From positions 133,198 to 197,197 of the IMG/VR virus record IMGVR_UViG_3300036761_001580: a stretch of 64,000 bases of DNA. One strand, 5' to 3'. Positions within the stretch are counted from its first letter, which is position 1; each line of letters opens with the position of its first letter. Made by a program: the position numbers and the translations under genes. Positions 1-64,000 of the stretch are shown piece after piece. A model generated the notes under the pieces. It saw nothing but the letters and a program-made list of their open reading frames with translations, did no database searches and had not been told where the DNA came from. Origin of the DNA: a virus.

Positions 1-1532
1 ACGTCTTCCAGAGCCTCGGAGATGGAGGCCTTCGACTTCACGATGGCCTCCTCCCGCTCTGCGACGTTGTGCTCCACACGCTGGATCTCCCCGAGGCGCT
101 TCTCGACGTCATCCTTGTAGGCCGCGATCTGAGAGATCCTCTGAGTGTACTGCGTGCACAGCTCGTGGGCCTTCCGACCCTCGACCTCCAGAGCCTGCAT
201 CTCCCCGGTGATGCGCTCGTACTCCAGCGCGCTCTGCCTCAGGAGAGCCTTCTTCTCCGCGATCTGAGCCTCTACCGAGACGGCCTGCTGCAACCGCTCC
301 CGATGACGCAGAGCCCGAGCCTGTCGGATGCGCTCCTCCTCTTCGTTCTTGGCCTTCGTGAGCGCCTTCAGCTCCACTTCGAGGGTGGAGGCCCTGGACT
401 CTAGTCCAGTGATCTTCTCCGTGATAGAGGCCTTGGCCTTGGCCGAGATGGTCGCCCCGCAGGTCGGGCACTTGTCCACACTGCGGAGGTCCTTGCCGGA
501 GACGAGGGCGCGCAGCTCGCCGAGAGCCATGTCGCGCTCGCCGCGCTTGTTCTCCACCCTCTGAGCGAACGACAAGTCGAACTCCGGCAGCGAGAGATCC
601 GCGAACATGGGGTTCTTGAGGTCGCTCAGCTGGACGGACAGATCCGAGATCTCCTGAGAGAGGACTCCCGAGCCCGAGCGGTTGTACGCCTCCGTCTGGG
701 TGATCTTCCGGGCTGCCCACTCGTTCTGGAGCTTCAGCCGGTGGTCCTCCGCGAGCTTGAGCTGGTCCTGCGCCGATGCAGTGTCCAGATCGCACTTAAT
801 GAGGACCTGCCCCCAGTCGGCACTCTTCAGCTGAGAGAGGGCGCTTCTCATCTGCTCCAAGGCACCCTCGTCGTAGGCGATGCGCTGCTGAACCGACGAG
901 ATGTCCTGACCTACAGCGAGCTTCTTCGCCCGAGCGGAGACCAGGATCTCATCCCAGTCCTCGACGCCCGTGATGCCGGCCATGATGTCCATCCGGTCCT
1001 TGTTCGTCCCCCTCAAGAAGGTCGAACCGACCCGGTGGCTCAGATACGAGATGGAGAGGAACCGGCTGTAGGTGACCCCCACAGCAACCTGGACAAGTGT
1101 ACGGGTCTCCGCCATCGTTGCGCCGCGGCAGTCGACCCACTGGGAACCTTCGAGCTTGTCGAAGAACAGCGCGGTGCCCTTGTAGGAGGTCTTCGTGTTG
1201 TTGTCGACGGGGTAGTAGTCTTCCTTCCACCCGCGACAGTAGGTCACCCGGTAGTCGACACCTTCCCAGGAAGAGAAAGTGACCCTGCCGGCGTAGCCCT
1301 CGTTGAGGACCTGGTTCACGACCTCATTGCCATTTACGCCAGTTGGATTGTCTCCGAAGAGCACCTCGCAGAGAGCGTTGAAGAGGGAGGTCTTCCCCGC
1401 GCCGTTCGAGTCTCCACCCTTGTCCTCGTTCACCCCGATGAGGTTGACCAGACCACGACGCTGCACGTCGATGTCCGGAGATCGGCCGTACGAAAACAAC
1501 CCAGTCGGGTTCGCTGACTTGATGACGAGCAT
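1..1532 (-). CDS. sbcC: Rad50/SbcC-like ATPase (phage gp46-like); partial, C-terminus lies beyond the window start
   Basis: Not in the ORF track because it runs off the edge. Minus-strand translation from ATG at 1532 gives MLVIKSANPTGLFSYGRSPDIDVQ.., a Walker A P-loop NGAGKTSLFNAL, then long coiled coil containing the Rad50 zinc-hook motif CPTCG (VDKCPTCGATIS near plus 450-480). Lies immediately next to the Mre11-like gene. Confidence 0.8.
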   Translation of the reverse strand, partial: MLVIKSANPTGLFSYGRSPDIDVQRRGLVNLIGVNEDKGGDSNGAGKTSLFNALCEVLFGDNPTGVNGNEVVNQVLNEGYAGRVTFSSWEGVDYRVTYCRGWKEDYYPVDNNTKTSYKGTALFFDKLEGSQWVDCRGATMAETRTLVQVAVGVTYSRFLSISYLSHRVGSTFLRGTNKDRMDIMAGITGVEDWDEILVSARAKKLAVGQDISSVQQRIAYDEGALEQMRSALSQLKSADWGQVLIKCDLDTASAQDQLKLAEDHRLKLQNEWAARKITQTEAYNRSGSGVLSQEISDLSVQLSDLKNPMFADLSLPEFDLSFAQRVENKRGERDMALGELRALVSGKDLRSVDKCPTCGATISAKAKASITEKITGLESRASTLEVELKALTKAKNEEEERIRQARALRHRERLQQAVSVEAQIAEKKALLRQSALEYERITGEMQALEVEGRKAHELCTQYTQRISQIAAYKDDVEKRLGEIQRVEHNVAEREEAIVKSKASISEALED

Positions 1533-1533
1533 C

Positions 1534-1719
1534 TCAGTTATTCTTCCAAACCTGGCAGTTGCTCTTGATGTTGTCCCCGCGCGTCATCGGCCCTTTGCAG
1601 TGCTCGCACTTCGCCTCGGGGTGGACCTGGGGCTGCTCCTCGGTGTCGTTGAAGATGTCCTCCACCGTGGAACCGCAGCAGGCCTCGTTCAGACACACAT
1701 ACTCAACGATCTTCGCCAT
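1534..1719 (-). CDS. small Cys-rich (zinc-ribbon-like) protein, 61 aa
   Basis: Track ORF. CLNEACCGS ... CEHCKG cysteine pairs. Packed between Mre11-like and Rad50-like genes; its TGA stop is 1 nt from the Rad50 ATG. Confidence 0.4.
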   Translation of the reverse strand: MAKIVEYVCLNEACCGSTVEDIFNDTEEQPQVHPEAKCEHCKGPMTRGDNIKSNCQVWKNN

Positions 1720-1723
1720 CGCC

Positions 1724-1960
1724 CTACTCCTTGTCCTTGGGAAGAACCTTGCGCTCTACCACAAGGCAGCTCTCTTCGACCTCGACCTCAAACGTCGGGA
1801 GAATGATGGTCAGAACACCCTTCACGAACTCCTCGTTGCAGTTGAAGTACAACTGCATGTTCTGAACCATCCCCAGCGCCTCTCCAGAAGGGCTGATGAT
1901 CTTGGTGCCATTGCTCGTACCGTCCGAAACGATCTTCCACTTCTTCATGGCCTCAACCAT
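1724..1960 (-). CDS. hypothetical protein, 78 aa
   Basis: Track ORF filling the gap between flanking genes on the coding strand. Composition is not Arg/Gly-rich. 8-nt overlap with the upstream gene. Confidence 0.35.
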   Translation of the reverse strand: MVEAMKKWKIVSDGTSNGTKIISPSGEALGMVQNMQLYFNCNEEFVKGVLTIILPTFEVEVEESCLVVERKVLPKDKE

Positions 1961-3080
1961 TCTGAACCTCCCTCAGCTTCGTCACCATCGCGCTGATCCT
2001 GTCAGGCGACAGCCCTCCGACGTTTGCGAACCCACTCTGCATGTAGAGCGTCAGGTCGTCGAGCACCCCACGGGAGGTGCTGAAGTCCACGATGGCGGTC
2101 TCGTTCTCGACCTTGTACTCGCGGATGATGTCGACGCTCCTCGCGAGCATGATGTCCTTGTAGTTCTTCCAGCGAGAGTCGTCCGCCACACGGTCGACGT
2201 CCTTCCGGTTCCCCACGAGCTTCACCTCGACCGCCTGGTCGGTGATGTAGGTCTCGTTGATCTTGATTTCCTCGTACTGTGTCGCCGGCCCGACCTGCCA
2301 GATCTCCCGGTGGAAGTAGTTCCGGGTCGCTCGGAACTCCGTAGTGACCGTCCACTTCGTATCGTCCCAGACGGCCGTCACCTCGATCCACCCACGAGGC
2401 TTGTCGGCATCTGCGCGCGTCCTCTGCAAGACGGATCCCGTGTAGCCCCCTAAGGTGTGCGCGAAGGGGATCTTCTGAGGAACGTGGATGTCCCCTCCGA
2501 TCACGAAGTCCCACCAGTCCCGGTCGAGCTGCGCGATATCGATCCCGTTGTCGAACACCCGAGCCGAGGTGTCCGACATCAACGAGCCCTTCACGATGCC
2601 GTGAAACAGGAACAAGTTGAAGAAGGGCTTCCCGTGAGTAGGCTGGTAGATCTTCTCGTCGAACGGAGCATCCGCAGGGAGCGCATGGATGATGTAGTCA
2701 GCGTTCTCATGCCCGGGAAACAACGGCGTTCCAGGCTTGTCCATGATGACGAGGTTCGGGATCGACCTCAAGGACTCTGACGTGTGCCACGACCGGTTGT
2801 TCCTCGTCCAGTCATGATTCCCCACTAGATGGAAGTGAGGTGCGTCCGGTCGCATCGAAAGGAAGTACGCAAGCGCACGGTCGCACCTGACCTTGATCTC
2901 ATCCTCAGGCTCACGCTTCAGGTAGCGATCCCCGACGAACACCGAGAAGTCGAACTTGCCCTCGGCGACACGCTGATGCACCTGCTGCTCGATCCCCAGG
3001 GTGTCCTGCATCGTGAGGCACCGGGCGGCCTTCCGGTCGTGGTGGATGTCTCCATAAGCTATGAACCTGAGAGTCTTCAT
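1953..3080 (-). CDS. sbcD: Mre11/SbcD-like DNA repair nuclease (calcineurin-like phosphoesterase, phage gp47-like)
   Basis: Phosphoesterase motifs AYGDIHHD, VFVGDRY, LVGNHDW, GGDIHV. 375 aa. Adjacent to the Rad50-like gene. Confidence 0.85.
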   Translation of the reverse strand: MKTLRFIAYGDIHHDRKAARCLTMQDTLGIEQQVHQRVAEGKFDFSVFVGDRYLKREPEDEIKVRCDRALAYFLSMRPDAPHFHLVGNHDWTRNNRSWHTSESLRSIPNLVIMDKPGTPLFPGHENADYIIHALPADAPFDEKIYQPTHGKPFFNLFLFHGIVKGSLMSDTSARVFDNGIDIAQLDRDWWDFVIGGDIHVPQKIPFAHTLGGYTGSVLQRTRADADKPRGWIEVTAVWDDTKWTVTTEFRATRNYFHREIWQVGPATQYEEIKINETYITDQAVEVKLVGNRKDVDRVADDSRWKNYKDIMLARSVDIIREYKVENETAIVDFSTSRGVLDDLTLYMQSGFANVGGLSPDRISAMVTKLREVQNG

Positions 3081-3352
3081 GCTCGGGCACTTTCCGACCG
3101 CGGCATCGCGGACGTGTTGACCATGGACACGAACGTGAGGAGCACCGGATAGAGCTTCCGAACGAAATCCTGAAGCTCCACGAGTGAGTCCTCCAGAGAA
3201 GACCCTGAGGTGACCCTCGGGGACGTCTTCAGGAAGCGCAGCACGAGGTACTCACACAGCACGTCCACGTCCTCCAGTAGGAATTCATCCCCGAGGCACC
3301 CCAGGGCCTCACGAACAACCTCCCGGTACCTGTTCTCAAGCGGCGGTCGCAT
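3077..3352 (-). CDS. hypothetical protein (~92 aa, start trimmed to internal ATG)
   Basis: The track ORF 3077..3490 has an Arg-rich N-terminal part that overlaps the RecA C-terminus out of frame. The internal M (MRPPLENRYREVV..) at 3352 removes most of the overlap. Confidence 0.35.
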   Translation of the reverse strand: MRPPLENRYREVVREALGCLGDEFLLEDVDVLCEYLVLRFLKTSPRVTSGSSLEDSLVELQDFVRKLYPVLLTFVSMVNTSAMPRSESARA

Positions 3353-4391
3353 TTTCCTTCTCCAGGACCGCCTTCTTGATGGCTTCCTGCATCTCCAAGT
3401 TCTTCCCGAGGAAGTCCTTCGCAGCGATCTCGCCGTTCCCCAAGCGCTCGCCGTTGAACGAGTACCAGGAGCCGGCCGCCTCGATGACACCGTAGCGCTT
3501 CCCGGTCACGAAGATGTCCGCTGCCGGGAGGAACCCCCAGCCGTAGTACAGGTCCACGTCGGTGTTCCTGAACGGCATGGAGACCTTGTTCTTCATCACC
3601 TTGATGTGCGTAATCTGGCCTATCGGAGGAGCATTCTCCCCGACACCTTTGAGCTTGGTACCTTGTTTGACTTCGATGCGCTGCGAAGCGTAGAACTTGA
3701 GGGCGTTCCCTCCTGTGGTCGTCTCCGGGTTACCGAACACCACTCCGATCTTCATACGGAGCTGGTTGATGAAGACCAGGATGACCCCAGAGACAGAGAC
3801 AGTGTGCGTCAGCTTCCTCAGGGCCTGGCTCATGAGCCGAGCTTGGAGGCCCATGTGAGAATCCCCCATCTCTCCGTCCAGCTCGGTCTGCGGAACCAGG
3901 GCCGCCACGGAGTCCACGACGATCATGTCCCCGGCCTTCATGTGGTCGCAGAGGTTCTCGACCAACCTGAGAGCGTGCTCCGCGTTGTCGGGCTGCGCGA
4001 AAAGGGTCTTCGACCAGTCGATCCCGAGGACCTTCCCGTACGTCGGATACAGGGCATGCTCCAGGTCGATGAACGCTGCCGTTCCACCCCTGCGGTTCAC
4101 CTCAGCGATGGCGTGCAGGGTGAGGGTCGTCTTCCCGGAGGACTCAGGACCATAGACCTCAATGACACGACCCAAGGGGTACCCACCCCCCGTAGCAATG
4201 TCGACGCTCAGGATCCCCGAAGAAGACCGCGGCACGTTCTCCAGCTTCGTGCCTTCCAGCATCTGGATCCCGTAGACGTCGCTCTCCTTCTCCGCCTGGA
4301 TCTTGCGGAGAATATCCACTGCCGGCTCGACCACGGGTTCCGCGGCCTTCTTCTCTTTGTCCTTAGCCACGAGAGACCCCCTTCCTACCAC
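3336..4391 (-). CDS. recA: RecA recombinase
   Basis: Canonical RecA motifs: GRVIEVYGPESSGKTTLTLH (Walker A), IVVDSVAALVP (Walker B), FINQLRMKIGVVFGNPETTTGGNALKFYASQRIE. GTG start overlaps the upstream stop as GTGGTAG. Confidence 0.92.
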   Translation of the reverse strand: MVGRGSLVAKDKEKKAAEPVVEPAVDILRKIQAEKESDVYGIQMLEGTKLENVPRSSSGILSVDIATGGGYPLGRVIEVYGPESSGKTTLTLHAIAEVNRRGGTAAFIDLEHALYPTYGKVLGIDWSKTLFAQPDNAEHALRLVENLCDHMKAGDMIVVDSVAALVPQTELDGEMGDSHMGLQARLMSQALRKLTHTVSVSGVILVFINQLRMKIGVVFGNPETTTGGNALKFYASQRIEVKQGTKLKGVGENAPPIGQITHIKVMKNKVSMPFRNTDVDLYYGWGFLPAADIFVTGKRYGVIEAAGSWYSFNGERLGNGEIAAKDFLGKNLEMQEAIKKAVLEKENATAA

Positions 4392-6178
4392 TGTCGCATC
4401 GGCGGACCACCGGCACCCTCAGCGGGAGGGGTCGGAGCCCTGTCCGGAGGCGGCGGAGCGAAGCCGGGCACCACCCCAATCGGCGGAACCGTGCCCGGAG
4501 GCGGCACGGCCGGAGGCTGATTCGGCACCGGGGCCCCACCGTACGACTGCTGGGGCGGCTGCATGTTCGGCGGCGGAGCCATGGGCGGCATGCCCTGCGG
4601 GGGGGCTCCACCGGCCATGGGAGGCGTTCCCGGAGGCATCTGCCCTTGGGGCTGCCCGTACTGCTGCGGAGGCTGCTGAGCCGCGGGAGGCGCTCCTGGG
4701 GGCATCCCCGGGGGCATTCCCTGAGGCGGCTGCCCGGGAGGCGTACCGTACTGCTGCTGCGCCGGGTACTGCGGAGCCGGGGCCTGCTGGATCGGAGCCA
4801 TGCCCGGGTACGGAGCCGACTGCGGAGCCTGCGCCGGGGGAGCCTGGTAGGGCATCTGCTGCGCCGGGGGCTGGGCCTGGCCGTACTGGGGCTGGCCCAT
4901 CGGGGGCTGTCCCGGAGGGGCTCCCAAGGGATTCGAACCCGGGGGCAGACCAGCAGGCATGCCCGGAGGAGGCATTATGGGCGTCTGGCCGGCGTTCCCG
5001 ACCGGAGGATACCCCGTAGCACCTGCCCAGCCGGCTGCCTGAGGGCTGCCCATGGGAGCGCCGTACGCGGGCTGTCCCTGCGGAGGCTGTCCCTGCGGAG
5101 GCTGTCCCTGCGGGACGATCCCACCGGTCATCTGCTGCTGTGCCTGCTGGTAGTCGTTCCCCGCGGACTTCGTCTGACTGACGTAGTGGAGCCCCTCTTC
5201 GTAGGTGACGAGGTGAACCAGCGTCTCCGTCGGGTCGACCAGCGCGGCGTAGTTCTGGATGTACGCGATCCACTCCGGCGAGTACTGGAAGAACCTGTTG
5301 TTGAACACGGCATCGTACTCCGTGTCGCGCAGGTTGTTCTTCTTGCACTTGCTCGTGTCCTTCACGATGGAAATGATCGGGAACCCGCTGGGCGTGTTCT
5401 CGAAGAACCGGAGACCTTGCGGAGCCCCACCGGACGCGGCCCCGCCGTCGAACAGCCGAAGCAGCTTCGAGTGCACCGACTTCGGAGCGAACCACGCCTG
5501 GTGCAGCGTGGCCGGGTCATCACCCTCGCCCAGGGGACGCGCCCCTACGAACTTGTCGTGATCGAAGATCGCCAGGAAGTACTTGTCCTGGGCACCGATG
5601 TCGCGAGCCGCCCTCTTCGTCACCGACAAGACCGGATCCCTCGTGCACATGTCCCGGTAGCCGTCCGCCGAGAGGGCCTTCTTGTCGATCCCGAGAGCCT
5701 CCCACCGGGCATTGAAGAGATCCCACTGGCGCTGTGACTCCTCGCAGTGTGCGCAACGCACGGGCTGCTCGAACAACGGACCACGGCCCAAGGACTCCTG
5801 GAGGTACTTGTTGATCCCGATAGGGCAGAGCACCGAGGCGAAGCCCGTCGATCCGTCCGGCCGACTGAACTTGTCGACCTGGTGGATCGGGAGCTTGAAG
5901 TAGAAGGTGTAGATCGGGTTCGACGGATCGAGACCCACCAGAGTGGACCCGGGGATGGGAGCGCACATGCGGTACTTCCGACGCATCTCCTCCGTCGGGT
6001 TGAACATCTTCCAAGCGTGCGGGGTGAACAGTGGGAGGAGCACGTTGTTGAAGTGCACCATCCCTTCCTTGTTCGGAAGTGGACGCCACAGCTCCTTCAC
6101 GAGCGGGCCCTTTCGGTCCTCGTTGTCACGCTCTCTCTGATACGGCATCGAAAACTCGCCCATAGGCTTCCTCCTCAC
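4385..6178 (-). CDS. putative ssDNA-binding protein (tentatively gp32-like Zn-binding N-terminal domain) with a ~270-aa Pro/Gln/Gly-rich low-complexity C-terminal region
   Basis: 597-aa ORF. The N-terminal ~330 aa is globular with candidate metal ligands MCAP..H..CPIG..RCAHCEE. The C-terminal half consists of PQGQPPQGQPPQGQP-type repeats, encoded in part by 15-nt tandem DNA repeats at 5071..5115. It sits between recA and other replication genes where an SSB is expected. The assignment is inference only. Confidence 0.3.
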   Translation of the reverse strand: MRRKPMGEFSMPYQRERDNEDRKGPLVKELWRPLPNKEGMVHFNNVLLPLFTPHAWKMFNPTEEMRRKYRMCAPIPGSTLVGLDPSNPIYTFYFKLPIHQVDKFSRPDGSTGFASVLCPIGINKYLQESLGRGPLFEQPVRCAHCEESQRQWDLFNARWEALGIDKKALSADGYRDMCTRDPVLSVTKRAARDIGAQDKYFLAIFDHDKFVGARPLGEGDDPATLHQAWFAPKSVHSKLLRLFDGGAASGGAPQGLRFFENTPSGFPIISIVKDTSKCKKNNLRDTEYDAVFNNRFFQYSPEWIAYIQNYAALVDPTETLVHLVTYEEGLHYVSQTKSAGNDYQQAQQQMTGGIVPQGQPPQGQPPQGQPAYGAPMGSPQAAGWAGATGYPPVGNAGQTPIMPPPGMPAGLPPGSNPLGAPPGQPPMGQPQYGQAQPPAQQMPYQAPPAQAPQSAPYPGMAPIQQAPAPQYPAQQQYGTPPGQPPQGMPPGMPPGAPPAAQQPPQQYGQPQGQMPPGTPPMAGGAPPQGMPPMAPPPNMQPPQQSYGGAPVPNQPPAVPPPGTVPPIGVVPGFAPPPPDRAPTPPAEGAGGPPMRQW

Positions 6179-6195
6179 CGCCTCACTGGCGGTAG

Positions 6196-6858
6196 CTAGC
6201 TCTTTCTGTACCCACCAGCCGCCTCCATGATGGCGGCCTCGTTCACACTCATCGGACCCACGTTACCGAACTTCGCCATGAAGGCCCTGGCGTAAGCTCC
6301 CAAGTGGAAGGACTTGTCATGCAGCTTGGACGCAATACTCTTCACCAGATCCGCGTCCTCCTTGAGCTTCGACGCCGTCTCGCTGACGGTCTCGAAGTAC
6401 CACGGAGGCGTCAGCATCTGATACTTGTACATCACCTTGTAGTACTCATCGAAAGTGCCCGCGAAGCGCTTCTTGATCGCGAAGTCGTGAGCCTGCGCCG
6501 CGTACTTCTTGCGCTCAGTCTCGGACGTGTCCGCAGCGTAGATCTGCACCGCCATGTCCTGAACCGCAGGTCCTGTCGGCTTCGGCTCCCCGTACGCAGC
6601 CAGAACCTCCCTGGAGTAGGTATTGCTATGCGCCCACCACTTCTTCGCCCAGACATCCACGAAGTTCTCGTGCCTGGACGACAACCGGATCGACAACGCC
6701 TCCCAGTACGACTGGTTGCCGGAATGCGTCCTCAGAAGGTGCTCCACGTCCTCCGGATTGAAGGTCAGCATGGCCTCGACGTCCTGCTGGAGAAGACTCT
6801 CGTCCAGAGCGACGTTCACCTGGTTGCCGTTGATGGCTATAGAGTACCTTCCCGCCAA
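6196..6858 (-). CDS. hypothetical protein, 220 aa
   Basis: Track ORF in the coding strand of the operon. Balanced composition. No motif recognised. Confidence 0.5.
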   Translation of the reverse strand: MAGRYSIAINGNQVNVALDESLLQQDVEAMLTFNPEDVEHLLRTHSGNQSYWEALSIRLSSRHENFVDVWAKKWWAHSNTYSREVLAAYGEPKPTGPAVQDMAVQIYAADTSETERKKYAAQAHDFAIKKRFAGTFDEYYKVMYKYQMLTPPWYFETVSETASKLKEDADLVKSIASKLHDKSFHLGAYARAFMAKFGNVGPMSVNEAAIMEAAGGYRKS

Positions 6859-6861
6859 GTT

Positions 6862-7551
6862 CTACTCCTGCGGAGGAACCCCGGACGGCATCGTGCCGGA
6901 AGGGATCCCTTGGTGCACAGCCACCTCGAAGGTCGCGCCACCCTTGTTCAGCTGCTCCGCGAATCTGGAAGCCGCGTTCTCGGCAGCCGCCAGATCGACG
7001 GGATCGGTCTGGTTGATGATCCCCGAGGACCAGTACACGCCGAACCGGTACAGCACCCTCTTGAAGTCCTGCGTGTCGTGCGGAACGAGCCCGTCCATGG
7101 CCGGCTTGATGTGCGTCAGCTCGTGGTACAAGGTGATCCTCTCCAAGGTCGCCCTGAGCATCTCCGCGCTCTCGCTCACACCAGCCTTGGCCCTCAGAGC
7201 GGTGTCGTTGATCATGACGACGTACCTGATGTCCATCAGATCAGCTTCGAGCCCCCGCAGCTGCGTGAGATCGAGCATCCCCATGGACCCGAGAGTCGCG
7301 AGAACGTAGCGGGCTACGAGAGGGTCCGGAGCGTTCCCGAGGTACTTGATCTTGCCGAGCCACGTCGTGCTGCTAACCCCTATCGCGCGAACGAATACGA
7401 CGTGCCCCAACTTGACGTGTTCGAGATCCTCCGAATACCGCTCGACCAACTCCTCCGCCATCGTTTTCAGAGACTCGTCGAGCACCCAACGGTCGCCCTT
7501 CGGGCCCACGAACTCCGCTATGCTCTGGAAGGCTTCCGACTGTGTCGTCAT
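6862..7551 (-). CDS. hypothetical protein with HExxH motif (possible zinc-metallopeptidase-like), 229 aa
   Basis: LYHELTHIKP contains HELTH. No further peptidase motifs were verified. Confidence 0.45.
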   Translation of the reverse strand: MTTQSEAFQSIAEFVGPKGDRWVLDESLKTMAEELVERYSEDLEHVKLGHVVFVRAIGVSSTTWLGKIKYLGNAPDPLVARYVLATLGSMGMLDLTQLRGLEADLMDIRYVVMINDTALRAKAGVSESAEMLRATLERITLYHELTHIKPAMDGLVPHDTQDFKRVLYRFGVYWSSGIINQTDPVDLAAAENAASRFAEQLNKGGATFEVAVHQGIPSGTMPSGVPPQE

Positions 7552-7741
7552 GAACCACTCTCCTGAACTCTTCCGGCGTCAGCCGTACTCTTTCTTCGAT
7601 CCCACAGTTCCCGCAGTAGACCACCAAGTCAACGTACTTTTCGGTCTCGAAGCTACCCCGTTTCCGCATCCACCTCCGGCACTCCGGGCATTGAATGTTC
7701 ACGAACCAAGGGGGCCTGTACTCCTCACTGCCCACATCCAC
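7373..7741 (-). CDS. possible small zinc-ribbon protein (boundaries uncertain)
   Basis: N-terminal CPECRRW...CGNCG looks like a zinc ribbon. The C-terminal third is Gly/Arg-rich and overlaps gene 6862..7551 out of frame for ~180 nt, so the true extent is unclear. Confidence 0.3.
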   Translation of the reverse strand: MDVGSEEYRPPWFVNIQCPECRRWMRKRGSFETEKYVDLVVYCGNCGIEERVRLTPEEFRRVVHDDTVGSLPEHSGVRGPEGRPLGARRVSENDGGGVGRAVFGGSRTRQVGARRIRSRDRG

Positions 7742-8807
7742 ACGCCTTCACCGCGAACATGCCCCAGATGACCTTCGGGTTCGAAGTCGTCCTCATGAAC
7801 TCGACGGTCACCTCCCACTCCCGGACCAGGCGTTCAACGTCAGGGAGCCTTAATCTTAAATTACGAGAAAACCCTTCGAAGGTTAGACCACTCAGGCACT
7901 CGACATTTTCTGAAGGAATACCTGCAAGAAACATCGAAAAGTCCCGCAACAACACAGGAATTCCCTCTATAAATAGGTTCTGAAGGTCCCAACCCTCGTA
8001 ATACCAGCATCGAATTTTTTCTAAAAAAAGTCTCAAATCCTTCCGATCCAGGACCTCCGCGAGCTGTCCGTACTCCTCCCGAGAGATGACCCCAACGGAA
8101 TCTCGGAGGAGGTTGACGTCGACAACACCGTCACCCGCGGCCAAGACCATGCTTTCGAGGATCTGCTGCGCGTCCCTGAGAGAGCCCCCTCCGAGCATCC
8201 CCAAGCGGTTCACGAAGTCCTCGGTGTACTGCCGACCCTCGGCGGTGAGGATCATCCTGGCGTTGTCCGCGACCTCCTTCGAGTTGAGCACCCTCAGAGG
8301 AGCCGAAAGGCACCTCGACCTGAGCGTGTCCTCGACCTTCTGAGGGTCCGTGGACGCCAGCAGGAACACAGTCCGTGGCGGAGGGTCTTCGACCTGCTTG
8401 AGCAGTGCGGCCTGAGCCTGCTTCGAGAGCATGTGGCACTCGTCGAGGATCAGAACGCGGTACTTGTGGATCACCGTCTGACGCAGGATCCCTTCCAGGT
8501 CACGCACGTCGTCGACCCCGTTGTAGGACGCTGCGTCCCTTTCAAGGATCGAAAGATGAGAGTCGGCCGCTTCTCGGCAGGAAGGGCACGTTCCGCACAG
8601 GTCGCCCACGGTCTTGAAGTTCTCGCAATTCAGCGCGCGAGCGTACAGCCGGGCCAAGGTGGTCTTCCCGGTGCCCCGAGTACCGGCGAAGAGGATCGCC
8701 GCCGGTACTCGGTCCATCAGAATCGAGTTCCTCAAGATCCGGCACGTCACCGGCTGGCCGACGACCTGTGCGAACGTCGCAGGTCGGTATTTTACCGAAT
8801 ACTGCAT
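7725..8807 (-). CDS. dnaX: DnaX-like clamp loader ATPase (DNA polymerase III gamma/tau-like, AAA+)
   Basis: KYRPATFAQVVGQ box, Walker A GTRGTGKTTLARL, Walker B ILDECHML, sensor-1 TLRSRC. The start was trimmed to the internal ATG at 8807 (MQYSVKYRP), which overlaps the upstream stop as TGATG. Confidence 0.8.
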   Translation of the reverse strand: MQYSVKYRPATFAQVVGQPVTCRILRNSILMDRVPAAILFAGTRGTGKTTLARLYARALNCENFKTVGDLCGTCPSCREAADSHLSILERDAASYNGVDDVRDLEGILRQTVIHKYRVLILDECHMLSKQAQAALLKQVEDPPPRTVFLLASTDPQKVEDTLRSRCLSAPLRVLNSKEVADNARMILTAEGRQYTEDFVNRLGMLGGGSLRDAQQILESMVLAAGDGVVDVNLLRDSVGVISREEYGQLAEVLDRKDLRLFLEKIRCWYYEGWDLQNLFIEGIPVLLRDFSMFLAGIPSENVECLSGLTFEGFSRNLRLRLPDVERLVREWEVTVEFMRTTSNPKVIWGMFAVKACGCGQ

Positions 8808-9673
8808 CAGGGCTTGTAGAACGGCAAAGCGATGCCGTAGAACTCCTTCACCGCCTTGGCGATGCGCAAGCACCTCGGGCTCTTCGGGTCGTTCTTCCAC
8901 CCCCACTGACCGAAAGTCGAGAGGTTCGTCATCTTCCAGGCCTTGTCGAAGTAGGCCTGAGGGTCACTGACCTCCGCCTTCAGGAACAGCTTGTAGGCCG
9001 CCCCCGGGTTGTTCTGCCAGAGGTTGAAGAACAACGCGACGAGCGCGGAGTCCCACGACGCCGGGTTGTCCGCCTTGAGCAAGTCCCTGATGGTCCTCCC
9101 TCCCAACGGGGGCCTCGGGAAGTCGAGCTGCCGAGCGAACTCGGCCTTGGCGTACGCGATCTGCGCCTCGGGGACGCCGGGCTTCGCTCCCATGTCCGCA
9201 AAGAGCTGCGCGAGAGCAAGAGCTGACTTGTTCGGAGTATCAGACTCGGCACCCATGCAGACATCCACGATCCACTTCTTCCCGACAGCATTGCTGGGAT
9301 CGAGAGCCAACCCACCCACCCAGAACTTCCCGTCTCTAATCTGGAAGCCGAACCGGGAGAAGACCTGAGGACCCCCGATAGCCCCCAAACACACCTGATC
9401 GAACAAGGTATGGTACCCGTTCTCCAGCGGGATCGACTTGAAGCTCTCCAGGAGCTTCTGGAGCCGGCCGCTGGTGAAGGTCCACTGTAGGAACCCCCAG
9501 GTCACCCCGGTGCCGTCGTACATGACGACGGTGTCGTGGTTGCCCTCACAGCGCGCGACCACGCCGAGGACCTTCGTCCAGGGCCCCCAGGGCTGCGCGG
9601 GGTTGAACCCGACGGATCCGATGACCCGGGGGCCACCTCCGTCCTTCCACTTGACCCACTGTGCTTTCGGCAT
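8807..9673 (-). CDS. hypothetical protein, ~289 aa
   Basis: Track ORF 8807..9784 trimmed to the internal M (MPKAQWVKW) just after the upstream stop at 9676. No confident motif. A lysozyme/transglycosylase-like role was considered and could not be supported. Confidence 0.45.
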   Translation of the reverse strand: MPKAQWVKWKDGGGPRVIGSVGFNPAQPWGPWTKVLGVVARCEGNHDTVVMYDGTGVTWGFLQWTFTSGRLQKLLESFKSIPLENGYHTLFDQVCLGAIGGPQVFSRFGFQIRDGKFWVGGLALDPSNAVGKKWIVDVCMGAESDTPNKSALALAQLFADMGAKPGVPEAQIAYAKAEFARQLDFPRPPLGGRTIRDLLKADNPASWDSALVALFFNLWQNNPGAAYKLFLKAEVSDPQAYFDKAWKMTNLSTFGQWGWKNDPKSPRCLRIAKAVKEFYGIALPFYKP

Positions 9674-9675
9674 GT

Positions 9676-10830
9676 CTACCTCCCCTTCTTCTTCGACCGA
9701 GAAGCCTTCTTGACGTTGTGCGCCTTGGCCTTGTGGGGCCCGAGGCCCTTCGAACTCTTCGCCACGAACCCGCAGACGTCGCAAACAAGGCTCTTCGAGA
9801 TGTCGTTGGCCTTCTGGATGTCGTCTTCTGCCTGCTCGACAGCCGGATCGGATTCCCCGTTCATCAGGTCGAAAGCGCGCTTCAAATGAGCCCCTTCTTG
9901 ATCCTGAAGAGCCTGAGCCTTCATCTCAGGTACGGACCGAAGCGTGTGCGCCGCCTTCGGGGCGGCCTCAGCCTCCTTGGCATGGAGACCCAAGGACGCC
10001 TCCGACTCCTCTTTGGGGTTATACCCATTCCGGGCCCCTGCCTTGTATGCCTTGAACCTCTCCTGGAGGTTGGCGTACTTCCCGTTCGAAGAGATCACCT
10101 TCACCCACTCCTTGAGCGCGCTGTAGGTCCTCGGCAGTGTGTAGTCCGCCTTCTCGCCCTCACCAGGCTCGTCCTTCCCGAACAGCGCGTTCCGGATGAG
10201 CTGCTTCTTCGACTCCTCGTCGAACACGTTCTCCTTCAACCACATGAGAACGCCGTAGACGGGGTCCACCTCGTTGAAACGAGCCTCGGCGACCTCCAGG
10301 CTCCTGTGGTGGAAGTCGATCTGCGTGAGGAGTGCCTCGTGCTCCTCCGAGAAGGCCTCCACGACCTTGTTGAAGGTCATGATCTCGAAGGCCTCCCTGC
10401 CCGGTGAAGGGTGGACGACGTTGGGGTCCACCGGGGGCATCGTGATCTCTTCAAGCTCGGGGATTGGTACCACATCGAAAGAGTGGGTTGCTTGCTGGAG
10501 CTTGTACCCCCTCGGAGCCTTCTTTCCGAGCCACAACTGCATCGGGGGGTTCGGCTTGAGGAGGAACCTCTTGAGGTCGACCGAGTTCTTGAGGACCTCG
10601 AAGGGGAAGTCCAGCCGCAACCAGTTGTCCCCCCGAGGTATCAAAAAGCTCAAGGGCCTTCCTTCCCGCTCCAGCATCATGCTGATCTGGCCCTTGAAAA
10701 CGTTCCGAATGAACACCGGGCGCTCCTTGGAGAAGAACTTGTCCACCTCCCGCGCCGTCAACCTTTGCTTCTTCATATCAATCACCCTTTCGGCGTCCTC
10801 ACGCCTCTTCTTTGTGTTTGTACCTGTCAC
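9676..10830 (-). CDS. hypothetical protein with C-terminal C2H2-like zinc finger, 384 aa
   Basis: CDVCGFVAKSSKGLGPHKAKAH at the C-terminus, followed by a basic tail. The start may instead be the internal MKKQRL (10776) to avoid a 32-nt overlap with the polymerase gene. Confidence 0.5.
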   Translation of the reverse strand: MTGTNTKKRREDAERVIDMKKQRLTAREVDKFFSKERPVFIRNVFKGQISMMLEREGRPLSFLIPRGDNWLRLDFPFEVLKNSVDLKRFLLKPNPPMQLWLGKKAPRGYKLQQATHSFDVVPIPELEEITMPPVDPNVVHPSPGREAFEIMTFNKVVEAFSEEHEALLTQIDFHHRSLEVAEARFNEVDPVYGVLMWLKENVFDEESKKQLIRNALFGKDEPGEGEKADYTLPRTYSALKEWVKVISSNGKYANLQERFKAYKAGARNGYNPKEESEASLGLHAKEAEAAPKAAHTLRSVPEMKAQALQDQEGAHLKRAFDLMNGESDPAVEQAEDDIQKANDISKSLVCDVCGFVAKSSKGLGPHKAKAHNVKKASRSKKKGR

Positions 10831-13015
10831 TCCACCTTTGCACGATCTCCGTGTCGACCGTCAGTGGCACCCTGAACTGCGTGACCTCCCGCAGCCGGGT
10901 CGTCATGCAGTCGTCCATGAGGCGGCTCACCTGCTCGACGCACTCGACGTGCGAGTGGACCACCAGTTCGTCGTGGATATGAAGGATCGGAGCAGCCTTC
11001 AGACCGTTCTTGATGATCTCCCGGCTGATCCAGATCAATGACAACGACGCCATGTCGACCGCGGAGCCTTGGATGGGGCTGTTCACGGACTGGCGGAGTG
11101 CCCTGTTGACGATGCTCTGCGCCCGAAGCACCTCGTGGTTGATGACACAGGACCGAACGTATTGGCAGCTCCTACAGGAGCTAAACGTGTTCCCCTTCTT
11201 CGACTTGAGATGATCCTGCAACACGTCTACGGGCATCGGGTAGAGTTCTTCCAGAGGGATGCCCAGCCACTTCGGATACGGACCATCCTTCTTGTAGCAC
11301 GGAGGACGTTTCTCCCACGAGGGGCCCGGTACACCGTTCGGAATCAGGGTGGCCGCCTCTGGGAGATGCCGCCTGCGACCAAAGATGTTCCGAACGTAGC
11401 CGTACCTCTTGACAAACTCATGGGTATCGTCGATCCACTGCTTCAGCACCGGGGCCGCGCCGAAGTAGTCCTCCCAGATCAGCTTGTGGGCCTCCTCCTG
11501 TGAGATCCCGAGGCTCTCGGCAAGAGCTTTCTCGCTCTGCCCGTACGCGATGCCGAAGTTGATAGTCTTGGCATGAGAGCGCTCCTTGGAGTACAGGTCC
11601 TTCACCTGGTTGACCTCGCAGGGGAGGTTCCAGATCTTCTTCGCCATCGCGGCGTGCATGTCGTAGCCGTTGTTGAAGCCATCCACCCAGACCGGCTCTC
11701 CCGAGATGTGCGCGATGACCTTCAGTTCGATCTGGGAGAAGTCCTTGAAGACCATGCGGTGCGCGTCGTCCGTGCACCACATCGACTTCACGACAAGACC
11801 ACCGTTCTCAGGTCTCGGGAGTGTCGTCAGGTTGGGGTCCCGCAGCTTCAGGCGGCCGGTCTTCGAGTCCATCCAGTACTCCGGATGGACCCAGCCGATG
11901 TAGCCCTGATTCGTGATCTCGACGACCTTGTTCAGCGCCGGCTCGGCGTAGAGGTTGTGGATCTGCTGCGCGCGGCGGAACTCCAGGAGCGGTTCCCGGA
12001 TCGGATGCTCCAAGCCCCTCACGAAGTCCATGTCCGTGCTCCACGAACCGTCCGCGGTGTGCTTCCCTGGCAGCCCCATCACCTCGAAGAGCTGCTTGCC
12101 GAGCTGCTCCGGGGAACTCACCTTGAACTTCGCCCCGCAGATCTCCTGGATACGCCTAGTGTTGACCTCAATGATCTGCTCCTGCTCAGCCTTCACCTGC
12201 TGTGCCCGATGAAGGTCCAGAGGCACTCCGTGAAGCTCCATGAGCATCAACGTGTGTTGCAGGGGGATGATCAGGTTGTCGTTCAGCGCAATGAGTTCCT
12301 CGGCCTCCAGCATCGGCATGAACACGTACTTCAGCGACAGAGTCAGATCGGCGTCGGCGCAGCCGTAGGGGTAGAGGACGTTCAACGGGACTTTGGAGTA
12401 GCGCAACATCTGAGGATCGTAGAACCTCAGCGCTTGGGCGAGATCGCCCTTGAACTGGCTCGCCGCGGTGTCTAGGTACGCATCCGAGATGCCCAGCTTG
12501 GTCACCTTACCCTCGGCGCTGAAGTCGGATTTCAAGGCGTGCGAGGAGGTCACGCAGTCTTCATCCAAAAGCGTGTGTGCGAGCATCGTGTCGAACGCCA
12601 GGCTCCGGGTGTAGATCTTCATGAGGTTCGCGAGCTGCCGAACGTCGAACTTGCCATTCTGCGCCACCTTGGGGGTAGGGCTTTCGAGAATCTCCTTGAG
12701 AAGGTCCTCTACATGAACCTGCCGAGAGCCCCAGAAAGGCGAATCGTCCGAACGGCTCAACGGAATGTAGGCCGCGTTGCCCGGGGTCCAGGGACGAACG
12801 ATTTCCGTCCGCCCCCAAGAGAAAGAGATGCCGCACACCTTGTGTGGGTAGTTCCTCGGTATCTTGTCCTTCATCGACTTGGAGGTGGGGTAGTTGGTCT
12901 CGATGTCGAAGGAGAACTCCTTCGAGTCGAACAGCACCGAAGCCAGCCACGAGAACTTCTTGGGGCTGTCGATCAAGTGATAGGTCTTCGGGACCTCGAT
13001 GTTCGAAAAGAACAT
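10799..13015 (-). CDS. polA: DNA polymerase, family A (Pol I-like) with 3'-5' exonuclease domain, no 5'-3' exonuclease domain
   Basis: Exo I FSFDIETNYP, motif A KDFSQIELKVIAHIS, motif B KTINFGIAYGQS, motif C ILHIHDELVV. 738 aa. Confidence 0.9.
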   Translation of the reverse strand: MFFSNIEVPKTYHLIDSPKKFSWLASVLFDSKEFSFDIETNYPTSKSMKDKIPRNYPHKVCGISFSWGRTEIVRPWTPGNAAYIPLSRSDDSPFWGSRQVHVEDLLKEILESPTPKVAQNGKFDVRQLANLMKIYTRSLAFDTMLAHTLLDEDCVTSSHALKSDFSAEGKVTKLGISDAYLDTAASQFKGDLAQALRFYDPQMLRYSKVPLNVLYPYGCADADLTLSLKYVFMPMLEAEELIALNDNLIIPLQHTLMLMELHGVPLDLHRAQQVKAEQEQIIEVNTRRIQEICGAKFKVSSPEQLGKQLFEVMGLPGKHTADGSWSTDMDFVRGLEHPIREPLLEFRRAQQIHNLYAEPALNKVVEITNQGYIGWVHPEYWMDSKTGRLKLRDPNLTTLPRPENGGLVVKSMWCTDDAHRMVFKDFSQIELKVIAHISGEPVWVDGFNNGYDMHAAMAKKIWNLPCEVNQVKDLYSKERSHAKTINFGIAYGQSEKALAESLGISQEEAHKLIWEDYFGAAPVLKQWIDDTHEFVKRYGYVRNIFGRRRHLPEAATLIPNGVPGPSWEKRPPCYKKDGPYPKWLGIPLEELYPMPVDVLQDHLKSKKGNTFSSCRSCQYVRSCVINHEVLRAQSIVNRALRQSVNSPIQGSAVDMASLSLIWISREIIKNGLKAAPILHIHDELVVHSHVECVEQVSRLMDDCMTTRLREVTQFRVPLTVDTEIVQRWSDRYKHKEEA

Positions 13016-13016
13016 G

Positions 13017-13589
13017 CTACCACCTGCGGCTTTCCACGGGAGAGTGGCTTCCCCAGTGTTCCTGGAAATAGATCCACGCGCGCATCAAGACGGTAACGAG
13101 ACTTCGGAGATCCCGCTGCTGGATGAAGAAGTCCCGCACCCGGGCACCGTTGTTCGTGAACTCCCTCCAACAGCAGACATGGAATACTTGCGTCCCGTTG
13201 TCGTCCGAAAGAAGCAGCTCTCCGATGACGGAGCCGCTCTTGAATTCCTTGACGGTTTCGTACTTCGCTTTGAAATCCTCCGAAGTCCCTTCGAGGAACC
13301 GGATGACACGCTGTGGCTGCTCCAACGGCATGGGTGGCCCACAGTCCGCGTCCCGGATCTCCTTGTGCCTGTCCGAGATGTAGGTCATGGCCTCCATGAT
13401 CGCGACAACCAGGTGCGGGATGCTGGGAATCCGTACCAGCGGGGAGAGGTACCGAGTGGTGCCCTCGACGCATTCCGACGCGCACACCACGTCGAAGAAC
13501 GTCTTCTGGGAGGGCTCCACCGTCTTTTGGTAGATCTCAACCAGTGCGCTCGTGTCCCCGAATTCAGAGACTCTGAAAGACTTTGTCAC
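13017..13589 (-). CDS. hypothetical protein, 190 aa
   Basis: Track ORF, coding-strand context, starts 2 nt after the upstream stop. Confidence 0.45.
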   Translation of the reverse strand: MTKSFRVSEFGDTSALVEIYQKTVEPSQKTFFDVVCASECVEGTTRYLSPLVRIPSIPHLVVAIMEAMTYISDRHKEIRDADCGPPMPLEQPQRVIRFLEGTSEDFKAKYETVKEFKSGSVIGELLLSDDNGTQVFHVCCWREFTNNGARVRDFFIQQRDLRSLVTVLMRAWIYFQEHWGSHSPVESRRW

Positions 13590-14335
13590 GGGGCCTTCCC
13601 TATACGCTCCTTCAGCTGAAGGACGTCCTCCCTCTTCAAGAAGGTAGCTCCGGACTTCTGAACCGTAACGAGGTTTCCCCGGCGCACATGGCCCATGACG
13701 TTCATGTACGAACAGCCGAAGATCTCTGCCGCAGTCTTCATCGTCACCAGGCCCTCAGCCTCCAGGACGTCCTTGTCGATGAGCACTTCCGGCCGCACCG
13801 GCTTTCTCTCGACCGGCGGAGGTTCAGGCAGGTCCAGGTCAGTCTGGACGCGGTCCTTGATGGGTTGCTCGGCGATCTCTTCAGGCTTCGCTTCTTCCAA
13901 CATCATCTTGCGCGACGTCACGAGATCGTACAGCTCCGCGTAGGTCAGCTCGCTGATGTTGTGCTTGATCCACTTCACGAGAGTGGTCTTCTTCGTCACC
14001 CCGATGCCCAAACGAGTGGCATAGGTCGCCAGGCAGAAATGATGCACATGGCAGGTGACTGTGCAGGGCCTCCCATCGACGCCACCGCAGGACTTGCAGG
14101 TGCCCCCTCCAGGAACCTTCGCCCGAACGCTGCAAATGTGGCTGTCCAGCTTGGGATCGGAAAAGCACTCTCGTCCGAGGACCTCGTCACCGAGACGCGC
14201 AGAGTAGTGGCGGTTGATCTCCAGAAGGAGATCCGAGTCCAGAACAATTTTCTGCCCAAGAACCACGGACTCCGCAGGCTGCTCTTTCTTCGCCTTCGCC
14301 TTCGGTTTTGCTTTCGCCTTCACCATGAGCGCCAC
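13586..14335 (-). CDS. DNA-binding protein with C-terminal Xis/AlpA/MerR-type helix-turn-helix and a Cys/His cluster
   Basis: C-terminus LVTMKTAAEIFGCSYMNVMGHVRRGNLVTVQKSGATFLKREDV matches the HTH_17/excisionase-like pattern. Central GGTCKSCGGVDGRPCTVTCHVHHFC is a probable metal site. N-terminal AKAKPKAKAKK basic tail. Confidence 0.55.
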   Translation of the reverse strand: MALMVKAKAKPKAKAKKEQPAESVVLGQKIVLDSDLLLEINRHYSARLGDEVLGRECFSDPKLDSHICSVRAKVPGGGTCKSCGGVDGRPCTVTCHVHHFCLATYATRLGIGVTKKTTLVKWIKHNISELTYAELYDLVTSRKMMLEEAKPEEIAEQPIKDRVQTDLDLPEPPPVERKPVRPEVLIDKDVLEAEGLVTMKTAAEIFGCSYMNVMGHVRRGNLVTVQKSGATFLKREDVLQLKERIGKAP

Positions 14336-14341
14336 CTTTCG

Positions 14342-15496
14342 TTACGCAGGAGCCTTCAAGAGGAACGTCACGTCCCTCCCGAACTCGTCTTGCAGGACGA
14401 GCAGCGAGTTGTTGATCCGGTCGATGAGAACCAGGTTACCTTCGTAGCTCTTGAGAGCCAGTAGTGCCTGGCTCTTGTTTACCCTGAAGGGCTCCAGGTC
14501 TGTCGGGCCCCTCGAAAGGGTCTCCACCAGTTCCGAGACCTCGCACCCGTCGTGAGTCCTCGCACTGATCTTGAACACTGGGTTGCCGGAAGTCGCTGAG
14601 AGACCGTCGATCTGCATCAGGAGCATCGACTCCTCGGTCCCGACCACAGCGGCTACCAAATCGAGTACCTCAGAGAGCCGTTTCTGGCTGAACGTGTAGA
14701 TCCGCCCTTCGCGAGCGACCTGCTCCAGGCTGTTCGGCAGCAAACGGAAATCGTACACATAGGATGACGGGATCGCGTCGTGCAGGGTCGGCATGTAGAA
14801 CTGCACCCCGCTGCTCAACACCGCACCGACCTTGGTCGGGGCCACCATGAACGTCGTAATCGATCCAAACGAAGACGACGACTTCGACCACTTCGAAATC
14901 GCAGAAATCGCGGAGCAGAACTCGTCCGAAACGACGATGCGAACATCCCCAAAAGCCTGCTTGTTGCAGGAGCACATCCGGTAGGAGTAGTTCCCGATCT
15001 TGACCACCCGGCACATCCCCGGAGCGGTGTTGTCGATCAGGATCCCCGGGGCCTGCTTGTTCGCACCGACAGCGCCCTCGCAGATCGACAGCGCCCTCGT
15101 CAGCTCTTCGACTTGGGGACCGGACACCGTGAGCATCTCAGGGAACTTGTAGTGCTTGGTGTACTGCACCGTCGGGAACTTCACTGAGATGTTGTCCTCG
15201 GAGATGATGAGCTGCTCCTTGGAGGGCTTGAACAGGATCTGGCTCCCCGCATACAGCTTCTTCCACAGAGACAAGAACTTCCCCGACTCAACCCCGAAAC
15301 TGAAGGACTTCCCGCCGGTCGCGTTGAGGGACACGATGACGGAAGCGGTGACGGTCTGCGAGAACATGCTGAAAACCGAACCGTCGTAGGACAGGTAGAC
15401 GTAGTCGTTCTTCGGGTTACACTTCTCCAGGGCTCGACAAAAGTCGGTCATCAAGTGGTAGTCGACAACAAAGCCGTTGTTCTGAACCGTGATCAC
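14342..15496 (-). CDS. possible DNA polymerase sliding clamp (beta-clamp-like), 384 aa
   Basis: Size matches bacterial beta clamp (~366 aa). Sits between the polymerase/DnaX and primase genes. The N-terminal hydrophobic periodicity loosely resembles the DnaN N-terminus. No hard motif, so this is a weak call. Confidence 0.35.
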   Translation of the reverse strand: MITVQNNGFVVDYHLMTDFCRALEKCNPKNDYVYLSYDGSVFSMFSQTVTASVIVSLNATGGKSFSFGVESGKFLSLWKKLYAGSQILFKPSKEQLIISEDNISVKFPTVQYTKHYKFPEMLTVSGPQVEELTRALSICEGAVGANKQAPGILIDNTAPGMCRVVKIGNYSYRMCSCNKQAFGDVRIVVSDEFCSAISAISKWSKSSSSFGSITTFMVAPTKVGAVLSSGVQFYMPTLHDAIPSSYVYDFRLLPNSLEQVAREGRIYTFSQKRLSEVLDLVAAVVGTEESMLLMQIDGLSATSGNPVFKISARTHDGCEVSELVETLSRGPTDLEPFRVNKSQALLALKSYEGNLVLIDRINNSLLVLQDEFGRDVTFLLKAPA

Positions 15497-16251
15497 AGCT
15501 CGCTCGCTTTCAGGTAGATGGGCTGCAACGACTCGTCCTGGATAAAAGAACGCTCCATACAGTGATAGGCTTGGAGGATCTCCACCTTGGCGGCACGAAC
15601 ACTATTCACGGTCATTCGGAGGCTCATCGCCAGGTAGGAGTCCTCCGCGAAGACCCCTTCCAAGAAAAGATCAAAGACCCGACGCGCCGGCTCAGAGAGC
15701 TGCGGAACAATCTCATGGTACATCTGAGCCGCCGAGAAGAGGCTCTCAGGATCGACAGAGAATCGTGCTTGCATGTCAACAAACTCATCAGTGGTCTCCA
15801 AAGAGACCACCTCGGTCGAAACATCCCGCTTGTGCATGAGAGACCCACGTAAAATGTCAACGCACTGCTGCTGGATCTTCTTGTAGAGGAAGCTGAAGAA
15901 CTTGGCCCTCCGCACTTCAGTGGCCTCCGACCGCTCCACCTTCAGAGACTTCCGAATCTTGTTCAACTTCGGGGTCTCCAGGAGAAGAAGGCCCTCTTCC
16001 ACCCCACGACATTGATACAAGGACTTGCGGTACTTGTAGACGGGAGCCCGGTAGAAATCACACGCGGCGGAGAACACGCAGAGCACCTCTCCAAGAATGT
16101 CCTCCTCTGAGGCTTTCGTTGCCTCAGCGACCTGGATCACCGCTTTGAAAACGAAAGGAGCCATCTTGCAGAAGGCCTGCGCCTGCTCGGAGTTGTCCCG
16201 CTTCAGAGCTTCGGTGATGACCCGAAGTCGTTTTCCCAGAGTGCTCTTCAA
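15493..16251 (-). CDS. hypothetical protein (~250 aa, start trimmed)
   Basis: Track ORF 15493..16650 has a Gly/Arg-rich N-terminus that is out-of-frame read-through of the primase gene. A plausible start is TTG 16251, overlapping the primase TGA as TTGA. The ATG at 16164 (MAPFVFK) is an alternative. Confidence 0.45.
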   Translation of the reverse strand: MKSTLGKRLRVITEALKRDNSEQAQAFCKMAPFVFKAVIQVAEATKASEEDILGEVLCVFSAACDFYRAPVYKYRKSLYQCRGVEEGLLLLETPKLNKIRKSLKVERSEATEVRRAKFFSFLYKKIQQQCVDILRGSLMHKRDVSTEVVSLETTDEFVDMQARFSVDPESLFSAAQMYHEIVPQLSEPARRVFDLFLEGVFAEDSYLAMSLRMTVNSVRAAKVEILQAYHCMERSFIQDESLQPIYLKASEL

Positions 16252-17183
16252 GACAACGTCTCCGTCAGCTCTTGGAACCGGTCGTACGCCAAGGACCCGG
16301 GGTCCTCCGCCTTCTCCAGATGGATCAGTTGAGCATCGAGCCCAAAAGCCGCCAGCTCGTTCGCCACCTTCAAGCCCAGATCGATCTCCTTGCCGTCCTT
16401 CACGAACCGCGCGTCCCCGTCCAGGCACACAACAGGCTGCAAGGAGTGGCAGATGCAGAGATCCCGTATTCTGTTGAGCTGGGACGCAGAGGCCTTGCTC
16501 GTGAAGAGCCCCACGGCCTGGGCCCCGAAGCTCGACAGCTTCCAGACGTCGCTCGCGCCCTCCACAATCCAGAGGTGCTTGCTGGTCGGCCCTACCAGCC
16601 ACCCACCGTAGAGAATGGTCTGCGCTGCGGAGCCGCTCGGCATCTTCCACCGCTGCGGAGCCGAAGGAGCGAGGTACCGAACCTGGAAGGTGACGTAGGC
16701 CTCGTTGAGGTCGTAGACAGGTGCAACGATGGAGTCCGAGATGGTGATGCCGGCGCTCATCCCACCGACCCCGTACCAGAGGTGGTACCTGGACACAATA
16801 TCAGGTCCAAGGCCACGGTCGACGAGGTACTTGATGGACCTGATCGGCTCGATCATCGGCGGCTGCGGGAAGTCGGAAACCCAGTACTTCTTCGTCTCGC
16901 CCTTCTTCTCGGCGAACAGCTCTTCGAGGTCTGGAGTCACGTTCGTGAGGCGGAGGTCCTTGTAGACCTGCGCCCACGACTCGATGTGCTCCATCAGCTT
17001 GTAGAAGTAGGCGAACGAACCGCGGATACCGCACTTGGGGGACCCGCACACGAAAACGCCGTCCTCCCGGATCGAGAAGGAAGGAGAATTGTCGTTATGG
17101 AACGGGCACCTAGTATGGATCTGTCCCGACGAATTGAACGCCATTCCAGGCAGTCGGGAAAGGATGTACTCTCTTGAATCCAC
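16248..17183 (-). CDS. dnaG: DnaG-like DNA primase (CHC2 zinc finger + Toprim)
   Basis: CPFHNDNSPSFSI..FVCGSPKCG zinc finger. Toprim signatures IVEGASDVW and VCLDGDARF. Confidence 0.8.
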   Translation of the reverse strand: MDSREYILSRLPGMAFNSSGQIHTRCPFHNDNSPSFSIREDGVFVCGSPKCGIRGSFAYFYKLMEHIESWAQVYKDLRLTNVTPDLEELFAEKKGETKKYWVSDFPQPPMIEPIRSIKYLVDRGLGPDIVSRYHLWYGVGGMSAGITISDSIVAPVYDLNEAYVTFQVRYLAPSAPQRWKMPSGSAAQTILYGGWLVGPTSKHLWIVEGASDVWKLSSFGAQAVGLFTSKASASQLNRIRDLCICHSLQPVVCLDGDARFVKDGKEIDLGLKVANELAAFGLDAQLIHLEKAEDPGSLAYDRFQELTETLS

Positions 17184-17247
17184 TCCACACCTACAAGGTC
17201 ACGTAGAAGTCACATATCGAAGGCTGAATCTATATCACAGACGCTCC

Positions 17248-18606
17248 TCATTTGTCAACGACGAAGGGGTTGATCTTGGCAGCGTGCTCCCACAGCCGGT
17301 GCAGCTCCCGGGAGATAGACATCCGCGCCAGATCTGCATCGAGAACGATCTCAGGGATCGTGATCGATCCGTCTCGCGCGAACTGCGGGCTCAGGATGAT
17401 GATCCCCTCGTCGCGCTCGTCATCCGTCTGATCGATAGCTATACAAAGGTCCAGTGCCCTGGAGATGTCGATGCTCAGGCCGCGGTGCTCCAGGGAGAGA
17501 CGGTCAGCCTTCACGCCGGCCATGTTCGCCTGGCTCGCCTCGAAGATGGCAACATTGAACTTCTCCGCGTGCCTCTTCAGGTCCCAGACGATCTGCTTCT
17601 GCTCACGCCGCTCCTCGCCCTTGAACCGGACGCTGGGAGCGATGATGTTCAAGTAGTCCCAGATCTCGACATCCGGAGACCACCCTTCTTGATCGCGGAA
17701 GCGCTCGACCTCGACCTCGACCTCAGCCACGGTGGTCTCCTCCGCGGTCGCCTTCACGATCTTCAGCCGGTTGCTCCAGGTCTTCATCCAGGAGAACGTG
17801 CGGTCGAGATTGTCCTTCTCCTCCTGGGTGAGCAGCAGGTTCGAGATGCGCTGGTAGTTCAACTCGCTGAACATCGCGTCGTACCTGCCCATCGTCATCT
17901 CCTCGGAGTTCTCGTAGGTGACGTGGAGCACGTTGAAGCCTTGGAGCAGGAGCGCGTAGCCCATGGCGTTCAAGAAGATCGACTTGTACCTCTTGAAAGG
18001 CGCGATGAAGTCGCACACCATCGGGGCCTTGATAACGAACTGCACGTCGAGACCGCGGATGCCTGTCATCAGTCGCGGGTTCAGATTAGGGTTGTCTCGC
18101 GATACCCTCCGACGGGACATGCGTTCAGGGTAGTTGTCAACGTAGTCGACGACTCTGAGCTTGCGGCCTTGGATGACATTTCTGGCCTCCAGAACGCCCT
18201 TCCCAAGGGCTTCCAGGAGGTAGTCCACCCGCGAGGTCTGCGAGAAGCCCTCGAAAGCTGCGCGCGACGTCGAGTTGATGATACAGAACGAAATGTAGGC
18301 CCTGAACTTCGCGGACGCATCCTCCAGAAATGTGAGCGGGCGCGTGTACAAATGCCACATCTGGGCACGGTACTTCACCAGCTCCTCGGGGTCTTTGACC
18401 GAGAGCATCTCCTGGTCGAGGAAGTCCCACACAAGAGGCTTCCACTTCCGTTCCTTCAGGAGCTTCACCAGCCACTTGTAGGATGGGATCTGGAAGTGCT
18501 CGGGCTCCACGACCGCCAGGACGTCAGGATCGACCAGGCCAGGCTTCTGAACCACGGCGGCGAGGAACTCGGCCTCGATGTTGACATCGATCTTCAAGTC
18601 GGCCAC
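17248..18606 (-). CDS. dnaB: DnaB-family replicative helicase with non-canonical Walker A
   Basis: LMTGIRGLDVQF (DnaB TGxxxLD), Walker B-like EIWDYLNII, H4-like IFEASQANM, arginine-finger-like LSLEHRGLSID. The P-loop position reads APFKRYKS rather than GxxxxGKT. Confidence 0.55.
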   Translation of the reverse strand: MADLKIDVNIEAEFLAAVVQKPGLVDPDVLAVVEPEHFQIPSYKWLVKLLKERKWKPLVWDFLDQEMLSVKDPEELVKYRAQMWHLYTRPLTFLEDASAKFRAYISFCIINSTSRAAFEGFSQTSRVDYLLEALGKGVLEARNVIQGRKLRVVDYVDNYPERMSRRRVSRDNPNLNPRLMTGIRGLDVQFVIKAPMVCDFIAPFKRYKSIFLNAMGYALLLQGFNVLHVTYENSEEMTMGRYDAMFSELNYQRISNLLLTQEEKDNLDRTFSWMKTWSNRLKIVKATAEETTVAEVEVEVERFRDQEGWSPDVEIWDYLNIIAPSVRFKGEERREQKQIVWDLKRHAEKFNVAIFEASQANMAGVKADRLSLEHRGLSIDISRALDLCIAIDQTDDERDEGIIILSPQFARDGSITIPEIVLDADLARMSISRELHRLWEHAAKINPFVVDK

Positions 18607-19340
18607 CCGCTCTGGTCGCCTTGCTGCAACCGGTAGTCCTCGCCGCCACCGACCTCGATCTGACGCAGGGAGCGTCCACCGATCACACCGTCAGGCCGGA
18701 TCTCCAGCACGGAGTCGAGCACCCCCTCGTAGAAAGACGAGAGGCTGCTCGGCGAATAGTTCGAAGTGAAGATCGTCGGGAGCCTGTAGTCCTGCCGGAA
18801 GTGCATGATCCGGTGCATCATCGTGAGCGCGATGTCCTTCTTCCACTGCGCGCTCCGCGACTCCGTACCGAGGTCGTCGACCACCAGGATCGTCGACTTC
18901 CAGGTCTCGTCATCCCAGCCCCGGCGCTCCTTCTCGCACATCTCGTGCATGTTCTCGAAAGCGTAGGTACGGCTGGGGCTGTAGTTCTCGGTCTTCGACA
19001 GCTCCCACAGGAGCACGTACACGAGGTAGTGCGCCAGAGTCGTCTTCCCGCGGCCATTCTCCTTCGAGAACAGGTACAGACCGAGACCCCGAGACAACAC
19101 CTCGAAGGGGTTGTTCACGAAGTAGGTCAGCTCGGTGGTACCCTGCTCGATGAGGGGCCACCGGTACTCCGGAGAACTCACGAGGTCCAGGGTCGACTCG
19201 TGGAAACCCCCGCGGGTCATCCGGTTGTACACCCGGAACTTGATGGCGCAAGTGCACAGGTCGTCACCGACATAGCCGGTGCCGGAGCACACAGGGCAGC
19301 TGCCCTGGATCCGCGCCTTCAATGGTGATCCGTCGCTCAT
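18594..19340 (-). CDS. DnaC/IstB-like AAA+ helicase loader
   Basis: Walker A ENGRGKTTLAHYL, Walker B ILVVDDLG. N-terminal CPVCSGTG..CTC zinc-binding-like segment. Start trimmed to the internal ATG (MSDGSPLK), which overlaps the upstream stop as ATGA. Confidence 0.7.
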   Translation of the reverse strand: MSDGSPLKARIQGSCPVCSGTGYVGDDLCTCAIKFRVYNRMTRGGFHESTLDLVSSPEYRWPLIEQGTTELTYFVNNPFEVLSRGLGLYLFSKENGRGKTTLAHYLVYVLLWELSKTENYSPSRTYAFENMHEMCEKERRGWDDETWKSTILVVDDLGTESRSAQWKKDIALTMMHRIMHFRQDYRLPTIFTSNYSPSSLSSFYEGVLDSVLEIRPDGVIGGRSLRQIEVGGGEDYRLQQGDQSGWPT

Positions 19341-20032
19341 TCTTCTGAGAGGTCCCTCAGCGAGATCGAGCACCCGACCGCGCCAGCTTCGAGCGCCCTC
19401 AACGATTTCCTCGACCAGCCCTCCAAGCGATCTTCCAGAGCCCGCAGCTCCTCGGGCATCATCCACGTCAGGTTCTTGCCCTCGGAAATCATCTGGAAGA
19501 GCTTCGCGATCTCCGGCTTGACTTCAGCGTGCAGAACCATCCCAACGTGGACCCGCCCGACCTCGTCGGAGTCGTCGTACAGAATCCCCTTGATCATCAG
19601 CCGGTCGTACACTGTCCAGCTGGCCGGAAACCGACGGTTGTTCTCCAGGGTGCACAGCTCCTCATCGATCTCCCGCATAGCCGCGAAGAACACGACCCTC
19701 TTCCAGTTACTCTGGCTGTCCTCCGGATTGATGTGCCCGCCGACGCCTATCGAGAACTTCTTGTTCAGCCGAGCCTCGTTCCCGCCCGAGCGCTCGTAGG
19801 TGAGGTAGCGCCCTTCAGAGGTGATCACCGTGTAGGGAATGACCTGCTTGTGCGTCGTGTCAGTCTCCGCCGAGGTGCGCGGTACGAAACAGGCCTTTCC
19901 CAGGGTAACCCAGAAGCAACGGATGCTGTTATCACACTGCGCGAACCCTGCGAACTCGGGCTTCGGAGGGAACTGCAACCCTTGAACAAAGGCCAAAGCC
20001 ACTTCGGGAACGACCCAGACCTCTTCGCTCAT
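19337..20032 (-). CDS. Nudix-family hydrolase
   Basis: Nudix-box-like GGHINPEDSQSNWKRVVFFAAMREIDEEL (G x5 E x7 REUxEE). Start trimmed to ATG 20032 (MSEEVWVV), overlapping the upstream stop as ATGA. Confidence 0.55.
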   Translation of the reverse strand: MSEEVWVVPEVALAFVQGLQFPPKPEFAGFAQCDNSIRCFWVTLGKACFVPRTSAETDTTHKQVIPYTVITSEGRYLTYERSGGNEARLNKKFSIGVGGHINPEDSQSNWKRVVFFAAMREIDEELCTLENNRRFPASWTVYDRLMIKGILYDDSDEVGRVHVGMVLHAEVKPEIAKLFQMISEGKNLTWMMPEELRALEDRLEGWSRKSLRALEAGAVGCSISLRDLSEE

Positions 20033-21186
20033 GGCTTCCTCCAATGGATGTCTTTCAGCCCCGTGTACTTCGAGATGTTGGTCCCACCCTCGTTCCAGAG
20101 CCCCAGGTACAAGCCCCACTTCGAATACTCCTCCCAGGTGGGCTCCGCGGACAACAACCGAGGATCGTCCCACTGCTTCTGGAAGAACTGGAAGTTCGAG
20201 GGCACGCAGCAGATGTTCAGGTACTTGTTCTGGGCGTAGTGCCGGCGTCCGCGGCGCTGCGTGCCGTCCTCGCGGTAGTAGTACCCATCCGCGGTGATGC
20301 ACACGATCTTCGAGGCATCGTCAGCATCCTCCGAGGAGGGTCTCCAGCCCTTCGGCAGGCAGTTGTCCTTGAACTGGCACCCCGTAGAGAGACCAAGGAA
20401 CCTGCGAAGGTCCCTCCAAGGGTCCCGCTGCATGGCCTTGATGGACTCCAAGTCGGGATCGAAACCGTTGGTGTTCAGAATCATGGAGATCAGAACCGTC
20501 GCGCCAGGGTCCTTCCGGTTCAAGAACTCTGCGCAGCGAGTGTACTTCACCTGGAGCCACTCGGCGGGTTCCACCCCGAGGCCTTTCAGGGCTGAAACCT
20601 TGTCCAGTACGCGGTGGTAGAGCACCAGGTACTTGGTGGGCGAGCCCTTCGCGCCTCTGGGGACCTGATCGGTGGCTACGAAACCGTTCAAAGGCAACCC
20701 AAGGTCACGCTTCCCCTGGACCTGGAGGTTGACGAACTCCATCATGAAGGTGGCGACCGTGTCGAAGGCCTCTCTGGAGCCGGCGGCAGCCCGGAGCTTC
20801 CGAAACCAGCTCAGTCTGCTGTTCTGAAAGACCAGGAGGGTCGGACGCTCCCACAGCTCGTACGCCGTCGTCAAGAACAGCAAGGTGAGGTAGCTCTTCC
20901 AGTTGATGCCCTCCTCTTCCATCAAGTGGAAGAAGCTCCGGAAGCTCTCCTTGCGGAAGCGCAGGAGCCTGTAAGGATCCTGGTCGTGCCAAGGCCTCAT
21001 GAGCCCTGTGTAGCCCCGGTACGTCCAGATCTGCCGCGAGAGGTCGATGAGTTCCGCGTAAAAAGGCTCCGGATCCAGCTGATTTTCACTATTGAAATAA
21101 ATCGGCTTCAGGTGTTGGTCTTCCGGCTGGGGTATGGACCCCCTTGTCAACTCCGCCTTGACCATCTGGTTCAGAAAGTCGTTCAT
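20029..21186 (-). CDS. hypothetical protein, 385 aa (function unknown)
   Basis: Clean 385-aa ORF with no recognisable catalytic motif. Flanked by the Nudix and SNF2 genes with overlapping stop/start codons. Confidence 0.55.
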   Translation of the reverse strand: MNDFLNQMVKAELTRGSIPQPEDQHLKPIYFNSENQLDPEPFYAELIDLSRQIWTYRGYTGLMRPWHDQDPYRLLRFRKESFRSFFHLMEEEGINWKSYLTLLFLTTAYELWERPTLLVFQNSRLSWFRKLRAAAGSREAFDTVATFMMEFVNLQVQGKRDLGLPLNGFVATDQVPRGAKGSPTKYLVLYHRVLDKVSALKGLGVEPAEWLQVKYTRCAEFLNRKDPGATVLISMILNTNGFDPDLESIKAMQRDPWRDLRRFLGLSTGCQFKDNCLPKGWRPSSEDADDASKIVCITADGYYYREDGTQRRGRRHYAQNKYLNICCVPSNFQFFQKQWDDPRLLSAEPTWEEYSKWGLYLGLWNEGGTNISKYTGLKDIHWRKP

Positions 21187-22994
21187 GCCACCTTCCCGAG
21201 ATACCGCAGTATGTCAGATCTACCGAGACGGATCAACTTTTCATCCGAGACAGTCACGGCATCGACAAGGTTCTGTTTTCGTATGGAATTTTCCCGGATC
21301 AGCACATCTATCGAGTTGACCACATCCAAGAAAATGACCGTAGCAGGCTTGGACCGAATGAAATCCAAACGAGTTCTCTTTTCAGCGGCAACTCGACGAT
21401 GAATTCGGTCCAGAGACTGCTTCAAATGAGTAAATGAGTGGGGTCTGTCCAAATAAATGGCGGTACGAGCCCTCGCCAGGAAGTCGACCCCGGTGCCGGC
21501 CTTCGCCGGGATGCAGACAGCCACCCGGGGGCGCTCGGAGTCTTCGAACTGCTGCTTGATGCGCGCGAGTGCAACGTTATCCACACCCCCGTATATCTTC
21601 ACAGCTCCGTAAAGGTCGTTGTAGCGTTCGTACAGCAGGTCGACCGCGGGGCGGAACTCCGTCCAGAGCACGACCTTGGCCTCCGGATCGGCCAAGACCT
21701 CTTCCAGGAGGGTGTCGCACTCCGAGTACTTCGCCGAGTCACCCTTCTCATCCAGAATCGAGGGGTGGTTCATGAGCTGGCGGAGCCTGAGCATCCGATT
21801 AGAGCTGAACAGCTGTTCCATGTTGATCTGGCTGTCCTGTGGAAGGTCCCGAATGACCTCTCCGCAGAGTGCCTGATAGAGCTTGAGCTGCCGGCCTTCG
21901 AGCACAACATCGCGGATCATGAAGACGCGGTCCGGGAATCCAACCATGTCCTCCTTGGAACGCCGGATGGAGACCGCCTCCAGAAGCTCCTTCAGCTCGT
22001 CGAGGTTCTTGTAACCCACGACCTTGAGGTGCTTCCCCTTCTCCCCGTAGTTGATCTCCTGCTTCACGACGAAGTGGTCCTCGAAGCGCGTGATGTGCGG
22101 GATGTAGTCGTACGAGAGCACCTTCAGCGCCACATAGGCGTTCAGGGGGCTCTCGCTGATCGGGGTTCCAGTCATGATGATGGCCCGGGGCCGCTTTCCT
22201 GCTCGGTCCCGGGTGTCGTTCAAAAGCGATAGAACACATTGCGTTCTTTTCGTATCCAGATTCTTAAATTGGTGAAATTCGTCAACAATTATCATGTCCC
22301 ACGTCATGCCCATGATGAGGTTCAGGATCATGCCCCCGACGCTGGAGTTCTTCGCCCCGATGATGTTCTCGGGGTGGGTCATCATGATGTCCCAAGGCGT
22401 ATTCATGTTCGCCTTGATGAACTCCAGCGCCTGCTGCCGGCCACTCGGTACCGGAAGCCCCTTCAGGTGCGTATGCTCCTGGATCTCTTGAGCGAAGCCG
22501 ATCTGGACCGTGTAGGGGCTGACGAGGAGGGTTCTCCGAATCGCGGATCCCAGAAATACAACGGATGCCAATGCTTCCATGGATTTTCCGATACCCATTT
22601 CGTCAAAGATCCCCACTCTTCGATTATTTGCAGCGTATGCAACAGCCGTGTACTGATCCTCGTAAGGAGGCGTCTTCAACTTGGGGGTCAAGATGGAGCG
22701 GACGTGCTCGTTGTTGACCCCCTTCTTGATCTGTTCGTTTCTCTCCCTCTGAGAGTGAATCCACGAGACGAACTGGAAGGCATCTTCGGTGACGTTCCTG
22801 CCCTCGACCAGCCCGCTGTAGTCCAGGGCGCGTCGGAGCCTCTGGAGGTCGTTGTAGGAGATCGACCAGGTGCAGTCGTCGATGGCCCTGGCGGACAGCA
22901 GGGACTGGATAATCAGGCACATGTTCGTGTACGCCGGATGGCGCATGTCCAGCTGCGCGCAGATCTTGCGGTCCTTGAGAAGGATCGTGATCAA
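21183..22994 (-). CDS. SNF2-family (DEAD-like) helicase
   Basis: Motif I FDEMGIGKSMEA, motif II IIVDEFHQFKN (SNF2-type DExH followed by KN), C-terminal helicase domain ..GTGVDFLARARTAIYLDRPHS. Confidence 0.75.
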   Translation of the reverse strand: MITILLKDRKICAQLDMRHPAYTNMCLIIQSLLSARAIDDCTWSISYNDLQRLRRALDYSGLVEGRNVTEDAFQFVSWIHSQRERNEQIKKGVNNEHVRSILTPKLKTPPYEDQYTAVAYAANNRRVGIFDEMGIGKSMEALASVVFLGSAIRRTLLVSPYTVQIGFAQEIQEHTHLKGLPVPSGRQQALEFIKANMNTPWDIMMTHPENIIGAKNSSVGGMILNLIMGMTWDMIIVDEFHQFKNLDTKRTQCVLSLLNDTRDRAGKRPRAIIMTGTPISESPLNAYVALKVLSYDYIPHITRFEDHFVVKQEINYGEKGKHLKVVGYKNLDELKELLEAVSIRRSKEDMVGFPDRVFMIRDVVLEGRQLKLYQALCGEVIRDLPQDSQINMEQLFSSNRMLRLRQLMNHPSILDEKGDSAKYSECDTLLEEVLADPEAKVVLWTEFRPAVDLLYERYNDLYGAVKIYGGVDNVALARIKQQFEDSERPRVAVCIPAKAGTGVDFLARARTAIYLDRPHSFTHLKQSLDRIHRRVAAEKRTRLDFIRSKPATVIFLDVVNSIDVLIRENSIRKQNLVDAVTVSDEKLIRLGRSDILRYLGKVA

Positions 22995-23425
22995 AAGTCC
23001 TCCTGCTCCATGAAGTCTTCGAGTTCCGCGGCCCGCTTGTCCTGCTCCGACACGGACGCGATCTCCACGAGCCGGCCCTTCAGCAACGGGTACCCGCGGT
23101 GGCCGACCCCTGGCACCACGATCTCACGGACAGAGACGTTCTCCCGCACCGAGTACAGGGTGTCGAAGGTACGCTTCTCATCGGTGCCGACCTTCGCGAT
23201 GGAGGTCTTGACGGAAAGTCGGATAGTATCCTCATTTCCGACATGACCCTGCCAGAGGTACCACAGCGACCCCTTCGCGGACTCCGCCTTGGAGGTGATG
23301 TAACGACCACCCTCCTTGAGAGTCGTCCAGGAGCACTCGACGTCGTTCACCCAGACCTGGACGAGCTGCCCGTCCCGGCTGCGGTTCGAGATCTTGCGGT
23401 ACCCTATCTGGGCGATGATCTTCAT
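22991..23425 (-). CDS. hypothetical protein (~145 aa, start trimmed)
   Basis: Track ORF 22991..23533, trimmed to the internal M (MKIIAQIGYRK) directly after the upstream stop. Confidence 0.4.
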   Translation of the reverse strand: MKIIAQIGYRKISNRSRDGQLVQVWVNDVECSWTTLKEGGRYITSKAESAKGSLWYLWQGHVGNEDTIRLSVKTSIAKVGTDEKRTFDTLYSVRENVSVREIVVPGVGHRGYPLLKGRLVEIASVSEQDKRAAELEDFMEQEDF

Positions 23426-24135
23426 CGTTTCGCATCGACCTCTTGCACGAGCTTCATCCACTCCTGGTCCTCGGAGTGCTCTGGCTCCGAGAGCTTCTCC
23501 TTCTTGGTCGGCGGCAGGTTGTACTCCATCCACCGCATCACGAGGTCCGGCACCGACTTGGAGATGGGCACCCCTGTGAGCGTGGTGATCCCCTTGGGAG
23601 AGAACTCACGGGCCTTGAACTTGTTGTAGAGCTTCACCGGGTGGACACCGAACTGGAGCAGCATCGAGATGGCGATGGCCCAGCAGTTCGCGAAGCCGTT
23701 CATCTCGTGACCGGACTTGCCCATCTCTATGAACACCTCACCGGGGGTGCCGTCGTCGTACACGCTCACGGTGAAGTAGCCCTCCACGTTGACGATCTCC
23801 CCGTCATCAGACTGGCTCGCCAGGCTGAACTTGCAGGTGCGGCTCTTCCGCTCGTCCGCCAAGTGGTAGCGAACCGGATTCGGCTTCCCCTGAGGGGAGG
23901 TGCCGTAGGGGGGCGGGCTGTAGTCTACAGGAACCGCCTCAGGTGGAGGCTCTTCCACTTTCACGTCAGAAGCTACCACCACCGCAGTAACAAGCTCCGC
24001 GGCGGGCTCCGCCTCCTTCTTCTCTGGAGGGGGCCAAAGTCTGACCTCATCACGGTTGGCAGGTTCCTCTTTGATGAGCATGGAACCGCTGTTCCAGATG
24101 TTGGTACCTTTGGGGGATTCTGAAGGTTCTGTCAT
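23422..24135 (-). CDS. TSCPD-domain protein (domain otherwise found at the C-terminus of class II ribonucleotide reductases)
   Basis: GEVFIEMGKSGHEMNGFANCWAIAISMLLQFGVHPVKLYNKFK...TGVPISKSVPDLV matches the TSCPD pattern (EvFinvGKaGsCasa..A..liS.aLr.Gv...SCPDai). N-terminal Pro/Glu-rich linker. Start trimmed to MTEPSESPKG. Confidence 0.5.
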   Translation of the reverse strand: MTEPSESPKGTNIWNSGSMLIKEEPANRDEVRLWPPPEKKEAEPAAELVTAVVVASDVKVEEPPPEAVPVDYSPPPYGTSPQGKPNPVRYHLADERKSRTCKFSLASQSDDGEIVNVEGYFTVSVYDDGTPGEVFIEMGKSGHEMNGFANCWAIAISMLLQFGVHPVKLYNKFKAREFSPKGITTLTGVPISKSVPDLVMRWMEYNLPPTKKEKLSEPEHSEDQEWMKLVQEVDAKR

Positions 24136-25679
24136 CTTGTCGTCCTTTTCGCTAAGAAGTCGTGAACCACCGTGGCAGCGTACCCCACGTCTCGGTCGTT
24201 CTGGGTCGACCGACACGCGGCCGACGGGTGCAGGCTGATGGCGACGTAGGCCTCAACAGGCCCTATGAGACCTTCAGGATTTTCCAGGATCTCTCCGCAG
24301 TGCTTCGTGACCCTACTCCTGTACGGAGTTACAGCCATCATCGCCTCGTTGCCGAAGGCGATGATCAGCTTGGGCTTCAAGAGGTCGATTTCGGCTCTCA
24401 GGTACGGCAGGCACGCCTTGATCTCAGGGTAGGTCGGTGGACGGTCGTCCTGGGAGTAGCACTTGCAGGTGTTCGTGATCCAGCACTCCCGCCGGTCGAT
24501 GCCGGCCTCCTCCAGGAACTGGTTCAAACGGCCTCCGGCAGGTGCCCCGGGGAAGAACGGCTGGCCGTACCGCCGCTCCTGAAGCCCGGGGTTCCTCCCG
24601 AGGATCATGATCTGCCGGTCGGACGAGCCCTCAGGGTAGGTCGGGCCCTCCGGATCGCAGTCCTGCCTCAAAGGGCACCGGTTGCACTGCGAGATCGCCA
24701 AGTCGACCTCTCCCAGAGAGGCCCAGGACCGATTCTGGCCGCTGTTCTGCTCCATGCACGCCACCATGCCCGTCAGGTCCGAAGAATAGGCTGGGAGCCG
24801 CCCTGCGTTCGTGAGGAACGTAGGCCCGATCCGCTCCGACAACACCTGCGACCGAAAAGCGTCCCTCGACAGCGGAACCGTGAGGCTTTCGACGAGGAGC
24901 TGGTGCTCTTCCTCCGAGAGGCACTCGGCAGCCTCTCGCAAGGTCGGCAGCTTCACGAGCCTGTACATCTCCGCGACGAATTCACCCTCAGGGAGGATCC
25001 GGGCGGTCGTCTTCCGCTTCTCCAAGAACTCCACATTCTCAGGGCTCAGGATCTCCCCGAGGCTGCCGAACTTCTTCAACAGCTTGGCCGCGGTCTTCTC
25101 TCCGACCTGCTTCACCCCGGGAAGGTTGTCGGAGGGGTCCCCGACGAGAGCCTTGAAGTCGGCGATCCTGTCCGGAGGCACGCCGAGGTCCTCCTCGACG
25201 ACTCCCGGGGTGACGAGGAGCTGGCGCTGAGAGTCCCAAACGTTCAACTTGAAATCGACGAGCTGCCACAGGTCCCGGTCACCGGTCACGAGCACGATGT
25301 GCCAATCCCCCGGAAGGCTCTTGAAGTGGTCCGACAGCCAAGCAAGCGTGTCGTCCGCTTCGACACCGGAGACCAGCACCTGACGAACCCCCACCGAGGT
25401 CAGGTAACGCTGCACGAGGATCCCCTGCTCATTGAGAGCTTCGAGATCCAGGTCGCTGTCCCTCTTCTGCTGGAGGCGATGGGCCTTGTACTCCTCGTAC
25501 AGCTCGCTGCGCCACCGAGACTTTCCACGGTCCCAGCAGACGATCACATCGTCGGGTGCGAACTGGCTCAAGACCTCGAAGATGTAGGTCAGGATCTTGT
25601 TCGCGACCATCTCCATGGGACTGGAGTGCGCAGCGCGCCACAAGAACGGGTTTCCGTCGATGAGGAGGACTCGGGGCAC
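24132..25679 (-). CDS. fusion protein: N-terminal 5'-3' exonuclease/FEN (Pol I 5'-nuclease-like) + C-terminal family-4-type uracil-DNA glycosylase-like domain with Fe-S cysteines
   Basis: 5'-nuclease motifs LLIDGNPFLWRA, GVEADD, TGDRDLWQLV, H3TH GDPSDNLPGVKQVGEKTAAKLL. UDG-4-like motifs CNRCPL, ILGRNPG (motif A variant), GRLNQFLEEAGI, CWITNTCKC, IIAFGNEAMMAV, LHPSA (motif B). Confidence 0.75.
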   Translation of the reverse strand: MPRVLLIDGNPFLWRAAHSSPMEMVANKILTYIFEVLSQFAPDDVIVCWDRGKSRWRSELYEEYKAHRLQQKRDSDLDLEALNEQGILVQRYLTSVGVRQVLVSGVEADDTLAWLSDHFKSLPGDWHIVLVTGDRDLWQLVDFKLNVWDSQRQLLVTPGVVEEDLGVPPDRIADFKALVGDPSDNLPGVKQVGEKTAAKLLKKFGSLGEILSPENVEFLEKRKTTARILPEGEFVAEMYRLVKLPTLREAAECLSEEEHQLLVESLTVPLSRDAFRSQVLSERIGPTFLTNAGRLPAYSSDLTGMVACMEQNSGQNRSWASLGEVDLAISQCNRCPLRQDCDPEGPTYPEGSSDRQIMILGRNPGLQERRYGQPFFPGAPAGGRLNQFLEEAGIDRRECWITNTCKCYSQDDRPPTYPEIKACLPYLRAEIDLLKPKLIIAFGNEAMMAVTPYRSRVTKHCGEILENPEGLIGPVEAYVAISLHPSAACRSTQNDRDVGYAATVVHDFLAKRTTR

Positions 25680-25691
25680 GACGACCTCACA

Positions 25692-26858
25692 TTAGAGTTT
25701 GCGAATTGACAACTTCTTCTGCGGCTCGCCTTCCATCTTCGCGAGGAGCTTCTGAACCTCTTCCAGCTTCACGGCTCCCGGGGCGTTCCCGGCAGCAACG
25801 GACTCCTTGAAGCGTGCCCACTTCAACCTGTCGATCTTCAGAGTCAGGAGGTCGTCGTTCCCAGACTCCTGGCACCACTCGATGATCGAGGCCTCGTCCT
25901 GGAAGGAGGACTCGAAGTCGTCCGAGATCTGGGCCACGAAGCCTTCAGCCTCCAGGCAGCCCTCGGAACCGTACTTCTGGATGAAACCATTGAAGAACAC
26001 CTGGTACGCAGGATAGCGGGCATCGAAGTTCATCTGAGCACGACTGAGGGCCTCCTGAGCTTCGAGATAGGTGGAGGCTGTGGTCCCGAACAGGACCATG
26101 TCGTCCCTTTTCTGCTGCTCAGCCTCTTCGAGGCGTTTCTGCTCCTCGGCTGCGAGCCGCTGGCGCTCCTGCTCTTCCTGCTCGGCACGCACCTTCTCCG
26201 GATCCTCGACGGGCTCGGACTGCGCAGCGGTGCCCGGGATCGGCGGAGGACCGGCCGGTGGCACCGGAAACACCGAAGGGGCGACCTTCAGGATGTTCAC
26301 GGCACCGGAGAGCGCGTAGGCCTGCTGGACGGACCAAACCGAAGGATCCCCTTCGGCCCGGCAGAGGAGCATCACGTCCCCCGCGGATTCAGCCTTACTG
26401 AACACCTGTACGGTCAACTTCGAGACCGCTGCGCTGGTCCACGCACCTGTGACGGCATCCTGCCGCCATGTCGGGCCATCGAGCTGCAAGACAGAGCCCA
26501 CCGGGAGATCCAGATGGGTCGCAGGAGGGACCCCTGGAGGGGTGGCCGGTGGCACCGCCGCCACTTCCGACACCTGAGCAGCAGCTTCGGAAGCGGAAGC
26601 CTTCGACTTCCCCACCCGGGACGGCGGGGGTGTGGACTCGGGGACCTCCGGAGGCGGATCGGCCGCAGGAGGAGTCGAAGACTCGGCCACGGAAGCGTCC
26701 ACAGGGCCGTCCGTGGGCTTCTTCTTCCCCGAGTGCTTCGCCGTCATGTGCGTCTTCAGGTACCGGGGGCTCGTGAAACCCCCTTTTCCACAAATACTGC
26801 AAACGATCTCAGGGGCTGAACCTTCTGCGGGAGCGCCAGCGTTGGCTTCGTCCGACAT
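25692..26858 (-). CDS. C2H2 zinc-finger / coiled-coil protein (start trimmed to ATG 26858)
   Basis: MSDEANAG..CSICGKGGFTSPRYLKTHMTAKH (C2H2). Pro-rich linker. Charged coiled coil (QEEQERQRLAAEEQKRLEEAEQQKR). GGAGGA Shine-Dalgarno 5 nt upstream of ATG 26858. The track's TTG start at 26963 is probably an over-extension. Confidence 0.6.
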   Translation of the reverse strand: MSDEANAGAPAEGSAPEIVCSICGKGGFTSPRYLKTHMTAKHSGKKKPTDGPVDASVAESSTPPAADPPPEVPESTPPPSRVGKSKASASEAAAQVSEVAAVPPATPPGVPPATHLDLPVGSVLQLDGPTWRQDAVTGAWTSAAVSKLTVQVFSKAESAGDVMLLCRAEGDPSVWSVQQAYALSGAVNILKVAPSVFPVPPAGPPPIPGTAAQSEPVEDPEKVRAEQEEQERQRLAAEEQKRLEEAEQQKRDDMVLFGTTASTYLEAQEALSRAQMNFDARYPAYQVFFNGFIQKYGSEGCLEAEGFVAQISDDFESSFQDEASIIEWCQESGNDDLLTLKIDRLKWARFKESVAAGNAPGAVKLEEVQKLLAKMEGEPQKKLSIRKL

Positions 26859-26966
26859 CGAATCCTCCAGCGGCCAAATAGCCGAAAACGCACCAGAATT
26901 TCCTAGCGCGGGTTTGATGTGGTTGTCCTGCACCGCCTTAAAAGCACGTACAATGCGAAACAACCC

Positions 26967-26996
26967 ACCTTACGCTATAGGGCAGAGTTCTGTCAA
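26967..26996 (-). promoter_or_regulatory. candidate sigma70-type promoter (perfect -35 TTGACA, weak -10 TAAGGT, 18-nt spacer) upstream of gene 25692..26858
   Basis: Minus-strand read: cctgTTGACAgaactctgccctatagcgTAAGGTggg. Lies in the 160-nt non-coding gap. Confidence 0.3.
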
Positions 26997-27021
26997 CAGG
27001 AAAGGAGGAGGAAAAGATCGT

Positions 27022-27564
27022 CTAGGCGCAGTAATCGTCGGCACCGGAGACCACGATGCACTCACTTGGGCAGTTCTCTATGTCTTCAAGGAAGACACAC
27101 TCGCCGGTATCGAGGTCACACTCTCCGGTACCCTCGACCCATATGCGTAGAGCTGGGATACTCTCCGGGTAGCACTCGTTGTCGGGGGGATCATCACACA
27201 CGACACCATCGCAAATACTGTCCATGCAGTAATCGTCCCCGGGGGCCTCGATGCATTCGTAACCGCACGCAATCGTCTCGTATTCGTACTCGCAGGCATC
27301 CTCGATGCACGACGAAGATCCGGTGTACTCGAAGAGGTTCCCCTCCTCGTCACAGGTGTCCGGAGGTGGGTCCGTGCACCCGTCGGCGCAGTCCGTATCG
27401 TAGACCTCGTCGGTGTCCGTGTCGGAATCGGCATCCGAGTCGGAGTCGATGTCCGAATCGGAATCCCCTCCATCGACCCCCGCGTCCTCCTCGAAGAGAG
27501 GAGAACCATCTTCTGCACAGCCGGCGAACAGAACCAGAGCCATGACCAACAGCATCTTCTTCAT
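27022..27564 (-). CDS. secreted lipoprotein with Asp/Ser-rich repeat and Cys-rich acidic domain
   Basis: MKKMLLVMALVLFAGC (signal peptide + lipobox FAGC), then DSDSDIDSDSDADSDTDTDE, then a region with ~20 Cys and many Asp/Glu. Strong SD AGGGAGG upstream of ATG 27564. The track start 27603 was trimmed. Confidence 0.65.
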   Translation of the reverse strand: MKKMLLVMALVLFAGCAEDGSPLFEEDAGVDGGDSDSDIDSDSDADSDTDTDEVYDTDCADGCTDPPPDTCDEEGNLFEYTGSSSCIEDACEYEYETIACGYECIEAPGDDYCMDSICDGVVCDDPPDNECYPESIPALRIWVEGTGECDLDTGECVFLEDIENCPSECIVVSGADDYCA

Positions 27565-27607
27565 CTCGGGCCTCCCTTTGTTCAGCCAAGTCCCTCCTGG
27601 CACCTAT

Positions 27608-27635
27608 ATCATAACCATGGCTGTGGGACTGTCAA
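27608..27635 (-). promoter_or_regulatory. candidate sigma70-type promoter: TTGACA -16 nt- TATGAT, upstream of the lipoprotein gene
   Basis: Minus-strand read: ccccacTTGACAgtcccacagccatggtTATGATataggtg. ~45 nt upstream of the lipoprotein SD/ATG. Confidence 0.45.
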
Positions 27636-27645
27636 GTGGGGAAAA

Positions 27646-28104
27646 TCACGGTGTGGGGGAGGCGTCTTCAGACTTCGACTCTCGTCTTGTAGCCCCCAAC
27701 TGGGCAGCAGCGAGCTGCTGGATTCCGGAGGCAACCATGTTGACCACGAAAGCGTTTTTCGAGAGGCCACCGCGGCGGGAGAAGTCCACGATCATGTTGT
27801 GAAGGGGTCCTGGGAAGCTGATGAGGAGCTTCTTGGGGGTGTCGGGGGTGTAGGCTCTCCCCGTGGGGCTCCAGTGGCGCGTTCCGTGCTTCGTCCGGTC
27901 CTCCACGACCCCGTGCTCTCGGAGGCACCGCAGGTTGTTTCCCACCTTCGACAGGGAGTAGTTGATGCCGTGCTGCATCATGATGACCTTCTGGACCATC
28001 TCGGTGGACACCCAGTCGTGCTCCACACGGAGAGCCTCCAGTGCGGCGAGAATCCGCTCGCGCAGCAGGTCACGAATCTCCGTCGTCGTAGCCGCAGAAA
28101 CCAT
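27646..28104 (-). CDS. transcriptional regulator with C-terminal ribbon-helix-helix (CopG/Arc/MetJ) domain
   Basis: C-terminus KKLLISFPGPLHNMIVDFSRRGGLSKNAFVVNMVASGIQQ fits the RHH strand-helix-helix pattern (GLSKNA matches the CopG GLSKSA). Promoter plus palindrome immediately upstream. Confidence 0.65.
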   Translation of the reverse strand: MVSAATTTEIRDLLRERILAALEALRVEHDWVSTEMVQKVIMMQHGINYSLSKVGNNLRCLREHGVVEDRTKHGTRHWSPTGRAYTPDTPKKLLISFPGPLHNMIVDFSRRGGLSKNAFVVNMVASGIQQLAAAQLGATRRESKSEDASPTP

Positions 28105-28117
28105 TTAGGCCTCCTGG

Positions 28118-28132
28118 TCTCCACAATGGAGA
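28118..28132 (-). promoter_or_regulatory. inverted repeat TCTCCA-ttg-TGGAGA (candidate operator) between promoter -10 and the regulator gene SD
   Basis: Perfect 6-bp arms with a 3-nt spacer, read on the minus strand at plus 28118..28132. Located 13 nt downstream of the -10 and overlapping the region upstream of the SD caggagg. Confidence 0.4.
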
Positions 28133-28144
28133 TCCAACACGTAC

Positions 28145-28173
28145 TATATAGCAAAGGAGGATCGAGATGTCAA
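28145..28173 (-). promoter_or_regulatory. candidate sigma70-type promoter: TTGACA -17 nt- TATATA upstream of the RHH regulator gene
   Basis: Minus-strand read: cctcgTTGACAtctcgatcctcctttgcTATATAgtacg. Perfect -35, 5/6 -10, ideal 17-nt spacer, in the 87-nt gap after the 1580-aa gene. Confidence 0.5.
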
Positions 28174-28191
28174 CGAGGTTCTAAACCACAC

Positions 28192-31100
28192 TTACGGCTC
28201 GCCAACCCAGGCGAAGGGGCTGGTCATACCACCCTTGCCGTGGTAGCTCACAAAATTGCACTCGACGTCGTGCGCGTAAACACAGATGCCCCAAACCGGC
28301 CCCGGGAAAGAGGCATCATGCATTGGCATATAAACACGCGCACGAGAGGTGCCAAATCCTGTCTGCCCCTGATACGGATACGCATGTATCGCATTTCCAG
28401 TGAAGTACGCTCGACTAACGAAATTCGAGGCTTCGTCCCCCCAAGTATAGGAGACATAGATCACGTAAGGTGCGAGCGCAGGAGCAACCCCGCCAAACCC
28501 CACAGCCTCTTCATTAAAGGAGTAGGTCCAAGGACCTACCTGCTGAGTACACGAAGTGTAAAAAGTGTTCCCTGTGATGGTGGCGCTGAGCTGATCACCA
28601 CCCGCGTGATCAAAATCTCCATGATGCGTAATGAACAGGGAGTGCAACGGCGTCTCGGTCGTGCCCTCCTGTTCGAACCTGTCATCGAACATGCAGCCCT
28701 TAACCGTAAGGGTGCTCTTCACCCCGGTATCTTCGTGTCCTGCATTGTAGTAAACCAAGTAAGCCCTTGGCGCTGAGCCAGCCCCACCTTCAACCGTCTC
28801 TACCGACGCGAACATTTTGCAGCCTTCAATGAAAACATCCCGACAGTAGAACAAACGGATGCACGCACTGCCGCCAAAAACGTCCTGAGGGGCACCTACG
28901 CCGAATAAAAAGAGAGTGCAATCCTGAATTGTGATGCCGTTGCTAGGGGGATCACTATCTCCACCCACAGCGATGCAGTGAGAGCCATCACCAGCGTAGA
29001 GAAGCTCATTATGCGCATCGACCCTGATCGTGTTCCCCCGAACCACAGTATCCCTCTGAGGGTGCAGAAGGTAAAGACCAAGACCCGTAGAATAAATGAC
29101 GTTGTTCGCTATCAAAGTGAACAACAGGGGGGAAACGTAGGCACCAATCTTCCTCCCGAACAAGACATTATCCGAGATAATGAGGTTGTTGCCGACCGCG
29201 AAAAGAGCCTGGCCCTCCGCAGTGTCAGAACCGTCAATATAAATCGAGTTCCCACTAATTACACCGTGAGACAGAGCCTTCAAATCAGCAATTCCGTAAA
29301 TGAAGGTCGAAAGGTTGGCAGGGTGCACTGTAAAGAACACCTGATTCCTACAGATGGACACGAGGTCCAAATAGTTTGCAGCACCCTCCACGCAGATGCC
29401 GTGAACGGCCCCCGACGTAGAGACCAGAGTGGTCATCATGTTGTCGTTGATCTCGAAGGACTTCGCCGGCCCAGAACCAACGTCGATGTCGAGCCAGACC
29501 GCGTAGACGTTCCCGTTGGAGCCCAGTCCGGCTACGACGTTGCGCGACACGGACACGCCTTGCAGAGCAGAATCCGCAGCCTGCAAGTCCGAGGAAATGC
29601 CGATCCCCACGAGGTTGCCGCCCATGAAGAGCCCTCCATTGAGGCCCTTCACCATCGTGTAGATGGTGTTGTCGTTGATGTTCAACCCGTAAGCGGCGTT
29701 GAGAGCACCGAACGAATTGATCACCACGTCGATGCCAACATGCCCTATCAGGGTGAGCTTGTTGCCCGAGAGCGTCACGTCGTAGCACTCCCCCCGCTGG
29801 AGAATGCCGCCACCGAGGGTGTTGAGGTAGTTGTTCGTCACCGAAGACGCGGTCATGTCCTCGATGTACAGCCCCACGGCGTACTGCGCAGTAGGAATCG
29901 AGTACCCCGAAATCACGTTCCCACCGACATCGGCCATCCAGATGTCGTAGAGGTGAATCCCGATGACCGAATTCACCGCACCCGTGGCGTTGCCGATGCG
30001 GATGTAGTTGTTCTTGATGGCGATCTCCCTGGACTGGAAGGGTGCTACAGAGGCCACCCTGATCCCACCAGAGAACGAGAAGATCAAGTCGCCGGAGTCA
30101 GGGACCACGATCACGTTGTCGGAGATCACCGAGCCCGTGAGGTTGTAGATCTGAATCGCGGCCAGTGTGTAGACCGGAACGGCGAAGATCTTGTTCCCTG
30201 TGATGGTCCAGGCGTTGTACCCGTTCGTCGCAGTCGCCCACGCCGCGAACAGGAGCACACACCCGGCGAGGGTGTTGTTCTTGATCGTGACGAAGTCCAT
30301 CTGGGTGGCAGCGCCCGGGTTCGCTCGGAGGAAAGGACCCCCGCGGGAGCCCACGAGGCAGTTCTCAACGGTCGTGTAGTCACTCAGGCTGATGAGTGGA
30401 ACCGAGTTGTCGTTGTAGAAGCTGAGGTCCGACACCTTGCAGCCCTTGCTCAACAGCCAGGACCCTTCGGGGTCGATGACACCGGAAGCCCTGACCAGGC
30501 ACTTCGCTGGTGTGTTGAATCCTCGCGTCCCGCGAACGTTCACGTACTCGGGCTGGGTGATCTGGAAGCCGATCTCCGCGATGCCGGTCACCGTGACGGT
30601 CACCGAGCCCCCGTTCTCTGTACCTGCGATACCAGTGTACATCGAGTACCGGGCGTACTCGAACGCCGTGAACAGGTTGTCGTACGCCGCCTGGGAGTGA
30701 ACCACCGCGGTGGCGGAGATTCTGGAGGCCACGGACCAGGGATCGTCCACTCGGTTCACGTTCTGCGTGAAGTCGACGATCCTCAGAGGATCGATGTCGG
30801 TCGCATCGGTCACCAAGCAGTAGAGCAGGATGCCCCTCTCTGGAGCGTCTCCAGCGTCCGAGTAGTGATAATCAAAAGAGACTGCGGGAACGTCCTGGGT
30901 GGACCCCAGGACATACCTCATCGCCGCCTGGAGGTCTCCACCGAAGGTCCCTGTGACGTTGAGGATGTGATACACCCCGGCCATGTCCGCCCAGACCAGC
31001 TGCACTGCACTTGGCACCGCAATGAGGCTCTGCGTAGACTTCACCGAGATTCTCTGACCCCGGCAGTAGAAAGACCCGCCGTTCACGGAGATGTTGAAAC

Positions 31101-32931
31101 CGGCACCCCCGTAGGTGTACTGGAACTCGTTGTACACACCATTCCTGCGAAGAAGCGCTCCGGACCGACCCAGCTCGTTGTTCGGCAGGTACGCCAAGTC
31201 CTCCAGAGCCCAGGTCGCCATGTTCTCGGTGCCGGTGTTACCCCAGATGCGCTTGTCGACCGCGTTCCGGTTGGCAGCCAGGGGGTGGTACCCGAGGACC
31301 CACTTCACCGACACGGCATCGTACCAGTACGAGAGAGCCCCGATCTGCATGAACTGGTTCGAACCGTCCGTCAGCGACGAGAAGACCGTGATGGTGTCCG
31401 TGGCCGTGCCAGGAGCCGTTGGCAAGGCCTCATCGGGAACGACGCTGGGGTTGGTGTTCACCCAGAGATCGATCCAGTGCTCGCCGTCCGCAGAGTACAG
31501 ACGTATCGCTTGCGACGGATCCGACAGTGGGGTGAAAGAGACAGGTTTTCCACCATCCCAAGTAAACACTCTCGGAGTAAAGGGGCCCGGAATCGTCGTG
31601 CAGGTCAACGCGAAGCTCCCGAAGGGGTAGTTCGGGCTCATGTCGACGATCCAGGTGCCCGTCACCAAGCGCCCCGCGGGGTAGGCCGCCTTCTGATGGC
31701 ACTCCACGGTCGCTTCGTCCGAGACGCAGATCTCGTAGAAGTAGGCCGACTGCACGACCGGCGGAAGGATCGGCACCGACAAGAACTGGTCGATGTCGTT
31801 CAGCTTGATGCCGTTGATGTAGTAGAGGTCCCCACCTGTGGGAGGGACCAGGTTGAAGGTATCCGCTCCCGGGTTGTTGAGCACCGTGATCTGGAACAAA
31901 GACGGCGCGGAGCCCCTCCAGATGCCGTTGCAGTGGAGGACATCCTGGTGCTCGTCGAGCAGAGAGAACGACTCTCCCGAGAAGTCGTCCAGAGAGTTCC
32001 CGTGAGGATTCTGTGGGCTGACCACGCCCGTGCCAATGTAGTTCCTGTGGAGGTGATCTTCCGCGCTCAGCCGCGGCATCTCCTGGAAGTACAGGTTGAA
32101 GATCGTGATGGTCTCCGTGAGAGTCGTAACGACCGTGAAAACCGGAAGAACAGCCAACGCGACCTTGACCACGATGGACTCGCCGGCACCATCGAGCAGC
32201 GTGTAGTTCCCGTCCGCGGGGATCGGCACCATAGCGCCGGCACCGTTCGAAGTGGACCAGGTGAGCTGATACGTCGGAGGTGTTCCCGGGGTGAAGTTGT
32301 ACGTCAAGGTTCCGGCCCCGAGAGGGCTCCCCGCGGACGCCGAAAGGATGTCCACGCCAAGGACCACCGCGCACTTCCGCGGGACCGTGTACATGATGTT
32401 GTTGAAGGTACGAGGGCTCTCGATGCTGCTGGGAGTCAACGCAACGCCCACACCATTCGCAGTGATCTTCGCGAAGAAGATGATCCGATCCTGCGCGTCG
32501 TTCGCCAGGTTCTCATCCGAGGCCGGGAGCAGCGCGTACTGCGCCGCGCTGTAGATGCGAACCCTCCACGCCATCTCCGACCGGGTGAAGTACCTCTCCC
32601 CGTCACTCTCGTGGGGCTGACGGTAGGAGTCCGCCTCCGTGTACACGAGGCACACGTAGTTCACGACGCCCACGGCGTAGTCCGCGAGCGCGATGCTGTA
32701 GTACGGGCTGTCCGTCTCGATGTACTCGCCGTTCGGAGCGAACCCCGAAGCCTGCATGACGTCGATGCGGGTGTTGTCGAGCAGATTCACCGTGACCAGC
32801 CCGCCGCTGAAGACGCCGCGGCAGGTCCAGTCGACACGGTTTCGAAGGATCTCTTGAGCCTTGGTCAGCTCCGTTCGACGAAGAGCAACCTGATCAACAG
32901 TCACGCCATCCGGGTACTTGGAACCGCGCAT
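28192..32931 (-). CDS. giant tail fibre/tailspike-like protein with right-handed parallel beta-helix (PbH1) repeats, ~1580 aa
   Basis: Many PbH1-like repeats (ISDNVIVVPDSG, IKNNYIRIGN, VSGNKLTLIG, INDNTIYT, ISGNSIYIDG, ISDNVLFG, IANNVIYS, VRGNTIRV). Start set to ATG 32931 with AGGAGG 5 nt upstream (the track starts one codon earlier on TTG). Last large gene of the tail module. Confidence 0.7.
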   Translation of the reverse strand: MRGSKYPDGVTVDQVALRRTELTKAQEILRNRVDWTCRGVFSGGLVTVNLLDNTRIDVMQASGFAPNGEYIETDSPYYSIALADYAVGVVNYVCLVYTEADSYRQPHESDGERYFTRSEMAWRVRIYSAAQYALLPASDENLANDAQDRIIFFAKITANGVGVALTPSSIESPRTFNNIMYTVPRKCAVVLGVDILSASAGSPLGAGTLTYNFTPGTPPTYQLTWSTSNGAGAMVPIPADGNYTLLDGAGESIVVKVALAVLPVFTVVTTLTETITIFNLYFQEMPRLSAEDHLHRNYIGTGVVSPQNPHGNSLDDFSGESFSLLDEHQDVLHCNGIWRGSAPSLFQITVLNNPGADTFNLVPPTGGDLYYINGIKLNDIDQFLSVPILPPVVQSAYFYEICVSDEATVECHQKAAYPAGRLVTGTWIVDMSPNYPFGSFALTCTTIPGPFTPRVFTWDGGKPVSFTPLSDPSQAIRLYSADGEHWIDLWVNTNPSVVPDEALPTAPGTATDTITVFSSLTDGSNQFMQIGALSYWYDAVSVKWVLGYHPLAANRNAVDKRIWGNTGTENMATWALEDLAYLPNNELGRSGALLRRNGVYNEFQYTYGGAGFNISVNGGSFYCRGQRISVKSTQSLIAVPSAVQLVWADMAGVYHILNVTGTFGGDLQAAMRYVLGSTQDVPAVSFDYHYSDAGDAPERGILLYCLVTDATDIDPLRIVDFTQNVNRVDDPWSVASRISATAVVHSQAAYDNLFTAFEYARYSMYTGIAGTENGGSVTVTVTGIAEIGFQITQPEYVNVRGTRGFNTPAKCLVRASGVIDPEGSWLLSKGCKVSDLSFYNDNSVPLISLSDYTTVENCLVGSRGGPFLRANPGAATQMDFVTIKNNTLAGCVLLFAAWATATNGYNAWTITGNKIFAVPVYTLAAIQIYNLTGSVISDNVIVVPDSGDLIFSFSGGIRVASVAPFQSREIAIKNNYIRIGNATGAVNSVIGIHLYDIWMADVGGNVISGYSIPTAQYAVGLYIEDMTASSVTNNYLNTLGGGILQRGECYDVTLSGNKLTLIGHVGIDVVINSFGALNAAYGLNINDNTIYTMVKGLNGGLFMGGNLVGIGISSDLQAADSALQGVSVSRNVVAGLGSNGNVYAVWLDIDVGSGPAKSFEINDNMMTTLVSTSGAVHGICVEGAANYLDLVSICRNQVFFTVHPANLSTFIYGIADLKALSHGVISGNSIYIDGSDTAEGQALFAVGNNLIISDNVLFGRKIGAYVSPLLFTLIANNVIYSTGLGLYLLHPQRDTVVRGNTIRVDAHNELLYAGDGSHCIAVGGDSDPPSNGITIQDCTLFLFGVGAPQDVFGGSACIRLFYCRDVFIEGCKMFASVETVEGGAGSAPRAYLVYYNAGHEDTGVKSTLTVKGCMFDDRFEQEGTTETPLHSLFITHHGDFDHAGGDQLSATITGNTFYTSCTQQVGPWTYSFNEEAVGFGGVAPALAPYVIYVSYTWGDEASNFVSRAYFTGNAIHAYPYQGQTGFGTSRARVYMPMHDASFPGPVWGICVYAHDVECNFVSYHGKGGMTSPFAWVGEP

Positions 32932-32956
32932 CAAAGCCTCCTACGTTAGCCCCGTG

Positions 32957-33439
32957 CTACCACCAGGCCCATCGGTCGTTCGGGCCATCTTTCCACGAGG
33001 TCCTCGGTATTTTTACCGGTTGTCCTGCACACTTACGAGCCTCCACTTCGAAACGATTGTCGTAATACGAATGGAGTTCTTTCTTGAAAATGTACAAGCG
33101 CACGCATTCAAGAATGTACACCAACGGGAATAGGATTCCTAAAAGGTACCACTGGTGGCAATGCGCAACCTCGTGAGCCAAGGTCCGCCTCCAGCGCTTG
33201 CCCACCACGTCCTTGATGAAGACGTTGTTCCCCACAGAGAAGCCGGCCCAGCCGCGGCCCTCCATGGTCTTCTTCTGGAACCAACCCCAGTTCTTCAGAT
33301 CCCAGACAAATGTCCAGTCCTCCTGAACCTCGATGGACTCCACCTGCCAGGTCAGAAGCAGGAACAGGCCGAGCAGCCACCCGAAGACGGACATCGGAGC
33401 CGCCCAGAAGAACCCGAGAATGCACTTCGCTTTAGACAT
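32957..33439 (-). CDS. small membrane protein with HExxH motif (~160 aa, start trimmed)
   Basis: Hydrophobic segment ILGFFWAAPMSVFGWLLGLFLLLTW. HEVAHCHQW motif. Located between the two fibre-like genes. Confidence 0.45.
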   Translation of the reverse strand: MSKAKCILGFFWAAPMSVFGWLLGLFLLLTWQVESIEVQEDWTFVWDLKNWGWFQKKTMEGRGWAGFSVGNNVFIKDVVGKRWRRTLAHEVAHCHQWYLLGILFPLVYILECVRLYIFKKELHSYYDNRFEVEARKCAGQPVKIPRTSWKDGPNDRWAWW

Positions 33440-36400
33440 TCGTGAGCCCTTGGAGGTACGGTGTCGCACCATGAATGTGGAGACCCTTGAGCACCACGGA
33501 CCGAATCCTGAAGTCCCGCAGGTCCCTGATGCTGCTCACAGACAAGCGGAGCTGGTGAACGACATGTCCGCCAGCAGGCTGGTGCACCGTGACGTTCTGG
33601 TTTCGAGAGATCTCGGACCAGGAGGCCGCCAGGCACCCTGGAGAGTTCACGCCTGAACGGTGCTCGAACTTCACCGTCAAGCTGCTCTTCGGGTAGATGC
33701 GCTGCTCGCCATGCGTCAAAAAATACTGCGCTCCGTCAACAAAGCCTGTGGGATCCAGCTCCACAGTGAAAGGATCGATGAACCTCCAATTGATGGGCGA
33801 AACCTCCACCCGCCCCTCAACGGCCTCGTAGTAGAGCGCAGAATTCGTCTTCACCATGTCCGACCGCCGGGGCAGTCCTGCTCGACCAAGCTCCCGACTG
33901 AAGTACACGGGCACGGTGTTCTGCAAGGAAACGGGGTCGTGCTCCATGCGATCCCAGAGCATGTAGTCGGCCAGCCACATGTAGTCCTGGAACAGCGACC
34001 CGAGGTCGATCAGCGGCGTGGTGATCTGGAACAGAGGGTTGTAGTTGATCGAGTACACCGCTGCGGGGTTGTAGTCCGCGGGGTTGATGATCAGCACCTG
34101 ATTCGAGCTGTTGAACTGCCAAAGATTATTCGGAACAGGAAGGTCACCCTCGAACAGAATCGCTTCGGTCTGGTCCTGGTCGGATTCGTAGAGCAGTGAC
34201 GCCGTGTGTGGTGGAATTCCCGCAAAAGCGAGCAGCTCACCCGCCACCGGAAGTATCGTTGGTGTGAGGTACGAGTAGCGAAAGGGCATCGCCGGGTAGA
34301 TGTCGAGATTGATCAGGGTTGCCAGTGTGAAATCGACTTCCGAGATCGACCCTTTCAGGTTGATCGGAACCCCTCCCGAGTCGTACTCGGTCGCATCGAA
34401 GATGTCGATGGACTCGTGCGCCGGAGAGATCCAACGGGTGACTCCCTGATCTGTGCTGATGTCCGAGATCGCAACGATCTTCGAAGACACCGCGGCCGGA
34501 GGAGTTCCAGTCAAAATAGGTAGCGCCGAGATCACAACATCGATGTCGAGGAAGGTACCATCCGGAGATGCCACTGTGTAAGGGCCGTCGCTCAAAACAA
34601 CGATCCAGCCAAGACCCACGCCCCAGGCTCCCGAGGACGAACCCCACCGCAGCCTTTGGCTGGGGCCCGCGCTGTTGTACTCGTACTCAAAGGTTCCATT
34701 CCCGGCCGGAGTATCCATGGAGACCTTGGTGATGAGCACGCCTGCGAAGGGACTGTTCCGATCCGCCTCCTTGTGCTGCAACCCCAAGAACTTCTGCTCG
34801 ACCGTAGTCAACGGTTCTGGAGACCACAAGTAGACCAGCTCACCGAAGAACTGCCGGTGTCGGCTACGCGCCACCGTCGTATCTCCCAGAGCACGAGACG
34901 TGATGTACTTGACGTCGACATGTGGAGCGTCCACGGAAAACGAGATCCCTGGAACACCCTGCGCAGCTCGGATGCGAACCCAGACGTTGTCCGCGGTCAC
35001 CTCCGCCGGGATGATGGCCGAGAACTCCAGGTAGGTCGGATCCTCCAGCCCCGCGCCGGCCGCGTCCGCAGCCACGATGACAGGAACGCCGGCAACCCAC
35101 GTAGCCCCCGCATCGAAGGTGAAGCTGAGGTCTACGGAAACCAGACTCGCCGTGTGGCTCAGGAACCACGCCGAGAACTTCACCTCGAAGCCTTCGTAGT
35201 CGTACAGAAGGCCTGGGTTCTTCTGTGGATACAGCCCGCCCTTGTCGGGCTGGGGGTTGGGGTACTGGAGCACACGACCGTACAGCTCGACGTCGGAGGC
35301 CGCAGCGTCGGAGTACAGGTAGCGGAACGCCGTGCAGGGCTTGTAGTCGCTCTCACGGTCCGTATCCACCATAGAGGGCTGGAAGACCCCTGTAGCGCCC
35401 GCGTTCCACGCCCCTACCCACCACCAGTCCGGAGCCTCGGGATTCGCCGGAGAGGCATCTCCGGTGACGGCAACAACGTCCCAGATGGGGGCCGCCGGGA
35501 GCAAGGACTCCGTGATGTACACGTACAGCCCTTCCGTCTCCATGACGCGCTTCGCGGTGCGACTGTAGTTCACCGAGAACAAGAGCGGCTGCGTAATAAA
35601 CACCGCTCCATAAGTCGGGATGTCCTCGATGATGCAGTGGATCTCCAAGGTGTTCCCGAGAGCGTCCGTGAGGATGTACACCCCGTCGTCAGTAAGCGTG
35701 ACCCACCCGAGCAGCGGGGGCCAAGAACCTCCGGGAGATGCCCACCGCAGCCTCTGCGTCGGTGGGGAAACCGCGCCGTTGTACTCGTACTCCAAGACAG
35801 AGTCCGTCGCGATGTCGATGGGCCCCGTGATCTTCCGAAACGTCACCCCATCGAGGACACCGGACTCTGCGAACACCAAGTCACCGGGATCATTCCCGAA
35901 CAACTCCAACGCGGCGTTACGAGGTCCGGGCTCGATCCGAATCCAGTCCGCCGCGTAGGAGAGCATGAGCTTCAGGTTGTAGGAGGAGGCCACAACGACG
36001 CCCATCCCGAGAGGCCCGTTGATGAACGCAACAAGTTGTGCCACCGTCGGCGCAGGGTACCCCGGGCACAGGCTCAAGTCGATGACCACTGTGCCAGCGC
36101 CGATGTTCAAGTACAGCATACGCTTCGTCAAGCTGAGCAGGAACGGCCCCGCAAGACCCAAGATGAAGGGATCCACAAGAGACGGTGGCCCGGGAATAAA
36201 GAGGTCTCCCTCAGTCGCCGGAACCCACGGACCTGGTCCGAAGCTACCCCAGCGAATCGACTTCGTAGGAGGATCATACTGGACCGCTCCCGCGAAGGGA
36301 CCTTCGAGAACGTCGGACTCCACACTCTTGAGGGACACCCCCGAGATACCCCCTCCGAAAAACGACAGATCACAAGACCTCTTCAAGAAGCGGTGGTTCG

Positions 36401-37031
36401 CCAGCATGGACTGGTCGAGTATCCAATTCGGACCCCAGAACCGGCGCGCGTAACCGAAAGGGGGCACCTGAGTGATGGCGGCAACAGCGGATTCAACACC
36501 ACGGACTTTCCCACCGTAGTCCCTGAAAGCGTTCCGCATCTCGTGGAGCATCCACCTGTAGGAATCGAGATCCTGGCCGTAGATGTTGTAGATCTCCAGA
36601 CCCTGACCGAAATGATCCTCGATGCCGTTGACACCCACGCGCTCGATAGCAAGATCGTTCTGGGTCTCCTGCCAGTCGTCATCGATGCTCTCGAAAGCCT
36701 CCGCGTACGAAATCAGCCAGATGGCGTACTCGCGAGTCGTGAGCCAGCTGCTCAGAGAGGTCCCCAAGGTCAAGTTGGTCAGGTAGATCTCGTTGTCACC
36801 GAGAGCCAGATGCCGGCTGAAGACCACGTTCCCTTCGCTGTCGGAGGTGACCGTTCCCTCGTACACCTCGTTGATCTTGAGACTGTACACGGTGTCCGGA
36901 TAGTCGGCCTTCAAGCGGATGTCCGTATTGCCTTGACGATAGGGAATCACCGTCCCGCGAGACTCGTAGAAAGGCCCGCTGATGATCGACTTGATTAGGT
37001 CCGCGTAGCGGTTGACACCCACCAAGGCCAT
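33432..37031 (-). CDS. large tail fibre/baseplate-associated structural protein (~1199 aa) with three internal repeat domains
   Basis: Three ~65-aa repeats share YEYN(G/S)A..P(T/S)QRLRW(A/G)S..G.W. Start trimmed to MALVGVNRYADL (37031), adjacent to the upstream stop. Position after the J-like and I-like baseplate genes matches a Mu S / P2 H-type fibre. Confidence 0.6.
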   Translation of the reverse strand: MALVGVNRYADLIKSIISGPFYESRGTVIPYRQGNTDIRLKADYPDTVYSLKINEVYEGTVTSDSEGNVVFSRHLALGDNEIYLTNLTLGTSLSSWLTTREYAIWLISYAEAFESIDDDWQETQNDLAIERVGVNGIEDHFGQGLEIYNIYGQDLDSYRWMLHEMRNAFRDYGGKVRGVESAVAAITQVPPFGYARRFWGPNWILDQSMLANHRFLKRSCDLSFFGGGISGVSLKSVESDVLEGPFAGAVQYDPPTKSIRWGSFGPGPWVPATEGDLFIPGPPSLVDPFILGLAGPFLLSLTKRMLYLNIGAGTVVIDLSLCPGYPAPTVAQLVAFINGPLGMGVVVASSYNLKLMLSYAADWIRIEPGPRNAALELFGNDPGDLVFAESGVLDGVTFRKITGPIDIATDSVLEYEYNGAVSPPTQRLRWASPGGSWPPLLGWVTLTDDGVYILTDALGNTLEIHCIIEDIPTYGAVFITQPLLFSVNYSRTAKRVMETEGLYVYITESLLPAAPIWDVVAVTGDASPANPEAPDWWWVGAWNAGATGVFQPSMVDTDRESDYKPCTAFRYLYSDAAASDVELYGRVLQYPNPQPDKGGLYPQKNPGLLYDYEGFEVKFSAWFLSHTASLVSVDLSFTFDAGATWVAGVPVIVAADAAGAGLEDPTYLEFSAIIPAEVTADNVWVRIRAAQGVPGISFSVDAPHVDVKYITSRALGDTTVARSRHRQFFGELVYLWSPEPLTTVEQKFLGLQHKEADRNSPFAGVLITKVSMDTPAGNGTFEYEYNSAGPSQRLRWGSSSGAWGVGLGWIVVLSDGPYTVASPDGTFLDIDVVISALPILTGTPPAAVSSKIVAISDISTDQGVTRWISPAHESIDIFDATEYDSGGVPINLKGSISEVDFTLATLINLDIYPAMPFRYSYLTPTILPVAGELLAFAGIPPHTASLLYESDQDQTEAILFEGDLPVPNNLWQFNSSNQVLIINPADYNPAAVYSINYNPLFQITTPLIDLGSLFQDYMWLADYMLWDRMEHDPVSLQNTVPVYFSRELGRAGLPRRSDMVKTNSALYYEAVEGRVEVSPINWRFIDPFTVELDPTGFVDGAQYFLTHGEQRIYPKSSLTVKFEHRSGVNSPGCLAASWSEISRNQNVTVHQPAGGHVVHQLRLSVSSIRDLRDFRIRSVVLKGLHIHGATPYLQGLTNV

Positions 37032-37032
37032 G

Positions 37033-38031
37033 TCAGTATCCTTCCCCGAGACCTTTGGTCTCACCGTCAGGAGTCGCGAGCTGAGCGTCGTTGATGAGCG
37101 ACAACTCCAAGCCCGCCTGGGTGCTGGCAATGGATTTCATGCCGTACACGTAGTAGTATTTGTATGCGCTCGGGCTCGCGACCACGCTGTTCGCAACCAC
37201 AGAGACATCAACAGAACCTTCGTACGCAGCAAACTGCCATGTCACATCCCGGCTCGCAGTCACGCGCCCCCGCATCCTCCGGTCGCCAACGACCACAGTG
37301 TCGTGCACGGGCTGGTTCTGAAAAACAGCGAAGGGGCGGTAGTAGAACCACTCGACCCGGGTGACGCTGGCATCGTACGAAGCTGCCAAGTTCCTAGAGG
37401 ACATCCGGAAGTACGCCGGAGTCGACAGGAATCCGGGCAGACGGCAGACGACCGAGCCATTCGCGATGAAGTAGAGATCCGAGTTGTACCTCAGGATCTT
37501 GAAAACAGAGAGCCCCGTCGTCCACGACAACGGGCTCTTCAGCTCGTCCGACTTCACCCCACCCACCCAGGCCTCGCAGTAGAGCTTCAAGACGCCGAAC
37601 TTGTCCAGACGCACGTACATCTCCGCGTAGTTCGTGGCGTTGATCCATAGAGTCAAAGCGAAGACGTCGACATCAGACAACGGCAAGGACGCCGGGTTGG
37701 AGATAACCACCCGAGCTTCTCCTTGCGTGGAGCCCCACAACATCACAGACTCGATCCCCGCGGTAGAGCCTGGAACCGCTCCGGTGAACAGCTCCAGGTG
37801 GTAGGCCCCCGTCGAAACGGACCCTCCTACGGACACGTCTAGCCACTTCACAGGATCCAAAACCAAGCCCGTGAAATAATCGTCCCACTGACGGGGATCG
37901 AATCCTGTTCCCGTGATGACGAAGGCGTTCCCCCCCGGAGCGGGACCTTCAATAGGGTTCACCGCACTGATCGTGGTGTCGGGCCCGTAGAGAACGCCCG
38001 TGCCGTACTTGAACAGTGAGTAGTAACCCAT
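37033..38031 (-). CDS. baseplate/tail-fibre-associated protein (~332 aa, start trimmed to MGYYSLF)
   Basis: Position immediately downstream of the baseplate J-like gene (P2 gpI-like slot). Gly/Thr/Ser/Val-rich beta-type composition. Confidence 0.45.
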   Translation of the reverse strand: MGYYSLFKYGTGVLYGPDTTISAVNPIEGPAPGGNAFVITGTGFDPRQWDDYFTGLVLDPVKWLDVSVGGSVSTGAYHLELFTGAVPGSTAGIESVMLWGSTQGEARVVISNPASLPLSDVDVFALTLWINATNYAEMYVRLDKFGVLKLYCEAWVGGVKSDELKSPLSWTTGLSVFKILRYNSDLYFIANGSVVCRLPGFLSTPAYFRMSSRNLAASYDASVTRVEWFYYRPFAVFQNQPVHDTVVVGDRRMRGRVTASRDVTWQFAAYEGSVDVSVVANSVVASPSAYKYYYVYGMKSIASTQAGLELSLINDAQLATPDGETKGLGEGY

Positions 38032-38042
38032 GGCACCGCCCT

Positions 38043-39473
38043 CTACGACACGAGGCTGATGATGAGATCCGCCGCTTCCAAGTAGGCGTAGTCCATCGGA
38101 CCAATCAGGATGTCCCCCACCCCGGTCCCACCCTTGACCGCCAAGGTGACGTACACCCAATTGTCCACACCGCTAACGGACGCGACCTGAGCGTCGATGT
38201 CGAACTCCTCAACATCCATCCCAAGTTTCAACGAATTGATGTATGTGAGAACCTTGTCCCTAACGGAACCCAGAATAGTAGTCGGGTTGCCAGAACCAAC
38301 CTTCAATTCTGCCTCAACGACAATGCTCTTTTTCTGAGCCCAGCGATACAGCACATCGGAACCCATGACGAGGTACACGGGCTGTTTATACAGCGCCGTA
38401 ACGATATTGATCATCGCGTTGTATTGGTATACAATTCTCAAAGGAGCATTCAAAGCAGGGGCTGCCCCTCCGATGAGGAACCGGATCCCATCTCGGCCCC
38501 GGTTGCTGTAGGCGTAGATCCCCTCCCCGGTCACAACCTCGTAGTCGACCCCTTCGGTATAGTAGGTGGGCCCACTGGAGACAGCCGTAACCGAGATGAG
38601 CGGTTGCTTGGGAAGAGGAACCAGCTCACGCACACCTCGGTAGTAGGTGTCGTAGGTATCAGTAGCTGGAGCTGTAGACTTGATCCAGACATCTGACGCT
38701 CCCGCATCTTCAGATTGACGCTCCAAGTTTGGATCAGCCCCATAGACAACGTGGCTGTCTTCAATATTGCTCATCAAGTTCAATGCAAACGCTTTGAGTC
38801 CTGTAGGAGTGGCCTCCTGATTTCCTGTAATACGAGTCTGATACCGAATCGCCAGGTCAGAGTTCGTCTCCAACCCACGGCCTGTCGTAGTAGCTGACTT
38901 GTTCGTAACGTACTCGAAATCTGGAAACGACCGACGAAACTGGGTGATCGTGTAGGCCCCAACCATGGTGTTTCCGCCAGCAACCACGCTCACCGCGGCA
39001 ACATCGATCTCGTACCGTTGAGTCTGAACATTGTAGTACGATGACGGGGACACGGTCAATGGGCCGTACATAGTCTTCGTCTCGATTGTCCGGAAATTGA
39101 CAACCTGTCCAGTCTTCGGGTCCGTTTTAGTTGCCAACGGAAAATTCAAAGGGACTGTAATATCCGCAGAAGGAGGAAGCAATCGAGAAAAAGTAACGAC
39201 CGTATAGGAGGGGGAGCCCGTCCACCTAACCACGTTCTCGTTATAAACAAAAGCATCCAGATCCTCAGGATTGAAGGTCCCTGCATTCTGCATGCTCAAC
39301 AGTTGGCTGAGATACACGATGTTATCGTGAATACCCTTCATGACCTCGGACGGCGGGGTGATGTACAGGTCTCTGATCGGACCGATGTAAGTGTCAATAG
39401 TCTCATCACGAGACGCAATTCCGTTAGAAATAAGGTCCTCGAACTGGGCTACGGTTCTTCGCTGAATGACCAT
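38043..39473 (-). CDS. baseplate J-like protein (Mu gp47 / P2 gpJ / T4 gp6-like wedge)
   Basis: 476 aa. Synteny (after the gpW-like small gene, before fibre genes) and size. Call is from context plus general similarity, not a hard motif. Confidence 0.5.
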   Translation of the reverse strand: MVIQRRTVAQFEDLISNGIASRDETIDTYIGPIRDLYITPPSEVMKGIHDNIVYLSQLLSMQNAGTFNPEDLDAFVYNENVVRWTGSPSYTVVTFSRLLPPSADITVPLNFPLATKTDPKTGQVVNFRTIETKTMYGPLTVSPSSYYNVQTQRYEIDVAAVSVVAGGNTMVGAYTITQFRRSFPDFEYVTNKSATTTGRGLETNSDLAIRYQTRITGNQEATPTGLKAFALNLMSNIEDSHVVYGADPNLERQSEDAGASDVWIKSTAPATDTYDTYYRGVRELVPLPKQPLISVTAVSSGPTYYTEGVDYEVVTGEGIYAYSNRGRDGIRFLIGGAAPALNAPLRIVYQYNAMINIVTALYKQPVYLVMGSDVLYRWAQKKSIVVEAELKVGSGNPTTILGSVRDKVLTYINSLKLGMDVEEFDIDAQVASVSGVDNWVYVTLAVKGGTGVGDILIGPMDYAYLEAADLIISLVS

Positions 39474-39476
39474 GGT

Positions 39477-39911
39477 CTACCTCGTCGTCCCGCCCAAGGC
39501 GAAGTTCGGCAGGTTCCCTACCGAGAAGAAGTCCACACGCCACCTGAAAACCCGAGGATCGGTCGTGTCCCCCCAGATCTGAACCGGAGAAAAATCATCC
39601 AAAAGTTCTTTAAAGGTGCGCCGACTATATTGGAAGTTACGTTGCACGTATCGATAACGGTCCAGAGCATCTTTCACAAGCATCTGAAACTGGAACATCA
39701 GCGGCGTGGATCCCACTGGCGAAGGCTCTCCGTCAGTGGAACGACCAACAGCCTGCCTAAGGCTGGCCCCCAAACCACTTGGCCGTATATCCGTAGTCAA
39801 GATCATCCGACACTCTTGTTTGAGCTTATCAAGATCCGTAACTCTGTCGTAACCGTTGTTCGAAAATTTCCGAACCACATCCCCATTCACTACTTTTAGG
39901 GTCCAGCTCAT
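39477..39911 (-). CDS. small baseplate protein (gpW/gp25-like slot), 144 aa
   Basis: Position between the spike/hub genes and the J-like gene. Size typical of a baseplate wedge subunit. Confidence 0.35.
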   Translation of the reverse strand: MSWTLKVVNGDVVRKFSNNGYDRVTDLDKLKQECRMILTTDIRPSGLGASLRQAVGRSTDGEPSPVGSTPLMFQFQMLVKDALDRYRYVQRNFQYSRRTFKELLDDFSPVQIWGDTTDPRVFRWRVDFFSVGNLPNFALGGTTR

Positions 39912-39912
39912 C

Positions 39913-40413
39913 TTACGGCACCACCGATGCTGCTTCCATCTTGGCCCAATATATCGCGTCGTCGATGGACTCTACCAGTGCGACCAACTCGTTCTTGATC
40001 CCCTCCCAGTACTGAAAGAGGACCTCTACTTCGTCCATGAAGGATAGCACATTTTTGTAGCGTTCCCTATAGATGCTCAGAGCCGCTACAGAGAGGTCAA
40101 AAATCTGCAACGCAGGGTCCGTAATGAGCTGGTAAAACTCCGGGCACAGCTCCTTAAAAGGCCCTCCGGGTATGGCCGTCAGCGCGTTTCTGATCGTGTC
40201 AATGATGGCTTGAACGATGGCCCAAGCTGCCTCCTCGATGGCCTTCAGGATGTCGAGTTGGGAGAGTAAGGCTTTCAAGAGCTGGACCTGGAGGTCGATG
40301 AACTGGATGATCGCGAGTAGTATCGCCTTCAGAGCCTCCAGAAGAGGAGCGACTTGGGCGTACAGCCACTCCAGGATGCACTTCGCGATGGTTCCGCCTA
40401 CAGTGAAGGCCAT
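39913..40413 (-). CDS. hypothetical tail/baseplate protein, 166 aa
   Basis: Track ORF, tight spacing in the operon, helical composition. Confidence 0.4.
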   Translation of the reverse strand: MAFTVGGTIAKCILEWLYAQVAPLLEALKAILLAIIQFIDLQVQLLKALLSQLDILKAIEEAAWAIVQAIIDTIRNALTAIPGGPFKELCPEFYQLITDPALQIFDLSVAALSIYRERYKNVLSFMDEVEVLFQYWEGIKNELVALVESIDDAIYWAKMEAASVVP

Positions 40414-40420
40414 GTTTCAC

Positions 40421-41890
40421 CTACAACGTCATCGACTTCGTCGACAACGATCCACTCAAAGCGGCAGCAAGAGCCGTTGCCGCAGCCGCCAGGGCCGTGA
40501 ACTGAGCAGTCCCCGGTAGGAACACCGGGATCGCTGCCAGGGCCGTAAAAGCCGTGCTGGAGGCCGCAAGGTACGCCGCCAGCGCCGCGTTGAACGTCGT
40601 CCCCTTGATCAAGGGCTCGGACGCTCCGATCCCGAGCAGCATCAATGGAGAGTCCAGAGTCAAGGGACCGCCCACGCACGACATCACGCAAGGGCTCGCC
40701 CCCAGGGAGATCGAGGGGGCCGCCAGCGCGATGGACGCCGCCTTCAGGGTCATCGCCGCCGCGGCCGTCAGGTCCATCGTAGCGCCCGCAGTGGCACTCC
40801 AGGCTCCGGCCACCGTGAAGTCCATCTTCCCACCCACCTTCAGGCTGTAGTCGATTCCGACGTCCAAGGCGTACGTCGTAGTGGTTTTCCAGTTGACCAT
40901 CGTGTTCAGAACGGTCCAGGTCGAGGCCGGCGTGAACCACTGGAGCCCTACGGCCGTCTTGGCTGACACACCCCAGTTCCCCAGGTTGTCGGTCATCTCC
41001 ATCCACATGGGAACCATGCCCGAGGCGTCATCCATGACCTCCCGGAGGATCCTGACTCCGGTGCCTGTGAGAGCTACCGCGAGATCCGGAGAGAAGGTCG
41101 CTGGAGGCACGATCTGTGCCGTCAGGTCGTCGACCACCTCACCTTCAGAGGTGCGCACCATGATCTGACCCGCAGGGAATGGGATCGTTGCTCTCTTAAC
41201 GTAGTGAGTGTGCTCCTGTGCCACGCTGCCGAACATCACGTCATAGACTGGCATCTCCGAAGTATCAACAGGAGTCAAAAGACGCTTCACAGAGCCCGAC
41301 CTCGACTCCGAGGCCCCACCGTAGCGCTGATGGATGAGATCCGACTGGAGGGTCACTTCGTTCCGGGGCTTGTCCAGTGTGATCGAGTGCGATCCGGCTG
41401 TCAGTGAGATGCGGTCACCCATGTAAAACGCGCAGCCCCTCGCGCTCTTGAAACTCCAGTCTCCTGGACGGAGACGCTTACCCGAAGCATCACCCCAGCC
41501 GATCCCCCCACGGTCCTCGGTGCTGTCGTCAAGACGCTTCATAACGCGAAAGTCCACAGTGCTGTATCCAAGGGCGTGAGCCTTACCCTTGGTATCGAAC
41601 GCCACAAGGATGACGTCATCCAGCTGCGGACAATAAACACCCCAGGAAAATCTCAAATAATTTTTATCAGTATCACCCTCCTGCGTAGGAGCAGAAAATC
41701 CTATGAGGGGGATAGGTATCGTACGAGGATCTCCACCATCAAGAAACACTACACCAACGGTACCCTCCTCCAGATGCAAATCCTTCACCTGCACCTTGTG
41801 TATTGTAGAGTAATACTCCCGGTGTAGACGACGGTCTTCCAGAATCGAAGAAGTAGCCGGATTCGTATTTATACGCCCACAACCACCCAT
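40421..41890 (-). CDS. baseplate central spike / hub protein (gpV/VgrG-like), 489 aa
   Basis: Position in the Mu-like order. C-terminal Ala/Thr/Leu/Ser-rich repetitive tail (TAGATMDLTAAAAMTLKAASIALAAPS..) typical of spike C-termini. Confidence 0.4.
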   Translation of the reverse strand: MGGCGRINTNPATSSILEDRRLHREYYSTIHKVQVKDLHLEEGTVGVVFLDGGDPRTIPIPLIGFSAPTQEGDTDKNYLRFSWGVYCPQLDDVILVAFDTKGKAHALGYSTVDFRVMKRLDDSTEDRGGIGWGDASGKRLRPGDWSFKSARGCAFYMGDRISLTAGSHSITLDKPRNEVTLQSDLIHQRYGGASESRSGSVKRLLTPVDTSEMPVYDVMFGSVAQEHTHYVKRATIPFPAGQIMVRTSEGEVVDDLTAQIVPPATFSPDLAVALTGTGVRILREVMDDASGMVPMWMEMTDNLGNWGVSAKTAVGLQWFTPASTWTVLNTMVNWKTTTTYALDVGIDYSLKVGGKMDFTVAGAWSATAGATMDLTAAAAMTLKAASIALAAPSISLGASPCVMSCVGGPLTLDSPLMLLGIGASEPLIKGTTFNAALAAYLAASSTAFTALAAIPVFLPGTAQFTALAAAATALAAALSGSLSTKSMTL

Positions 41891-41897
41891 GACAACC

Positions 41898-44456
41898 TCA
41901 GTAGAAAGCGTCCGGATCCTTAGGAGCCGACTGCTTCGAAATATAGGGTTTTTTACTTGTCAGTAAGGCCGCATAACTGAAAGGCATATCCCCTCCAAAA
42001 TGACGGAACACCTCCATCCTGTTTCCTCCGGGCTGAAGCTCTCCCTTCCACCCACGAGCGTAATTCACGTTGACCGCAGTGTCACAAGAGCTGTTGACAG
42101 CAATGCTATGCTGGCAGCTCACGATGTTCGCCACGTAGTTCCTCTGCCTCCAGTATAGAGGTCGGTTCACCATCAATCCGAAGTGCGGCAGGATCTGTAT
42201 ATTCAAGGACCTTGCCTCGGAGTTAGACCTACGGAGATCGATAGCGGCGAAGACCGCAGCCGCCTCATCGGTCACCACCTCCGTCCAAGGGCTCTTCTCA
42301 GAGGCAGGTCGGAAACCCAAGAGACCGGCCAGCTCGGGGGCTATCACGAACTGGGTATGCCGCGTGTCTCGGTTGTTCAGATCTTGTCCCTGTTTCGCGA
42401 TATTCCCTGGGGTACACCTCGCTACGGTTTTTAAACCGCTGTCACTCACTGCGTTGCTGAAGCCGTAGGTCTCATGCTTGTCTATAGTGAAATATGCCCC
42501 GTAGTTCATCTCCCCACCGTCGGTCAGGGAGGCATAACGAGTGGAGCCCGACTCAAAGGCATGCTCGGATCCGTAGCCCTCAGTGAGAAGACTGAGGTCC
42601 GAAGACATCTGCATCATCTCGTAGATCTGGTCTTCCGTGTATTTGGTACTACCCTCAGCCCACCCCTGCAAGTTCTCCCGCGCAGTCTGAATCGCGGATT
42701 CGATGTCCGCGTTGCTAACGGTAGCCCCTTCGTAATCGAACATCCAAGGGTCGAAATCGTAGAAAGGCATCTCGAAGACGAGATCACCCTTGGGAGTGGC
42801 GTAGAAGCAGAACTGGATCTGATCCGCTGCATCGTACAGAAAAGTAAGACGATCCTTGAACTCGGAGTGCAAGCCGCCCCCGGCCCCGGCCATCATCTCA
42901 TTCAGAACTCCCGAAGCAGTACCCATTGCCAGCCCCGAGGGCGCGACATAGAATACACGGCCCCCGCCAACGGGGTAGTCCTCTTCGTGCTGCCCAATCT
43001 GAGTGATAATGTCGTAAGGTGTCGTCATCTGCGACTTGTAGGCCTGGGCGGCTGCGGTCTTCCCCATGATCTCCGGATCCTTAGAAGTGACTCGATGGTG
43101 GATGTAATCGTTCAGTTTCCGGAGTTCGGCAACATCGAGATGCTCACCACCCATAGATTCTTCCAAGGACCACCCAAGACGGGCGGCCTCCAGCATCGTG
43201 GGAGGAGGACTTCCAAGGAATATAGCATGAACGCCGTACTTCTCGTTCTTCCTCTTGAACATCGCCTCTCCGCGAGGATTACAGATCGGCGGAAGATTAG
43301 CGCCAGTAAGCCGATTGAGCTTATAACCCTCCAGATACTGCTTCAAGAGCTTCGTATTCTCTGTGGGGCTCAACGCCGCGATCTCATCGGCGCTCATACC
43401 AGTTGCGGTATTCATCAAGTAGATGTTACCTTCCGCGGTACTCATGAACGCAAGGGCGTAATCAGTCATCTCGGAAAGGGTTCCCCTATAGGAGTCCAGA
43501 CCGAAGAAGAGGAGTTCCAAAATCTCATACACGGAGAAATAAGCAAACAGCTCCTGATATGGCACCCAGTTTATGGAACCAACGTTCTGGAAAATCGGGA
43601 ACAGAGCGGCCATCGCAGGATCAAGAACCGCATCGACATTCATCTGGAAGAAGGAGTACCGCGCCAGCTTGGACACGTCAGTACCCGAGATAGTAACAAC
43701 AGACTCCTGGTTCACCCCGCGGTCCTCCACAAAACCATCCACGAAGCCAGCGAACATCCAATACCAAACAGTGGGACTAAATGGATCCCTGAACGCGATC
43801 CTGATGGGGTCATTGGGATGGAAAATGCAATCGCCTTCAGTGAGGGGATACACATACCGCGCAGTGGTGTCCCCCTCGAAGACGTTTTGGTACATAGGAT
43901 CGTCTTTTTTGTCCGCATAGAGTTCATCCCATTTCGGAATGATAACACTGGACTTCTTGGCAAGGACTACCGGCTTGATGGTCGCAGGCACGGATCCGTA
44001 CGTCCAGTTGTTTCCGCCCTGCGCGGTTTTCAATTTTTTATAAAAGTCATCTACCACCCCGGCCATCTCCGCCGATTGCTCAGAATTCATGTACTTCTGC
44101 ATATACTTGTACACTTCAGCAGGATCTTCACCAGCATTGTCCGCCTGAAAACGTTGCGTGCTCATATAAGCAGTCTGGTTCTGTCCCAGGGTAGTCGCCA
44201 GCCAGTCTCGACTACTGGCGATCACCGTCATGTCCATGTGGTCCAAGATGTACTTGTCACCCATGTTAGCCAGAGCGATAGTGCACGTCCCCGGGGACCG
44301 ATCCATGCTTCCACCGGATTGATTCACCCTGACTTCAATGACGTCCCCGGACACTTCTTGCCCATAGATGAAAACACGAAAAGCCGGGAACGCTGCACGG
44401 TAGATCCCTTCCTGGGATGAGGTTCCAGTAGCCTGATTTTTCAATATACCGTCCAT
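41898..44456 (-). CDS. large tail/baseplate hub-associated structural protein, 852 aa
   Basis: Located between the tape-measure genes and the spike (the Mu P/Q slot). No catalytic motif recognised. Confidence 0.45.
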   Translation of the reverse strand: MDGILKNQATGTSSQEGIYRAAFPAFRVFIYGQEVSGDVIEVRVNQSGGSMDRSPGTCTIALANMGDKYILDHMDMTVIASSRDWLATTLGQNQTAYMSTQRFQADNAGEDPAEVYKYMQKYMNSEQSAEMAGVVDDFYKKLKTAQGGNNWTYGSVPATIKPVVLAKKSSVIIPKWDELYADKKDDPMYQNVFEGDTTARYVYPLTEGDCIFHPNDPIRIAFRDPFSPTVWYWMFAGFVDGFVEDRGVNQESVVTISGTDVSKLARYSFFQMNVDAVLDPAMAALFPIFQNVGSINWVPYQELFAYFSVYEILELLFFGLDSYRGTLSEMTDYALAFMSTAEGNIYLMNTATGMSADEIAALSPTENTKLLKQYLEGYKLNRLTGANLPPICNPRGEAMFKRKNEKYGVHAIFLGSPPPTMLEAARLGWSLEESMGGEHLDVAELRKLNDYIHHRVTSKDPEIMGKTAAAQAYKSQMTTPYDIITQIGQHEEDYPVGGGRVFYVAPSGLAMGTASGVLNEMMAGAGGGLHSEFKDRLTFLYDAADQIQFCFYATPKGDLVFEMPFYDFDPWMFDYEGATVSNADIESAIQTARENLQGWAEGSTKYTEDQIYEMMQMSSDLSLLTEGYGSEHAFESGSTRYASLTDGGEMNYGAYFTIDKHETYGFSNAVSDSGLKTVARCTPGNIAKQGQDLNNRDTRHTQFVIAPELAGLLGFRPASEKSPWTEVVTDEAAAVFAAIDLRRSNSEARSLNIQILPHFGLMVNRPLYWRQRNYVANIVSCQHSIAVNSSCDTAVNVNYARGWKGELQPGGNRMEVFRHFGGDMPFSYAALLTSKKPYISKQSAPKDPDAFY

Positions 44457-44467
44457 CTAGGTCTCCG

Positions 44468-45247
44468 CTACTCAAGCTCATTGAAGAATTGGGTCCCCAA
44501 CGAGAGTGAAATGTACCTAAAAATATCATCCATGGATGGCATCGTCTCCGTCGCCACGAAGCTGAACGAGTAGTTCTTACTAAACGGGTTGGACGCATCG
44601 TCCGTGAATTCCAAAACCCGGTCAAAATACCCAATGAATGTAATCATGGCGTTACCTAAGATAGGGCTCGTATACATAAAGTAGGACTTATTCGGAATTC
44701 CGGAAAACGGATCTATCACGGGTTCCCGCGTCATGCTGTATAGATTCCAGAAGTTCAGCAACTTCGAAGCACCCGCCAAAGTCTCTACATCAAGGCCCTC
44801 CTGCTTCGTCTGCGATTTCAAAAAGTCACGGAGCCTCTTGGTCTGCTTGGAGACCACACTGTTTCGTTGCATCCCCGTCCTGATATTTATGTTCCCCGTA
44901 CTTCCCGAGAACGCTATATTGATAACGTCGTTGTTCCGACCCTTCGCATTGGTCCAGTGAAAAAACACCGCGCCAGACTGAGTGTCCCTCCTGGTGATCC
45001 TCTTGTTCTGCGTAAAGGTCACCGTCTCGGGGTTCATCTTCATACGCACAGGATCGATGTCGTTCCGAGTCCTGTGATCCGAACTGAAGACAAAAGGAAC
45101 CCGGTAAGACACATCCTCGTAGGGATTAAGAATTCGCTCAAGTATACGCTCAGCAGAAGGGGCTTGGATCCCATTGCTAGTACCGAAGGCCTCCATCATG
45201 TTCTTCCAAAATTGTTGCTTCGTAATAGCCATGTATACACCTATCAA
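44468..45247 (-). CDS. tail protein, 259 aa (unassigned)
   Basis: Track ORF directly downstream of the tape-measure paralog cluster. Confidence 0.45.
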   Translation of the reverse strand: MIGVYMAITKQQFWKNMMEAFGTSNGIQAPSAERILERILNPYEDVSYRVPFVFSSDHRTRNDIDPVRMKMNPETVTFTQNKRITRRDTQSGAVFFHWTNAKGRNNDVINIAFSGSTGNINIRTGMQRNSVVSKQTKRLRDFLKSQTKQEGLDVETLAGASKLLNFWNLYSMTREPVIDPFSGIPNKSYFMYTSPILGNAMITFIGYFDRVLEFTDDASNPFSKNYSFSFVATETMPSMDDIFRYISLSLGTQFFNELE

Positions 45248-45265
45248 ACCCCGCCGGAGGCAGGG

Positions 45266-48001
45266 CTATTGAAATACGGCTTCGCCCTCAACCCGTTTCC
45301 CCGTCTCTTTGTCCCACATACCTCCTGCGATGGGGACAACCAGACCTCGGCCCTTTTTCCAACCAGATCCGCTTTCATGCCCACTACCTGTGGGGCGGTG
45401 GATGAACCTCGTAGCCCCCTTCGTCCAGTCTCCAGTACCCTTATCCCCACGAAGAATGCTACGCGCGAAGTCTATGGTCTCCGGATCCGGACGGGCTCCT
45501 GAAGCAAAATTCCTTCTGCCGGCCTTCCCGTACTTCTTGTTCCCAGCATCGCTCGCTCCCCAGCCCTTCTCGGCAGTAATGGCCTTCGCGAGCTTACCCC
45601 CTCCACCCTTTTTGAGGCCACCTACGCGGTTCAACGCAGTCCAAGCGATACCCAGCTGTTCCTTTCTACGGTCATCTCGGTACCTGCCGGACTCGCTCTG
45701 AATCATCCGTGCCAGAGCCTCCACGTCCTCACTGGTAAAAGAGCCCTCTTTGGACAATTGCATACTAGAGAACGTCCCTGGAGCGCCTCCGTAACCGCTG
45801 ATATTGGTGAAATCGAACCCGCACCGAGGACAATTTCCCGAGATGAGGATATTGATGCTCCCCTCGGCATCCACACTCTGCACCTGAAGATGCAAACCCC
45901 CGCCGACCCATTTGTCACCCCAGTCCTGAACAGAGCCCGCCTTGGTGCCCTTAGAACCCTTAGAGGACGAAGCTCCAGGAACAGGTCGAGGAGGTACGAT
46001 GTCCTGAGTGAAAGGAGACCCCTTCTCCAGATCAGCAGCAGGGATGTTGATACCCCCCAAGACCGGAGTACCGCCGCCTTTAGGAGATTTGGACAGAGAG
46101 CTAGACCCATACGGATCGTAGTCCCAAGCCTTCTTCAGGGCCTGCAACGAGGGCCCCATGATGTCACTCGCCATACCCTTGGCAGAGGCAATCATCTGGT
46201 CGAGGCCGCGTCCCATCTTTGCTTTGTTCTTCCCCTGGTTGCCCAGGAGGTTTTCAATATCTTGCGCCAGCTCACTTTGTGCCTTGGTGTTAAAAGTAAT
46301 GGCGTTGACAATGAACTGCGGCATGGCCTTGAGGTATGCAATAAGGTATGCCAAAGCGGTAATGACGTATCCCATCAACCCTTGACCAAAGTTAGCCAAA
46401 CCCTTCAACCACTTGTTCATCATGAGTTCGAACTTGCTTCTTTTCTCTGCCTCCGTATGAAACGAGTTCTTCAGAATGGTGATGTTATCCTTCGCTGCTT
46501 TCGCGGCTTGAACCATATTTCCTTCGCGAGCGTGCTTCCCAATAGTAGCAATCAAACGGGCCCCCTCAAACCCCAGGCCCATAGAGGCTTCCATGAAGTA
46601 CCGGGCTGCATCTTCATCTTCCCCAGTAGCCTTCATCGCCATGTCGTAAATGGTAGTCACAATGTGAACGACCTCATTTGTGTCCTCCCCATCAAGAACA
46701 CGCAAGAAGGCGTCCATCATCTTCTGTCTCGCTTCCAAGCCCTTCCCGTACCCCAAACGCTCTCCCAGGGCGACCTTCCAGTTGTCACCCATCTTTGCCA
46801 CGCCACCAGCGAACTGTTGAAGACCAACGGCCGCCTGCTTCCCGGCAAACTGCTTGGGCACCCCCATCTTCGAGAAGGCATCCGTAACGTGCACATAGAT
46901 GTCCACTACGTTATCAATATTATAGCCCATCCGAGCCAACTCGGAACTAGCGTCCTCGACGTTCTTCACAAACTGCATAGCACCCACACCAGAGTCCCGA
47001 CCGACCATGTACATGCGGAGAAGGGAATCCTTCGCCTCATCAGCCGTCTTCCCATAATCCGCCATCATGCCGACCATCCGCTTCGCGCTCTCCCCGCCCG
47101 GAAGTTCAAACATCTTATCCAAGGCAAGAGTCACCGTCACCGCGTTCGATTCCACATCCTTGAAGACTGACTTCATCGGAGACATCATCTGGGAGACGCT
47201 GAAGCCTCCGTCAACGAACGCCTGCGCGGTAGCCTGGATTTCTTCACGTTGGATGCCCAAGAATCTCTGGAAGGTTTCTTGAATCGCAGACAACCGGGAA
47301 GTACCTTTTGCGAGCGCTCCCTTGACGCCGTCATCGTATGCTGCAATGAGAATATTTTTCATCTCTCCCGACTGGGCACGAACACGGTCTCTATCCATGT
47401 ACCCGTAAGCCATGATGCCAATGAATCCCGCCACGATAGCCGCGGGCTTGGGTATCTTCAACTTCGACATCATTCCGCCGATCCTACCCTTGACAGTCCT
47501 CACTTCTGAGGTGAGGTATCTTCCGATAGGGCCGCGCTTTTTCTTCTTCCCCTTGGATCCTTTGGAAACGACCCCTCCTTGAGCCGTACCCCCTCCAAGG
47601 CCGCCCCCAACGCCCTCACCATCGTCACCCTCAGAGGGTGCAGTAGCCTCCGTCACCGCGGCCTCTGCCCTCTTGGAGAGGCTCTCAAAGCCCTGCTCGG
47701 CACCAGTTATCGCCCCCCGCATCCCCTCGAACACGGAATCGAACTCTGCTGAAAGACCGCTGAACTTACCTGCTATGGAACTGATGTACTCCTCGCTGGC
47801 TCCGATGGCTTTCGCGCCTTCCAGCAATCGAGGATCACCCGATATTTCGTCAATAGTTGCCTTGAAGCCCTCTCGCAAGCTGTCCAACAGCGAATCGAAG
47901 GACTCGGTGTTGGCACGAGACATATCTGTAATTGCAGCACCAAGATCCGTAAATCTGGTACGGGCCTCTTCGAGCTGCTGGATGTCAACCAATCCACTCA
48001 T
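45266..48001 (-). CDS. tape-measure-like protein, paralog 3 of 3, with C-terminal SleB/Hydrolase_2-like cell-wall hydrolase domain
   Basis: N-terminal coiled coil. TM-like segment AAIVAGFIGIMAYGYM followed by the conserved RVRAQSGEMKNIL box shared with the two upstream paralogs. C-terminus CPRCGFDF...EDVEALARMIQSESGRYRDDRRKEQLGIAWTALNRV resembles the SleB-type hydrolase core (LAR.I..E..GE....AV..V.NRV). Confidence 0.65.
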   Translation of the reverse strand: MSGLVDIQQLEEARTRFTDLGAAITDMSRANTESFDSLLDSLREGFKATIDEISGDPRLLEGAKAIGASEEYISSIAGKFSGLSAEFDSVFEGMRGAITGAEQGFESLSKRAEAAVTEATAPSEGDDGEGVGGGLGGGTAQGGVVSKGSKGKKKKRGPIGRYLTSEVRTVKGRIGGMMSKLKIPKPAAIVAGFIGIMAYGYMDRDRVRAQSGEMKNILIAAYDDGVKGALAKGTSRLSAIQETFQRFLGIQREEIQATAQAFVDGGFSVSQMMSPMKSVFKDVESNAVTVTLALDKMFELPGGESAKRMVGMMADYGKTADEAKDSLLRMYMVGRDSGVGAMQFVKNVEDASSELARMGYNIDNVVDIYVHVTDAFSKMGVPKQFAGKQAAVGLQQFAGGVAKMGDNWKVALGERLGYGKGLEARQKMMDAFLRVLDGEDTNEVVHIVTTIYDMAMKATGEDEDAARYFMEASMGLGFEGARLIATIGKHAREGNMVQAAKAAKDNITILKNSFHTEAEKRSKFELMMNKWLKGLANFGQGLMGYVITALAYLIAYLKAMPQFIVNAITFNTKAQSELAQDIENLLGNQGKNKAKMGRGLDQMIASAKGMASDIMGPSLQALKKAWDYDPYGSSSLSKSPKGGGTPVLGGINIPAADLEKGSPFTQDIVPPRPVPGASSSKGSKGTKAGSVQDWGDKWVGGGLHLQVQSVDAEGSINILISGNCPRCGFDFTNISGYGGAPGTFSSMQLSKEGSFTSEDVEALARMIQSESGRYRDDRRKEQLGIAWTALNRVGGLKKGGGGKLAKAITAEKGWGASDAGNKKYGKAGRRNFASGARPDPETIDFARSILRGDKGTGDWTKGATRFIHRPTGSGHESGSGWKKGRGLVVPIAGGMWDKETGKRVEGEAVFQ

Positions 48002-48002
48002 G

Positions 48003-50297
48003 CTATGGTGTCCCCATCCTTGGATTCAACGTCGGGTACTGCTCCACCTGAGACTGTAACACAGCATTTCCCAAATCTTCTGTAGATATTGGGGGCTGGG
48101 CCGGATTGATCACTGGGCCGGAAGAGGCCCCCACCGCAGGCTGTGCGGTGCGTTCTCGCGCTTTCGGATCATCCGCTCCTACGTTCCTGGTGACCAATAC
48201 ATTGGACAATGCGGTCGCCACTGCCCCGCCGAGAATACCCGTCGCGGAGACCAACTTGAAGTGCTTCTCCGCAGGTCCTTGCAGACCTGTCCCCTCCAGC
48301 AACTCCTCCTCATGACGAAATCTCTTCTCCTGTTCGGCTTCGGGATCTCCAAAAACACCACCCCACGAGTCCTTAGGATCGGTCTTCATCCCTCCAGGCA
48401 GTGGTGGCGGAGGGGGTGCCTTGGGATCCCAGCGCATAGCTCCAATAGCGGGAGCGAGAGAGTCCCCAAACTCCTTCCCTAAGGCCGTCAGAACTCCATC
48501 CGTACCCTTCAACATCAGGTCCCACCCATCGGCCATATTTTTAAAAACCTGACGATTCGCGTAATACATTTTCAACTTGAGTCCATAAGCAGTGCGGCCC
48601 CCCGAGCCCTCTTCACCCTGAATCATCATAGACTTCAATCCGAGTATGCAAGCCGCGATGAGAGAAACCAATATCGCCATAAGACCAACCCCGATGTTCG
48701 ACATGGAAGTAACCAGCTCACGACGGGTCTTAAACAACTCGGAAACCATCTTTCCTTCCGTAGTAAAGGCCTGCTTCAGATTAGCGCGAGCCTCCTTCGA
48801 CATACTTTCCAGGGTATCACCCTTCTCTAAGATCCCCAAGGTATCGACCAAGATCGCCGCCGAACGGTTACTCGTTCGTAGGTTCTGCTGCACGGCCAAG
48901 ATCGCCTTACTTCTTTCAGGAGTCGTTCTCTTAATAACCAGAGTCCCGTAAGAACGAATGAGAGACTCCAAAAAGCTCTCGTCCTTCCCGGAAGAAATCC
49001 TACGAAGACCGTCACTGAACCGAATAAGAAGCTCATGTGCATTCGATTCAGTATCTTTGAAAATGTCTCTCGCCAAGGCCACTTTCATTTGGTCATCCAT
49101 CTTCGTGAACGCCGTCATGAGGTCCACAGCGACCCCCTCCACCTCACGGCCGGCGTACTGGGACTCCAAGCCCATGCTCGCGTAGTGTCCTAACAACTTC
49201 TCCACGAAAGAACCAACGGTCTCTGCGTTGATGCCCATATTTGAGAGAGGATCCGCAGCAGCCATGACGATACGAGTAAAATTACTGACCCCTATGGAAC
49301 TCCGCTCTCCCGCAGCGGTCATCTTTACGGTCAGATCCGCCGCAGAGTTGAGTGACATCCCGTAATCACGAACTAGGGTTACGATGTTCTCCATCGATTC
49401 CGATGTAGAAAAGTTGTAATGTTTTCCCAACCCAAGAGAGAGGGTAATAACGTTGTGCCCTACACGCCCCAGACCCTTATCGTAGCGCCTCAAAGCGTCA
49501 GTAGCAGAAAATCCATTGTCTACCATCACCTTGGCAGCAGCCTGGACCTCTTTACGACCCACACCCCAGTACCACTGCGCCCGCTCACCCCAATTCGCAA
49601 ACCAACGAGTAGCCTTCCGTCCCGCAGCAGACATGACACTGTCTACACTGCCCTCGAAAATGTTAGCCATCTCCCCCATCTCGGCACGACGTCGATTATG
49701 CTCCGTGTATCCGAGAGCAATAGAACCTATAACAGCACCAAGAAATCCTGAAGAAAGCTGACCAGGGATGTTACTCAAGATACTCTTAATTTTGTCCTTG
49801 GTCTTCTTCATCTCCTTTTCAACAAACTCAATCAGCCTGGAAGTTCTCTTCTTATGCCTCTTGACCATCTCCTCGGCAGAGGTAACAGAAATGTAGATTC
49901 TGGATTCCGCACCATCGAGCTTCTGCTCTGCTTTCCGAGGATCTATTCCAGCTAAAGAAGACTCCTGAACCTGCTGCACCGCCGCCGATGCGGTGTCCGC
50001 AGCGCCAGCCCCCTCTTCGGAAGGTCCAATATTCTCAAAAACCCCTTTGAGGTCACCGACACTACGAACAGCACCATCAATAGCACCCTTGATGCGCTCA
50101 GCCTCCGCAGAAAAAGCAACAGCAGGAGAGGGCATAGAAGTAGGAACGGATGCAGACGCCAAGGAGCCCAGAGAGACCTTCATGTCACGGCCCAGGAGTT
50201 GTACTGCCGAGCCCAGGTCCGTGTACGTGCGGTGTACAGAATCAACCTGGTCACTCAGGTCCGCAAGATCCAGGTCTATCAAAAAAGAGTTCTCCAT
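48003..50297 (-). CDS. tape-measure-like protein, paralog 2 of 3 (764 aa)
   Basis: Shares the GFLGAVIGSIALGYTEHNRRRAEMGEMANI box, AQWYWGVGRKEVQAAAKVMVDNGF and HYASMGLESQYAG motifs with the flanking paralogs. Helical, with a second TM-like stretch (IGVGLMAILVSLIAACILGL). Confidence 0.65.
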   Translation of the reverse strand: MENSFLIDLDLADLSDQVDSVHRTYTDLGSAVQLLGRDMKVSLGSLASASVPTSMPSPAVAFSAEAERIKGAIDGAVRSVGDLKGVFENIGPSEEGAGAADTASAAVQQVQESSLAGIDPRKAEQKLDGAESRIYISVTSAEEMVKRHKKRTSRLIEFVEKEMKKTKDKIKSILSNIPGQLSSGFLGAVIGSIALGYTEHNRRRAEMGEMANIFEGSVDSVMSAAGRKATRWFANWGERAQWYWGVGRKEVQAAAKVMVDNGFSATDALRRYDKGLGRVGHNVITLSLGLGKHYNFSTSESMENIVTLVRDYGMSLNSAADLTVKMTAAGERSSIGVSNFTRIVMAAADPLSNMGINAETVGSFVEKLLGHYASMGLESQYAGREVEGVAVDLMTAFTKMDDQMKVALARDIFKDTESNAHELLIRFSDGLRRISSGKDESFLESLIRSYGTLVIKRTTPERSKAILAVQQNLRTSNRSAAILVDTLGILEKGDTLESMSKEARANLKQAFTTEGKMVSELFKTRRELVTSMSNIGVGLMAILVSLIAACILGLKSMMIQGEEGSGGRTAYGLKLKMYYANRQVFKNMADGWDLMLKGTDGVLTALGKEFGDSLAPAIGAMRWDPKAPPPPPLPGGMKTDPKDSWGGVFGDPEAEQEKRFRHEEELLEGTGLQGPAEKHFKLVSATGILGGAVATALSNVLVTRNVGADDPKARERTAQPAVGASSGPVINPAQPPISTEDLGNAVLQSQVEQYPTLNPRMGTP

Positions 50298-50304
50298 ATG
50301 TTCC

Positions 50305-52671
50305 CTAAGGAGGAGGTACCCTCTGCGCCTCCGCTTTGTTAGACGCTGTTTTTATAAGACCTCCATCAACCTTGGCATTCGCGCCACCAACATTCTCAGG
50401 CATCTCTGTCTGGTAGTCATCATACTCTGGTGAAGCATTTTCTTTAGCCCTACCCTTATACCGGGCCTTCTCAACAGCGGCGAGCTTATCGGGAAGATCC
50501 TCAGCCGCCACGGCAGCGTCCTCCCAGGAATCATGAGAATCCAGAATAGCTTGTTCCGGATTTTCATTAAGAGATCTCCCAAAAGAAGAAGAATTAAGAT
50601 CATACAACTTGCGAAGAAACCAAGCCTTCACATGTGCGTACCCTTGCGCTGCTTGTATATCTAGCTGCCTCTTGAACTCTTCATCCGTAAACATCTGCAA
50701 AAAGTCATCCTTCAGCTCTTTGAGAGCAGCTTTCGCCTCTGCTGCGGAGGTTATAGTCTTAACGCCACCCTCCGATGGAGCGTCCCATTTGAGGACATCA
50801 ATTATGGGTTGAAGATCATTCTTGAACTCCGTCTTCATCGCCGCAGCAGCATCTTTAAGACCAGTGTTGGCCGCATCAATGCCGGCACTCATACTATCGC
50901 CCAACTTGTCGTATTGAGCCCTAATATCCACAAGAAACTTTTTGTCGCCAGTGGGTAAGGCAGCGGCAATAATCTCCGGAAGATACTTGATGCTGAGTAC
51001 AATGGCCCCTACCAAACCTGCCAAGACCTTCAGGAGGCCCTGACCAATGGCAGAGATCGCATTAGTAAGATCTCTTGTCAGCTTCGCAAGATCAGAAATC
51101 TTCTCACTCTCAGTAGAAAGAGCATTTTTAATGAGCCCTTGCTGCTCAACAGAAAGCTCCGAGAGCTTGTTACCCTTCGCCAACTCGGTAGTCGCATCAT
51201 ACAAGCCGGCAGCTGTCCTGTTGTCACCGATCTTGGACTCTATGAGGCGAATCGCCTGCGCCCGGGTCTTGCCTCCTTGAGAGGCCCACTCCCTCAGAGA
51301 AAGAAGTGTCCGAGTAACGAAGTCCTCGCTGCCGGACTGACGCGCCCTCTTGAAGCCGTCCTCCCATTTCTGCCGAGCATCCACGCCTGTCAGCTCGGGG
51401 AACATCCTCTGAGCTATCATGGCTTTCATGGAAGGGTCCATCCCCGCAATCCCTTGTGAGATCCCGTTGATGAAATTAGTCGCCTGGTTTCCTGCGTACT
51501 GGGGGCTGAGACCCATCTTCTCGTAGTGCTTCTGGATGGTGCCCATGATTCCGGCAACCTCGGCCACGTCGACACCATACTGCTGCATGGCAGAAGCCCC
51601 GGAAATGATGGTATCTGTGAACTTGCTGATGCCCATGGCGCTCTTCTGACCGGCAAACGCGATTCTAGAATACTTGTCCGTCGCCTCCTGCAAGCTGTCT
51701 CCCAAGGACGTAGTAATCTTGGTGATGTTGCTGATAGAGGTCCCGGTATCCTGGTTGAAGTGTTTATCCAACGCGATGGACATGATACCGACATGCTGGC
51801 CCGCAGCACCCAGGGATGAATTGAACGTAGCCATGATCTCATGGGCCTTGTAACCGGCGTCGACCATGGCCTTCAGAACACCTTGAGTTTCCTCACGGGA
51901 GATGCCGTAGTACCACTGCGCAGTCTCCTGGAATTGGGAAAACCACGATGTTACCTTTCTAGACGCATCGGAAGATATAGCTTCTCCCGAAGCCTCAATA
52001 ACATTCAGCATCTCCCCTTTCTGTGCCTTGAGCCGGTCCCTCTCCGTAACCCCTAGAACCATCGCTGCAAGGAGCCCAGATACTACACCCCCACCCAGAA
52101 TCCCTCCAGGAACGTGGCTTGCGATCTCCTGCGCCTTGCCCGCAGCTGCTTCCAGCTCGGACTCCAAATACTTTTTGACACGGTTCACATCCTCTTCAGA
52201 CTTCTTATCCGTGTCAGCGACAACTCGAATAACGTTCTCAGCGTTCTCTTGGGCAATCTCAACGGAAGCACCTGCAAACGCAGCACCTTCCAGCATGACA
52301 ACCACCTGGCTCTGAGCCTGCTCCATCGCCGCCCCGGAGGAACCCGACGCCGGGCCCCCAGAAGCCTTCATCCGAGACACTTCACTGGCGATCTTAATGC
52401 CGTGCTGAGAAACGGTATTCAGCATCTCCGAAAAAGATCCAGTGCCCTCCTTTATGTGCTGGATGGAACGCTCCATCTGCGGATTCAACGAACCGATCAT
52501 CGTGGTGACGCTCGACGCCCGGGTCTGCAACGTGTTGAGATCCCCCGAAACCGCAGAAACAAGGGCCCGCAACGACCCGCCAAAAGCCGTGTAGGACTTA
52601 GTCGCCTCCGAGATCTGGTCTCGGAACTTGTCGAAGTCCCACCGCAACAAATATGATTCTACCTGAACCAT
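50305..52671 (-). CDS. tape-measure-like protein, paralog 1 of 3 (788 aa), in the canonical TMP position after the G/G-T chaperones
   Basis: Shared boxes GLLAAMVLGVTERDRLKAQKGEMLNVI, AQWYYGISREETQGVLKAMVDAGY and HYEKMGLSPQYAG. Immediately downstream of the frameshifted chaperone pair. Confidence 0.7.
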   Translation of the reverse strand: MVQVESYLLRWDFDKFRDQISEATKSYTAFGGSLRALVSAVSGDLNTLQTRASSVTTMIGSLNPQMERSIQHIKEGTGSFSEMLNTVSQHGIKIASEVSRMKASGGPASGSSGAAMEQAQSQVVVMLEGAAFAGASVEIAQENAENVIRVVADTDKKSEEDVNRVKKYLESELEAAAGKAQEIASHVPGGILGGGVVSGLLAAMVLGVTERDRLKAQKGEMLNVIEASGEAISSDASRKVTSWFSQFQETAQWYYGISREETQGVLKAMVDAGYKAHEIMATFNSSLGAAGQHVGIMSIALDKHFNQDTGTSISNITKITTSLGDSLQEATDKYSRIAFAGQKSAMGISKFTDTIISGASAMQQYGVDVAEVAGIMGTIQKHYEKMGLSPQYAGNQATNFINGISQGIAGMDPSMKAMIAQRMFPELTGVDARQKWEDGFKRARQSGSEDFVTRTLLSLREWASQGGKTRAQAIRLIESKIGDNRTAAGLYDATTELAKGNKLSELSVEQQGLIKNALSTESEKISDLAKLTRDLTNAISAIGQGLLKVLAGLVGAIVLSIKYLPEIIAAALPTGDKKFLVDIRAQYDKLGDSMSAGIDAANTGLKDAAAAMKTEFKNDLQPIIDVLKWDAPSEGGVKTITSAAEAKAALKELKDDFLQMFTDEEFKRQLDIQAAQGYAHVKAWFLRKLYDLNSSSFGRSLNENPEQAILDSHDSWEDAAVAAEDLPDKLAAVEKARYKGRAKENASPEYDDYQTEMPENVGGANAKVDGGLIKTASNKAEAQRVPPP

Positions 52672-52674
52672 GCT

Positions 52675-53957
52675 CTACTTCATCACATCCAGAGTCACCA
52701 CGGGACGATCATCTACCTTAGGAGTGGGCTTGCTCAGGCCTAGATCCACCTCTTCCAACTCCGGCGCTCCTTGAGGTTCAAGAACCTTCTTGCCATACTG
52801 GTTTTTTATATCTGAACGAACCCTCCCAATAGTTCTTGCACTCTTCTCCACAAGGGGATCATCTCCAAGATCATCCTTGGATAACACGAGGTTCTCCAAG
52901 AGCATCTGCGTGTCGCGTCCGCCCCAATTCATGGCCTTGAGGAGGTCTTCCGGAGCGTTTTCGAACTCAACATCCCCCTCGTCCTTCATGAACGCTTCCA
53001 GCGCCTCAGGAGTCAGCTCCGCGACTCCGGTATTAACAGTCACTCCGTCCTTGCGAGCAACATCAGCGACTTCCAGCTGCTGAAGAACTTCCTGCTGGTT
53101 GATGTACTCTTCCGTCCTACTTTTTATCGCTGCCAGGACATTATCGTTTCCGATAAGAAGCACGAGAGGCAGACACTCCTCATCCCCCGGAAGACGTAGC
53201 CTTCCAGTTCTTTCGTCTTCGACCGGAAGCAAGTTCAAACCCAGCATGGAGACCACTTGCTTCCTCACAGCCTCAGAAATAGTCCGGATGTCGTCATAGC
53301 GTTGCTTCTCCTGAAGGTTCATCGACTCCAGCTCAAAAATCCACTGGGTATCGTTCATTCCTTTCAGCCGAGGATCCCCTAACGGGATCATCCTCTTGGT
53401 CAGGACCTTCGCCTTGATCCTGAGCTTCGCTACTAGCCTTCTCCAGATGGGGTAGATTCGGTCCCAGTGGGCTTCTCGCCCTTCTCCGAACCCACCCCTG
53501 AGGATTTTTTTATGTTGCCCTGGGCGGCCTCCCTGCGTTCTTCCAGAGCCTTCCAGTATTTCCACAGGTCTTCCAGCATCTCCGGAGGCCTCGCGCCCAG
53601 CCACTCCATCATGTGCTCGGCAGAAAAATACTTCTGCGTGAAGGTGCCTTTGCTCTCCACAAGACGGAGAAGGTTCCGCCCCTCTTCGGTCTCCTCCCAT
53701 TGAGAACGGAAGAACTCGAAAATGGGGACACCATCGACCTCGCGAATACCGATAGAGAGCGTCGGGAGCCTCCAGGAGGTGACGGTGGACAACCCGCTGC
53801 CCATGTTGATGAAGCCATTCCTCCAGTTGGACTCCTCCTCGTTCAGAAGACGAATTCGGAATTTCCGGCCCTTCCAGGTAAACACCTCCTCCAGGCACTC
53901 ACCGTCGAGTTCCTTCGCGAGGTCGTCCAAGATTCTTTTCGGATTGTCCGTCGACAT
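52675..53957 (-). CDS. tail assembly chaperone G-T fusion product made by -1 programmed ribosomal frameshift at A_AAA_AAA (53511..53505)
   Basis: The G frame (53957..53433) and the -1 frame (track ORF ending at 52675) overlap by ~70 nt. The zero-frame codons read AAC ATA AAA AAA TCC, giving a classic X_XXY_YYZ heptamer A_AAA_AAA. After the slip the -1 frame reads KKILRGGFGEG...MIPLGDPRLKGMNDTQW.. through to the stop at 52675. The gene pair sits between the tube and tape-measure genes, as in nearly all long-tailed phages. Confidence 0.6.
53433..53957 (-). CDS. tail assembly chaperone (gpG-like), 174 aa
   Basis: Track ORF directly between the tube genes and the tape measure. Contains the slippery heptamer near its 3' end. 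Confidence 0.6.
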   Translation of the reverse strand: MSTDNPKRILDDLAKELDGECLEEVFTWKGRKFRIRLLNEEESNWRNGFINMGSGLSTVTSWRLPTLSIGIREVDGVPIFEFFRSQWEETEEGRNLLRLVESKGTFTQKYFSAEHMMEWLGARPPEMLEDLWKYWKALEERREAAQGNIKKSSGVGSEKGEKPTGTESTPSGEG

Positions 53958-54012
53958 GGCGCTTTCGCTCCCTTCTCCCGGGGTTTCCGGGGTGTTTTGT
54001 CGATGACGAACT

Positions 54013-54618
54013 CTACATCAACCGTCGCATCTTTACATACACTAAAGTGGCATTAACGAGTATTAAACGGTCTCCTTGGGCTTGCATTACCCGTCCGAGA
54101 CTCGTAAACCAGCAGCCCGTGTACCAATTCTTCTCAACCGTGACTTCCTGGCCCGCTCCGGCACGACCAATGTCGATCCCTTCAAGCTCGTTCGCAGTTC
54201 CAAGGCCCAAGGCCTTGCCGAACTTCTTCGATCCGATCTTATCCAACAACGAAGAAGTTGTGACCAACTCCATGCCCGGAATCAGAGGCTTTTCCTTCGT
54301 TCCGAACTTGATCCACTTCTCTTCGATATCGATAGGATTGTGCTGATCCGTCAAAGCCCACAACGGCTTCGGCATCCCCCAGATCTCTTCCATCTTCTGG
54401 GTGTAGAGATCATACCGAGTCACCTGGAGGGTCTGTGTGGTCGCCACTCCCGGGACGGCCTCAATGGGCGCTCCGGTCCCGACCGCATTGATCTCGAACT
54501 TGAGCTTAACGTCACGAGCCTGACTTGGGCTCCAATTCTGAATCCTCCCTATGGTCACGTCCGCTGCACGGAGCGTTATAGCATGACTTGTTCGGAGTTC
54601 AGTGCGTGGTACAGGCAT
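54013..54618 (-). CDS. tail tube protein, paralog B (201 aa)
   Basis: N-terminus MPVPRTELRTSHAITLRAADVTIGRIQNWSP.. and C-terminal GCWFTSLGRVMQAQGDRLILVNATLVYV are colinear with paralog A. Position after the sheath gene. Confidence 0.65.
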   Translation of the reverse strand: MPVPRTELRTSHAITLRAADVTIGRIQNWSPSQARDVKLKFEINAVGTGAPIEAVPGVATTQTLQVTRYDLYTQKMEEIWGMPKPLWALTDQHNPIDIEEKWIKFGTKEKPLIPGMELVTTSSLLDKIGSKKFGKALGLGTANELEGIDIGRAGAGQEVTVEKNWYTGCWFTSLGRVMQAQGDRLILVNATLVYVKMRRLM

Positions 54619-54623
54619 GGATC

Positions 54624-55070
54624 CTACGTCATCTTTGTACAGTTGACGTACGCCAAGGTAGCGTTGACGAGCACGATCCTGTCACCTTGGGCCTGCATGT
54701 TGCGTCCGAGTTGAGAGAACCAGCAACCGTAGTAAACGAAGCTCTCATTCAGCCCAGGACTCGACCACTTCTCAGTGATTTCTAGGGGGGTGAGCTGATT
54801 TGAAAGCATCCACAAGGCCGCCGAGGTACCCCAAACCTCTTCCATCTTGGAGGTGAACAAGTCGTAGCGGCTCACCTGAATGGTCAGACCCGTGATGTTG
54901 CCCGGAACGTTCTCAGTCACAGTTCCAGAACTCTCAGAACGAAGCTCATACGCTGGCGTAATGGTCTTCGACTGGGTTGGAGCCCACGTCTGGATCTGAC
55001 CGATAACGGTTCTACCCGCGCGAATGGAGATCGCATGGCTAGTACGAATTCCTGTGTTAGGGACTGGCAT
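54624..55070 (-). CDS. tail tube protein, paralog A (148 aa)
   Basis: MPVPNTGIRTSHAISIRAGRTVIGQIQTWAP.. with GCWFSQLGRNMQAQGDRIVLVNATLAYV. Directly downstream of the sheath gene. GGAGGAGG SD upstream. Confidence 0.65.
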   Translation of the reverse strand: MPVPNTGIRTSHAISIRAGRTVIGQIQTWAPTQSKTITPAYELRSESSGTVTENVPGNITGLTIQVSRYDLFTSKMEEVWGTSAALWMLSNQLTPLEITEKWSSPGLNESFVYYGCWFSQLGRNMQAQGDRIVLVNATLAYVNCTKMT

Positions 55071-55095
55071 CTGCTATCCTCCTCCCCTACCCCTG

Positions 55096-57600
55096 CTAGG
55101 CGGGGCTGAAGAACGGGTTGTCGACCGAGTACTCACCGAAGAACCGCTTGGCCGGATACTTCAGGTTGTACCAGTACTTGAAGTAGAAGGTCCTGGGATC
55201 AGTCGTAGACTGATACACCACGATGTCCGTCGTGGCGTCGATGTCCCGCGGCAATCCTGACGGGTCGCGGTAGGACGCAATCGAGCCGTTGTTGATGTTC
55301 GCCGTGATGCCGAGCAAGATCCACTTCTTGCAGTCCGAAATGAAGTCGCTCAGATCGTCCGGCACCACACCGATGACGTTGCTCGCGAGCAGCGTGTCGA
55401 CGGTCTTCGTGACCGCGTCCTTCTGGGCGCTGGAGGCCGGCTCCTCGAACTGCACCACCTTGGCACCGCCGGCCTCGGTGGAGATCGGGTCGAGCATGAC
55501 CAGCCGGCCGGCATCGAGCGTGACCACGAGGACGCCCTTGTCCGCCAACGTATGCCGCTCGCCGCGGAGGTACGTCCCGAAGCCCTCGGTCTTGAAGCCG
55601 GTGATGAACTTCCCGATGAGCGCCGACGAGGGGCTCGGGAGAGCCGTGTAGACCGACGCGACGGCGACCGCGATGTAGGTGCCATCCACGTTGAGATCGA
55701 TCTCCTGACTCGTATCGAGCTTGATGGTGCGAGTCGCATCACCCGGAGAGACCAGGAACAGACGCCCGCGGCCCGGAGAGGTGTTGCCCGGCTGCAAGGT
55801 CTTGGTCGACCGATAGACGAAGGTGTTCGGCGTGTCGGGGTCCCCGACGTCCGTGCCCCGCGCCATGCCGAACCAGCCGCGCCGGTAGTGCTTCTCCAGC
55901 ATCGACGACTGGTCCGCGACGTGCAGCATCTGGTACACCGCAGTGTCGAGCGCAGTGTCGATGGTGACGACGTCCGTGACGGTCGAGTACTCCTTCGCAG
56001 CATCGAGCGCGGAGTTGATCTCCAGCTGCGTCGGCGTGCCGGGGGCCACCGAATCGTTGATCTGGAAGAGGTACACCGAGGAGACGCCGTTCTCGAACGC
56101 GATCTCTCCTGCCACGCAGAGCTTGTTGACCAAGTAGTTCTGCATCGTCAGCTTGGTCGTGTACTGGTAGAGCTGATCCGGATCGTACACACGGTGTCCC
56201 GTCGTGTAGTCCGTGGCCGGGCGGACGTAGTCGTACGTGCAGTAGTAGTTCGTCCCGAACGCCGGTCGCTTCCCGGTGCCCTGGGCCGTGTAGGGCAGCG
56301 TGATCGCGCCGAACAGCGTCGTGAAGGCGTTCGCAGCGGTCGCCCGGAACTGAATCGAGCTGGCGACACCCTTCTCCGGGAGGTAGTTCTCGAAGTCGTC
56401 CGGGCACCGGATCCGCACCGTGTTGCCCACGACGACCGCCATGTGCGAGAACTCCGGGCCGTACGCACTCGCAATCGAGGCCAGCGCGGCGTTGATGTCC
56501 GCGGCCACAATCGCCGGAGTCGTCGGAGCGCCCGGGGTCAAGGTCACGAGGACCTGGGTGCGGTTGTTGATGGACATCAGGAGCTTGTCGTTGGTGGCCG
56601 CCACGATGGTCGGCGGGAAGGCGACGAAATCCAACGTGGTCGCCGTCGCCTGCAACCAGGTCGTCACATCCCAGTCGACATCGTTGGCGATGCCAACTTC
56701 GTAGTCCGTGTTCTTCGTGTAGTCCACACCGCCCGGGTACGAGCCGAGGTAGTTGATGTCCGACAGAGGGGTCGAGGTGCCGGCATTCGTGAGAGCATCG
56801 GTGAGGATGTCGACCGACACGTAGTCCAGAGTGTAGACGGCAGACGACGTATACGCCGCGTCGAACACCTGGAGGCGCGTCGGCGCTTGGACGCCGGCAC
56901 CGACCGTCGGCGTCCATGCCGCGGTCGAGATCGTGGACGCTCCGTCGAGCGCCGCGTTCGGGGAGATGAACACCTTCACGTCGGAAGCAGGCTCTGTCGA
57001 GGGGGACGTGAGGGTGATGATCTCGTTCACCACACCCACGGCGTGGGTCGCCACGGCAGCGTAGGTCAGACCGTAGATCAAAAAGAACGGCCCGAGCGCG
57101 TTCGCCAGAGCGTAGTTGATGGCGTTGCAGATGTTCGTCGGAGTCGCAACCGCAGCAACACCGCCGACCAGAGGTACCAAGGTGTTGAAGTCCAGCGTCA
57201 CGGCCCGCTTCCCGTCGAGAGCCAATGTGAAGTACGGAGTGCCGGTCGCCAGGGAGACGTCCACCGTCACGCCGGCCCACTCGGTGCCCACCAGACGCGC
57301 AGCCAGGAACTGCCAGTCCGAGAGCCCCAGCGGGTTCCCATTCATGTAGATCTGGGCGCTGTTCCTGGACCTGTTCGAGGTGTTCGCCAAGGTTCCTACG
57401 TGAGGAGACCCGACGGTCAGCGTCAGCGTCTCGTCGTAGATCTTCCCACGGGTGACCGGCTCGTCCACGCTTCGACGAGTGCGCGGAGCGATGGCGAGGA
57501 TGCCCAGTGTGCGTTCGGAGGTGACGGAAACCGCACCAGGGACAATCACTTCCGCGATGTACACGCCTGGATCGACATATTTCGAAATGCTGATTGCCAT
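55096..57600 (-). CDS. contractile tail sheath protein (834 aa)
   Basis: N-terminus MAISISKYVDPGVYIAEV is a typical sheath start. Large size. Followed by tube and chaperone genes. AGGGAGG SD 10 nt upstream. Confidence 0.75.
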   Translation of the reverse strand: MAISISKYVDPGVYIAEVIVPGAVSVTSERTLGILAIAPRTRRSVDEPVTRGKIYDETLTLTVGSPHVGTLANTSNRSRNSAQIYMNGNPLGLSDWQFLAARLVGTEWAGVTVDVSLATGTPYFTLALDGKRAVTLDFNTLVPLVGGVAAVATPTNICNAINYALANALGPFFLIYGLTYAAVATHAVGVVNEIITLTSPSTEPASDVKVFISPNAALDGASTISTAAWTPTVGAGVQAPTRLQVFDAAYTSSAVYTLDYVSVDILTDALTNAGTSTPLSDINYLGSYPGGVDYTKNTDYEVGIANDVDWDVTTWLQATATTLDFVAFPPTIVAATNDKLLMSINNRTQVLVTLTPGAPTTPAIVAADINAALASIASAYGPEFSHMAVVVGNTVRIRCPDDFENYLPEKGVASSIQFRATAANAFTTLFGAITLPYTAQGTGKRPAFGTNYYCTYDYVRPATDYTTGHRVYDPDQLYQYTTKLTMQNYLVNKLCVAGEIAFENGVSSVYLFQINDSVAPGTPTQLEINSALDAAKEYSTVTDVVTIDTALDTAVYQMLHVADQSSMLEKHYRRGWFGMARGTDVGDPDTPNTFVYRSTKTLQPGNTSPGRGRLFLVSPGDATRTIKLDTSQEIDLNVDGTYIAVAVASVYTALPSPSSALIGKFITGFKTEGFGTYLRGERHTLADKGVLVVTLDAGRLVMLDPISTEAGGAKVVQFEEPASSAQKDAVTKTVDTLLASNVIGVVPDDLSDFISDCKKWILLGITANINNGSIASYRDPSGLPRDIDATTDIVVYQSTTDPRTFYFKYWYNLKYPAKRFFGEYSVDNPFFSPA

Positions 57601-57641
57601 CGTAGGAAACCTCCCTGGAGGTGGTAAAAGGCCTCTGTCGT

Positions 57642-57650
57642 GAGGCTAGT
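57642..57650 (-). promoter_or_regulatory. possible -10 element TATACT (late-promoter candidate) in the 102-nt gap upstream of the sheath gene
   Basis: Minus-strand read of the gap: ..cttcgttttaaaaaatccgacagcgcccacggTATACTagcctcacgacagaggcc..AGGGAGGtttcctacgATG. There is an A/T-rich stretch upstream and no TTGACA. Weak. Confidence 0.2.
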
Positions 57651-57702
57651 ATACCGTGGGCGCTGTCGGATTTTTTAAAACGAAGTCGAAGGAGTGGAGA
57701 GC

Positions 57703-58869
57703 CTACCGGTCGAGCTTCAAATAGTTGACCCCGAAGTAGTCTCCCGTGGGAAAATCTTCCTTGTGGATGAGATTCGAGGACTGGACAAATGTTGCGTTCC
57801 CACGGTTTACGGGTCGGTCAATGAAGTCCGCTGCGAAGACCGGTACAGAGCCCCGAATCGAGTACAGGTAGGACTTCTGCTCCCCGCCCTGACGGGCTCT
57901 CTGGTACTCGCCGGCCCAGGAGAACTTCCGGTCCAACACGATCTGGTACCACTCCGGGGGGTCTATCGAGTCATCCAGGTACGACCGCCCTTGGAACTGG
58001 AAGTACTGACGGTCCGTGTAGAAGGTGAAAAAGGATCTCACGAGGTCAGCAAGCTGTGTCCTCGTGTTCAGATCGTCGGAAACCACGTCCAAGTTGATCG
58101 TCATCTTCCCAGCCACGCCGTAGCGCTGCGCAGGGGACGCTGGGCCCGATGTGTGATCGGTGTACAGGTCGATCTGCCCCTCGGAGTAGCCGAGCGCCAG
58201 GAGGCAGTCAGGCGTGCCTCCGATGATCTCCAAGCCGTTCTTCGCCCCCGAAGCGCAAGGACCTCCAGACACGATCTGGAGGAACCCATCACCGGACTCC
58301 CGGGCCTGCGTGTACAGAGCCTGCGCGTTCCAAGCCTGGATGACGTCCTGCACCGTGGCGTTCGCAATGTCCGGAAACAGGAAGTCCTTGAACAGGATGG
58401 TCGTTTCGACTGGATCACCCGTCAAGCCCAGAGGCCACGTCCGGATCCTGAGCGTCCAGCCATCCTGAAGGTTGAAGGGGCCTTCATTCCCCGCGGTCAG
58501 GCGCGGAGCCTGCTGACCGCTACAAACGATAGTCGAACCCAGCCCGAGGACGAACTCCTTGTCGTTGGCGGAGGTGATGGCGATCATCGGGTACTTGTCC
58601 AGGGTGTTCCCGTACGACATGATGAGGTTCATCACGGTTTCCATGCTCGTCGAAGTGCTGCCGGCACCGATAGCGAACTTCTCGATAGCAGGGAACTCCC
58701 CGAGCTTGGCGCGAATGTCATCCGAGTTGGACTTGAAGAACCGGTTCAGCTCCGCGGCGAAGGCGTCCTTCACGGTCTCGATCAGCTGACCGAAACGCGG
58801 CGGATTGCGAGGATCCAGCGGGACTGTGCCCCGGTACTCGCGCGGTCCTGAGAAGTCGTTCTGCGGCAC
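57703..58869 (-). CDS. virion structural protein, 388 aa (unassigned; head-tail/neck region)
   Basis: Large ORF immediately upstream of the sheath gene. Beta-rich composition. Confidence 0.5.
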   Translation of the reverse strand: MPQNDFSGPREYRGTVPLDPRNPPRFGQLIETVKDAFAAELNRFFKSNSDDIRAKLGEFPAIEKFAIGAGSTSTSMETVMNLIMSYGNTLDKYPMIAITSANDKEFVLGLGSTIVCSGQQAPRLTAGNEGPFNLQDGWTLRIRTWPLGLTGDPVETTILFKDFLFPDIANATVQDVIQAWNAQALYTQARESGDGFLQIVSGGPCASGAKNGLEIIGGTPDCLLALGYSEGQIDLYTDHTSGPASPAQRYGVAGKMTINLDVVSDDLNTRTQLADLVRSFFTFYTDRQYFQFQGRSYLDDSIDPPEWYQIVLDRKFSWAGEYQRARQGGEQKSYLYSIRGSVPVFAADFIDRPVNRGNATFVQSSNLIHKEDFPTGDYFGVNYLKLDR

Positions 58870-58872
58870 GGG

Positions 58873-59370
58873 CTACCCTCTTCGACCGTTCTTGGCCTTC
58901 AGCTCGTTCTCCATGTCTTCCAAAGCATCGTAGTACGTGGAAAATTCCTCAACGTGATCAGTTGCGATTTCCTTCGCGATGTCCGGATCGTCCGTGTGCT
59001 CCATCTCGACCTTGATGCCCTTCAGGAGCTGCTCCATCGGGAGGTCCTCGTCGGGAACATCGTCGGCCTTGCCGCCGGGGATCAGGTCCTCCGAGTCCGG
59101 ATCGTTCGACTCCACGTAGTCCGTGGCAAGCTCGTACAGGAGGGCCTCGATGTCGTCCACCTCGTAGCCATGCTCCTCAGCCCAATCGTGGACCAGCTCG
59201 TCCTCGGGGTTCGGATTGTCCTTGAGGAACTCGACCAGCTCCTGCTTGATGTCCTTGTCCGATCCACCCTTGTCCGAGTCCTTCTCCTCCTCGGGCTCAT
59301 CCGTAGCTCCGTAGATCCGACCGAGCCGGCTGAAGCCATCGTCCGAGATCCCGCCAGCGTTGCGTCTCAT
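58873..59370 (-). CDS. highly acidic protein, 165 aa
   Basis: Asp/Glu-rich throughout (EEKDSDKGGSDKD..DDIEALLYELATDYVESNDPDSEDL..). Could be a scaffold or decoy-type protein. Confidence 0.45.
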   Translation of the reverse strand: MRRNAGGISDDGFSRLGRIYGATDEPEEEKDSDKGGSDKDIKQELVEFLKDNPNPEDELVHDWAEEHGYEVDDIEALLYELATDYVESNDPDSEDLIPGGKADDVPDEDLPMEQLLKGIKVEMEHTDDPDIAKEIATDHVEEFSTYYDALEDMENELKAKNGRRG

Positions 59371-59864
59371 GGTACCATGCCTCCTGGCGCGTTACCGCCA
59401 GCTGCCTTCTTGAACTCTTGGAAAAGCTCCTCTTGGTATGCGTAGCCGACGTTGGCCGCCGTGTTTTCAAAAGCCTCGTACATCTTCTGCTTCAACGCCG
59501 CAACGACATCGTCTTCGATCTTCTGCGCGTAGCGCTGCCTCAGGCCCTCCCAGACACTGGGATCAGGGACAGGGAACCCCGCCGCGGTAACCGCCGAGTT
59601 CATCTCTTCGATGAGCGCCTGGAACCGCTCATCGAAGTAGTCCATGGCGTGCTCCCCCGCGTTATTGAAAGCCTCGGTGACGTCGCTCTCGATGACCCAT
59701 ACTGGTCTAGAAAACATCTGAAGAACCTTCATCCCGGAGCCCCACAGGAGGTCCTCCACCGCGTCCCCCGGGCTCCACTCCTCGGTGTCTTGGTAGTTCT
59801 GCGCCCTCTTCTGAAGGAACACCGACAATCGCTGAGCTGCCTCTGGGGTGATGCCTTTTTTCAT
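59367..59864 (-). CDS. hypothetical protein, 165 aa
   Basis: Track ORF, tight operon spacing (4-nt overlap). Confidence 0.45.
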   Translation of the reverse strand: MKKGITPEAAQRLSVFLQKRAQNYQDTEEWSPGDAVEDLLWGSGMKVLQMFSRPVWVIESDVTEAFNNAGEHAMDYFDERFQALIEEMNSAVTAAGFPVPDPSVWEGLRQRYAQKIEDDVVAALKQKMYEAFENTAANVGYAYQEELFQEFKKAAGGNAPGGMVP

Positions 59865-59873
59865 GATCGTCTC

Positions 59874-60902
59874 CTACCACACGAGTTTCATCGGGTCGAC
59901 GTCGTCGGTGATGCGCATCTTGAACGTCTGCGACACGAGAATGTACGCCATCGGGTCCGAGTTTTTCCAAGCCGTCGCCATGTACCTATTGCCCGCGCGA
60001 GCGCCGTCAAGGAGCTGCATCAGGACCTCGGGCCCCTTGATCACCTCGCCCATGCTCCCGGCCGGGATCGCAGCGTCGAACATCGACAACCCCGCAGTCC
60101 ACATCTCCAAGCCCTCTTCGATGGGCTGGTCGCCGTAGTCCTGCTTGCGGTGACCAGTCGACGGAGGCTCGCGCATGATGAGGATCCAAGGACCCTTCCG
60201 GTACACTCCGTTCACGTCGGGATTCGCCAGAGGGATCGTCGCGTACCGCGCACTGAGCATCTCGAACAACGGCGAGCGCGCCGCGGTCTCAGTACGGGTC
60301 AGAGTCGCCCGGAACCGGATCGTACCCGTCTGCGCAACCTCCGCCGGCAGGTTCGACAGCGCCGCCCAGGTCACCCCAGCGTCGAGCGAGTATTCCACCG
60401 TGACGGAGGAGTAGTCCGACTCCATCAGGTAGCACTGGACACTTGTACCCCACGTAGCCCCAAACACCGTCCTGGAGAAGGGCTTGTCAGCACTCTCGAC
60501 GGTCCCCACGAGCGCACCGTCGACCAGCTCCAGCTTCGACGACTGGTAGTTCCGGGTGAGCCTGAGGTCCGTGAGCGTGTTGTCCGGATCCGAGGCCGAC
60601 ATCCACAGCGTGTTGTACCCGAACTTCAGGTACCCGGGCACCCTGCCGACGCCGTGGCAGGCCATGCACTTCCGGTCCGCCATCCGGTTGATGGTGTTGT
60701 AGCAGGCGCACTCGGGACCGACAGGAGCCTCCTGCCACAGCTCCATACGGAGACCGCCGAGCAGGATCTGCTCCTGGAGCAACGCGCGCTCCTTGCCAAG
60801 CTGCTGCTCGGCAAAGACTTGCGCATGGATGTCCCGGCCCCAGTAGCCGACGGCCATGTTGGAGCCCGGGACCTTGCAGCCGCGCTGTGTGGTCTCGACC
60901 AT
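59874..60902 (-). CDS. hypothetical virion-module protein with Cys cluster, 342 aa
   Basis: CACYNTINRMADRKCMACHG motif. Beta-rich C-terminal half. Confidence 0.45.
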   Translation of the reverse strand: MVETTQRGCKVPGSNMAVGYWGRDIHAQVFAEQQLGKERALLQEQILLGGLRMELWQEAPVGPECACYNTINRMADRKCMACHGVGRVPGYLKFGYNTLWMSASDPDNTLTDLRLTRNYQSSKLELVDGALVGTVESADKPFSRTVFGATWGTSVQCYLMESDYSSVTVEYSLDAGVTWAALSNLPAEVAQTGTIRFRATLTRTETAARSPLFEMLSARYATIPLANPDVNGVYRKGPWILIMREPPSTGHRKQDYGDQPIEEGLEMWTAGLSMFDAAIPAGSMGEVIKGPEVLMQLLDGARAGNRYMATAWKNSDPMAYILVSQTFKMRITDDVDPMKLVW

Positions 60903-60903
60903 G

Positions 60904-61206
60904 CTACGGGCCCTCGATCAGCTCTTGGACGAGCGCCGCGAGAGGATCTGCGGCATCCTCTTCCTGGCCGGCGGAAGGCTCCTTCCTCTGAGATCCATCC
61001 ATCGCGAAGCCCCTGTCCTCTTCGAGAACCTTCGGCGGCTCGATCCTCTCGGCCTTGGAGATGAGTTCTTGCCATAGACCATCGTCGAGAAGACGCGCCA
61101 GAGATTCGTTCTCGGGGGCGGATTCGTCGAAGAGGTCTATGACTAGCTCTTTTTCCATTATTACTGTATCGATAATCCCATCGTAATTGGTTAACCTGCC
61201 TGCCAC
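60904..61206 (-). CDS. hypothetical acidic protein, 100 aa
   Basis: Track ORF between flanking genes. Confidence 0.35.
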   Translation of the reverse strand: MAGRLTNYDGIIDTVIMEKELVIDLFDESAPENESLARLLDDGLWQELISKAERIEPPKVLEEDRGFAMDGSQRKEPSAGQEEDAADPLAALVQELIEGP

Positions 61207-62099
61207 ATGTTCCGAAATAGTGAACCATTTGGAGCACTTGCCAGTAACATGGAGAAGGCCATATCCATTCGCATCTCGATAGATATTGTCCCACTGTTTA
61301 CGAATTTTCGCTTCAGGTTAGGGACAGATTTATCGAGTTCCGAACTTAACGTATTAAGAAATGCTGCCAATGGAGTCGCGTGCTGGAGAACGAAGCTGTG
61401 CCCGGAGTCCGAGAACTGTGGGACGTCCGTGTCGATGGAGAAGAGCAGCTGGCTCGTGATCCCCTGGTACAAGGCGGCCCGCAGGAGGATGCTCGCGTAC
61501 AGCTCGATAGGGAAGTAGTCCAACTTCTCCCAGACGGGGTACGGCTCGTACTCGTTGATTTTATAGAGCCCCAGCTTCAAGAAGAGGATCAGCATCCCGT
61601 CGGTGTAGCCGATGAAGCAGTATTTCTCCGGGAGGTTCGGCTTGACGGTCTTGTCGATCAGCAACCGGAGCGACGGGAGCAGGGACAGGATCCTCGGCGA
61701 AACGACCTCGACAACCTGGGTGCGGTAGACCTCCTCCGCGGTGACGTTCTGCCGGGAGTGCCAGTTGAAGAGTAGCGCTCGCGAATCGTTTGTCTCGCGA
61801 GGGACCTTGCCGAGATCGATGTAGTACCTCCCGGGCGCGGCCTTCTTGATCCTCGGCTCCAGCACGCCCATCGGCGGGGGGTAGTACGACTCCTTGTAGA
61901 TCGACATCCCGCCGACGTCGGTGATCTCCAAGTCGAGAACGCCGTTCGGCTCCCCTCCCGCTCCCAGGGTGGCGTCGATGTCGACGAGGGCCCCGGTCGA
62001 GTCTTGCAGCTCGATGTCCACCCGGCGAATAGAATTCGTCCGAGCAAGCTCGATCATGCTCGCAACCGAAGGCTGCTCTACTCCCGGCTGGATGATCAC
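61191..62099 (-). CDS. hypothetical structural protein, 302 aa
   Basis: Track ORF, operon context. Confidence 0.45.
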   Translation of the reverse strand: MIIQPGVEQPSVASMIELARTNSIRRVDIELQDSTGALVDIDATLGAGGEPNGVLDLEITDVGGMSIYKESYYPPPMGVLEPRIKKAAPGRYYIDLGKVPRETNDSRALLFNWHSRQNVTAEEVYRTQVVEVVSPRILSLLPSLRLLIDKTVKPNLPEKYCFIGYTDGMLILFLKLGLYKINEYEPYPVWEKLDYFPIELYASILLRAALYQGITSQLLFSIDTDVPQFSDSGHSFVLQHATPLAAFLNTLSSELDKSVPNLKRKFVNSGTISIEMRMDMAFSMLLASAPNGSLFRNMWQAG

Positions 62100-62102
62100 G
62101 GT

Positions 62103-62483
62103 CTAGTCTCCCAGCACCAGCACGAAGACGCGGGCCTCCTGCGCCCCTGCGATGATCGTCAGCGCAGAGAGGCTCCCCATTGCGATCAGCAGGAAGCCGC
62201 CGGCTGACAAGGAGAAGACCTCCACGCCGCCGTTCATCGTGTACGTGATCGGCTGGTCCGTGCCGATATACAGGAACTTCCCCGTCGCGATGGAGCCGAA
62301 GTTCACCACGCGCGTGCCCGCCGCGGGAACCACGTACTCGAACTGCGCGGTCTCGTTGTAGTTCAGCGAGAACCCCGTCGTCGAGGTAGCCGGCACCGTC
62401 GGAGCGCCGATCATCACTGGGTTGTTCGCTCCGCTGGGCGAGCCCGGGAACGTCATCTTGCCGAGAATGTTGAGAACCGCCAT
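62103..62483 (-). CDS. hypothetical small structural protein, 126 aa
   Basis: Gly/Ala/Thr-rich beta-type composition. Confidence 0.4.
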   Translation of the reverse strand: MAVLNILGKMTFPGSPSGANNPVMIGAPTVPATSTTGFSLNYNETAQFEYVVPAAGTRVVNFGSIATGKFLYIGTDQPITYTMNGGVEVFSLSAGGFLLIAMGSLSALTIIAGAQEARVFVLVLGD

Positions 62484-62492
62484 GGGAGTCTC

Positions 62493-62942
62493 CTATCGTG
62501 TCTTTGCGAGCCCGTAGTTCAGACCAATGGCGAGCGCAGCCGTTGCGACCACCCCGACGCTGAACCACAGGACAGGCGACTTGTACCACTTCTTCTCACG
62601 CGCGAGCTGCTCCTCGTAGTAGGTCTGCTGCTCCTGCGTGATCTTCCGCTGCTCATCGAACGCCAGCTTCCACTTCGCGCTGATCTGCTCGGTGACGGAG
62701 CGCTCGTCCTTCATCAGCAGGTTCAGGTCCTCCATCCGGGAGACCTTCAGCTCCAACGCGGCAACCTTCTGCCGAAGGAGGGGAAGCTCTTCGAGGTCCT
62801 GGAGCATCTTCGTCGCGACGGGCTCGGGGAACCAGAAGCCGGTCACACCCTTGTTCACGAGGATGACGCTGCCGTTGTCCTGCGCGTGCGCCGGCAGCGC
62901 CGCCAGGAGGACCACGAAGACCGTGAGGATGAACCACCGCAT
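62493..62942 (-). CDS. secreted coiled-coil protein with signal peptide and C-terminal TM anchor (lysis-associated candidate, spanin-like)
   Basis: MRWFILTVFVVLLAALPAHA|QD signal peptide. Central coiled coil. C-terminal TM VLWFSVGVVATAALAIGL. Adjacent to holin-like and Rz-like genes. Confidence 0.4.
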   Translation of the reverse strand: MRWFILTVFVVLLAALPAHAQDNGSVILVNKGVTGFWFPEPVATKMLQDLEELPLLRQKVAALELKVSRMEDLNLLMKDERSVTEQISAKWKLAFDEQRKITQEQQTYYEEQLAREKKWYKSPVLWFSVGVVATAALAIGLNYGLAKTR

Positions 62943-62943
62943 C

Positions 62944-63309
62944 TCAGTACCCCAGCTTCTTGAACCGCTTCAGCTTCTCCTCGGCGGAGAGCGTCGGAAC
63001 CTCTTCTCGAACCTCGGCGATCTTCCCATTCAGCTCGGTGACCTGGTTGGTGAGGTCCTCGATCTCGCCCTCGGCCACGGTCTCCTTCGCCTTGATGCCG
63101 GTCTTCTGGCCTTCGAGCTGGTTGATCTCACCCTCCAGGAAGGCGACCTTCTCCTTGCGCTTCTGGATCTTCTCCGGGATGGGTGGAGGGTCTACGCGAC
63201 CCTTCGCGATGCGCGCACCCACGATAAGCGCGACAACCACCGCCAGGCCGGCGACGATCCACTTCCAGTGGGCTTTCACCCACGCCCAGATCTTCCCCAG
63301 GGTCTTCAT
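62944..63309 (-). CDS. i-spanin (Rz)-like protein: N-terminal TM + periplasmic coiled coil, 121 aa
   Basis: WKWIVAGLAVVVALIVGARI TM segment, followed by a Pro-rich linker and a charged coiled coil. Confidence 0.4.
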   Translation of the reverse strand: MKTLGKIWAWVKAHWKWIVAGLAVVVALIVGARIAKGRVDPPPIPEKIQKRKEKVAFLEGEINQLEGQKTGIKAKETVAEGEIEDLTNQVTELNGKIAEVREEVPTLSAEEKLKRFKKLGY

Positions 63310-63689
63310 TTCACTTCGCCCTCAGGGCCTGCCGGGGGCTCCATAGCCTCTACCGAAGTGGATGCCGCGTTGCCGGTCTTCATCTCGATCTTCTGCCGCA
63401 AGGTGTTGTTGCTCACGAACGTGCGTGTGATGGCACCGTAGATCACCGAGGACAACGTCCCCAACGCGCCACCGACCATCAGCTTCGAAGCGAGAGTCTC
63501 CTGCGGGAGAAGAAGCCCACCGATCATGCCCAGCATCAGCGGGAGAAACGGCAGGATCCTCATCCCGAGAGGCATCTGAAGAAAGAACTTCTTGAAGGCG
63601 AGCTTCAAGGACTGCACGATTCCGGCGACGATGACCGCCAGCGCGACGTAAGGACCGTACTCGATCAAGAGGTTGAGAATGTCTTCCAT
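63306..63689 (-). CDS. holin-like small membrane protein (3 predicted TM segments), 127 aa
   Basis: Three TM-like stretches: YVALAVIVAGIV, ILPFLPLMLGMIGGLLL, LMVGGALGTLSSVIYGAI. Charged C-terminus. Confidence 0.4.
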   Translation of the reverse strand: MEDILNLLIEYGPYVALAVIVAGIVQSLKLAFKKFFLQMPLGMRILPFLPLMLGMIGGLLLPQETLASKLMVGGALGTLSSVIYGAITRTFVSNNTLRQKIEMKTGNAASTSVEAMEPPAGPEGEVK

Positions 63690-63699
63690 GGAACCCTCC

Positions 63700-64000
63700 T
63701 TAGGTGGCCTCGTTCAGCTCCTCGGAGTCGAACATGACCTTGCAGCGCAAAGTACCGCCGCCGCCTGTGTTGTTGTACAGATGCAGTGCCCTCGCGAGGT
63801 TCGCATCCTCGCGGACCGTGGTGCCGTCCCTCCACCGGTCCGGAGTGCAGATGCCCGTGTCCGTGTAGATCCGACGCGGAAGGGCGGATCCGGACGCGAG
63901 ATTCACGACACCGCCCTGCTGGACGCCCGTCTCGTAGTTCGGCCCGAACACCGCGGCCGGCTGGGCGTAGCCTCCCCCGTAGAAGATCTTGCACGCGACG
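63700..64000 (-). CDS. hypothetical protein, partial (N-terminus beyond window end)
   Basis: The ORF stops at 63700 and continues past the window edge. Possibly the endolysin or another lysis/structural gene. Not assignable. Confidence 0.3.
   Translation of the reverse strand, partial: VACKIFYGGGYAQPAAVFGPNYETGVQQGGVVNLASGSALPRRIYTDTGICTPDRWRDGTTVREDANLARALHLYNNTGGGGTLRCKVMFDSEELNEAT

Follow-up and report, generated by a model that had tools for sequence, protein, structure and literature searches.

T4 gp32 acts in both replication and recombination, and proteins of the gp32 type are monomers. gp32 has a short N-terminal peptide and a hinge before its core, the former being a basic 'B' peptide of the KRKST ('LAST') type, and a disordered C-terminal extension that is an acidic, Ser/Asp-rich region of about 50-100 aa. 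In T4-like phages, gene 59 (the helicase loader, about 217 aa) lies directly upstream of gene 32. The E. coli SSB is built on another core fold and is a tetramer. Its DNA-binding core is followed by a variable and poorly conserved P/Q/G linker, which is G/Q/P-rich, and by a conserved, aromatic-ended tip. This tip is DDDIPF in bacterial SSBs. T7 gp2.5 is a phage SSB that also has a C-terminal aromatic residue, a Phe that is the key anchor for the polymerase and the helicase. In HSV-1 ICP8, filament cooperativity is achieved via a C-terminal FNF motif. The linker of E. coli SSB controls cooperativity and phase separation, while the tip recruits partners (PMC7584906, PMC7145534, PMC10164576, PMC12143593), and both phase separation and non-nearest-neighbour cooperativity require the linker (bioRxiv 10.1101/797431, that is PMC7584906; PMC12143593; bioRxiv 10.1101/2022.01.17.476650). 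The dynamics of the T7 gp2.5 tail have been described (PMC10359462), the C-terminal tail of PRD1 P12 has a role in cooperative ssDNA binding and filament formation (PMC11886824), and T4 gp32 and UvsX are scaffold-like condensate proteins in RPA reactions (PMC11951158).

Here we analyze a gene within a 64-kb stretch of DNA from a large uncultured phage (the window, meaning all of the DNA that was analysed). We favor the view that its product is a gp32-fold SSB with a disordered, P-rich linker and a conserved C-terminal docking module, and we consider this reading probable. The ORF at 4385..6178 on the minus strand, which had been listed in a preliminary description, is real, and its product is 100% identical to the database protein P0001 from a metagenomic contig of 205,564 bp. 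The likely start is ATG 6163 and not the listed GTG 6178, because the GTG falls within the Shine-Dalgarno sequence (GGTGAGGAGGAAGCCT-ATG) and all homologues of the SSB candidate have the equivalent Met as their first residue. The gene and its immediate neighbours are as follows.

4385..6163, minus strand: complete CDS of the SSB candidate, 592 aa, with the TAG stop at 4385-4387
6164..6180, minus strand: ribosome-binding site GAGGAGGA, ending 6 nt upstream of the ATG (direct reading of the sequence)
6196..6858, minus strand: 220-aa protein, a candidate partner by synteny in relatives
3336..4391, minus strand: RecA/UvsX-like recombinase, a candidate partner (PF00154, 2e-96; phrog_97 UvsX-like, 7e-76)

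The gene order is PolA, clamp loader, metallopeptidase-like gene, 220-aa gene, SSB candidate, RecA, SbcD and SbcC, and it is kept in relatives down to 37% identity. The clamp loader lies at 7725-8906, a 325-aa protein at 8807-9784, PolA at 10799-13015 and a DnaB-like helicase at 17248-18606. As with gp32, the gene belongs to a module with genes for a UvsX/RecA-like recombinase and an Mre11/Rad50-like nuclease. The 220-aa gene, which always lies directly upstream of the SSB candidate gene in relatives and usually overlaps it, is close in size and position to gene 59 of T4-like phages; its product has no match in Pfam, PHROG, NCBIfam or the PDB sequences. At the other end, the GTG start of the recombinase overlaps the Trp and stop codons of the SSB candidate (GTGGTAG). 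The family counts about 100 representatives at 50% identity, all of them metagenomic and on viral contigs of up to 212 kb. Its members have in common the core, a linker that is disordered and hypervariable, and a C-terminal module that is conserved. Neither the target nor three distant family members gave a tblastn match in the INPHARED phage collection, and no INPHARED phage matches the phage's own PolA at more than 31% identity. There are no tRNAs within the 64-kb window, and the GTDB genomes contain no close relative.

The N-terminal half comprises the features below.

5159..6091, minus strand: gp32-fold core by structure prediction, residues 25-335
6116..6154, minus strand: conserved N-terminal peptide FSMPYQRERDNED, residues 4-16
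5744..5884, minus strand: putative zinc site, His94 (5882-5884), Cys113 (5825-5827), Cys137 (5753-5755) and Cys140 (5744-5746)

The AF2 model of residues 1-338 (pLDDT 84.2, pTM 0.81) has the three-dimensional fold of gp32, that is, a predicted OB-like barrel with a zinc-binding subdomain. A Foldseek search of BFVD returned 12 matches at E<=1e-3 with annotated phage SSBs on top, and the structural neighbours of the core are gp32 proteins and not bacterial SSBs. In the PDB, Foldseek found no significant match and gp32 was absent. There is no significant sequence similarity to gp32, and the target core is about 80 residues longer. Pfam, PHROGs and NCBIfam gave no match to the SSB candidate, PF08804 (gp32, at E<=0.1) and PF00436 (bacterial SSB) included, and phmmer and hmmsearch against the PDB sequences gave noise only. 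Among distant members, PF08804 is the most recurrent Pfam match, at sub-threshold level (2/36, E 0.047), and phrog_1192 'SSB' matches one family member at 3e-6. When the 94-sequence core profile was compared with a gp32 alignment by hhalign (E 0.003, 147 columns), the two were collinear, with CxxC aligned to CxxC and FDHDK..RPLxEG to VKDP..PENEG. Over the hhalign comparisons with this gp32 alignment, which holds 6 sequences, the scores are not significant (E 0.018-0.003, probability 2.6-10.5%). These sequence links to gp32 are collinear but weak, and homology does not reach standard thresholds.

The four putative zinc ligands follow the order H...C...CxxC as in T4 and RB69 gp32 (His64, Cys77, Cys87 and Cys90 in T4), and hhalign places His94 on T4 His64 and Cys137/Cys140 on Cys87/Cys90. 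They are invariant in 21 close homologues, and in 36 distant homologues no other core residue is. Such a His/Cys3 site is not universal in gp32, since some bona fide gp32 proteins in the alignment do not have the zinc-site cysteines. The N-terminal peptide is at the position of the 'B' peptide but is not of its basic type. M6 and P7 are nearly invariant, and the family pattern, xFxMPYxREKE, is mixed or acidic. It is followed, as in gp32, by a hinge, here Gly/Lys-rich and of low confidence (residues about 17-24; AF2 pLDDT is low for residues 14-23).

The C-terminal part of the protein had been described as a P/Q/G/A/M low-complexity tail of about 270 residues. The composition holds, but the measured length is 254 aa (residues 339-592). 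The segments that can be delineated in its proximal part are:

4541..5149, minus strand: hypervariable, uncharged, P/Q/G/A/M-rich linker, predicted to be disordered, residues 339-541
5069..5113, minus strand: 15-nt tandem repeat x3, encoding PQGQPPQGQPPQGQP = (PQGQP)3, residues 351-365
4685..4720, minus strand: GMPPGMPPGAPP, residues 482-493, partly encoded by a 12-nt x2 repeat

The tail contains 31.5% P, 17.3% Q, 15.4% G, 12.6% A, 5.9% M and 3.5% Y, and it is the only P/Q/G/A-rich stretch of such kind in the ORFs of at least 60 aa in all six frames of the window. Only 4 of its residues are charged, and these lie among the last 20 aa; it has 12 aromatics (9 Tyr, 2 Trp and 1 Phe) spaced along its 254 residues, and 13 PxxP motifs. 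Intrinsic disorder is predicted by AF2, as the preliminary description had proposed, with residues 336-592 all in coil at pLDDT 36-52. The label 'prion-like' does not fit. Judged from composition, by the criterion of sequences rich in Q/N/S/G/Y with few prolines and few charges, the tail is uncharged and has 17% Gln, but Pro makes up 31.5% of it and Asn only 1.6%. Having a long tail is a trait of the family as a whole and is not peculiar to this gene: over 102 relatives, the linker has between 22 and 254 aa (median 111.5), the target being the longest. Mean identity to homologues is 47% in the core, 42% in the N-terminal peptide (20 homologues), 36% in the C-terminal module and 18% in the linker, where 55% of residues are opposite gaps. 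Proline richness is likewise a family trait (median 28% P), although some relatives have K/E/S-rich tails. GC bias was considered as its cause and rejected: tail and core are correlated in GARP content (rho 0.42), but not in proline content (rho 0.17, p 0.10).

The 15-nt DNA repeat was recovered by Tandem Repeats Finder at 5070..5113 (2.9 copies, 100% identity, score 88), and a perfect 45-nt array of period 15 is far beyond chance. The program also found the weaker 12-nt x2 repeat at 4698..4721. The expectation that repeat number would vary by slippage is confirmed, since two near-identical strain sequences, P0124 and P0125, are without exactly one PQGQP unit and otherwise the same. The copy-number polymorphism is present in nature.

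The pattern of conservation indicates that the tail is not uniformly low-complexity, a point missed in the preliminary description. Its last 50 or so residues form a conserved module:

4388..4540, minus strand: conserved C-terminal module, residues 542-592, GGAPVPNQPPA...VPPIGVVPGF...PPDRAPTPP...GGPPMRQW-COOH
4388-4411, minus strand: basic-aromatic tip, residues 585-592, GGPPMRQW

Because of this module, we recast the tail as a linker with a docking tip, a layout that has not previously been annotated for this protein family. The family pattern is ...PPDRxPTPP...[KR][KR]xW-COOH, and 21 close relatives show no variation at P573, R575 or W592. In 100 of 102 relatives, a W or F falls among the last 6 residues, and 67 relatives have W as the exact end; the frequency of W in the family cores is only 1.9%. 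The target shares with bacterial SSBs the layout of a variable linker and an aromatic-ended tip, on a core of another fold family that is presumably a monomer rather than a tetramer. Its linker is 4-5 times longer than that of the bacterial protein. The tip also differs in charge from the acidic DDDIPF type of E. coli SSB: it is basic in the target, and the last 8 residues carry a net positive charge in 82/102 relatives and a net negative one in 11/102. A minority of relatives have acidic tips, such as NDDDVPF (P0088), NDDVPW (P0039) and DDDDGIDW. Since these resemble DDDIPF, we suggest that the tip occupies a position functionally equivalent to the C-terminal tip of bacterial SSBs. We know of no characterised SSB with a basic tip. 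In relation to gp32, both proteins have a disordered C-terminal extension, but that of the target is longer, uncharged and P-rich with a basic-aromatic end. T7 gp2.5 shares the terminal aromatic residue, but it is an OB-fold dimer whose acidic tail is short (about 26 aa), and it has no long linker. A similar ending occurs in a 190-aa protein encoded upstream of PolA, which ends SRRW (KRRW in one relative). This was rejected as general evidence, since the orthologues in two other relatives do not have the ending.

We hypothesize that the core of about 310 residues binds ssDNA and is probably stabilised by zinc through His94, Cys113, Cys137 and Cys140, and that the short conserved N-terminal peptide may, like the N-terminus of gp32, serve in contacts between neighbours. 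The uncharged, P-rich linker of about 200 residues would be a long flexible tether whose length drifts freely via replication slippage of short in-frame repeats. The module of about 50 residues, ending PP-x-[KR]-[KR]-x-Trp-COOH, would act as a docking motif that recruits or regulates replisome or recombination partners. The co-translated 220-aa protein encoded just upstream and the RecA-like recombinase encoded downstream are candidates for such partners, as are the helicase, PolA and the clamp loader. Monomers arrayed on ssDNA would then give a brush of long tails showing many tips.

A different emphasis, already raised in the preliminary description, is that the tail serves mainly for self-association, with the P/Q/G linker and its sparse Tyr, Met and Trp stickers gathering SSB-coated ssDNA into a liquid-like replication and recombination factory and the tip being secondary. 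A condensate role of the tail is plausible. The lack of charge, the 12 spaced aromatics, the 13 PxxP motifs and the Gln content all suit it, as do the resemblance in composition to the E. coli SSB linker and the family-wide proline richness for which GC bias is not the cause. However, neither the sequence of the linker, nor its length, nor even its composition is conserved, and proteins of the gp32 type, being monomers, lack the multivalency on which E. coli SSB draws as a tetramer. The high proline content also speaks against prion-like or amyloid behaviour. As the main function of the tail, we consider self-association somewhat unlikely.

The C-terminal module could instead be a homotypic cooperativity element, docking on the core or N-terminal peptide of another SSB molecule so that ssDNA is bound cooperatively over long range or bridged, in place of the recruitment of other proteins. 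PRD1 P12 and HSV-1 ICP8 offer a model, since in these viral SSBs a C-terminal tail aids cooperative ssDNA binding, but they have other folds and much shorter tails, and P12 docks via a helix adjoining its core. The conserved N-terminal peptide could be the receptor. The pLDDT of residues 1-10 rises from 58 to 83 once the tail is included in the model, a change that fits such docking but is unexplained and possibly noise. In the same full-length AF2 model, the tip (pLDDT 42-45) is not docked on the core or elsewhere, so there is no confident intramolecular contact. In addition, a tether of 200 residues is ill-suited to contacts between nearest neighbours, and independent switches to DDDVPF-like tips are more readily explained by a change of heterologous partner. 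Thus, we regard homotypic docking as unlikely, and we favor the heterologous partners of the linker-and-tip reading.

A third alternative keeps the gp32-like fold but not the replicative role; the protein could then mediate recombination, act in annealing or be a loader dedicated to the RecA-SbcCD operon. The gene is translationally coupled to RecA and is near SbcD and SbcC rather than the polymerase, and its sequence similarity to gp32 is marginal. But T4 gp32 itself serves both processes, and the module also holds PolA, the clamp loader and the helicase within 13 kb. Among the six flanking genes and the other large ORFs scanned, which cover part of the window, no SSB-family match was found. 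This alternative is therefore improbable. Finally, that the tail is a frameshift or assembly artefact, or codes in another frame or strand, is scarcely credible: long ORFs do overlie it (4419..5495 on the minus strand, 4303..5019 and 4646..5737 on the plus strand), but we attribute them to GC-rich, stop-poor sequence in which codon-position GC is uninformative, and the artefact is refuted because every indel against two relatives lies within the tail and has a length divisible by 3, the C-terminal motif is conserved in frame, the terminal W/F recurs in relatives that come from independent assemblies of many samples, six near-identical sequences of independent origin concur, and the frame is kept among about 100 relatives.

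If the favored reading of a gp32-fold SSB with a linker and docking tip is correct, an unannotated family is added to the phage SSB repertoire, and a disordered linker with a terminal docking motif arose not only on the OB-fold tetramer of bacteria but also on the scaffold of gp32. A bolder extension, which we hold to be doubtful, is that these proteins make up a phage SSB class of their own: a gp32 core with a convergent linker and a charge-inverted Trp tip would serve a private network of phage-encoded partners and not the interactome of the host SSB. The exceptionally long, P-rich linkers, tunable by slippage, would form a brush or condensate on SSB-coated ssDNA and so organise the replication and recombination factory of large phages, perhaps also shielding it. 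Long neutral-linker variants could behave differently in isothermal amplification, where gp32 is a reagent and condensates of gp32 and UvsX matter (PMC11951158). The natural series, with its range of linker lengths and its basic and acidic tips, is a ready-made system for the study of cooperativity, partner recruitment and condensation. Within it, P0012 has a linker of about 30 aa, and in P0007 a related GMPPQ unit is expanded to about 20 copies.

An open reading frame does occupy 4385..6178 on the minus strand, as the preliminary description held, but its start codon and tail length have to be revised. GTG 6178 falls within a strong ribosome-binding site, GGTGAGGAGGAAGCCT-ATG; translation almost certainly begins at ATG 6163, for a length of 592 aa, and this Met is matched by an equivalent Met in all homologues. 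The product is identical to P0001, a metagenomic protein encoded on a 205,564-bp contig. Its tail, residues 339-592, has 254 aa rather than about 270 and consists of 31.5% P, 17.3% Q, 15.4% G, 12.6% A, 5.9% M and 3.5% Y, with only four charged residues, each within the final 20 positions. Among all ORFs of 60 aa or longer in the window, whatever their frame, this is the only one to carry a P/Q/G/A stretch of this kind. The label "prion-like" does not suit a sequence that is 31% proline.

We conclude that the core (residues 1-338) is, by its predicted structure and weak sequence signals, a very divergent gp32-fold domain. The protein has no match in Pfam, PHROGs, NCBIfam, PDB sequences or 50,697 phage genomes. 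An AlphaFold2 model of the core, based on a 21-sequence alignment, is confident (pLDDT 84.2, pTM 0.81), and a Foldseek search against predicted viral structures gave 12 matches at E<=1e-3, the top ones being annotated phage ssDNA-binding proteins of Myoviridae sp. ctNQV2, Vibrio phage YC and Tenacibaculum phage PTm1. His94, Cys113, Cys137 and Cys140 are invariant among close homologues and are the sole invariant core residues among 36 distant ones. They have the same order as the zinc ligands of T4 gp32 (His64, Cys77, Cys87, Cys90), with which hhalign pairs them; the gp32 sequence compared is 100% identical to the T4 record over residues 1-275. When the core is represented by a profile of 94 sequences, residues 131-331 are collinear with gp32 81-238 (E 0.003, probability 10.5%). 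PF08804 (gp32) is the commonest recurring sub-threshold Pfam match among distant members, and one family member matches phrog_1192 "SSB" at 3e-6. The proposed SSB-like N-terminal domain is upheld at the level of fold; in sequence the protein stays below the gp32 family threshold and lacks the basic N-terminal motif and acidic C-terminal domain of gp32-type SSBs. We infer ssDNA binding by the core, as well as zinc binding and the oligomeric state of the protein. The N-terminal peptide has a mean identity of 42% to 20 homologues. Between the core-only and full-length models, the pLDDT of residues 1-10 rises from 58 to 83 and the N-terminal helix extends from residues 8-12 to 8-18 (residues 1-18 correspond to 6110-6163); the rise could be noise or a tail contact.

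The gene lies among the following neighbours, all of which share its strand:

1953-3080 (-): SbcD-like nuclease
3336-4391 (-): RecA/UvsX-like recombinase, whose GTG start overlaps the Trp-stop codons of the tailed protein (GTGGTAG, 4385-4391)
6196-6858 (-): 220-aa protein with no family match, stopping 32 nt before the start of the tailed protein
6862-7551 (-): protein like the PF18894 "putative phage metallopeptidase", two genes upstream and in the same position in most relatives
7725-8906 (-): clamp loader
8807-9784 (-): 325-aa protein with no family match, between clamp loader and PolA
10799-13015 (-): PolA
13017-13589 (-): 190-aa protein of no recognised family, directly upstream of PolA (counterpart L001:389-958, in a relative)
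17248-18606 (-): DnaB-like helicase
21183-22994 (-): SNF2 helicase
24132-25679 (-): FEN-UDG fusion of 515 aa, with the N-terminal and SAM-fold domains of a 5'-3' exonuclease (FEN) plus a uracil-DNA-glycosylase-superfamily domain
28192-32934 (-): 1580-aa protein with a NosD/beta-helix segment, probably a tail fibre or depolymerase

Since a baseplate wedge protein is also encoded, the phage is contractile-tailed. The gene is present on thirteen IMG/VR viral contigs, which are 23-212 kb long. Across relatives' contigs of 35-188 kb, the order PolA, clamp loader, (metallopeptidase-like protein), 220-aa protein, tailed protein, RecA, SbcD, SbcC is kept down to 37% identity. By analogy, this is where a T4-style replication/recombination system would be expected to encode its SSB. 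The 220-aa gene, the SSB gene and the RecA-like gene abut or overlap by 1-11 nt in relatives, which suggests that they are translationally coupled. The 220-aa protein has invariant KWWAH and WYFE motifs and no match in any library searched; its gene lies directly upstream of the SSB gene, just as in T4-like phages gene 59 (a helicase loader of ~217 aa) directly precedes gene 32. The 325-aa protein, a candidate for the sliding clamp or for another subunit of the replisome, has counterparts of 281-313 aa in relatives, which share a conserved terminal ...EFYG.DLKYYK.

A profile search over 1.84 billion representative proteins returned only 105 relatives, 102 of which cover the C-terminal end of the core. 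Tail length in these runs from 22 to 254 residues (median 111.5), the present tail being the longest, and the median proline content is 28%. The GC proxy derived from the core is tracked by the G+A+R+P content of the tail (rho 0.42) but not by its proline content (rho 0.17, p 0.10). In some distant members the tail is rich in K/E/S instead. In the full-length model everything from residue 336 onwards is coil (pLDDT 36-52). Averaged over 20 homologues, identity is 47% in the core, falls to 18% in the linker (residues 339-541), where gaps face 55% of positions, and is 36% in the last 51 residues. This C-terminal module has the recurring motifs [VI]P-x-QPPA, P[VI]xx[VI]P, PPDR-x-TPP-x-G and PP-x-[KR]-[KR]-x-W-COOH. 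W or F occurs within the last six residues of 100 of the 102 relatives; the exact terminal residue is W in 67 and F in seven, whereas W makes up 1.9% of residues in the cores. Over the final eight residues the net charge is positive in 82/102 and negative in 11/102. The acidic minority includes NDDVPW (P0039), DDDDGIDW (P0037), ...YPDGIQW (P0017, P0019) and NDDDVPF (P0088), the last of which we take to be essentially the bacterial SSB tip DDDIPF.

We suggest, by analogy, that the protein follows the logic of E. coli SSB and T7 gp2.5, i.e., a DNA-binding core, a poorly conserved disordered linker and an aromatic-anchored terminal docking peptide. The core would coat ssDNA. The linker would serve as a flexible tether, tunable by slippage, for which the precise sequence does not matter, and the C-terminal module would dock on at least one partner from the replisome or the recombination machinery, with the co-translated 220-aa protein and the RecA-like recombinase as first candidates. 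Partner proteins of E. coli SSB are recruited through its tip (PMC10164576, PMC7145534), and its G/Q/P-rich linker sets the degree of cooperativity and phase separation (PMC7584906; bioRxiv 10.1101/2022.01.17.476650; PMC12143593). A monomer lattice on ssDNA would present a dense brush of tails. The condensation envisaged in the preliminary description might then occur, an idea that draws support by analogy from E. coli SSB and from T4 gp32/UvsX condensates (PMC11951158). The main alternative is that the tip acts homotypically, giving long-range cooperativity, for which PRD1 P12 provides a precedent (PMC11886824). However, the full-length model leaves the tip undocked on its own core, and the independently arisen bacterial-type acidic tips better fit a switch of heterologous partner. 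Under the docking reading the architecture resembles that of bacterial SSBs, but the protein is not one of them: the scaffold is that of gp32, the linker has four to five times the length of the E. coli one, and the tip, acidic in E. coli, is basic in most family members.

Tandem Repeats Finder confirmed the 15-nt repeats and located a second array:

5070..5113: 15-nt tandem repeat, 2.9 copies, 100% identity, score 88, encoding (PQGQP)3 (residues 351-365)
4698..4721: 12-nt x2 repeat, inside GMPPGMPPGAPP

Two members of the protein's own 90%-identity cluster, P0124 and P0125, have exactly one PQGQP unit fewer at the 15-nt array and are otherwise identical. In the cluster of another relative, P0007, the (GMPPQ)n tract differs by -39 and +29 residues between proteins with 100% identical cores. 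Assembly collapse could add to the differences in this long array, but it cannot explain that at the 45-nt array. A single reading frame is held through highly dissimilar linkers in 21/21 homologues (33-86% core identity), all closed by the same C-terminal motif with P573, R575 and W592 invariant. In a coding-DNA alignment with loci L016 and L015 (91% and 85% core identity), indels are confined to the tail and are multiples of three, except for one pair of adjacent gaps of 11 + 34 nt = 45. Because of the in-frame indels, the common terminal motif and the PQGQP copy-number variation, the predicted repeat-number slippage is borne out and a frameshift artefact as the origin of the tail is excluded.

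A disordered tail on the SSB of a large phage is unsurprising. What is notable here is the extreme linker, the observed length polymorphism and the charge-inverted conserved tip, together with the fact that some 100 sequence clusters have no annotation at all; in open-access text we found no annotation or paper on the family or on a basic, Trp-terminated SSB tip. The 190-aa protein upstream of PolA ends ...ESRRW here and ...TKRRW in the relative at L001, like the SSB tips MRQW and QRRW of the same two phages, and its orthologues in two other relatives lack an RRW-type ending. A related phage (P0020 contig, 170 kb) has in its replication module a 120-aa Zn_ribbon_Top1 protein (L003:4547-4909, +) whose C-terminus, ...STNKDDIPF, resembles the bacterial SSB tip; by analogy, this protein could hijack host SSB-interacting proteins.

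Follow-up and report, generated by a model that had tools for sequence, protein, structure and literature searches.

The 64,000-nucleotide stretch of viral DNA analysed here, referred to as the window, encodes a protein in which a FEN-type 5′ nuclease and a UDG-like domain are joined in one chain, with GRNPG at the place of UDG motif A. The source is an uncultured myovirus-like phage, probably with a genome near 200 kb. The question raised by this locus is what a UDG domain does when it is attached to a flap nuclease, and whether it still excises uracil. The explanation that we consider moderately probable as a whole is that the protein is the flap nuclease of the phage, that it carries an active uracil-excising module, and that the UDG domain has a second role that is independent of its pocket. 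We infer both enzymatic activities, the specificity for uracil and the coupling of the two domains from the sequence.

The FEN-UDG gene and its product

The complete FEN-UDG coding sequence lies on the minus strand at 24132..25679 and specifies 515 aa followed by a TGA stop (24132-24134). The frame is open throughout, with no internal stops, and starts with a GTG at 25679 that is preceded by a Shine-Dalgarno GAGG on the same strand (25685..25688), 5 nt upstream. The TAA of the preceding gene ends at 25692, 12 nt before the GTG start. A preliminary description of this DNA, which gave the same boundaries but no strand, had thus identified a real gene, and a single one. The strings that it quoted are all present in the translation: LLIDGNPFLWRA, GVEADD (residues 105-110), TGDRDLWQLV (132-141), CNRCPL (from 332), GRNPG (361-365), and LHPSA (from 483).

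In the protein, a helical linker connects a FEN (residues 1-244) to a family-4-like UDG (residues ~331-498). AlphaFold2 predicts the whole chain as one compact model (pLDDT 95.7, pTM 0.93), according to which FEN-UDG would be a single rigid body.

The N-terminal 5′ nuclease

The N-terminal half contains a 5′ nuclease PIN-like domain (residues 4-164; 25188..25670, minus strand), recognized by Pfam PF02739 (5_3_exonuc_N) with an E-value of 9.7e-26 and 90.9 bits against a cut-off of 34.3, followed by an H3TH (SAM-fold) DNA-binding domain (residues 167-244; 24948..25181, minus strand), recognized by PF01367 (5_3_exonuc) with an E-value of 1.1e-18 and 68 bits against a cut-off of 40. In Foldseek comparisons this half matches FenA, T5 FEN, and ExoIX. 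A Pol I-type 5′ nuclease had been proposed for the N-terminal part, and Pfam and Foldseek agree on this assignment and place its extent at residues 1-244.

Conservation was assessed over 85 homologues, with gaps at truncated N-termini set aside. The PIN-like domain carboxylates D8, D50, E107, D109, D110, D134, and D136 are unchanging, as are D181 and D184 within the GDPSDN of the H3TH. Helices are predicted by the AlphaFold2 model at 66-74 and 79-95 in the arch region, where Y64 and K65 do not vary and all but one of the 85 have R68 (84, the exception being one R68A). By sequence this half has the makings of a bacterial-phage FEN, namely the metal-binding carboxylates, a GDxSDN H3TH, and a basic/aromatic helical arch, and because the catalytic carboxylates, arch, and H3TH are completely conserved, it is probably active as a FEN. 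A scan of genomes with patterns from the FEN half returned bacterial Pol I/FEN 5′ nucleases only, with no locus matching past residue ~302.

The UDG domain and its pocket

Between the two halves is an all-helical connector (residues 245-330; 24690..24947, minus strand) that has no family match and is modelled with a pLDDT of about 80-97. After it comes the family-4-like UDG domain (residues 331-498; 24186..24689, minus strand), for which a 4Fe-4S site is predicted. The UDG family PF03167 matches at residues 350-496 (E 7.3e-26, 91.4 bits against a cut-off of 24.3). The top UDG match in NCBIfam is TIGR03914 (UdgX; E 2.9e-29, 102.3 bits, below the curated cut-off of 189.95), and TIGR00758 (family 4) also matches below its curated cut-off (E 2.2e-28, 99.1 bits against 125.3). 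Sequence matches in the PDB include UdgX, TM0511, and Tth UDGa, the best being UdgX at an E-value of about 1e-19; all PDB matches of the domain belong to family 4, UdgX, or family 5, and Foldseek gives TM-scores of 0.74-0.85 against UdgX chains. No MUG, TDG, or SMUG model is among the Pfam and NCBIfam matches at E <= 1. Pfam, NCBIfam, PDB, and Foldseek searches all place the domain in the UDG superfamily, in keeping with its earlier description as a C-terminal family-4-type UDG.

Four conserved cysteines, the predicted 4Fe-4S ligands, span 24411..24686 on the minus strand: C332 (24684-24686), C335 (24675-24677), C407 (24459-24461), and C423 (24411-24413). All four are kept in 83 of the 85 homologues, pocket-degenerate members included, and we infer from this that the UDG domain carries a 4Fe-4S cluster. 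The Fe-S cysteines reported in the preliminary description stand insofar as they are these four; C399 and C405, which belong to the quoted CWITNTCKC, are variable.

As had been reported, motif A, at residues 361-365 (24585..24599, minus strand), reads GRNPG and not GE(A/G)PG, and so has R362-N363 in place of the family 4 E-(A/G). Motif B was also correctly recognized and is HPSAACR at residues 484-490 (24210..24230, minus strand), which fits the family 4 HPS(S/A)xxR; H484 is the counterpart of the catalytic His, and R490 that of the backbone-binding Arg. In the literature, motif B is defined as HPS(S/A)xxR, and R184 of UdgX is its DNA-backbone-binding Arg (PMC10359453). The remaining pocket codons on the minus strand are E368 (24576-24578), F375 (24555-24557), D412 (24444-24446), and N403 (24471..24473), which aligns with N80 of Tth UDGa, the residue that reads the N3/O4 face of uracil (PMC5387724). 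The pocket aligns one-to-one with E41, G42, E47, F54, N80, N89, and H155 of Tth UDGa, all of which have been tested by mutagenesis (PMC5387724). Every uracil-pocket residue of the window protein is intact.

N363 falls where MUG has its water-positioning Asn and UNG its catalytic Asp. TDG (GINPG) and SMUG1 (GMNPG) likewise have an Asn at the third position of motif A. In E. coli MUG, this Asn positions the attacking water (PMC5387724). The Arg at the second position could mean a weak or altered enzyme because the single substitutions of the motif A Glu that have been tested are strongly deleterious: each of E41A, E41D, E41N, and E41Q in Tth UDGa (PMC5387724), and E52N in the H109S background of UdgX, which causes a 75-fold loss (PMC10359453). 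Co-variation of the doublet keeps activity, with a loss of only 5-fold in Tth UDGa when EG is changed to QD as compared with 888-fold for E41Q alone (PMC5387724).

GRNPG as the signature of a subfamily

GRNPG is not peculiar to this protein. It turns out to be the signature of a broad subfamily, since the R-N doublet is present in 62 of the 150 closest UDG representatives. The GRNPG proteins are mostly stand-alone, and the others are fused to PolA or FEN. In a rough NJ tree of the domain, these RN-type proteins cluster together, apart from canonical family 4. They appear to constitute a subfamily on the four-Cys family-4 scaffold, associated with phage-like replication modules and undescribed in the literature that we searched, where neither GRNPG nor GQNPG gave a UDG-related match.

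Genes for stand-alone GRNPG proteins are located between DnaB and primase, after the clamp loader, or after an SNF2 helicase. We looked for split pairs of FEN and UDG genes; the neighbors of the stand-alone genes are DnaB, primase, SNF2, clamp loader, and NrdD, with no FEN among them, and two stand-alone UDGs at an apparently equivalent locus (P0131 and P0134) leave no space for one. In cultured phages, the best matches (Moorella phage MTATph1 and Bacillus phage KLEB27-3), together with that in a 595-kb uncultured phage, all have GE(A/G)PG. When a stand-alone RN protein served as the query of a word-indexed search, most of the matches were canonical family-4 enzymes, and no named RN-type protein was among them.

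Conservation and loss of the pocket in the FEN-UDG family

The FEN-UDG architecture is present in about 90 metagenomic protein clusters of 30-80% identity from independent metagenomes and sources; the phage contigs that encode them are 180-212 kb long and agree in gene order. It was found in no cultured phage, named database protein, or sampled solved or predicted viral structure; PDB and BFVD hold no entries that cover the FEN and UDG halves together, and a literature search for FEN/UDG fusions gave nothing relevant.

Across the family, unlike in the pocket, hardly any change is seen in the catalytic residues of the FEN or in the four cysteines. All nine uracil-pocket residues are kept in 54 of the 85 homologues, four or fewer in about 22, and there are few intermediates, an all-or-none pattern that indicates selection on the pocket as a unit. 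The nine residues are retained throughout the clade of the window protein and in the most distant outgroup members, and the pocket has probably been lost independently at least four times. In the roughly 22 pocket-degenerate members, motifs A and B are destroyed and the GxPF loop is deleted, but the four Cys, K406, the G443-x-E445-A446-M447 loop, and R490 are still present. Because the pocket appears to have been lost repeatedly while the domain was retained, the pattern shows catalysis to be dispensable, as judged from these homologues, for at least part of the role of the UDG domain. For the roughly 22 members without the pocket, a non-catalytic role does apply.

Genomic neighborhood

The presumed partner enzyme of FEN-UDG is a family A DNA polymerase of 738 aa (10799..13015, minus strand; PF00476, E 6.5e-82, and PF01612). 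As had been noted, this PolA has no 5′ nuclease of its own, and by Pfam it comprises only a 3′-5′ exonuclease domain and a polymerase domain, with no UDG domain. The two genes had been described as adjacent; they are in fact about 11 kb apart, although in the same replication module. Other replication proteins encoded in the window are a clamp (14342-15496), a clamp loader, DnaB, and a helicase loader of the DnaC-like kind (phrog_50). Relatives of 180 kb have kept the gene order, and the related contigs L001 and L003 have a DnaG-type primase downstream of DnaB.

Directly downstream of FEN-UDG is a gene for a TSCPD-domain protein (23422..24135, minus strand; PF12637, E 2.1e-8). The ATG at 24135 is probably its start and shares bases with the stop codon of FEN-UDG as ATGA, an overlap which suggests that the two genes may be translationally coupled. 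A TSCPD gene is near FEN-UDG in contig L001 as well.

The window and the 8 kb past its left edge yielded no AP endonuclease, ligase, or PolX with which to complete a repair pathway, and this counts against the explanation that we prefer. Thymidylate-synthase-like, hydroxymethylase, dCTP deaminase, dUTPase, and base-modifying genes are likewise absent from the 64-kb window, which covers about a third of a ~200-kb genome, and from the sampled flanks of its relatives. In the further 8 kb or so reached by walking outward from the SbcD-like gene, no nucleotide-metabolism gene is annotated.

Alternative explanations

The UDG-like domain could be non-catalytic, an Fe-S domain serving in DNA binding, processivity, or docking and perhaps in the sensing of uracil or lesions, which would leave the FEN as the sole enzyme. 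This is possible, if somewhat unlikely, and it draws on the approximately 22 of 85 homologues that destroyed motifs A and B yet keep the cysteines, K406, the 443-447 loop, and R490, on the probable loss of the pocket at least four times, and on the replacement by Arg of a motif A Glu that is important in family 4 and UdgX. The poxvirus UDG, which is a processivity subunit, provides an analogue. The N4-like UDG-PolA is a precedent in which the UDG is inactive but retained (PMC10201439). What weighs against a non-catalytic domain in the window protein is that its clade and the distant outgroup have lost none of the nine pocket residues, neither the catalytic-type His nor the gained Asn, since a purely architectural domain would not fix them. 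Dozens of RN-type proteins that stand alone, with no FEN for the domain to help, conserve the same pocket as well. The earlier suggestion of a non-catalytic lesion binder is for this reason not one that we favor for the window protein, where nine pocket residues are strictly conserved within the clade and an Asn is at the MUG/UNG position. Its UDG module is probably active and selective for uracil.

Activity need not mean uracil, and the R-N doublet might shift specificity to 5-hydroxymethyl-U, mismatched T, or hypoxanthine/xanthine, or the enzyme might police a modified phage genome, a role that has been proposed in SPO1- and SP15-type phages. Families 2 and 3, whose specificity is broader, are characterized by an Asn in motif A (GINPG, GMNPG), and the nearest relatives in cultured phages are the PolA-fused UDGs of hmU or hypermodified-T phages, one of them with pyrimidine hydroxymethylase and thymidylate synthase genes on its flanks. 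We nevertheless think such a shift quite improbable because E368 (equivalent to the gate formed by Tth E47, of the UNG Y66 type) and N403 (N80) are strictly conserved, which points to a uracil-shaped pocket, and because base-modifying and nucleotide genes are missing from the third of the genome covered by the window and from the flanks of relatives. A UdgX-type suicide enzyme, which would excise uracil and then tether the FEN by covalent self-crosslinking to the abasic site, is suggested by UdgX being the best PDB match in sequence and fold and TIGR03914 the top UDG match in NCBIfam. The 102 bits of that match are far under the cut-off of 190, however, motif A is not GEQPG, and the R-loop KRRIH with its nucleophile H109 is absent, a 9-residue gap falling exactly there against 6L6S and 6AJQ. 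Membership in UdgX was rejected on account of the missing R-loop, and the suicide mechanism is very improbable. Finally, the fusion might be an artefact, either because an error in sequencing or assembly joined two adjacent genes or because the ORF arose by chance in GC-rich DNA. The window has a GC content of 58% and many long spurious ORFs, and a mirror ORF on the plus strand (24162-25709) is also 515 aa long without matching any family, so that ORF length alone is no evidence here. The continuous architecture recurs at the same length and with both domains in about 90 homologous clusters of 30-80% identity from independent metagenomes, however, gene order is conserved, and the connector is confidently modelled. 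The recurrence, the gene order, and the model refute the two-gene reading that had been named as a threat to the preliminary description, and the probability of an artefact is negligible.

Proposed mechanism and significance

In the explanation that we prefer, an active uracil-excising module on a phage flap nuclease, the FEN half would remove RNA primers and 5′ flaps that are displaced as the lagging strand is made, and the helical connector would hold the 4Fe-4S UDG domain against it. The UDG would flip out and excise uracil, arising from misincorporated dUMP or deaminated C, near a nick or flap at the fork. In the pocket, E368 would act as a gate against 5-substituted pyrimidines, F375 would stack on the base, N403 would read N3/O4, H484 would stabilize the leaving group, and R490 would contact the DNA backbone, with D412 corresponding to N89 of motif 3. 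The abasic site could then be cleared by nick translation, in which the strand is displaced by PolA and the flap is cut by the FEN that shares its chain with the UDG, with a long-patch type of repair as the outcome. The second, pocket-independent role of the UDG domain may be DNA binding or docking to the replisome, and this would keep the domain in lineages that lack the pocket. The link between uracil processing and flap removal drawn in the preliminary description is reasonable and fits the UDG-PolA fusions in which a UDG takes the place that the 5′ nuclease has in Pol I (10.1101/2025.03.26.645540).

A bolder and distinctly doubtful reading is that the RN-type proteins are a distinct virus-associated family that places a MUG/SMUG-like Asn on the Fe-S family-4 scaffold, and that FEN-UDG is a self-contained excision device coupled to the replisome, whose UDG would mark uracil in the strand displaced ahead of PolA and whose FEN would remove the abasic flap. 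If this were true, the maturation of Okazaki fragments would rid the DNA of uracil with no need of a dedicated AP endonuclease, and the natural variants with an intact or a dead pocket would set the catalytic role of a viral replisome UDG apart from its architectural one.

UDG modules inside viral replication machines are an emerging theme that includes the poxvirus processivity subunit and the UDG-PolA of modified-thymidine phages. FEN-UDG is a third wiring, in a large uncultured phage lineage, and it unites two modules that otherwise alternate at one site before family A polymerases. The R-N doublet marks a branch of the family-4-like UDGs that is sizeable and apparently linked to phage replisomes and, with co-variation of the doublet already established, it bears on the evolution of catalysis in the UDG superfamily. 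The natural occurrence of pocket-intact and pocket-dead versions makes the question of a catalytic versus a structural role directly testable, and the compact FEN-UDG enzyme may be of interest to developers of nucleic-acid tools.

Comparison with known systems

The N-terminal 244 residues share their fold, carboxylates, arch, and H3TH with the Pol I 5′ nuclease, M. smegmatis FenA, T5 D15 FEN, and E. coli ExoIX/Xni, none of which has a UDG domain. With MUG/TDG and SMUG1, the UDG domain shares the Asn at the third position of motif A, but it has no sequence membership in those families, which lack the Fe-S site, and its second position is Arg. The family 4 UDGa enzymes (Thermus thermophilus 1UI0, Thermotoga TM0511 1VK2, and Sulfolobus 4ZBX) have in common with it the fold, the four-Cys site, motif B (HPSxxxR), the F54/N80/E47 equivalents, and the motif 3 position; the window protein differs from them in having R-N and not E-(A/G) in motif A, in scoring under the curated cut-off of TIGR00758, and in its separate RN-type grouping. 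UdgX (Mycobacterium smegmatis 6AIL) is the best solved-structure match and shares motif B and the DNA-binding Arg, but since the UdgX R-loop with H109 and GEQPG are missing here, a covalent mechanism is not expected.

The UDG-PolA proteins of SP15-/SPO1-like phages (YerA41, phiLo, SP-15, SPO1, and SP-10) also place a family-4-type UDG inside a phage replisome protein, and the sequences from cultured phages that are closest to the window UDG domain are PolA N-terminal domains of this type. The SP15-like PolA-UDG excises dU ahead of the polymerase, with its UDG where Pol I has the 5′ nuclease (10.1101/2025.03.26.645540). In the window, by contrast, the UDG is C-terminal on a FEN, and the PolA is a separate protein of 738 aa without a UDG. 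Motif A differs as well, with Glu (E53) at the second position in phiLo and GEAPG in one sampled UDG-PolA as compared with GRNPG here, and the T-modification genes of those phages were not seen in the window or sampled flanks. In the N4-like UDG-PolA (PolA cluster 17), the UDG has been kept after loss of its catalytic residues (PMC10201439), as in the roughly 22 pocket-degenerate FEN-UDGs, whereas the window protein has an intact pocket and differs in both fusion partner and orientation.

A 5′ nuclease and a UDG domain in a single reading frame

The FEN-UDG gene (24132..25679, minus strand) is an uninterrupted frame of 515 codons, which confirms the preliminary description of a flap endonuclease (FEN) fused to a family-4-type uracil-DNA glycosylase (UDG) in one ORF, and the sequence strings quoted there are all found where they were placed. 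The start is a GTG at 25679, with GAGG 5 nt before it and the upstream gene's TAA 12 nt before it, and in the alignment the homologues start at the same position. Three Pfam domains were matched far over their curated cut-offs: 5_3_exonuc_N at residues 4–164 (E 9.7e-26), the H3TH domain 5_3_exonuc at residues 167–244 (E 1.1e-18), and PF03167 at residues 350–496 (E 7.3e-26), the last of which places the C-terminal domain in the UDG superfamily. The NCBIfam matches of residues 1–244 are Pol I and 5′–3′ exonuclease models, and residues 312–498 score 102 bits with TIGR03914 (UdgX) and 99 bits with TIGR00758 (family 4), each under its curated cut-off. By sequence, the top matches among solved structures are the 5′ nucleases of Taq polymerase and M. 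smegmatis FenA for the N-terminal half, and UdgX, Thermotoga TM0511, Sulfolobus UDG, and Thermus UDGa for the C-terminal half.

The alternative that two genes are split by a missed stop codon fails, because the ORF is uninterrupted, its architecture and length recur in homologues, and the protein is modelled as one unit. When 5.8 billion proteins were searched, about 90 clusters shared these three Pfam domains and the length of FEN-UDG, with identities from 80% to ~30%. The clusters derive from independent sources (JGI, ENA, Logan, NCBI assemblies), and no cluster carries a UniRef or nr name. The AlphaFold2 model, made with the homologue alignment, has a mean pLDDT of 95.7 and a pTM of 0.93, and the connector (residues 245–330) is helical and modelled with confidence. 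Because the pTM is so high for a two-domain protein, the model implies that the mutual arrangement of the two domains is fixed. In a Foldseek comparison with the PDB, FenA, T5 FEN, and ExoIX were the matches of the N-terminal half, and UdgX (TM 0.74–0.85) was that of the C-terminal half. No PDB structure covers both halves, nor does any predicted viral structure in BFVD (best query-normalised TM 0.49), and no locus in 50,697 phage records reaches ≥80% coverage of FEN-UDG.

The length of the ORF is by itself no proof, since the window is 58% GC and a second 515-aa ORF at 24162–25709 (+), a near-exact mirror of the gene, has no family match. This mirror ORF, which has no PHROG match either, is most simply read as the shadow of a gene with 62.5% GC, and many long antisense ORFs like it occur throughout the window. 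The case for FEN-UDG is borne by the domain statistics and the homologues.

Active-site residues of the two halves

Every sequence feature tested for membership in the Pol I-type 5′ nuclease family was present in the FEN half. Its nine carboxylates (D8, D50, E107, D109, D110, D134, D136, D181, and D184) are intact in all 85 aligned homologues, as are the arch residues Y64, K65, and R68 bar one R68A, the only other exceptions being gaps at truncated N-termini. Judged from these residues, the FEN half has the marks of a working Pol I-type flap endonuclease/5′–3′ exonuclease. Like its homologues T5 D15 and the 5′ nuclease of Pol I, it would remove lagging-strand primers and flaps, a natural role because the phage's PolA lacks a 5′ nuclease while the phage has a helicase, clamp, and clamp loader.

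Pocket equivalences in the UDG half were taken from alignment to UdgX and family 4 enzymes, combined with the Thermus UDGa mutational map (PMC5387724). R362 corresponds to Tth UDGa E41, whose main-chain NH contacts uracil O2; N363 to G42, the latter half of the correlated doublet in motif 1; E368 to E47, the counterpart of UNG Y66; F375 to F54; N403 to N80, which contacts N3 and O4; D412 to N89 of motif 3, where most homologues here have Asn; and H484 to H155, which stabilises the leaving group. Motif B is HPSAACR, and its last residue, R490, corresponds to R184, through which UdgX binds the DNA backbone (PMC10359453). The Fe-S cysteines had been given as CNRCPL ... CWITNTCKC; in the homologue alignment C332, C335, C407, and C423 are invariant or nearly so, which upholds that part of the claim, while C399 and C405 vary.

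As read from its sequence, the UDG half is a family-4-like Fe-S UDG with a complete pocket, and its sole departure is a motif A doublet of R-N for E-(A/G). The Asn of this doublet takes the place of MUG N18, which positions the attacking water, and of UNG's catalytic Asp; TDG N140 and its SMUG1 equivalent have this place too. The domain descends from family 4 and would work like it, but differs in motif A and in falling short of the curated score. Membership in UdgX was rejected outright: the UdgX-defining R-loop with H109 is absent, and the 102-bit score is under the cut-off. Because neither family fits on these grounds, we file the domain as a family-4-like "RN-type" UDG, not as UDGa or UdgX.

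An RN-type subfamily

GRNPG is not the singular variant that it was first taken to be. An exhaustive HMMER search of 1.84 billion representatives with residues 312–515 gave 18,712 matches at E ≤ 0.001, 19 of them under 1e-30, and the R-N doublet occurs in 62 of the 150 best domain matches. These 62 comprise 42 proteins of ≤330 aa, two family A polymerases with a C-terminal UDG, and, for the rest, FEN fusions. Canonical EA or EG doublets account for 49 of the same 150, where Q-N or M-N doublets are found mainly in N-terminal UDG-PolA fusions. By these counts, GRNPG is a subfamily signature. The two polymerases (P0141, at L010:1942–4332, and P0159) have a 3′–5′ exonuclease domain and a polymerase domain followed by the GRNPG-type UDG, the opposite arrangement to the published N-terminal UDG-PolA fusions. 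GRNPG genes that stand alone follow a clamp loader, or sit between DnaB and a DnaG-type primase or between an SNF2 helicase and NrdD, all of them replication-module settings on phage-like contigs. Among cultured phages, the best matches to an RN-type query all have canonical motif A, database searches with a stand-alone RN-type query surfaced no named RN-type protein, and the literature searched held no UDG-related mention of GRNPG or GQNPG. In a survey of 5000 family 4 sequences, Q, A, and G are the only common residues at the third position of motif A (PMC10359453).

On a rough neighbour-joining tree of the UDG domain, built without support values, RN-type proteins cluster away from canonical family 4 and the N-terminal PolA fusions, and the FEN fusions come out at two separate points, a hint that fusion happened more than once. 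The second FEN-UDG group (P0090–P0094 and P0191; 550–575 aa) is nested in the stand-alone GRNPG proteins, off the main FEN-UDG clade, and its genomic context (contig L004) is unlike the window's synteny. This placement suggests two independent fusions, the alternative being a tree artefact. Two full-length stand-alone UDGs, P0131 and P0134, are 44–49% identical to the UDG domain of FEN-UDG, and because each lies 3′ of a weak homologue of the window's upstream gene (gap 42 or 25 nt), related phages have a UDG-only gene at apparently the same locus.

The uracil pocket is kept or lost as a whole

Among 85 FEN-UDG proteins, all nine pocket residues are kept in 54 and four or fewer in ~22, with few intermediates. 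The degenerate proteins have a scrambled motif A, lack the GxPF loop, and carry other residues in place of N403 and H484; still conserved are the four Cys, W400, T402, K406, the G443-x-E445-A446-M447 loop, G462, and R490. On a neighbour-joining tree of the FEN half, without support values, the intact pocket is ancestral because the outgroup (P0090–94) is 9/9, and the pocket was probably lost once in a large clade and, elsewhere on the tree, at least three more times. The all-or-none pattern points to selection on the pocket as a unit where it is present, the window included, and argues for base recognition, most simply catalysis. The retention of degenerate domains with their conserved residues indicates a second, pocket-independent function sufficient to keep the domain, which is probably to bind DNA or to serve in the architecture of the replisome. 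The UDG of N4-like PolA, which is inactive, behaves likewise (PMC10201439).

Genomic context

The real genes of the region are all on the minus strand. In transcription order, large structural genes (~1200–1600 aa) are followed by an unknown 423-aa protein, FEN-UDG, a TSCPD-domain protein, an SNF2 helicase, a Nudix-like protein, a DnaC-like helicase loader, a DnaB-like helicase, a sliding-clamp-like protein, PolA, a clamp loader, RecA/UvsX, and an SbcD-like protein. PolA (10799–13015, minus; 738 aa) has a 3′–5′ exonuclease domain, a polymerase domain, and no others, so that the expected phage polymerase without its own 5′ nuclease is borne out; it does not adjoin FEN-UDG, however, but lies 11 kb off. 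The preliminary interpretation is partly supported overall; it had to be corrected on adjacency, on whether GRNPG is unique, and on which cysteines are involved.

The order structural genes, FEN-UDG, (TSCPD), SNF2, DnaB, primase is kept on 180-kb contigs whose FEN-UDG homologues are 44% and 33% identical, and near-identical FEN-UDG proteins are found on 205–212 kb contigs. PolA has no cultured relative over ~31% identity. The structural module (28192–63689, minus) consists of very large genes (1580, 1232, 911, 852, 834, 788, and 764 aa) with almost no PHROG or Pfam matches, a baseplate wedge protein (38043–39473) alone being recognised; its phage is of a highly divergent myovirus-like lineage with relatives on the 180–212 kb contigs. 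Because of the relatives' contigs, the distant PolA, and the near absence of PHROG matches, the source is taken to be an uncharacterised, probably myovirus-like lineage whose genome measures roughly 200 kb. The window and the sampled flanks, about one-third of such a genome, showed no gene for a ligase, AP endonuclease, PolX, dUTPase, or thymidylate-synthase-like enzyme.

The TSCPD gene (23422–24216, minus) lies directly 3′ of FEN-UDG. Its listed GTG start gives an 85-nt overlap, and its probable start is an in-frame ATG at 24135 that overlaps the FEN-UDG stop codon as ATGA; this overlap, with AAGGA upstream, suggests translational coupling. In the 44%-identical relative (L001), a TSCPD gene is likewise near FEN-UDG. 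The 423-aa upstream protein (25692–26963, minus) has no family match and contains a C2H2-like motif (CSIC-x13-H-x4-H), a Pro/Ala-rich stretch, and a Glu/Gln-rich coiled-coil-like segment; weak homologues lie directly 5′ of stand-alone UDG genes in contigs L015 and L016. A second ORF (9676–10830) weakly matches zf_C2H2_ZHX (E 0.005). The small protein at 27022–27603 (minus), with a lipoprotein-like signal (MKKMLLVMALVLFAGC), long Asp/Ser-rich repeats, many cysteines, and no family match, may be a phage-encoded envelope or exclusion lipoprotein. The protein at 19337–20302 (minus) has a Nudix-like box (GGHINPEDS...REIDEEL), matches phrog_8902 of unknown function (E 2e-34), and has no Pfam match at E ≤ 0.01; a nucleotide pyrophosphatase at this place among the replication genes could matter for the control of dUTP or dNTP pools.

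A possible role in replication and its alternatives

We somewhat favor an active, uracil-selective glycosylase coupled to FEN. The FEN half would cut 5′ flaps made by PolA strand displacement, the UDG half would scan the DNA nearby and take out uracil, and the resulting abasic sites would be removed by the same cycle of nick translation and flap cutting. The two strongest counter-arguments are that, in canonical enzymes, every single substitution of the motif A Glu that was tested is deleterious (PMC5387724, PMC10359453) and that catalysis is evidently dispensable in several sublineages. Co-variation of the doublet rescues activity in Tth UDGa, where EG to QD costs 5-fold and E41Q alone 888-fold (PMC5387724). 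A non-catalytic binding module is a serious though clearly less probable reading.

That the domain has an altered specificity, or polices modified bases, seems unlikely to us, and UdgX-like crosslinking is very improbable given the 9-residue alignment gap where the R-loop and H109 would lie. With so many homologues of the same architecture, we give an artefact hardly any weight at all.

Comparison with other replication-linked UDG fusions

The DNA polymerase gp163 of the SPO1-like Bacillus phage JL (L007:2941–3600) has an N-terminal UDG with motif A QENPY and motif B HPNMVLK, a further non-canonical, Asn-bearing motif A in a polymerase-fused UDG. Family-4-type UDG domains are also fused to DnaE-type (Pol III alpha) polymerases (P0229 and phage hits H74, H79, and H80), for example in Methanobacterium virus PhiF1 and Pseudomonas phages Nican01 and phiK7B1; P0229 (1492 aa) looks intein-interrupted too. 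Replication proteins fused to a UDG are therefore not limited to PolA. The literature searched describes neither the FEN-UDG architecture nor the RN motif, and both are absent from the cultured phages, named proteins, and structure sets sampled. A UDG built into a viral replisome protein is already known, and for that reason FEN-UDG is a variant on a known theme, not a wholly new kind.

Among the UDG-PolA fusions, the UDG is inactive in the N4-like proteins and retains its catalytic residues in the SPO1-like ones (PMC10201439). For SP15-like enzymes, assays and cryo-EM showed that dU is excised from the template ahead of the polymerase, with the UDG occupying the site of the FEN-like 5′ nuclease in E. 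coli Pol I (10.1101/2025.03.26.645540). The window's lineage combines these two modules in a single trans-acting protein.

Follow-up and report, generated by a model that had tools for sequence, protein, structure and literature searches.

A moron-like phage gene for a predicted lipoprotein with two copies of a Cys-rich module related to bacterial surface stalks

What does a large tailed phage gain from a gene for a small, extremely acidic, Cys-rich lipoprotein that is wedged between its fibre and replication modules? The window, i.e., the entire 64-kb stretch of DNA that was analyzed, belongs to such a phage, as it encodes baseplate-J-like and tape-measure-like proteins. A 1580-aa beta-helix (NosD-like) fibre and a 1232-aa protein are encoded there too, along with a replication-side gene array that consists of a 5'-3' exonuclease/UDG fusion, TSCPD, SNF2, DnaB-like protein, primase and PolA, as well as a clamp-loader-like AAA+ protein and a bacterial-type RecA. 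No tRNA genes and no integrase or lysogeny module were detected in the 64 kb examined, and the phage is probably virulent, with a genome of roughly 200 kb. The identical lipoprotein is encoded on other metagenomic contigs, the longest of which, among those listed, is 205,564 bp. No cultured relative was found, the best PolA match being 31% identical. A sequence-only reading of this stretch had described the gene as unrelated to phage morphogenesis or replication and as a possible moron or superinfection exclusion gene; the former description is supported by the present analysis, and the latter two proposals are addressed below.

The lipoprotein gene, its promoter and its neighbours

The gene occupies positions 27022..27564 on the minus strand and consists of 180 codons and a stop codon (27022-27024). 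A longer version of the same frame, 193 codons from a GTG at 27603, is present in the list of open reading frames; this start was rejected because the elements conserved in the orthologous loci are the ATG at 27564 and the Shine-Dalgarno sequence that precedes it. The latter (AAGGGAGG, 27571..27578, minus strand) includes a GGAGG core that ends 6 nt before the ATG, and in the alignment of the upstream regions of the orthologous genes, AAGGG and the ATG are conserved. Translation from this ATG begins with MKKMLLVMALVLFAGCAEDG.

The gene is preceded by a sigma-70-type promoter (27608..27635, minus strand), with the -35 element TTGACA at 27635-27630, a 16-nt spacer and the -10 element TATGAT at 27613-27608, an 11 of 12 match to the consensus located within the 41-nt gap that follows the upstream gene's stop codon. 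The combination of a perfect -35 with a good -10 occurs once in the whole 64 kb, where 0.53 occurrences are expected by chance, so that the count alone is not significant. The promoter nevertheless appears credible because of its intergenic context and its conservation in orthologous loci. Among the 14 consensus-like sites (at least 9 of 12 positions) in the 64 kb, it is the sole intergenic one. In the upstream alignment, no variation is seen in TTGACA, TGGTTATG, the Shine-Dalgarno sequence and the ATG, in contrast to the surrounding bases, and the encoded proteins are 52-63% identical. The -35 element is invariant and a -10-like box is conserved in the orthologous loci L007, L009/L010 and L011, the last of these carrying TTGACA-16-TACATT. 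The initial assignment of an own promoter and a strong Shine-Dalgarno sequence thus holds, with both elements conserved in orthologues, except that possession of such a promoter is not a unique property of this gene: both neighbours also have TTGACA-type promoters, so that three consecutive genes (those for the regulator, the lipoprotein and the 388-aa protein) are each equipped with one. Overall, 5 of the 11 TTGACA hexamers on the minus strand fall into intergenic regions, which make up only about 10% of the window.

The fibre and replication modules meet at the lipoprotein gene, with all of these genes on the same strand, and the gene for the 1580-aa beta-helix tail fibre lies one or two genes upstream of it. 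The upstream neighbour (27646..28104, minus strand) encodes a 152-aa winged-helix-like putative regulator that matches phrog_2440 (E-value 1.3e-4) and, weakly, Pfam wHTH families; upstream of it, a promoter-like TTGACA-17-TATATA is followed by GTACGTG (28138..28173, minus strand). The downstream neighbour (25692-26858) encodes an unknown, soluble protein of 388 aa and is itself preceded by a promoter-like TTGACA-18-TAAGGT with a conserved TTGTACGTG (26945..26996, minus strand), which corresponds to the downstream edge of the inserted cassette. Only then follow the genes for the exonuclease/UDG, TSCPD, SNF2, DnaB, primase and PolA, so that the placement between regulator and replication genes in the sequence-only reading is roughly right, except that the regulator is assigned through weak matches and the 388-aa gene intervenes before the replication genes. 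The regulator gene adjoins the lipoprotein gene in this phage lineage and is also present where the latter is absent; the putative regulator is viewed here as context.

Architecture of the protein and bacterial relatives of its Cys-rich module

The encoded protein starts with a signal peptide (aa 1-15) that is followed by a lipobox Cys16 (27517..27564, minus strand), with an MKK n-region and LFAG directly in front of the invariant Cys16. The PROSITE-type lipoprotein rule combines a basic n-region, a hydrophobic h-region, a lipobox [LVI][ASTVI][GAS]C and Cys at position 15-35; MKKMLLVMALVLFAG followed by Cys conforms to this rule, as do all seven close orthologues, i.e., the window protein and the other six, and the protein is accordingly predicted to be a lipoprotein precursor, as originally proposed. 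The next segment, aa 17-58 (27391..27516, minus strand), is an acidic D-S/T-D tether of 42 aa, 19 of which are D or E, 9 are S or T and none are K or R. AlphaFold2 predicts the tether to be disordered (pLDDT below 50). Among the orthologues, the tether remains free of K and R but ranges in length from 31 to 59 aa, and neither its sequence nor its length is conserved. At the DNA level, the D-S/T-D tract is an imperfect tandem repeat (27409-27466), and the DSDSD repeats noticed in the initial examination are therefore real.

The composition of the protein is unusual. It contains 53 D+E (29%) and 3 K+R, and the mature form of 165 aa, with a calculated pI of 4.05, carries a net charge of about -52. 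Cysteine accounts for 9.4% of the residues, compared to at most 3.4% in the other proteins of the window, and the acidity is a clear outlier as well. The cysteines number 17 rather than the approximately 20 counted previously, and 16 of these are in the Cys-rich part that follows the tether. Such composition could suggest that the (D-S/T)n tether and the acidic modules chelate divalent cations (Ca2+/Mg2+) and thus alter the stability of the outer membrane or the conditions of adsorption. In addition to the net charge and the high content of acidic residues, this possibility draws on the DxDxD-type tracts and on the fact that the sole database matches are to staphylococcal Sdr-type SD repeats. 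However, these hits are of the low-complexity kind and far below the curated cut-offs, no EF-hand, RTX or EGF_CA motif was detected, and the lack of conservation in the linker fits a spacer better than a binding site. A role in cation chelation appears quite unlikely, and metal or Ca binding by the lipoprotein is pure conjecture.

The Cys-rich part consists of two modules. Module 1 (aa 59-113; 27226..27390, minus strand), with the pattern C-x3-C-x-DPPxDxC...L..Y.G...C....C.Y......C...C....DDYC, is conserved and nearly free of indels. Module 2 (aa 114-180; 27025..27225, minus strand) has the same Cys framework, three indel-rich variable loops and a conserved C-terminal SGADDYC. The internal duplication is detectable, and the modules represent a repeated unit of about 55 aa that contains 8 Cys and follows the pattern C-x3-4-C-x-DPPxDxC...L-x2-Y...G-x-C...C-x-Y...C-x3-C...DDYC. 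In the same-synteny orthologues (P0002, P0003, P0004 and P0044), module 1 is 54-80% identical to that of the window protein, and module 2 is 37-72% identical. The AlphaFold2 model, for which the input alignment comprised only eight close-homologue sequences, has a pLDDT of about 90 for residues 55-180 and is rich in beta-hairpins, with no helices; module 1 forms a long beta-hairpin. The 16 conserved cysteines and this confident model support the disulfide-rich extracytoplasmic fold that had been envisaged for the protein. No C-terminal hydrophobic or transmembrane segment was observed.

The module does not match any family when the protein and its relatives are scanned against Pfam, NCBIfam, PHROG and PADLOC, the only hits being low-complexity ones to SD-repeat families and DUF7537, far below the cut-offs, and the PDB sequence profile search with the module retrieved no match. 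A weak CBM14-like lead hints that the modules could be disulfide-stapled units of the CBM14/Avr4 type which would bind sugars of peptidoglycan, exopolysaccharide or LPS and thereby mask a polysaccharide receptor or stabilize the envelope; such glycan binding seems unlikely. Close homologues of the complete lipoprotein form eight clusters at 90% identity, all of them metagenomic, with the orthologues 48-70% identical to the window protein (BLASTP). No relatives of the lipoprotein were found by tblastn among the 50,697 INPHARED phage records or by the pattern scan of IMG/VR; the scan of genome contigs, in which a degenerate pattern was used, returned one locus only. Within the 64-kb window, there are no other module-bearing genes.

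With a profile of the Cys-rich part, 655 protein clusters, defined at 50% identity, were retrieved at E<=1e-3, 324 of them at E<=1e-10. Most of the matched proteins are between 400 and 7,000 aa long, and the number of matched stretches in each of these ranges from 4 to 43. The phage modules and these tandem repeats have in common the Cys framework and the PP, L-x2-Y and C-x-Y motifs (C..PP...C / L..Y / G.C..G.C.Y / C..GC). The relationship is apparent even in a pairwise comparison, as in the case of P0024, which aligns with the lipoprotein across two modules in register (BLASTP, 2e-9). A rough lipobox pattern is present in 109 of 156 proteins (148 new profile hits and the 8 close homologues), and in the bacterial relatives that were inspected, the repeats are N-terminal, right after the lipobox. 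In the Pfam scan of 75 relatives, the repeats themselves remained unmatched, and the other domains identified in these proteins were Kelch, FGE-sulfatase, LTD, Lcl_C, FG-GAP, IgGFc_binding, PT-HINT and Recep_L. Taxon labels, which exist for a few relatives only, point to metagenome-assembled genomes of Myxococcales, Deltaproteobacteria and Proteobacteria/Pseudomonadota. One cluster member is encoded on a 454-kb contig, which indicates a chromosomal location in that case. A lipoprotein with a single module (P0008) was also observed; the genes around it are bacterial and include multihaem cytochromes.

Because the module is found N-terminally after the lipobox and beneath varied head domains, these domain architectures identify the unit of about 55 aa as a repeat that serves as a stalk or spacer in bacterial proteins with a lipid anchor, at the surface or in the periplasm. 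By the same token, the phage protein is a headless copy of such proteins, namely an anchor, a tether and two stalk modules, without an effector domain. The identification of the Cys-rich part as two copies of a widespread bacterial stalk repeat goes beyond the sequence-only reading. Cys-rich tandem repeats in TraA and other surface proteins of Myxococcales have been proposed to form a rigid stalk for surface display (PMC3325183). The TraA repeat (TIGR04201) resembles the present module in that both are tandem, Cys-rich repeats of exported myxobacterial cell-surface proteins. The two, however, belong to different repeat families, no match to TIGR04201 having appeared when the phage proteins and ten bacterial relatives were scanned against NCBIfam, and the anchor here is an N-terminal lipobox rather than MYXO-CTERM.

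Presence, absence and divergence of the gene among phages

In the related contigs, the lipoprotein gene is again found between the fibre and replication modules, but the exact point of insertion varies: the gene order is fibre, lipoprotein, regulator in the P0006/P0173 sub-lineage as opposed to fibre, regulator, lipoprotein in the window. In a more distantly related phage (L017/L018), the genes for the fibre, the regulator, the homologue of the 388-aa protein and the exonuclease/UDG (34%, 51% and 56% identity for the fibre, regulator and exonuclease/UDG, respectively) follow one another in this order, without the lipoprotein gene; the lipoprotein HMM run on these two loci yielded a best E-value of 0.19. 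In L017, the TTGACA-18-TAAGGT promoter that precedes the 388-aa gene in the window directly follows the regulator gene.

Conversely, lipoproteins of this type are found in phage-like contexts that share nothing else with the window. P0141, a two-module lipoprotein of the same build that is 34-35% identical to the window protein, is encoded on phage-like contigs of 162-192 kb, and nothing else in the 16.6 kb fetched around it (L012) resembles the window; the gene is preceded by TTGACA-17-TATATA. The possibility that the regulator travelled together with the lipoprotein into other phages was rejected given that the flanks in L012 are unrelated. A three-module version (P0148) is present in yet another phage-like neighbourhood, with TTGAAA-17-TAAAGT upstream.

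The lipoprotein also diverges much faster than the proteins encoded on either side of it, with 52% identity compared to 88% and 74% for the flanks in L007, and 49% compared to 79% and 62% in L011. Most of the variation falls in the loops of module 2 and in the length of the linker; at 50-60% protein identity, synonymous sites have reached saturation. The lipobox, all 16 mature cysteines and the promoter are kept within the lineage. A relaxation of constraint on a low-complexity protein built around a Cys framework might suffice to explain the fast divergence. Taken further, the truncated architecture, the rate of divergence and the absence from a relative might even indicate a functionless passenger, that is, a recently captured fragment of a host lipoprotein gene that is drifting. 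Such a passenger, however, would hardly maintain an intact frame together with the 16 mature cysteines, the lipobox, the Shine-Dalgarno sequence and the promoter at 48-75% identity within the lineage, and the same features are retained in P0141, in a different phage-like context and at 34-35% identity, save for the first module Cys. This retention points to purifying selection on the framework, and the passenger scenario is very unlikely.

Morons are independently transcribed accessory phage genes, such as bor and lom of lambda. With its conserved promoter, its absence in L017/L018, the swapped gene order, the relatives in non-homologous phage-like neighbourhoods and the fast divergence, the lipoprotein gene is well supported as an autonomous accessory, moron-like cassette that consists of a sigma-70-type promoter and one gene, in agreement with the proposal that it is a possible moron. 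The predicted targeting of the product to the envelope is another feature in common with morons. There are differences as well: the phage has no lysogeny module in the 64 kb, and no intrinsic terminator was found downstream of the gene (the 3' region folds with z = -1.6 and contains no U-tract hairpin), so that this is not a textbook promoter-gene-terminator moron.

The same context bears on a possible involvement in lysis. The o-spanins are phage-encoded lipoproteins with cysteines, and in this respect the protein might be compared to an o-spanin subunit or a unimolecular spanin. The genomic setting argues otherwise, with no i-spanin, holin or endolysin gene adjacent or embedded, the neighbours being the wHTH protein and the soluble 388-aa protein, and with the gene belonging to a block of three that each have a host-type promoter, not to a late lysis cassette. 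Furthermore, the protein lacks a C-terminal transmembrane segment, its 165-aa mature form is much larger than typical o-spanins, and the related phage L017/L018 manages without the gene. On both context and architecture, the spanin assignment was rejected as highly improbable.

Possible roles at the envelope of the infected cell

The best overall explanation, which we put forward tentatively, is that the gene encodes an accessory, stalk-derived envelope lipoprotein that most likely would block adsorption or DNA entry of further phages. Taken separately, superinfection exclusion appears to be a plausible role and, in our analysis, the most likely single one, albeit far from assured. It is favoured because of the position next to the fibre gene, the host-type promoter, the rapid diversification that is concentrated in the loops of one of the modules and the Ltp-like architecture. 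Under this scenario, the host RNA polymerase would transcribe the gene independently of the late programme of the phage, and the product would be exported by Sec, lipidated at Cys16 by Lgt/LspA, oxidized and folded in the periplasm and tethered to an envelope membrane. A flexible, polyanionic leash of about 40 residues would hold the modules at the membrane, and the anchored protein would alter the surface or the periplasmic face of the infected cell. As a result, adsorption or DNA entry of further phages might be blocked, through binding or masking of the receptor or of an incoming tail component, or else the progeny might be spared from adsorbing to infected cells and debris. The variable module 2 could carry the specificity. 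The beta-helix fibre, however, suggests that the primary receptor is a polysaccharide, and it is not obvious how a small protein would block a receptor of this kind.

Among the known exclusion proteins, the one with the most comparable build is Ltp of the Streptococcus thermophilus phage TP-J34, which is anchored by a lipid and has a Ser-rich spacer and a tandem-repeat domain with negative charges; these charges are functionally important, and the repeat meets the incoming tape-measure protein (PMC3952083). Both Ltp and the lipoprotein described here are phage-encoded and have the anchor-spacer-tandem-repeat arrangement. They nevertheless show no sequence similarity, the repeats of Ltp are helical whereas those of the present protein are modelled as disulfide-rich beta-hairpin modules, and Ltp comes from a temperate phage of a Gram-positive host. 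A search of the tape-measure-like protein for a basic C-terminus, which could serve as an electrostatic target of the Ltp type, revealed no strongly basic one. The Pfam family of the Ltp-type exclusion lipoproteins (PF07553), with its HTH-like Ltp repeat domain, was not matched at E<=5 by any of the eight members of the family described here, and neither was any other lipoprotein family.

Similarity to the Cor and Llp proteins was part of the sequence-only reading. Llp of T5 is an early lipoprotein that is encoded beside the gene for the receptor-binding protein and contains a single disulfide, Cys11-Cys58 (PMC9586334). The common denominator with Llp and with Cor of T1- and phi80-like phages is a small phage lipoprotein encoded next to a receptor-binding or tail-fibre gene, here with a host-type promoter. 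Otherwise, the differences are substantial: mature Llp, with its one disulfide, is about 60 aa long, compared to the 16 cysteines and 165 aa of the present mature protein, and no TonB-dependent receptor is known for the window phage. Homology to Llp or Cor was not detected either as a PHROG or Pfam family or as a tblastn match in the 50,697 phage records, and no relation in sequence or fold to any characterized exclusion lipoprotein or defence protein was found, PADLOC included. The designation as Cor/Llp-like therefore has to be abandoned as far as homology is concerned, and the same applies to every known superinfection exclusion or defence family; the exclusion role is an analogy.

A few model phages of E. 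coli and lactic acid bacteria are known to encode accessory lipoproteins that remodel the host envelope; to our knowledge, next to nothing is known of such lipoproteins in phages of Myxococcota-like bacteria. The gene is a candidate for exclusion or envelope conversion that comes with a natural contrast between presence and absence, and the lipoprotein itself, compact and with just two modules, gives access to a large family of bacterial surface-stalk repeats that has so far not been curated. Should the function turn out to be only a variation on the known exclusion lipoproteins, the interest of this gene is moderate.

Another possibility, which we regard as rather unlikely, follows from the homology of the module to host stalk repeats and from the lack of a head domain. 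The headless stalk might insert among, or pair with, the Cys-repeat surface lipoproteins of the host and so disturb their display, with effects on adhesion, cell-cell recognition or matrix binding; the benefit need not be exclusion but could be, for example, dispersal of infected cells or avoidance of contact-dependent killing. The proposal of rigid stalks in TraA lends this idea some credence, although the repeat family is a different one, whereas self-association of the module is a mere supposition and the scenario as a whole is conjecture. In its most elaborate form, which is likewise rather unlikely, a headless stalk copied from host surface lipoproteins would have been spread as a promoter-bearing cassette by phage-like elements of 160-205 kb that infect Myxococcota-like hosts; it would co-assemble with or mask host proteins, possibly including the protein receptor of the phage, so that exclusion would result from mimicry of the receptor stalk, and the module would represent a new disulfide-rich fold for which no related structure has been solved. 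If true, such headless-stalk mimicry would define a class of phage proteins for envelope conversion that has not been described so far. In addition, the presence of the module in genomes of Myxococcales and Deltaproteobacteria assembled from metagenomes provides a host-range clue for an otherwise orphan phage of roughly 200 kb.

Promoter-like sites at the fibre/replication junction and a recurrent motif

The region in which the fibre and replication modules meet contains a perfect -35 hexamer, TTGACA, together with a -10-like box in each of three successive intergenic gaps on the minus strand (28138-28173, 27608-27635 and 26945-26996); positions 15779, 15860 and 17258 are grouped with these promoter-like sites. 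Of the 11 minus-strand occurrences of TTGACA, 5 are intergenic, compared with the approximately 10% of the window that is intergenic. These sites look like a block of promoters, possibly early ones, for the host RNA polymerase.

The motif TTGTACGTG, with at most one mismatch allowed, is found in 19 copies in the window compared with 7.4 expected, and none of 100 shuffled sequences reached this number. Among others, copies are located at 26945-26953, 28138-28146, 15846-15854, 17188-17208, 37612-37620 and 3310-3318. Several copies lie directly downstream of TTGACA promoters; the promoter of the lipoprotein gene has no copy. The 152-aa winged-helix-like protein may use this motif as its operator; alternatively, the motif may be a component of a phage promoter class.

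The downstream gene and replication proteins

The 388-aa protein encoded downstream of the lipoprotein gene (25692-26858, minus strand) is preceded by a 163-nt intergenic leader (26859-27021, minus strand) that is strongly conserved in the alignment of orthologous contigs, more so than the adjoining lipoprotein coding sequence, and shows only modest folding (z = -1.6). This segment may be a regulatory leader. The protein itself is variable among related contigs and contains a C2H2-like motif (CSICGKGG...H...H) close to the N-terminus, a proline-rich low-complexity region and a charged, coiled-coil-like segment. In the lineage of the lipoprotein homologs P0005 and P0006, its position is occupied by a P22_AR_N domain-containing protein and another gene.

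A 5'-3' exonuclease with FEN-like N- and C-domains is fused to a uracil-DNA-glycosylase superfamily domain in a single 515-aa protein (24132-25679, minus strand), and this fusion is retained in all related contigs. Also encoded on the minus strand are a full bacterial-type RecA (3336-4391; Pfam E-value 2e-96) and a clamp-loader AAA+ protein similar to the delta' subunit of DNA polymerase III (7725-8906), both of which could aid phylogenetic placement of the host.

Related contigs and composition of the window

A contig of the phage relative that lacks the lipoprotein gene, L018 (JGI 3300014914), also occurs at NCBI under locus tag DRJ03_18665, as part of a MAG named Chloroflexi bacterium, where it is probably a mis-binned phage contig. 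In a bacterial contig that also encodes multihaem cytochromes (L004, 2635-3852), a Recep_L_domain-like protein is directly followed by the one-module lipoprotein P0008; P0065 is the fused counterpart, with two modules, Recep_L and LRR in one protein.

The tail/baseplate module (38000-54000) has a GC content of 52-55%, compared with 58-62% elsewhere; its GC3 is also lower and its GC skew more negative. These compositional differences suggest a mosaic origin of the structural block. Another small, very acidic protein (58873-59370, minus strand; 165 aa, 31% D+E) contains no cysteines, and its C-terminal part is a DUF5661 domain.
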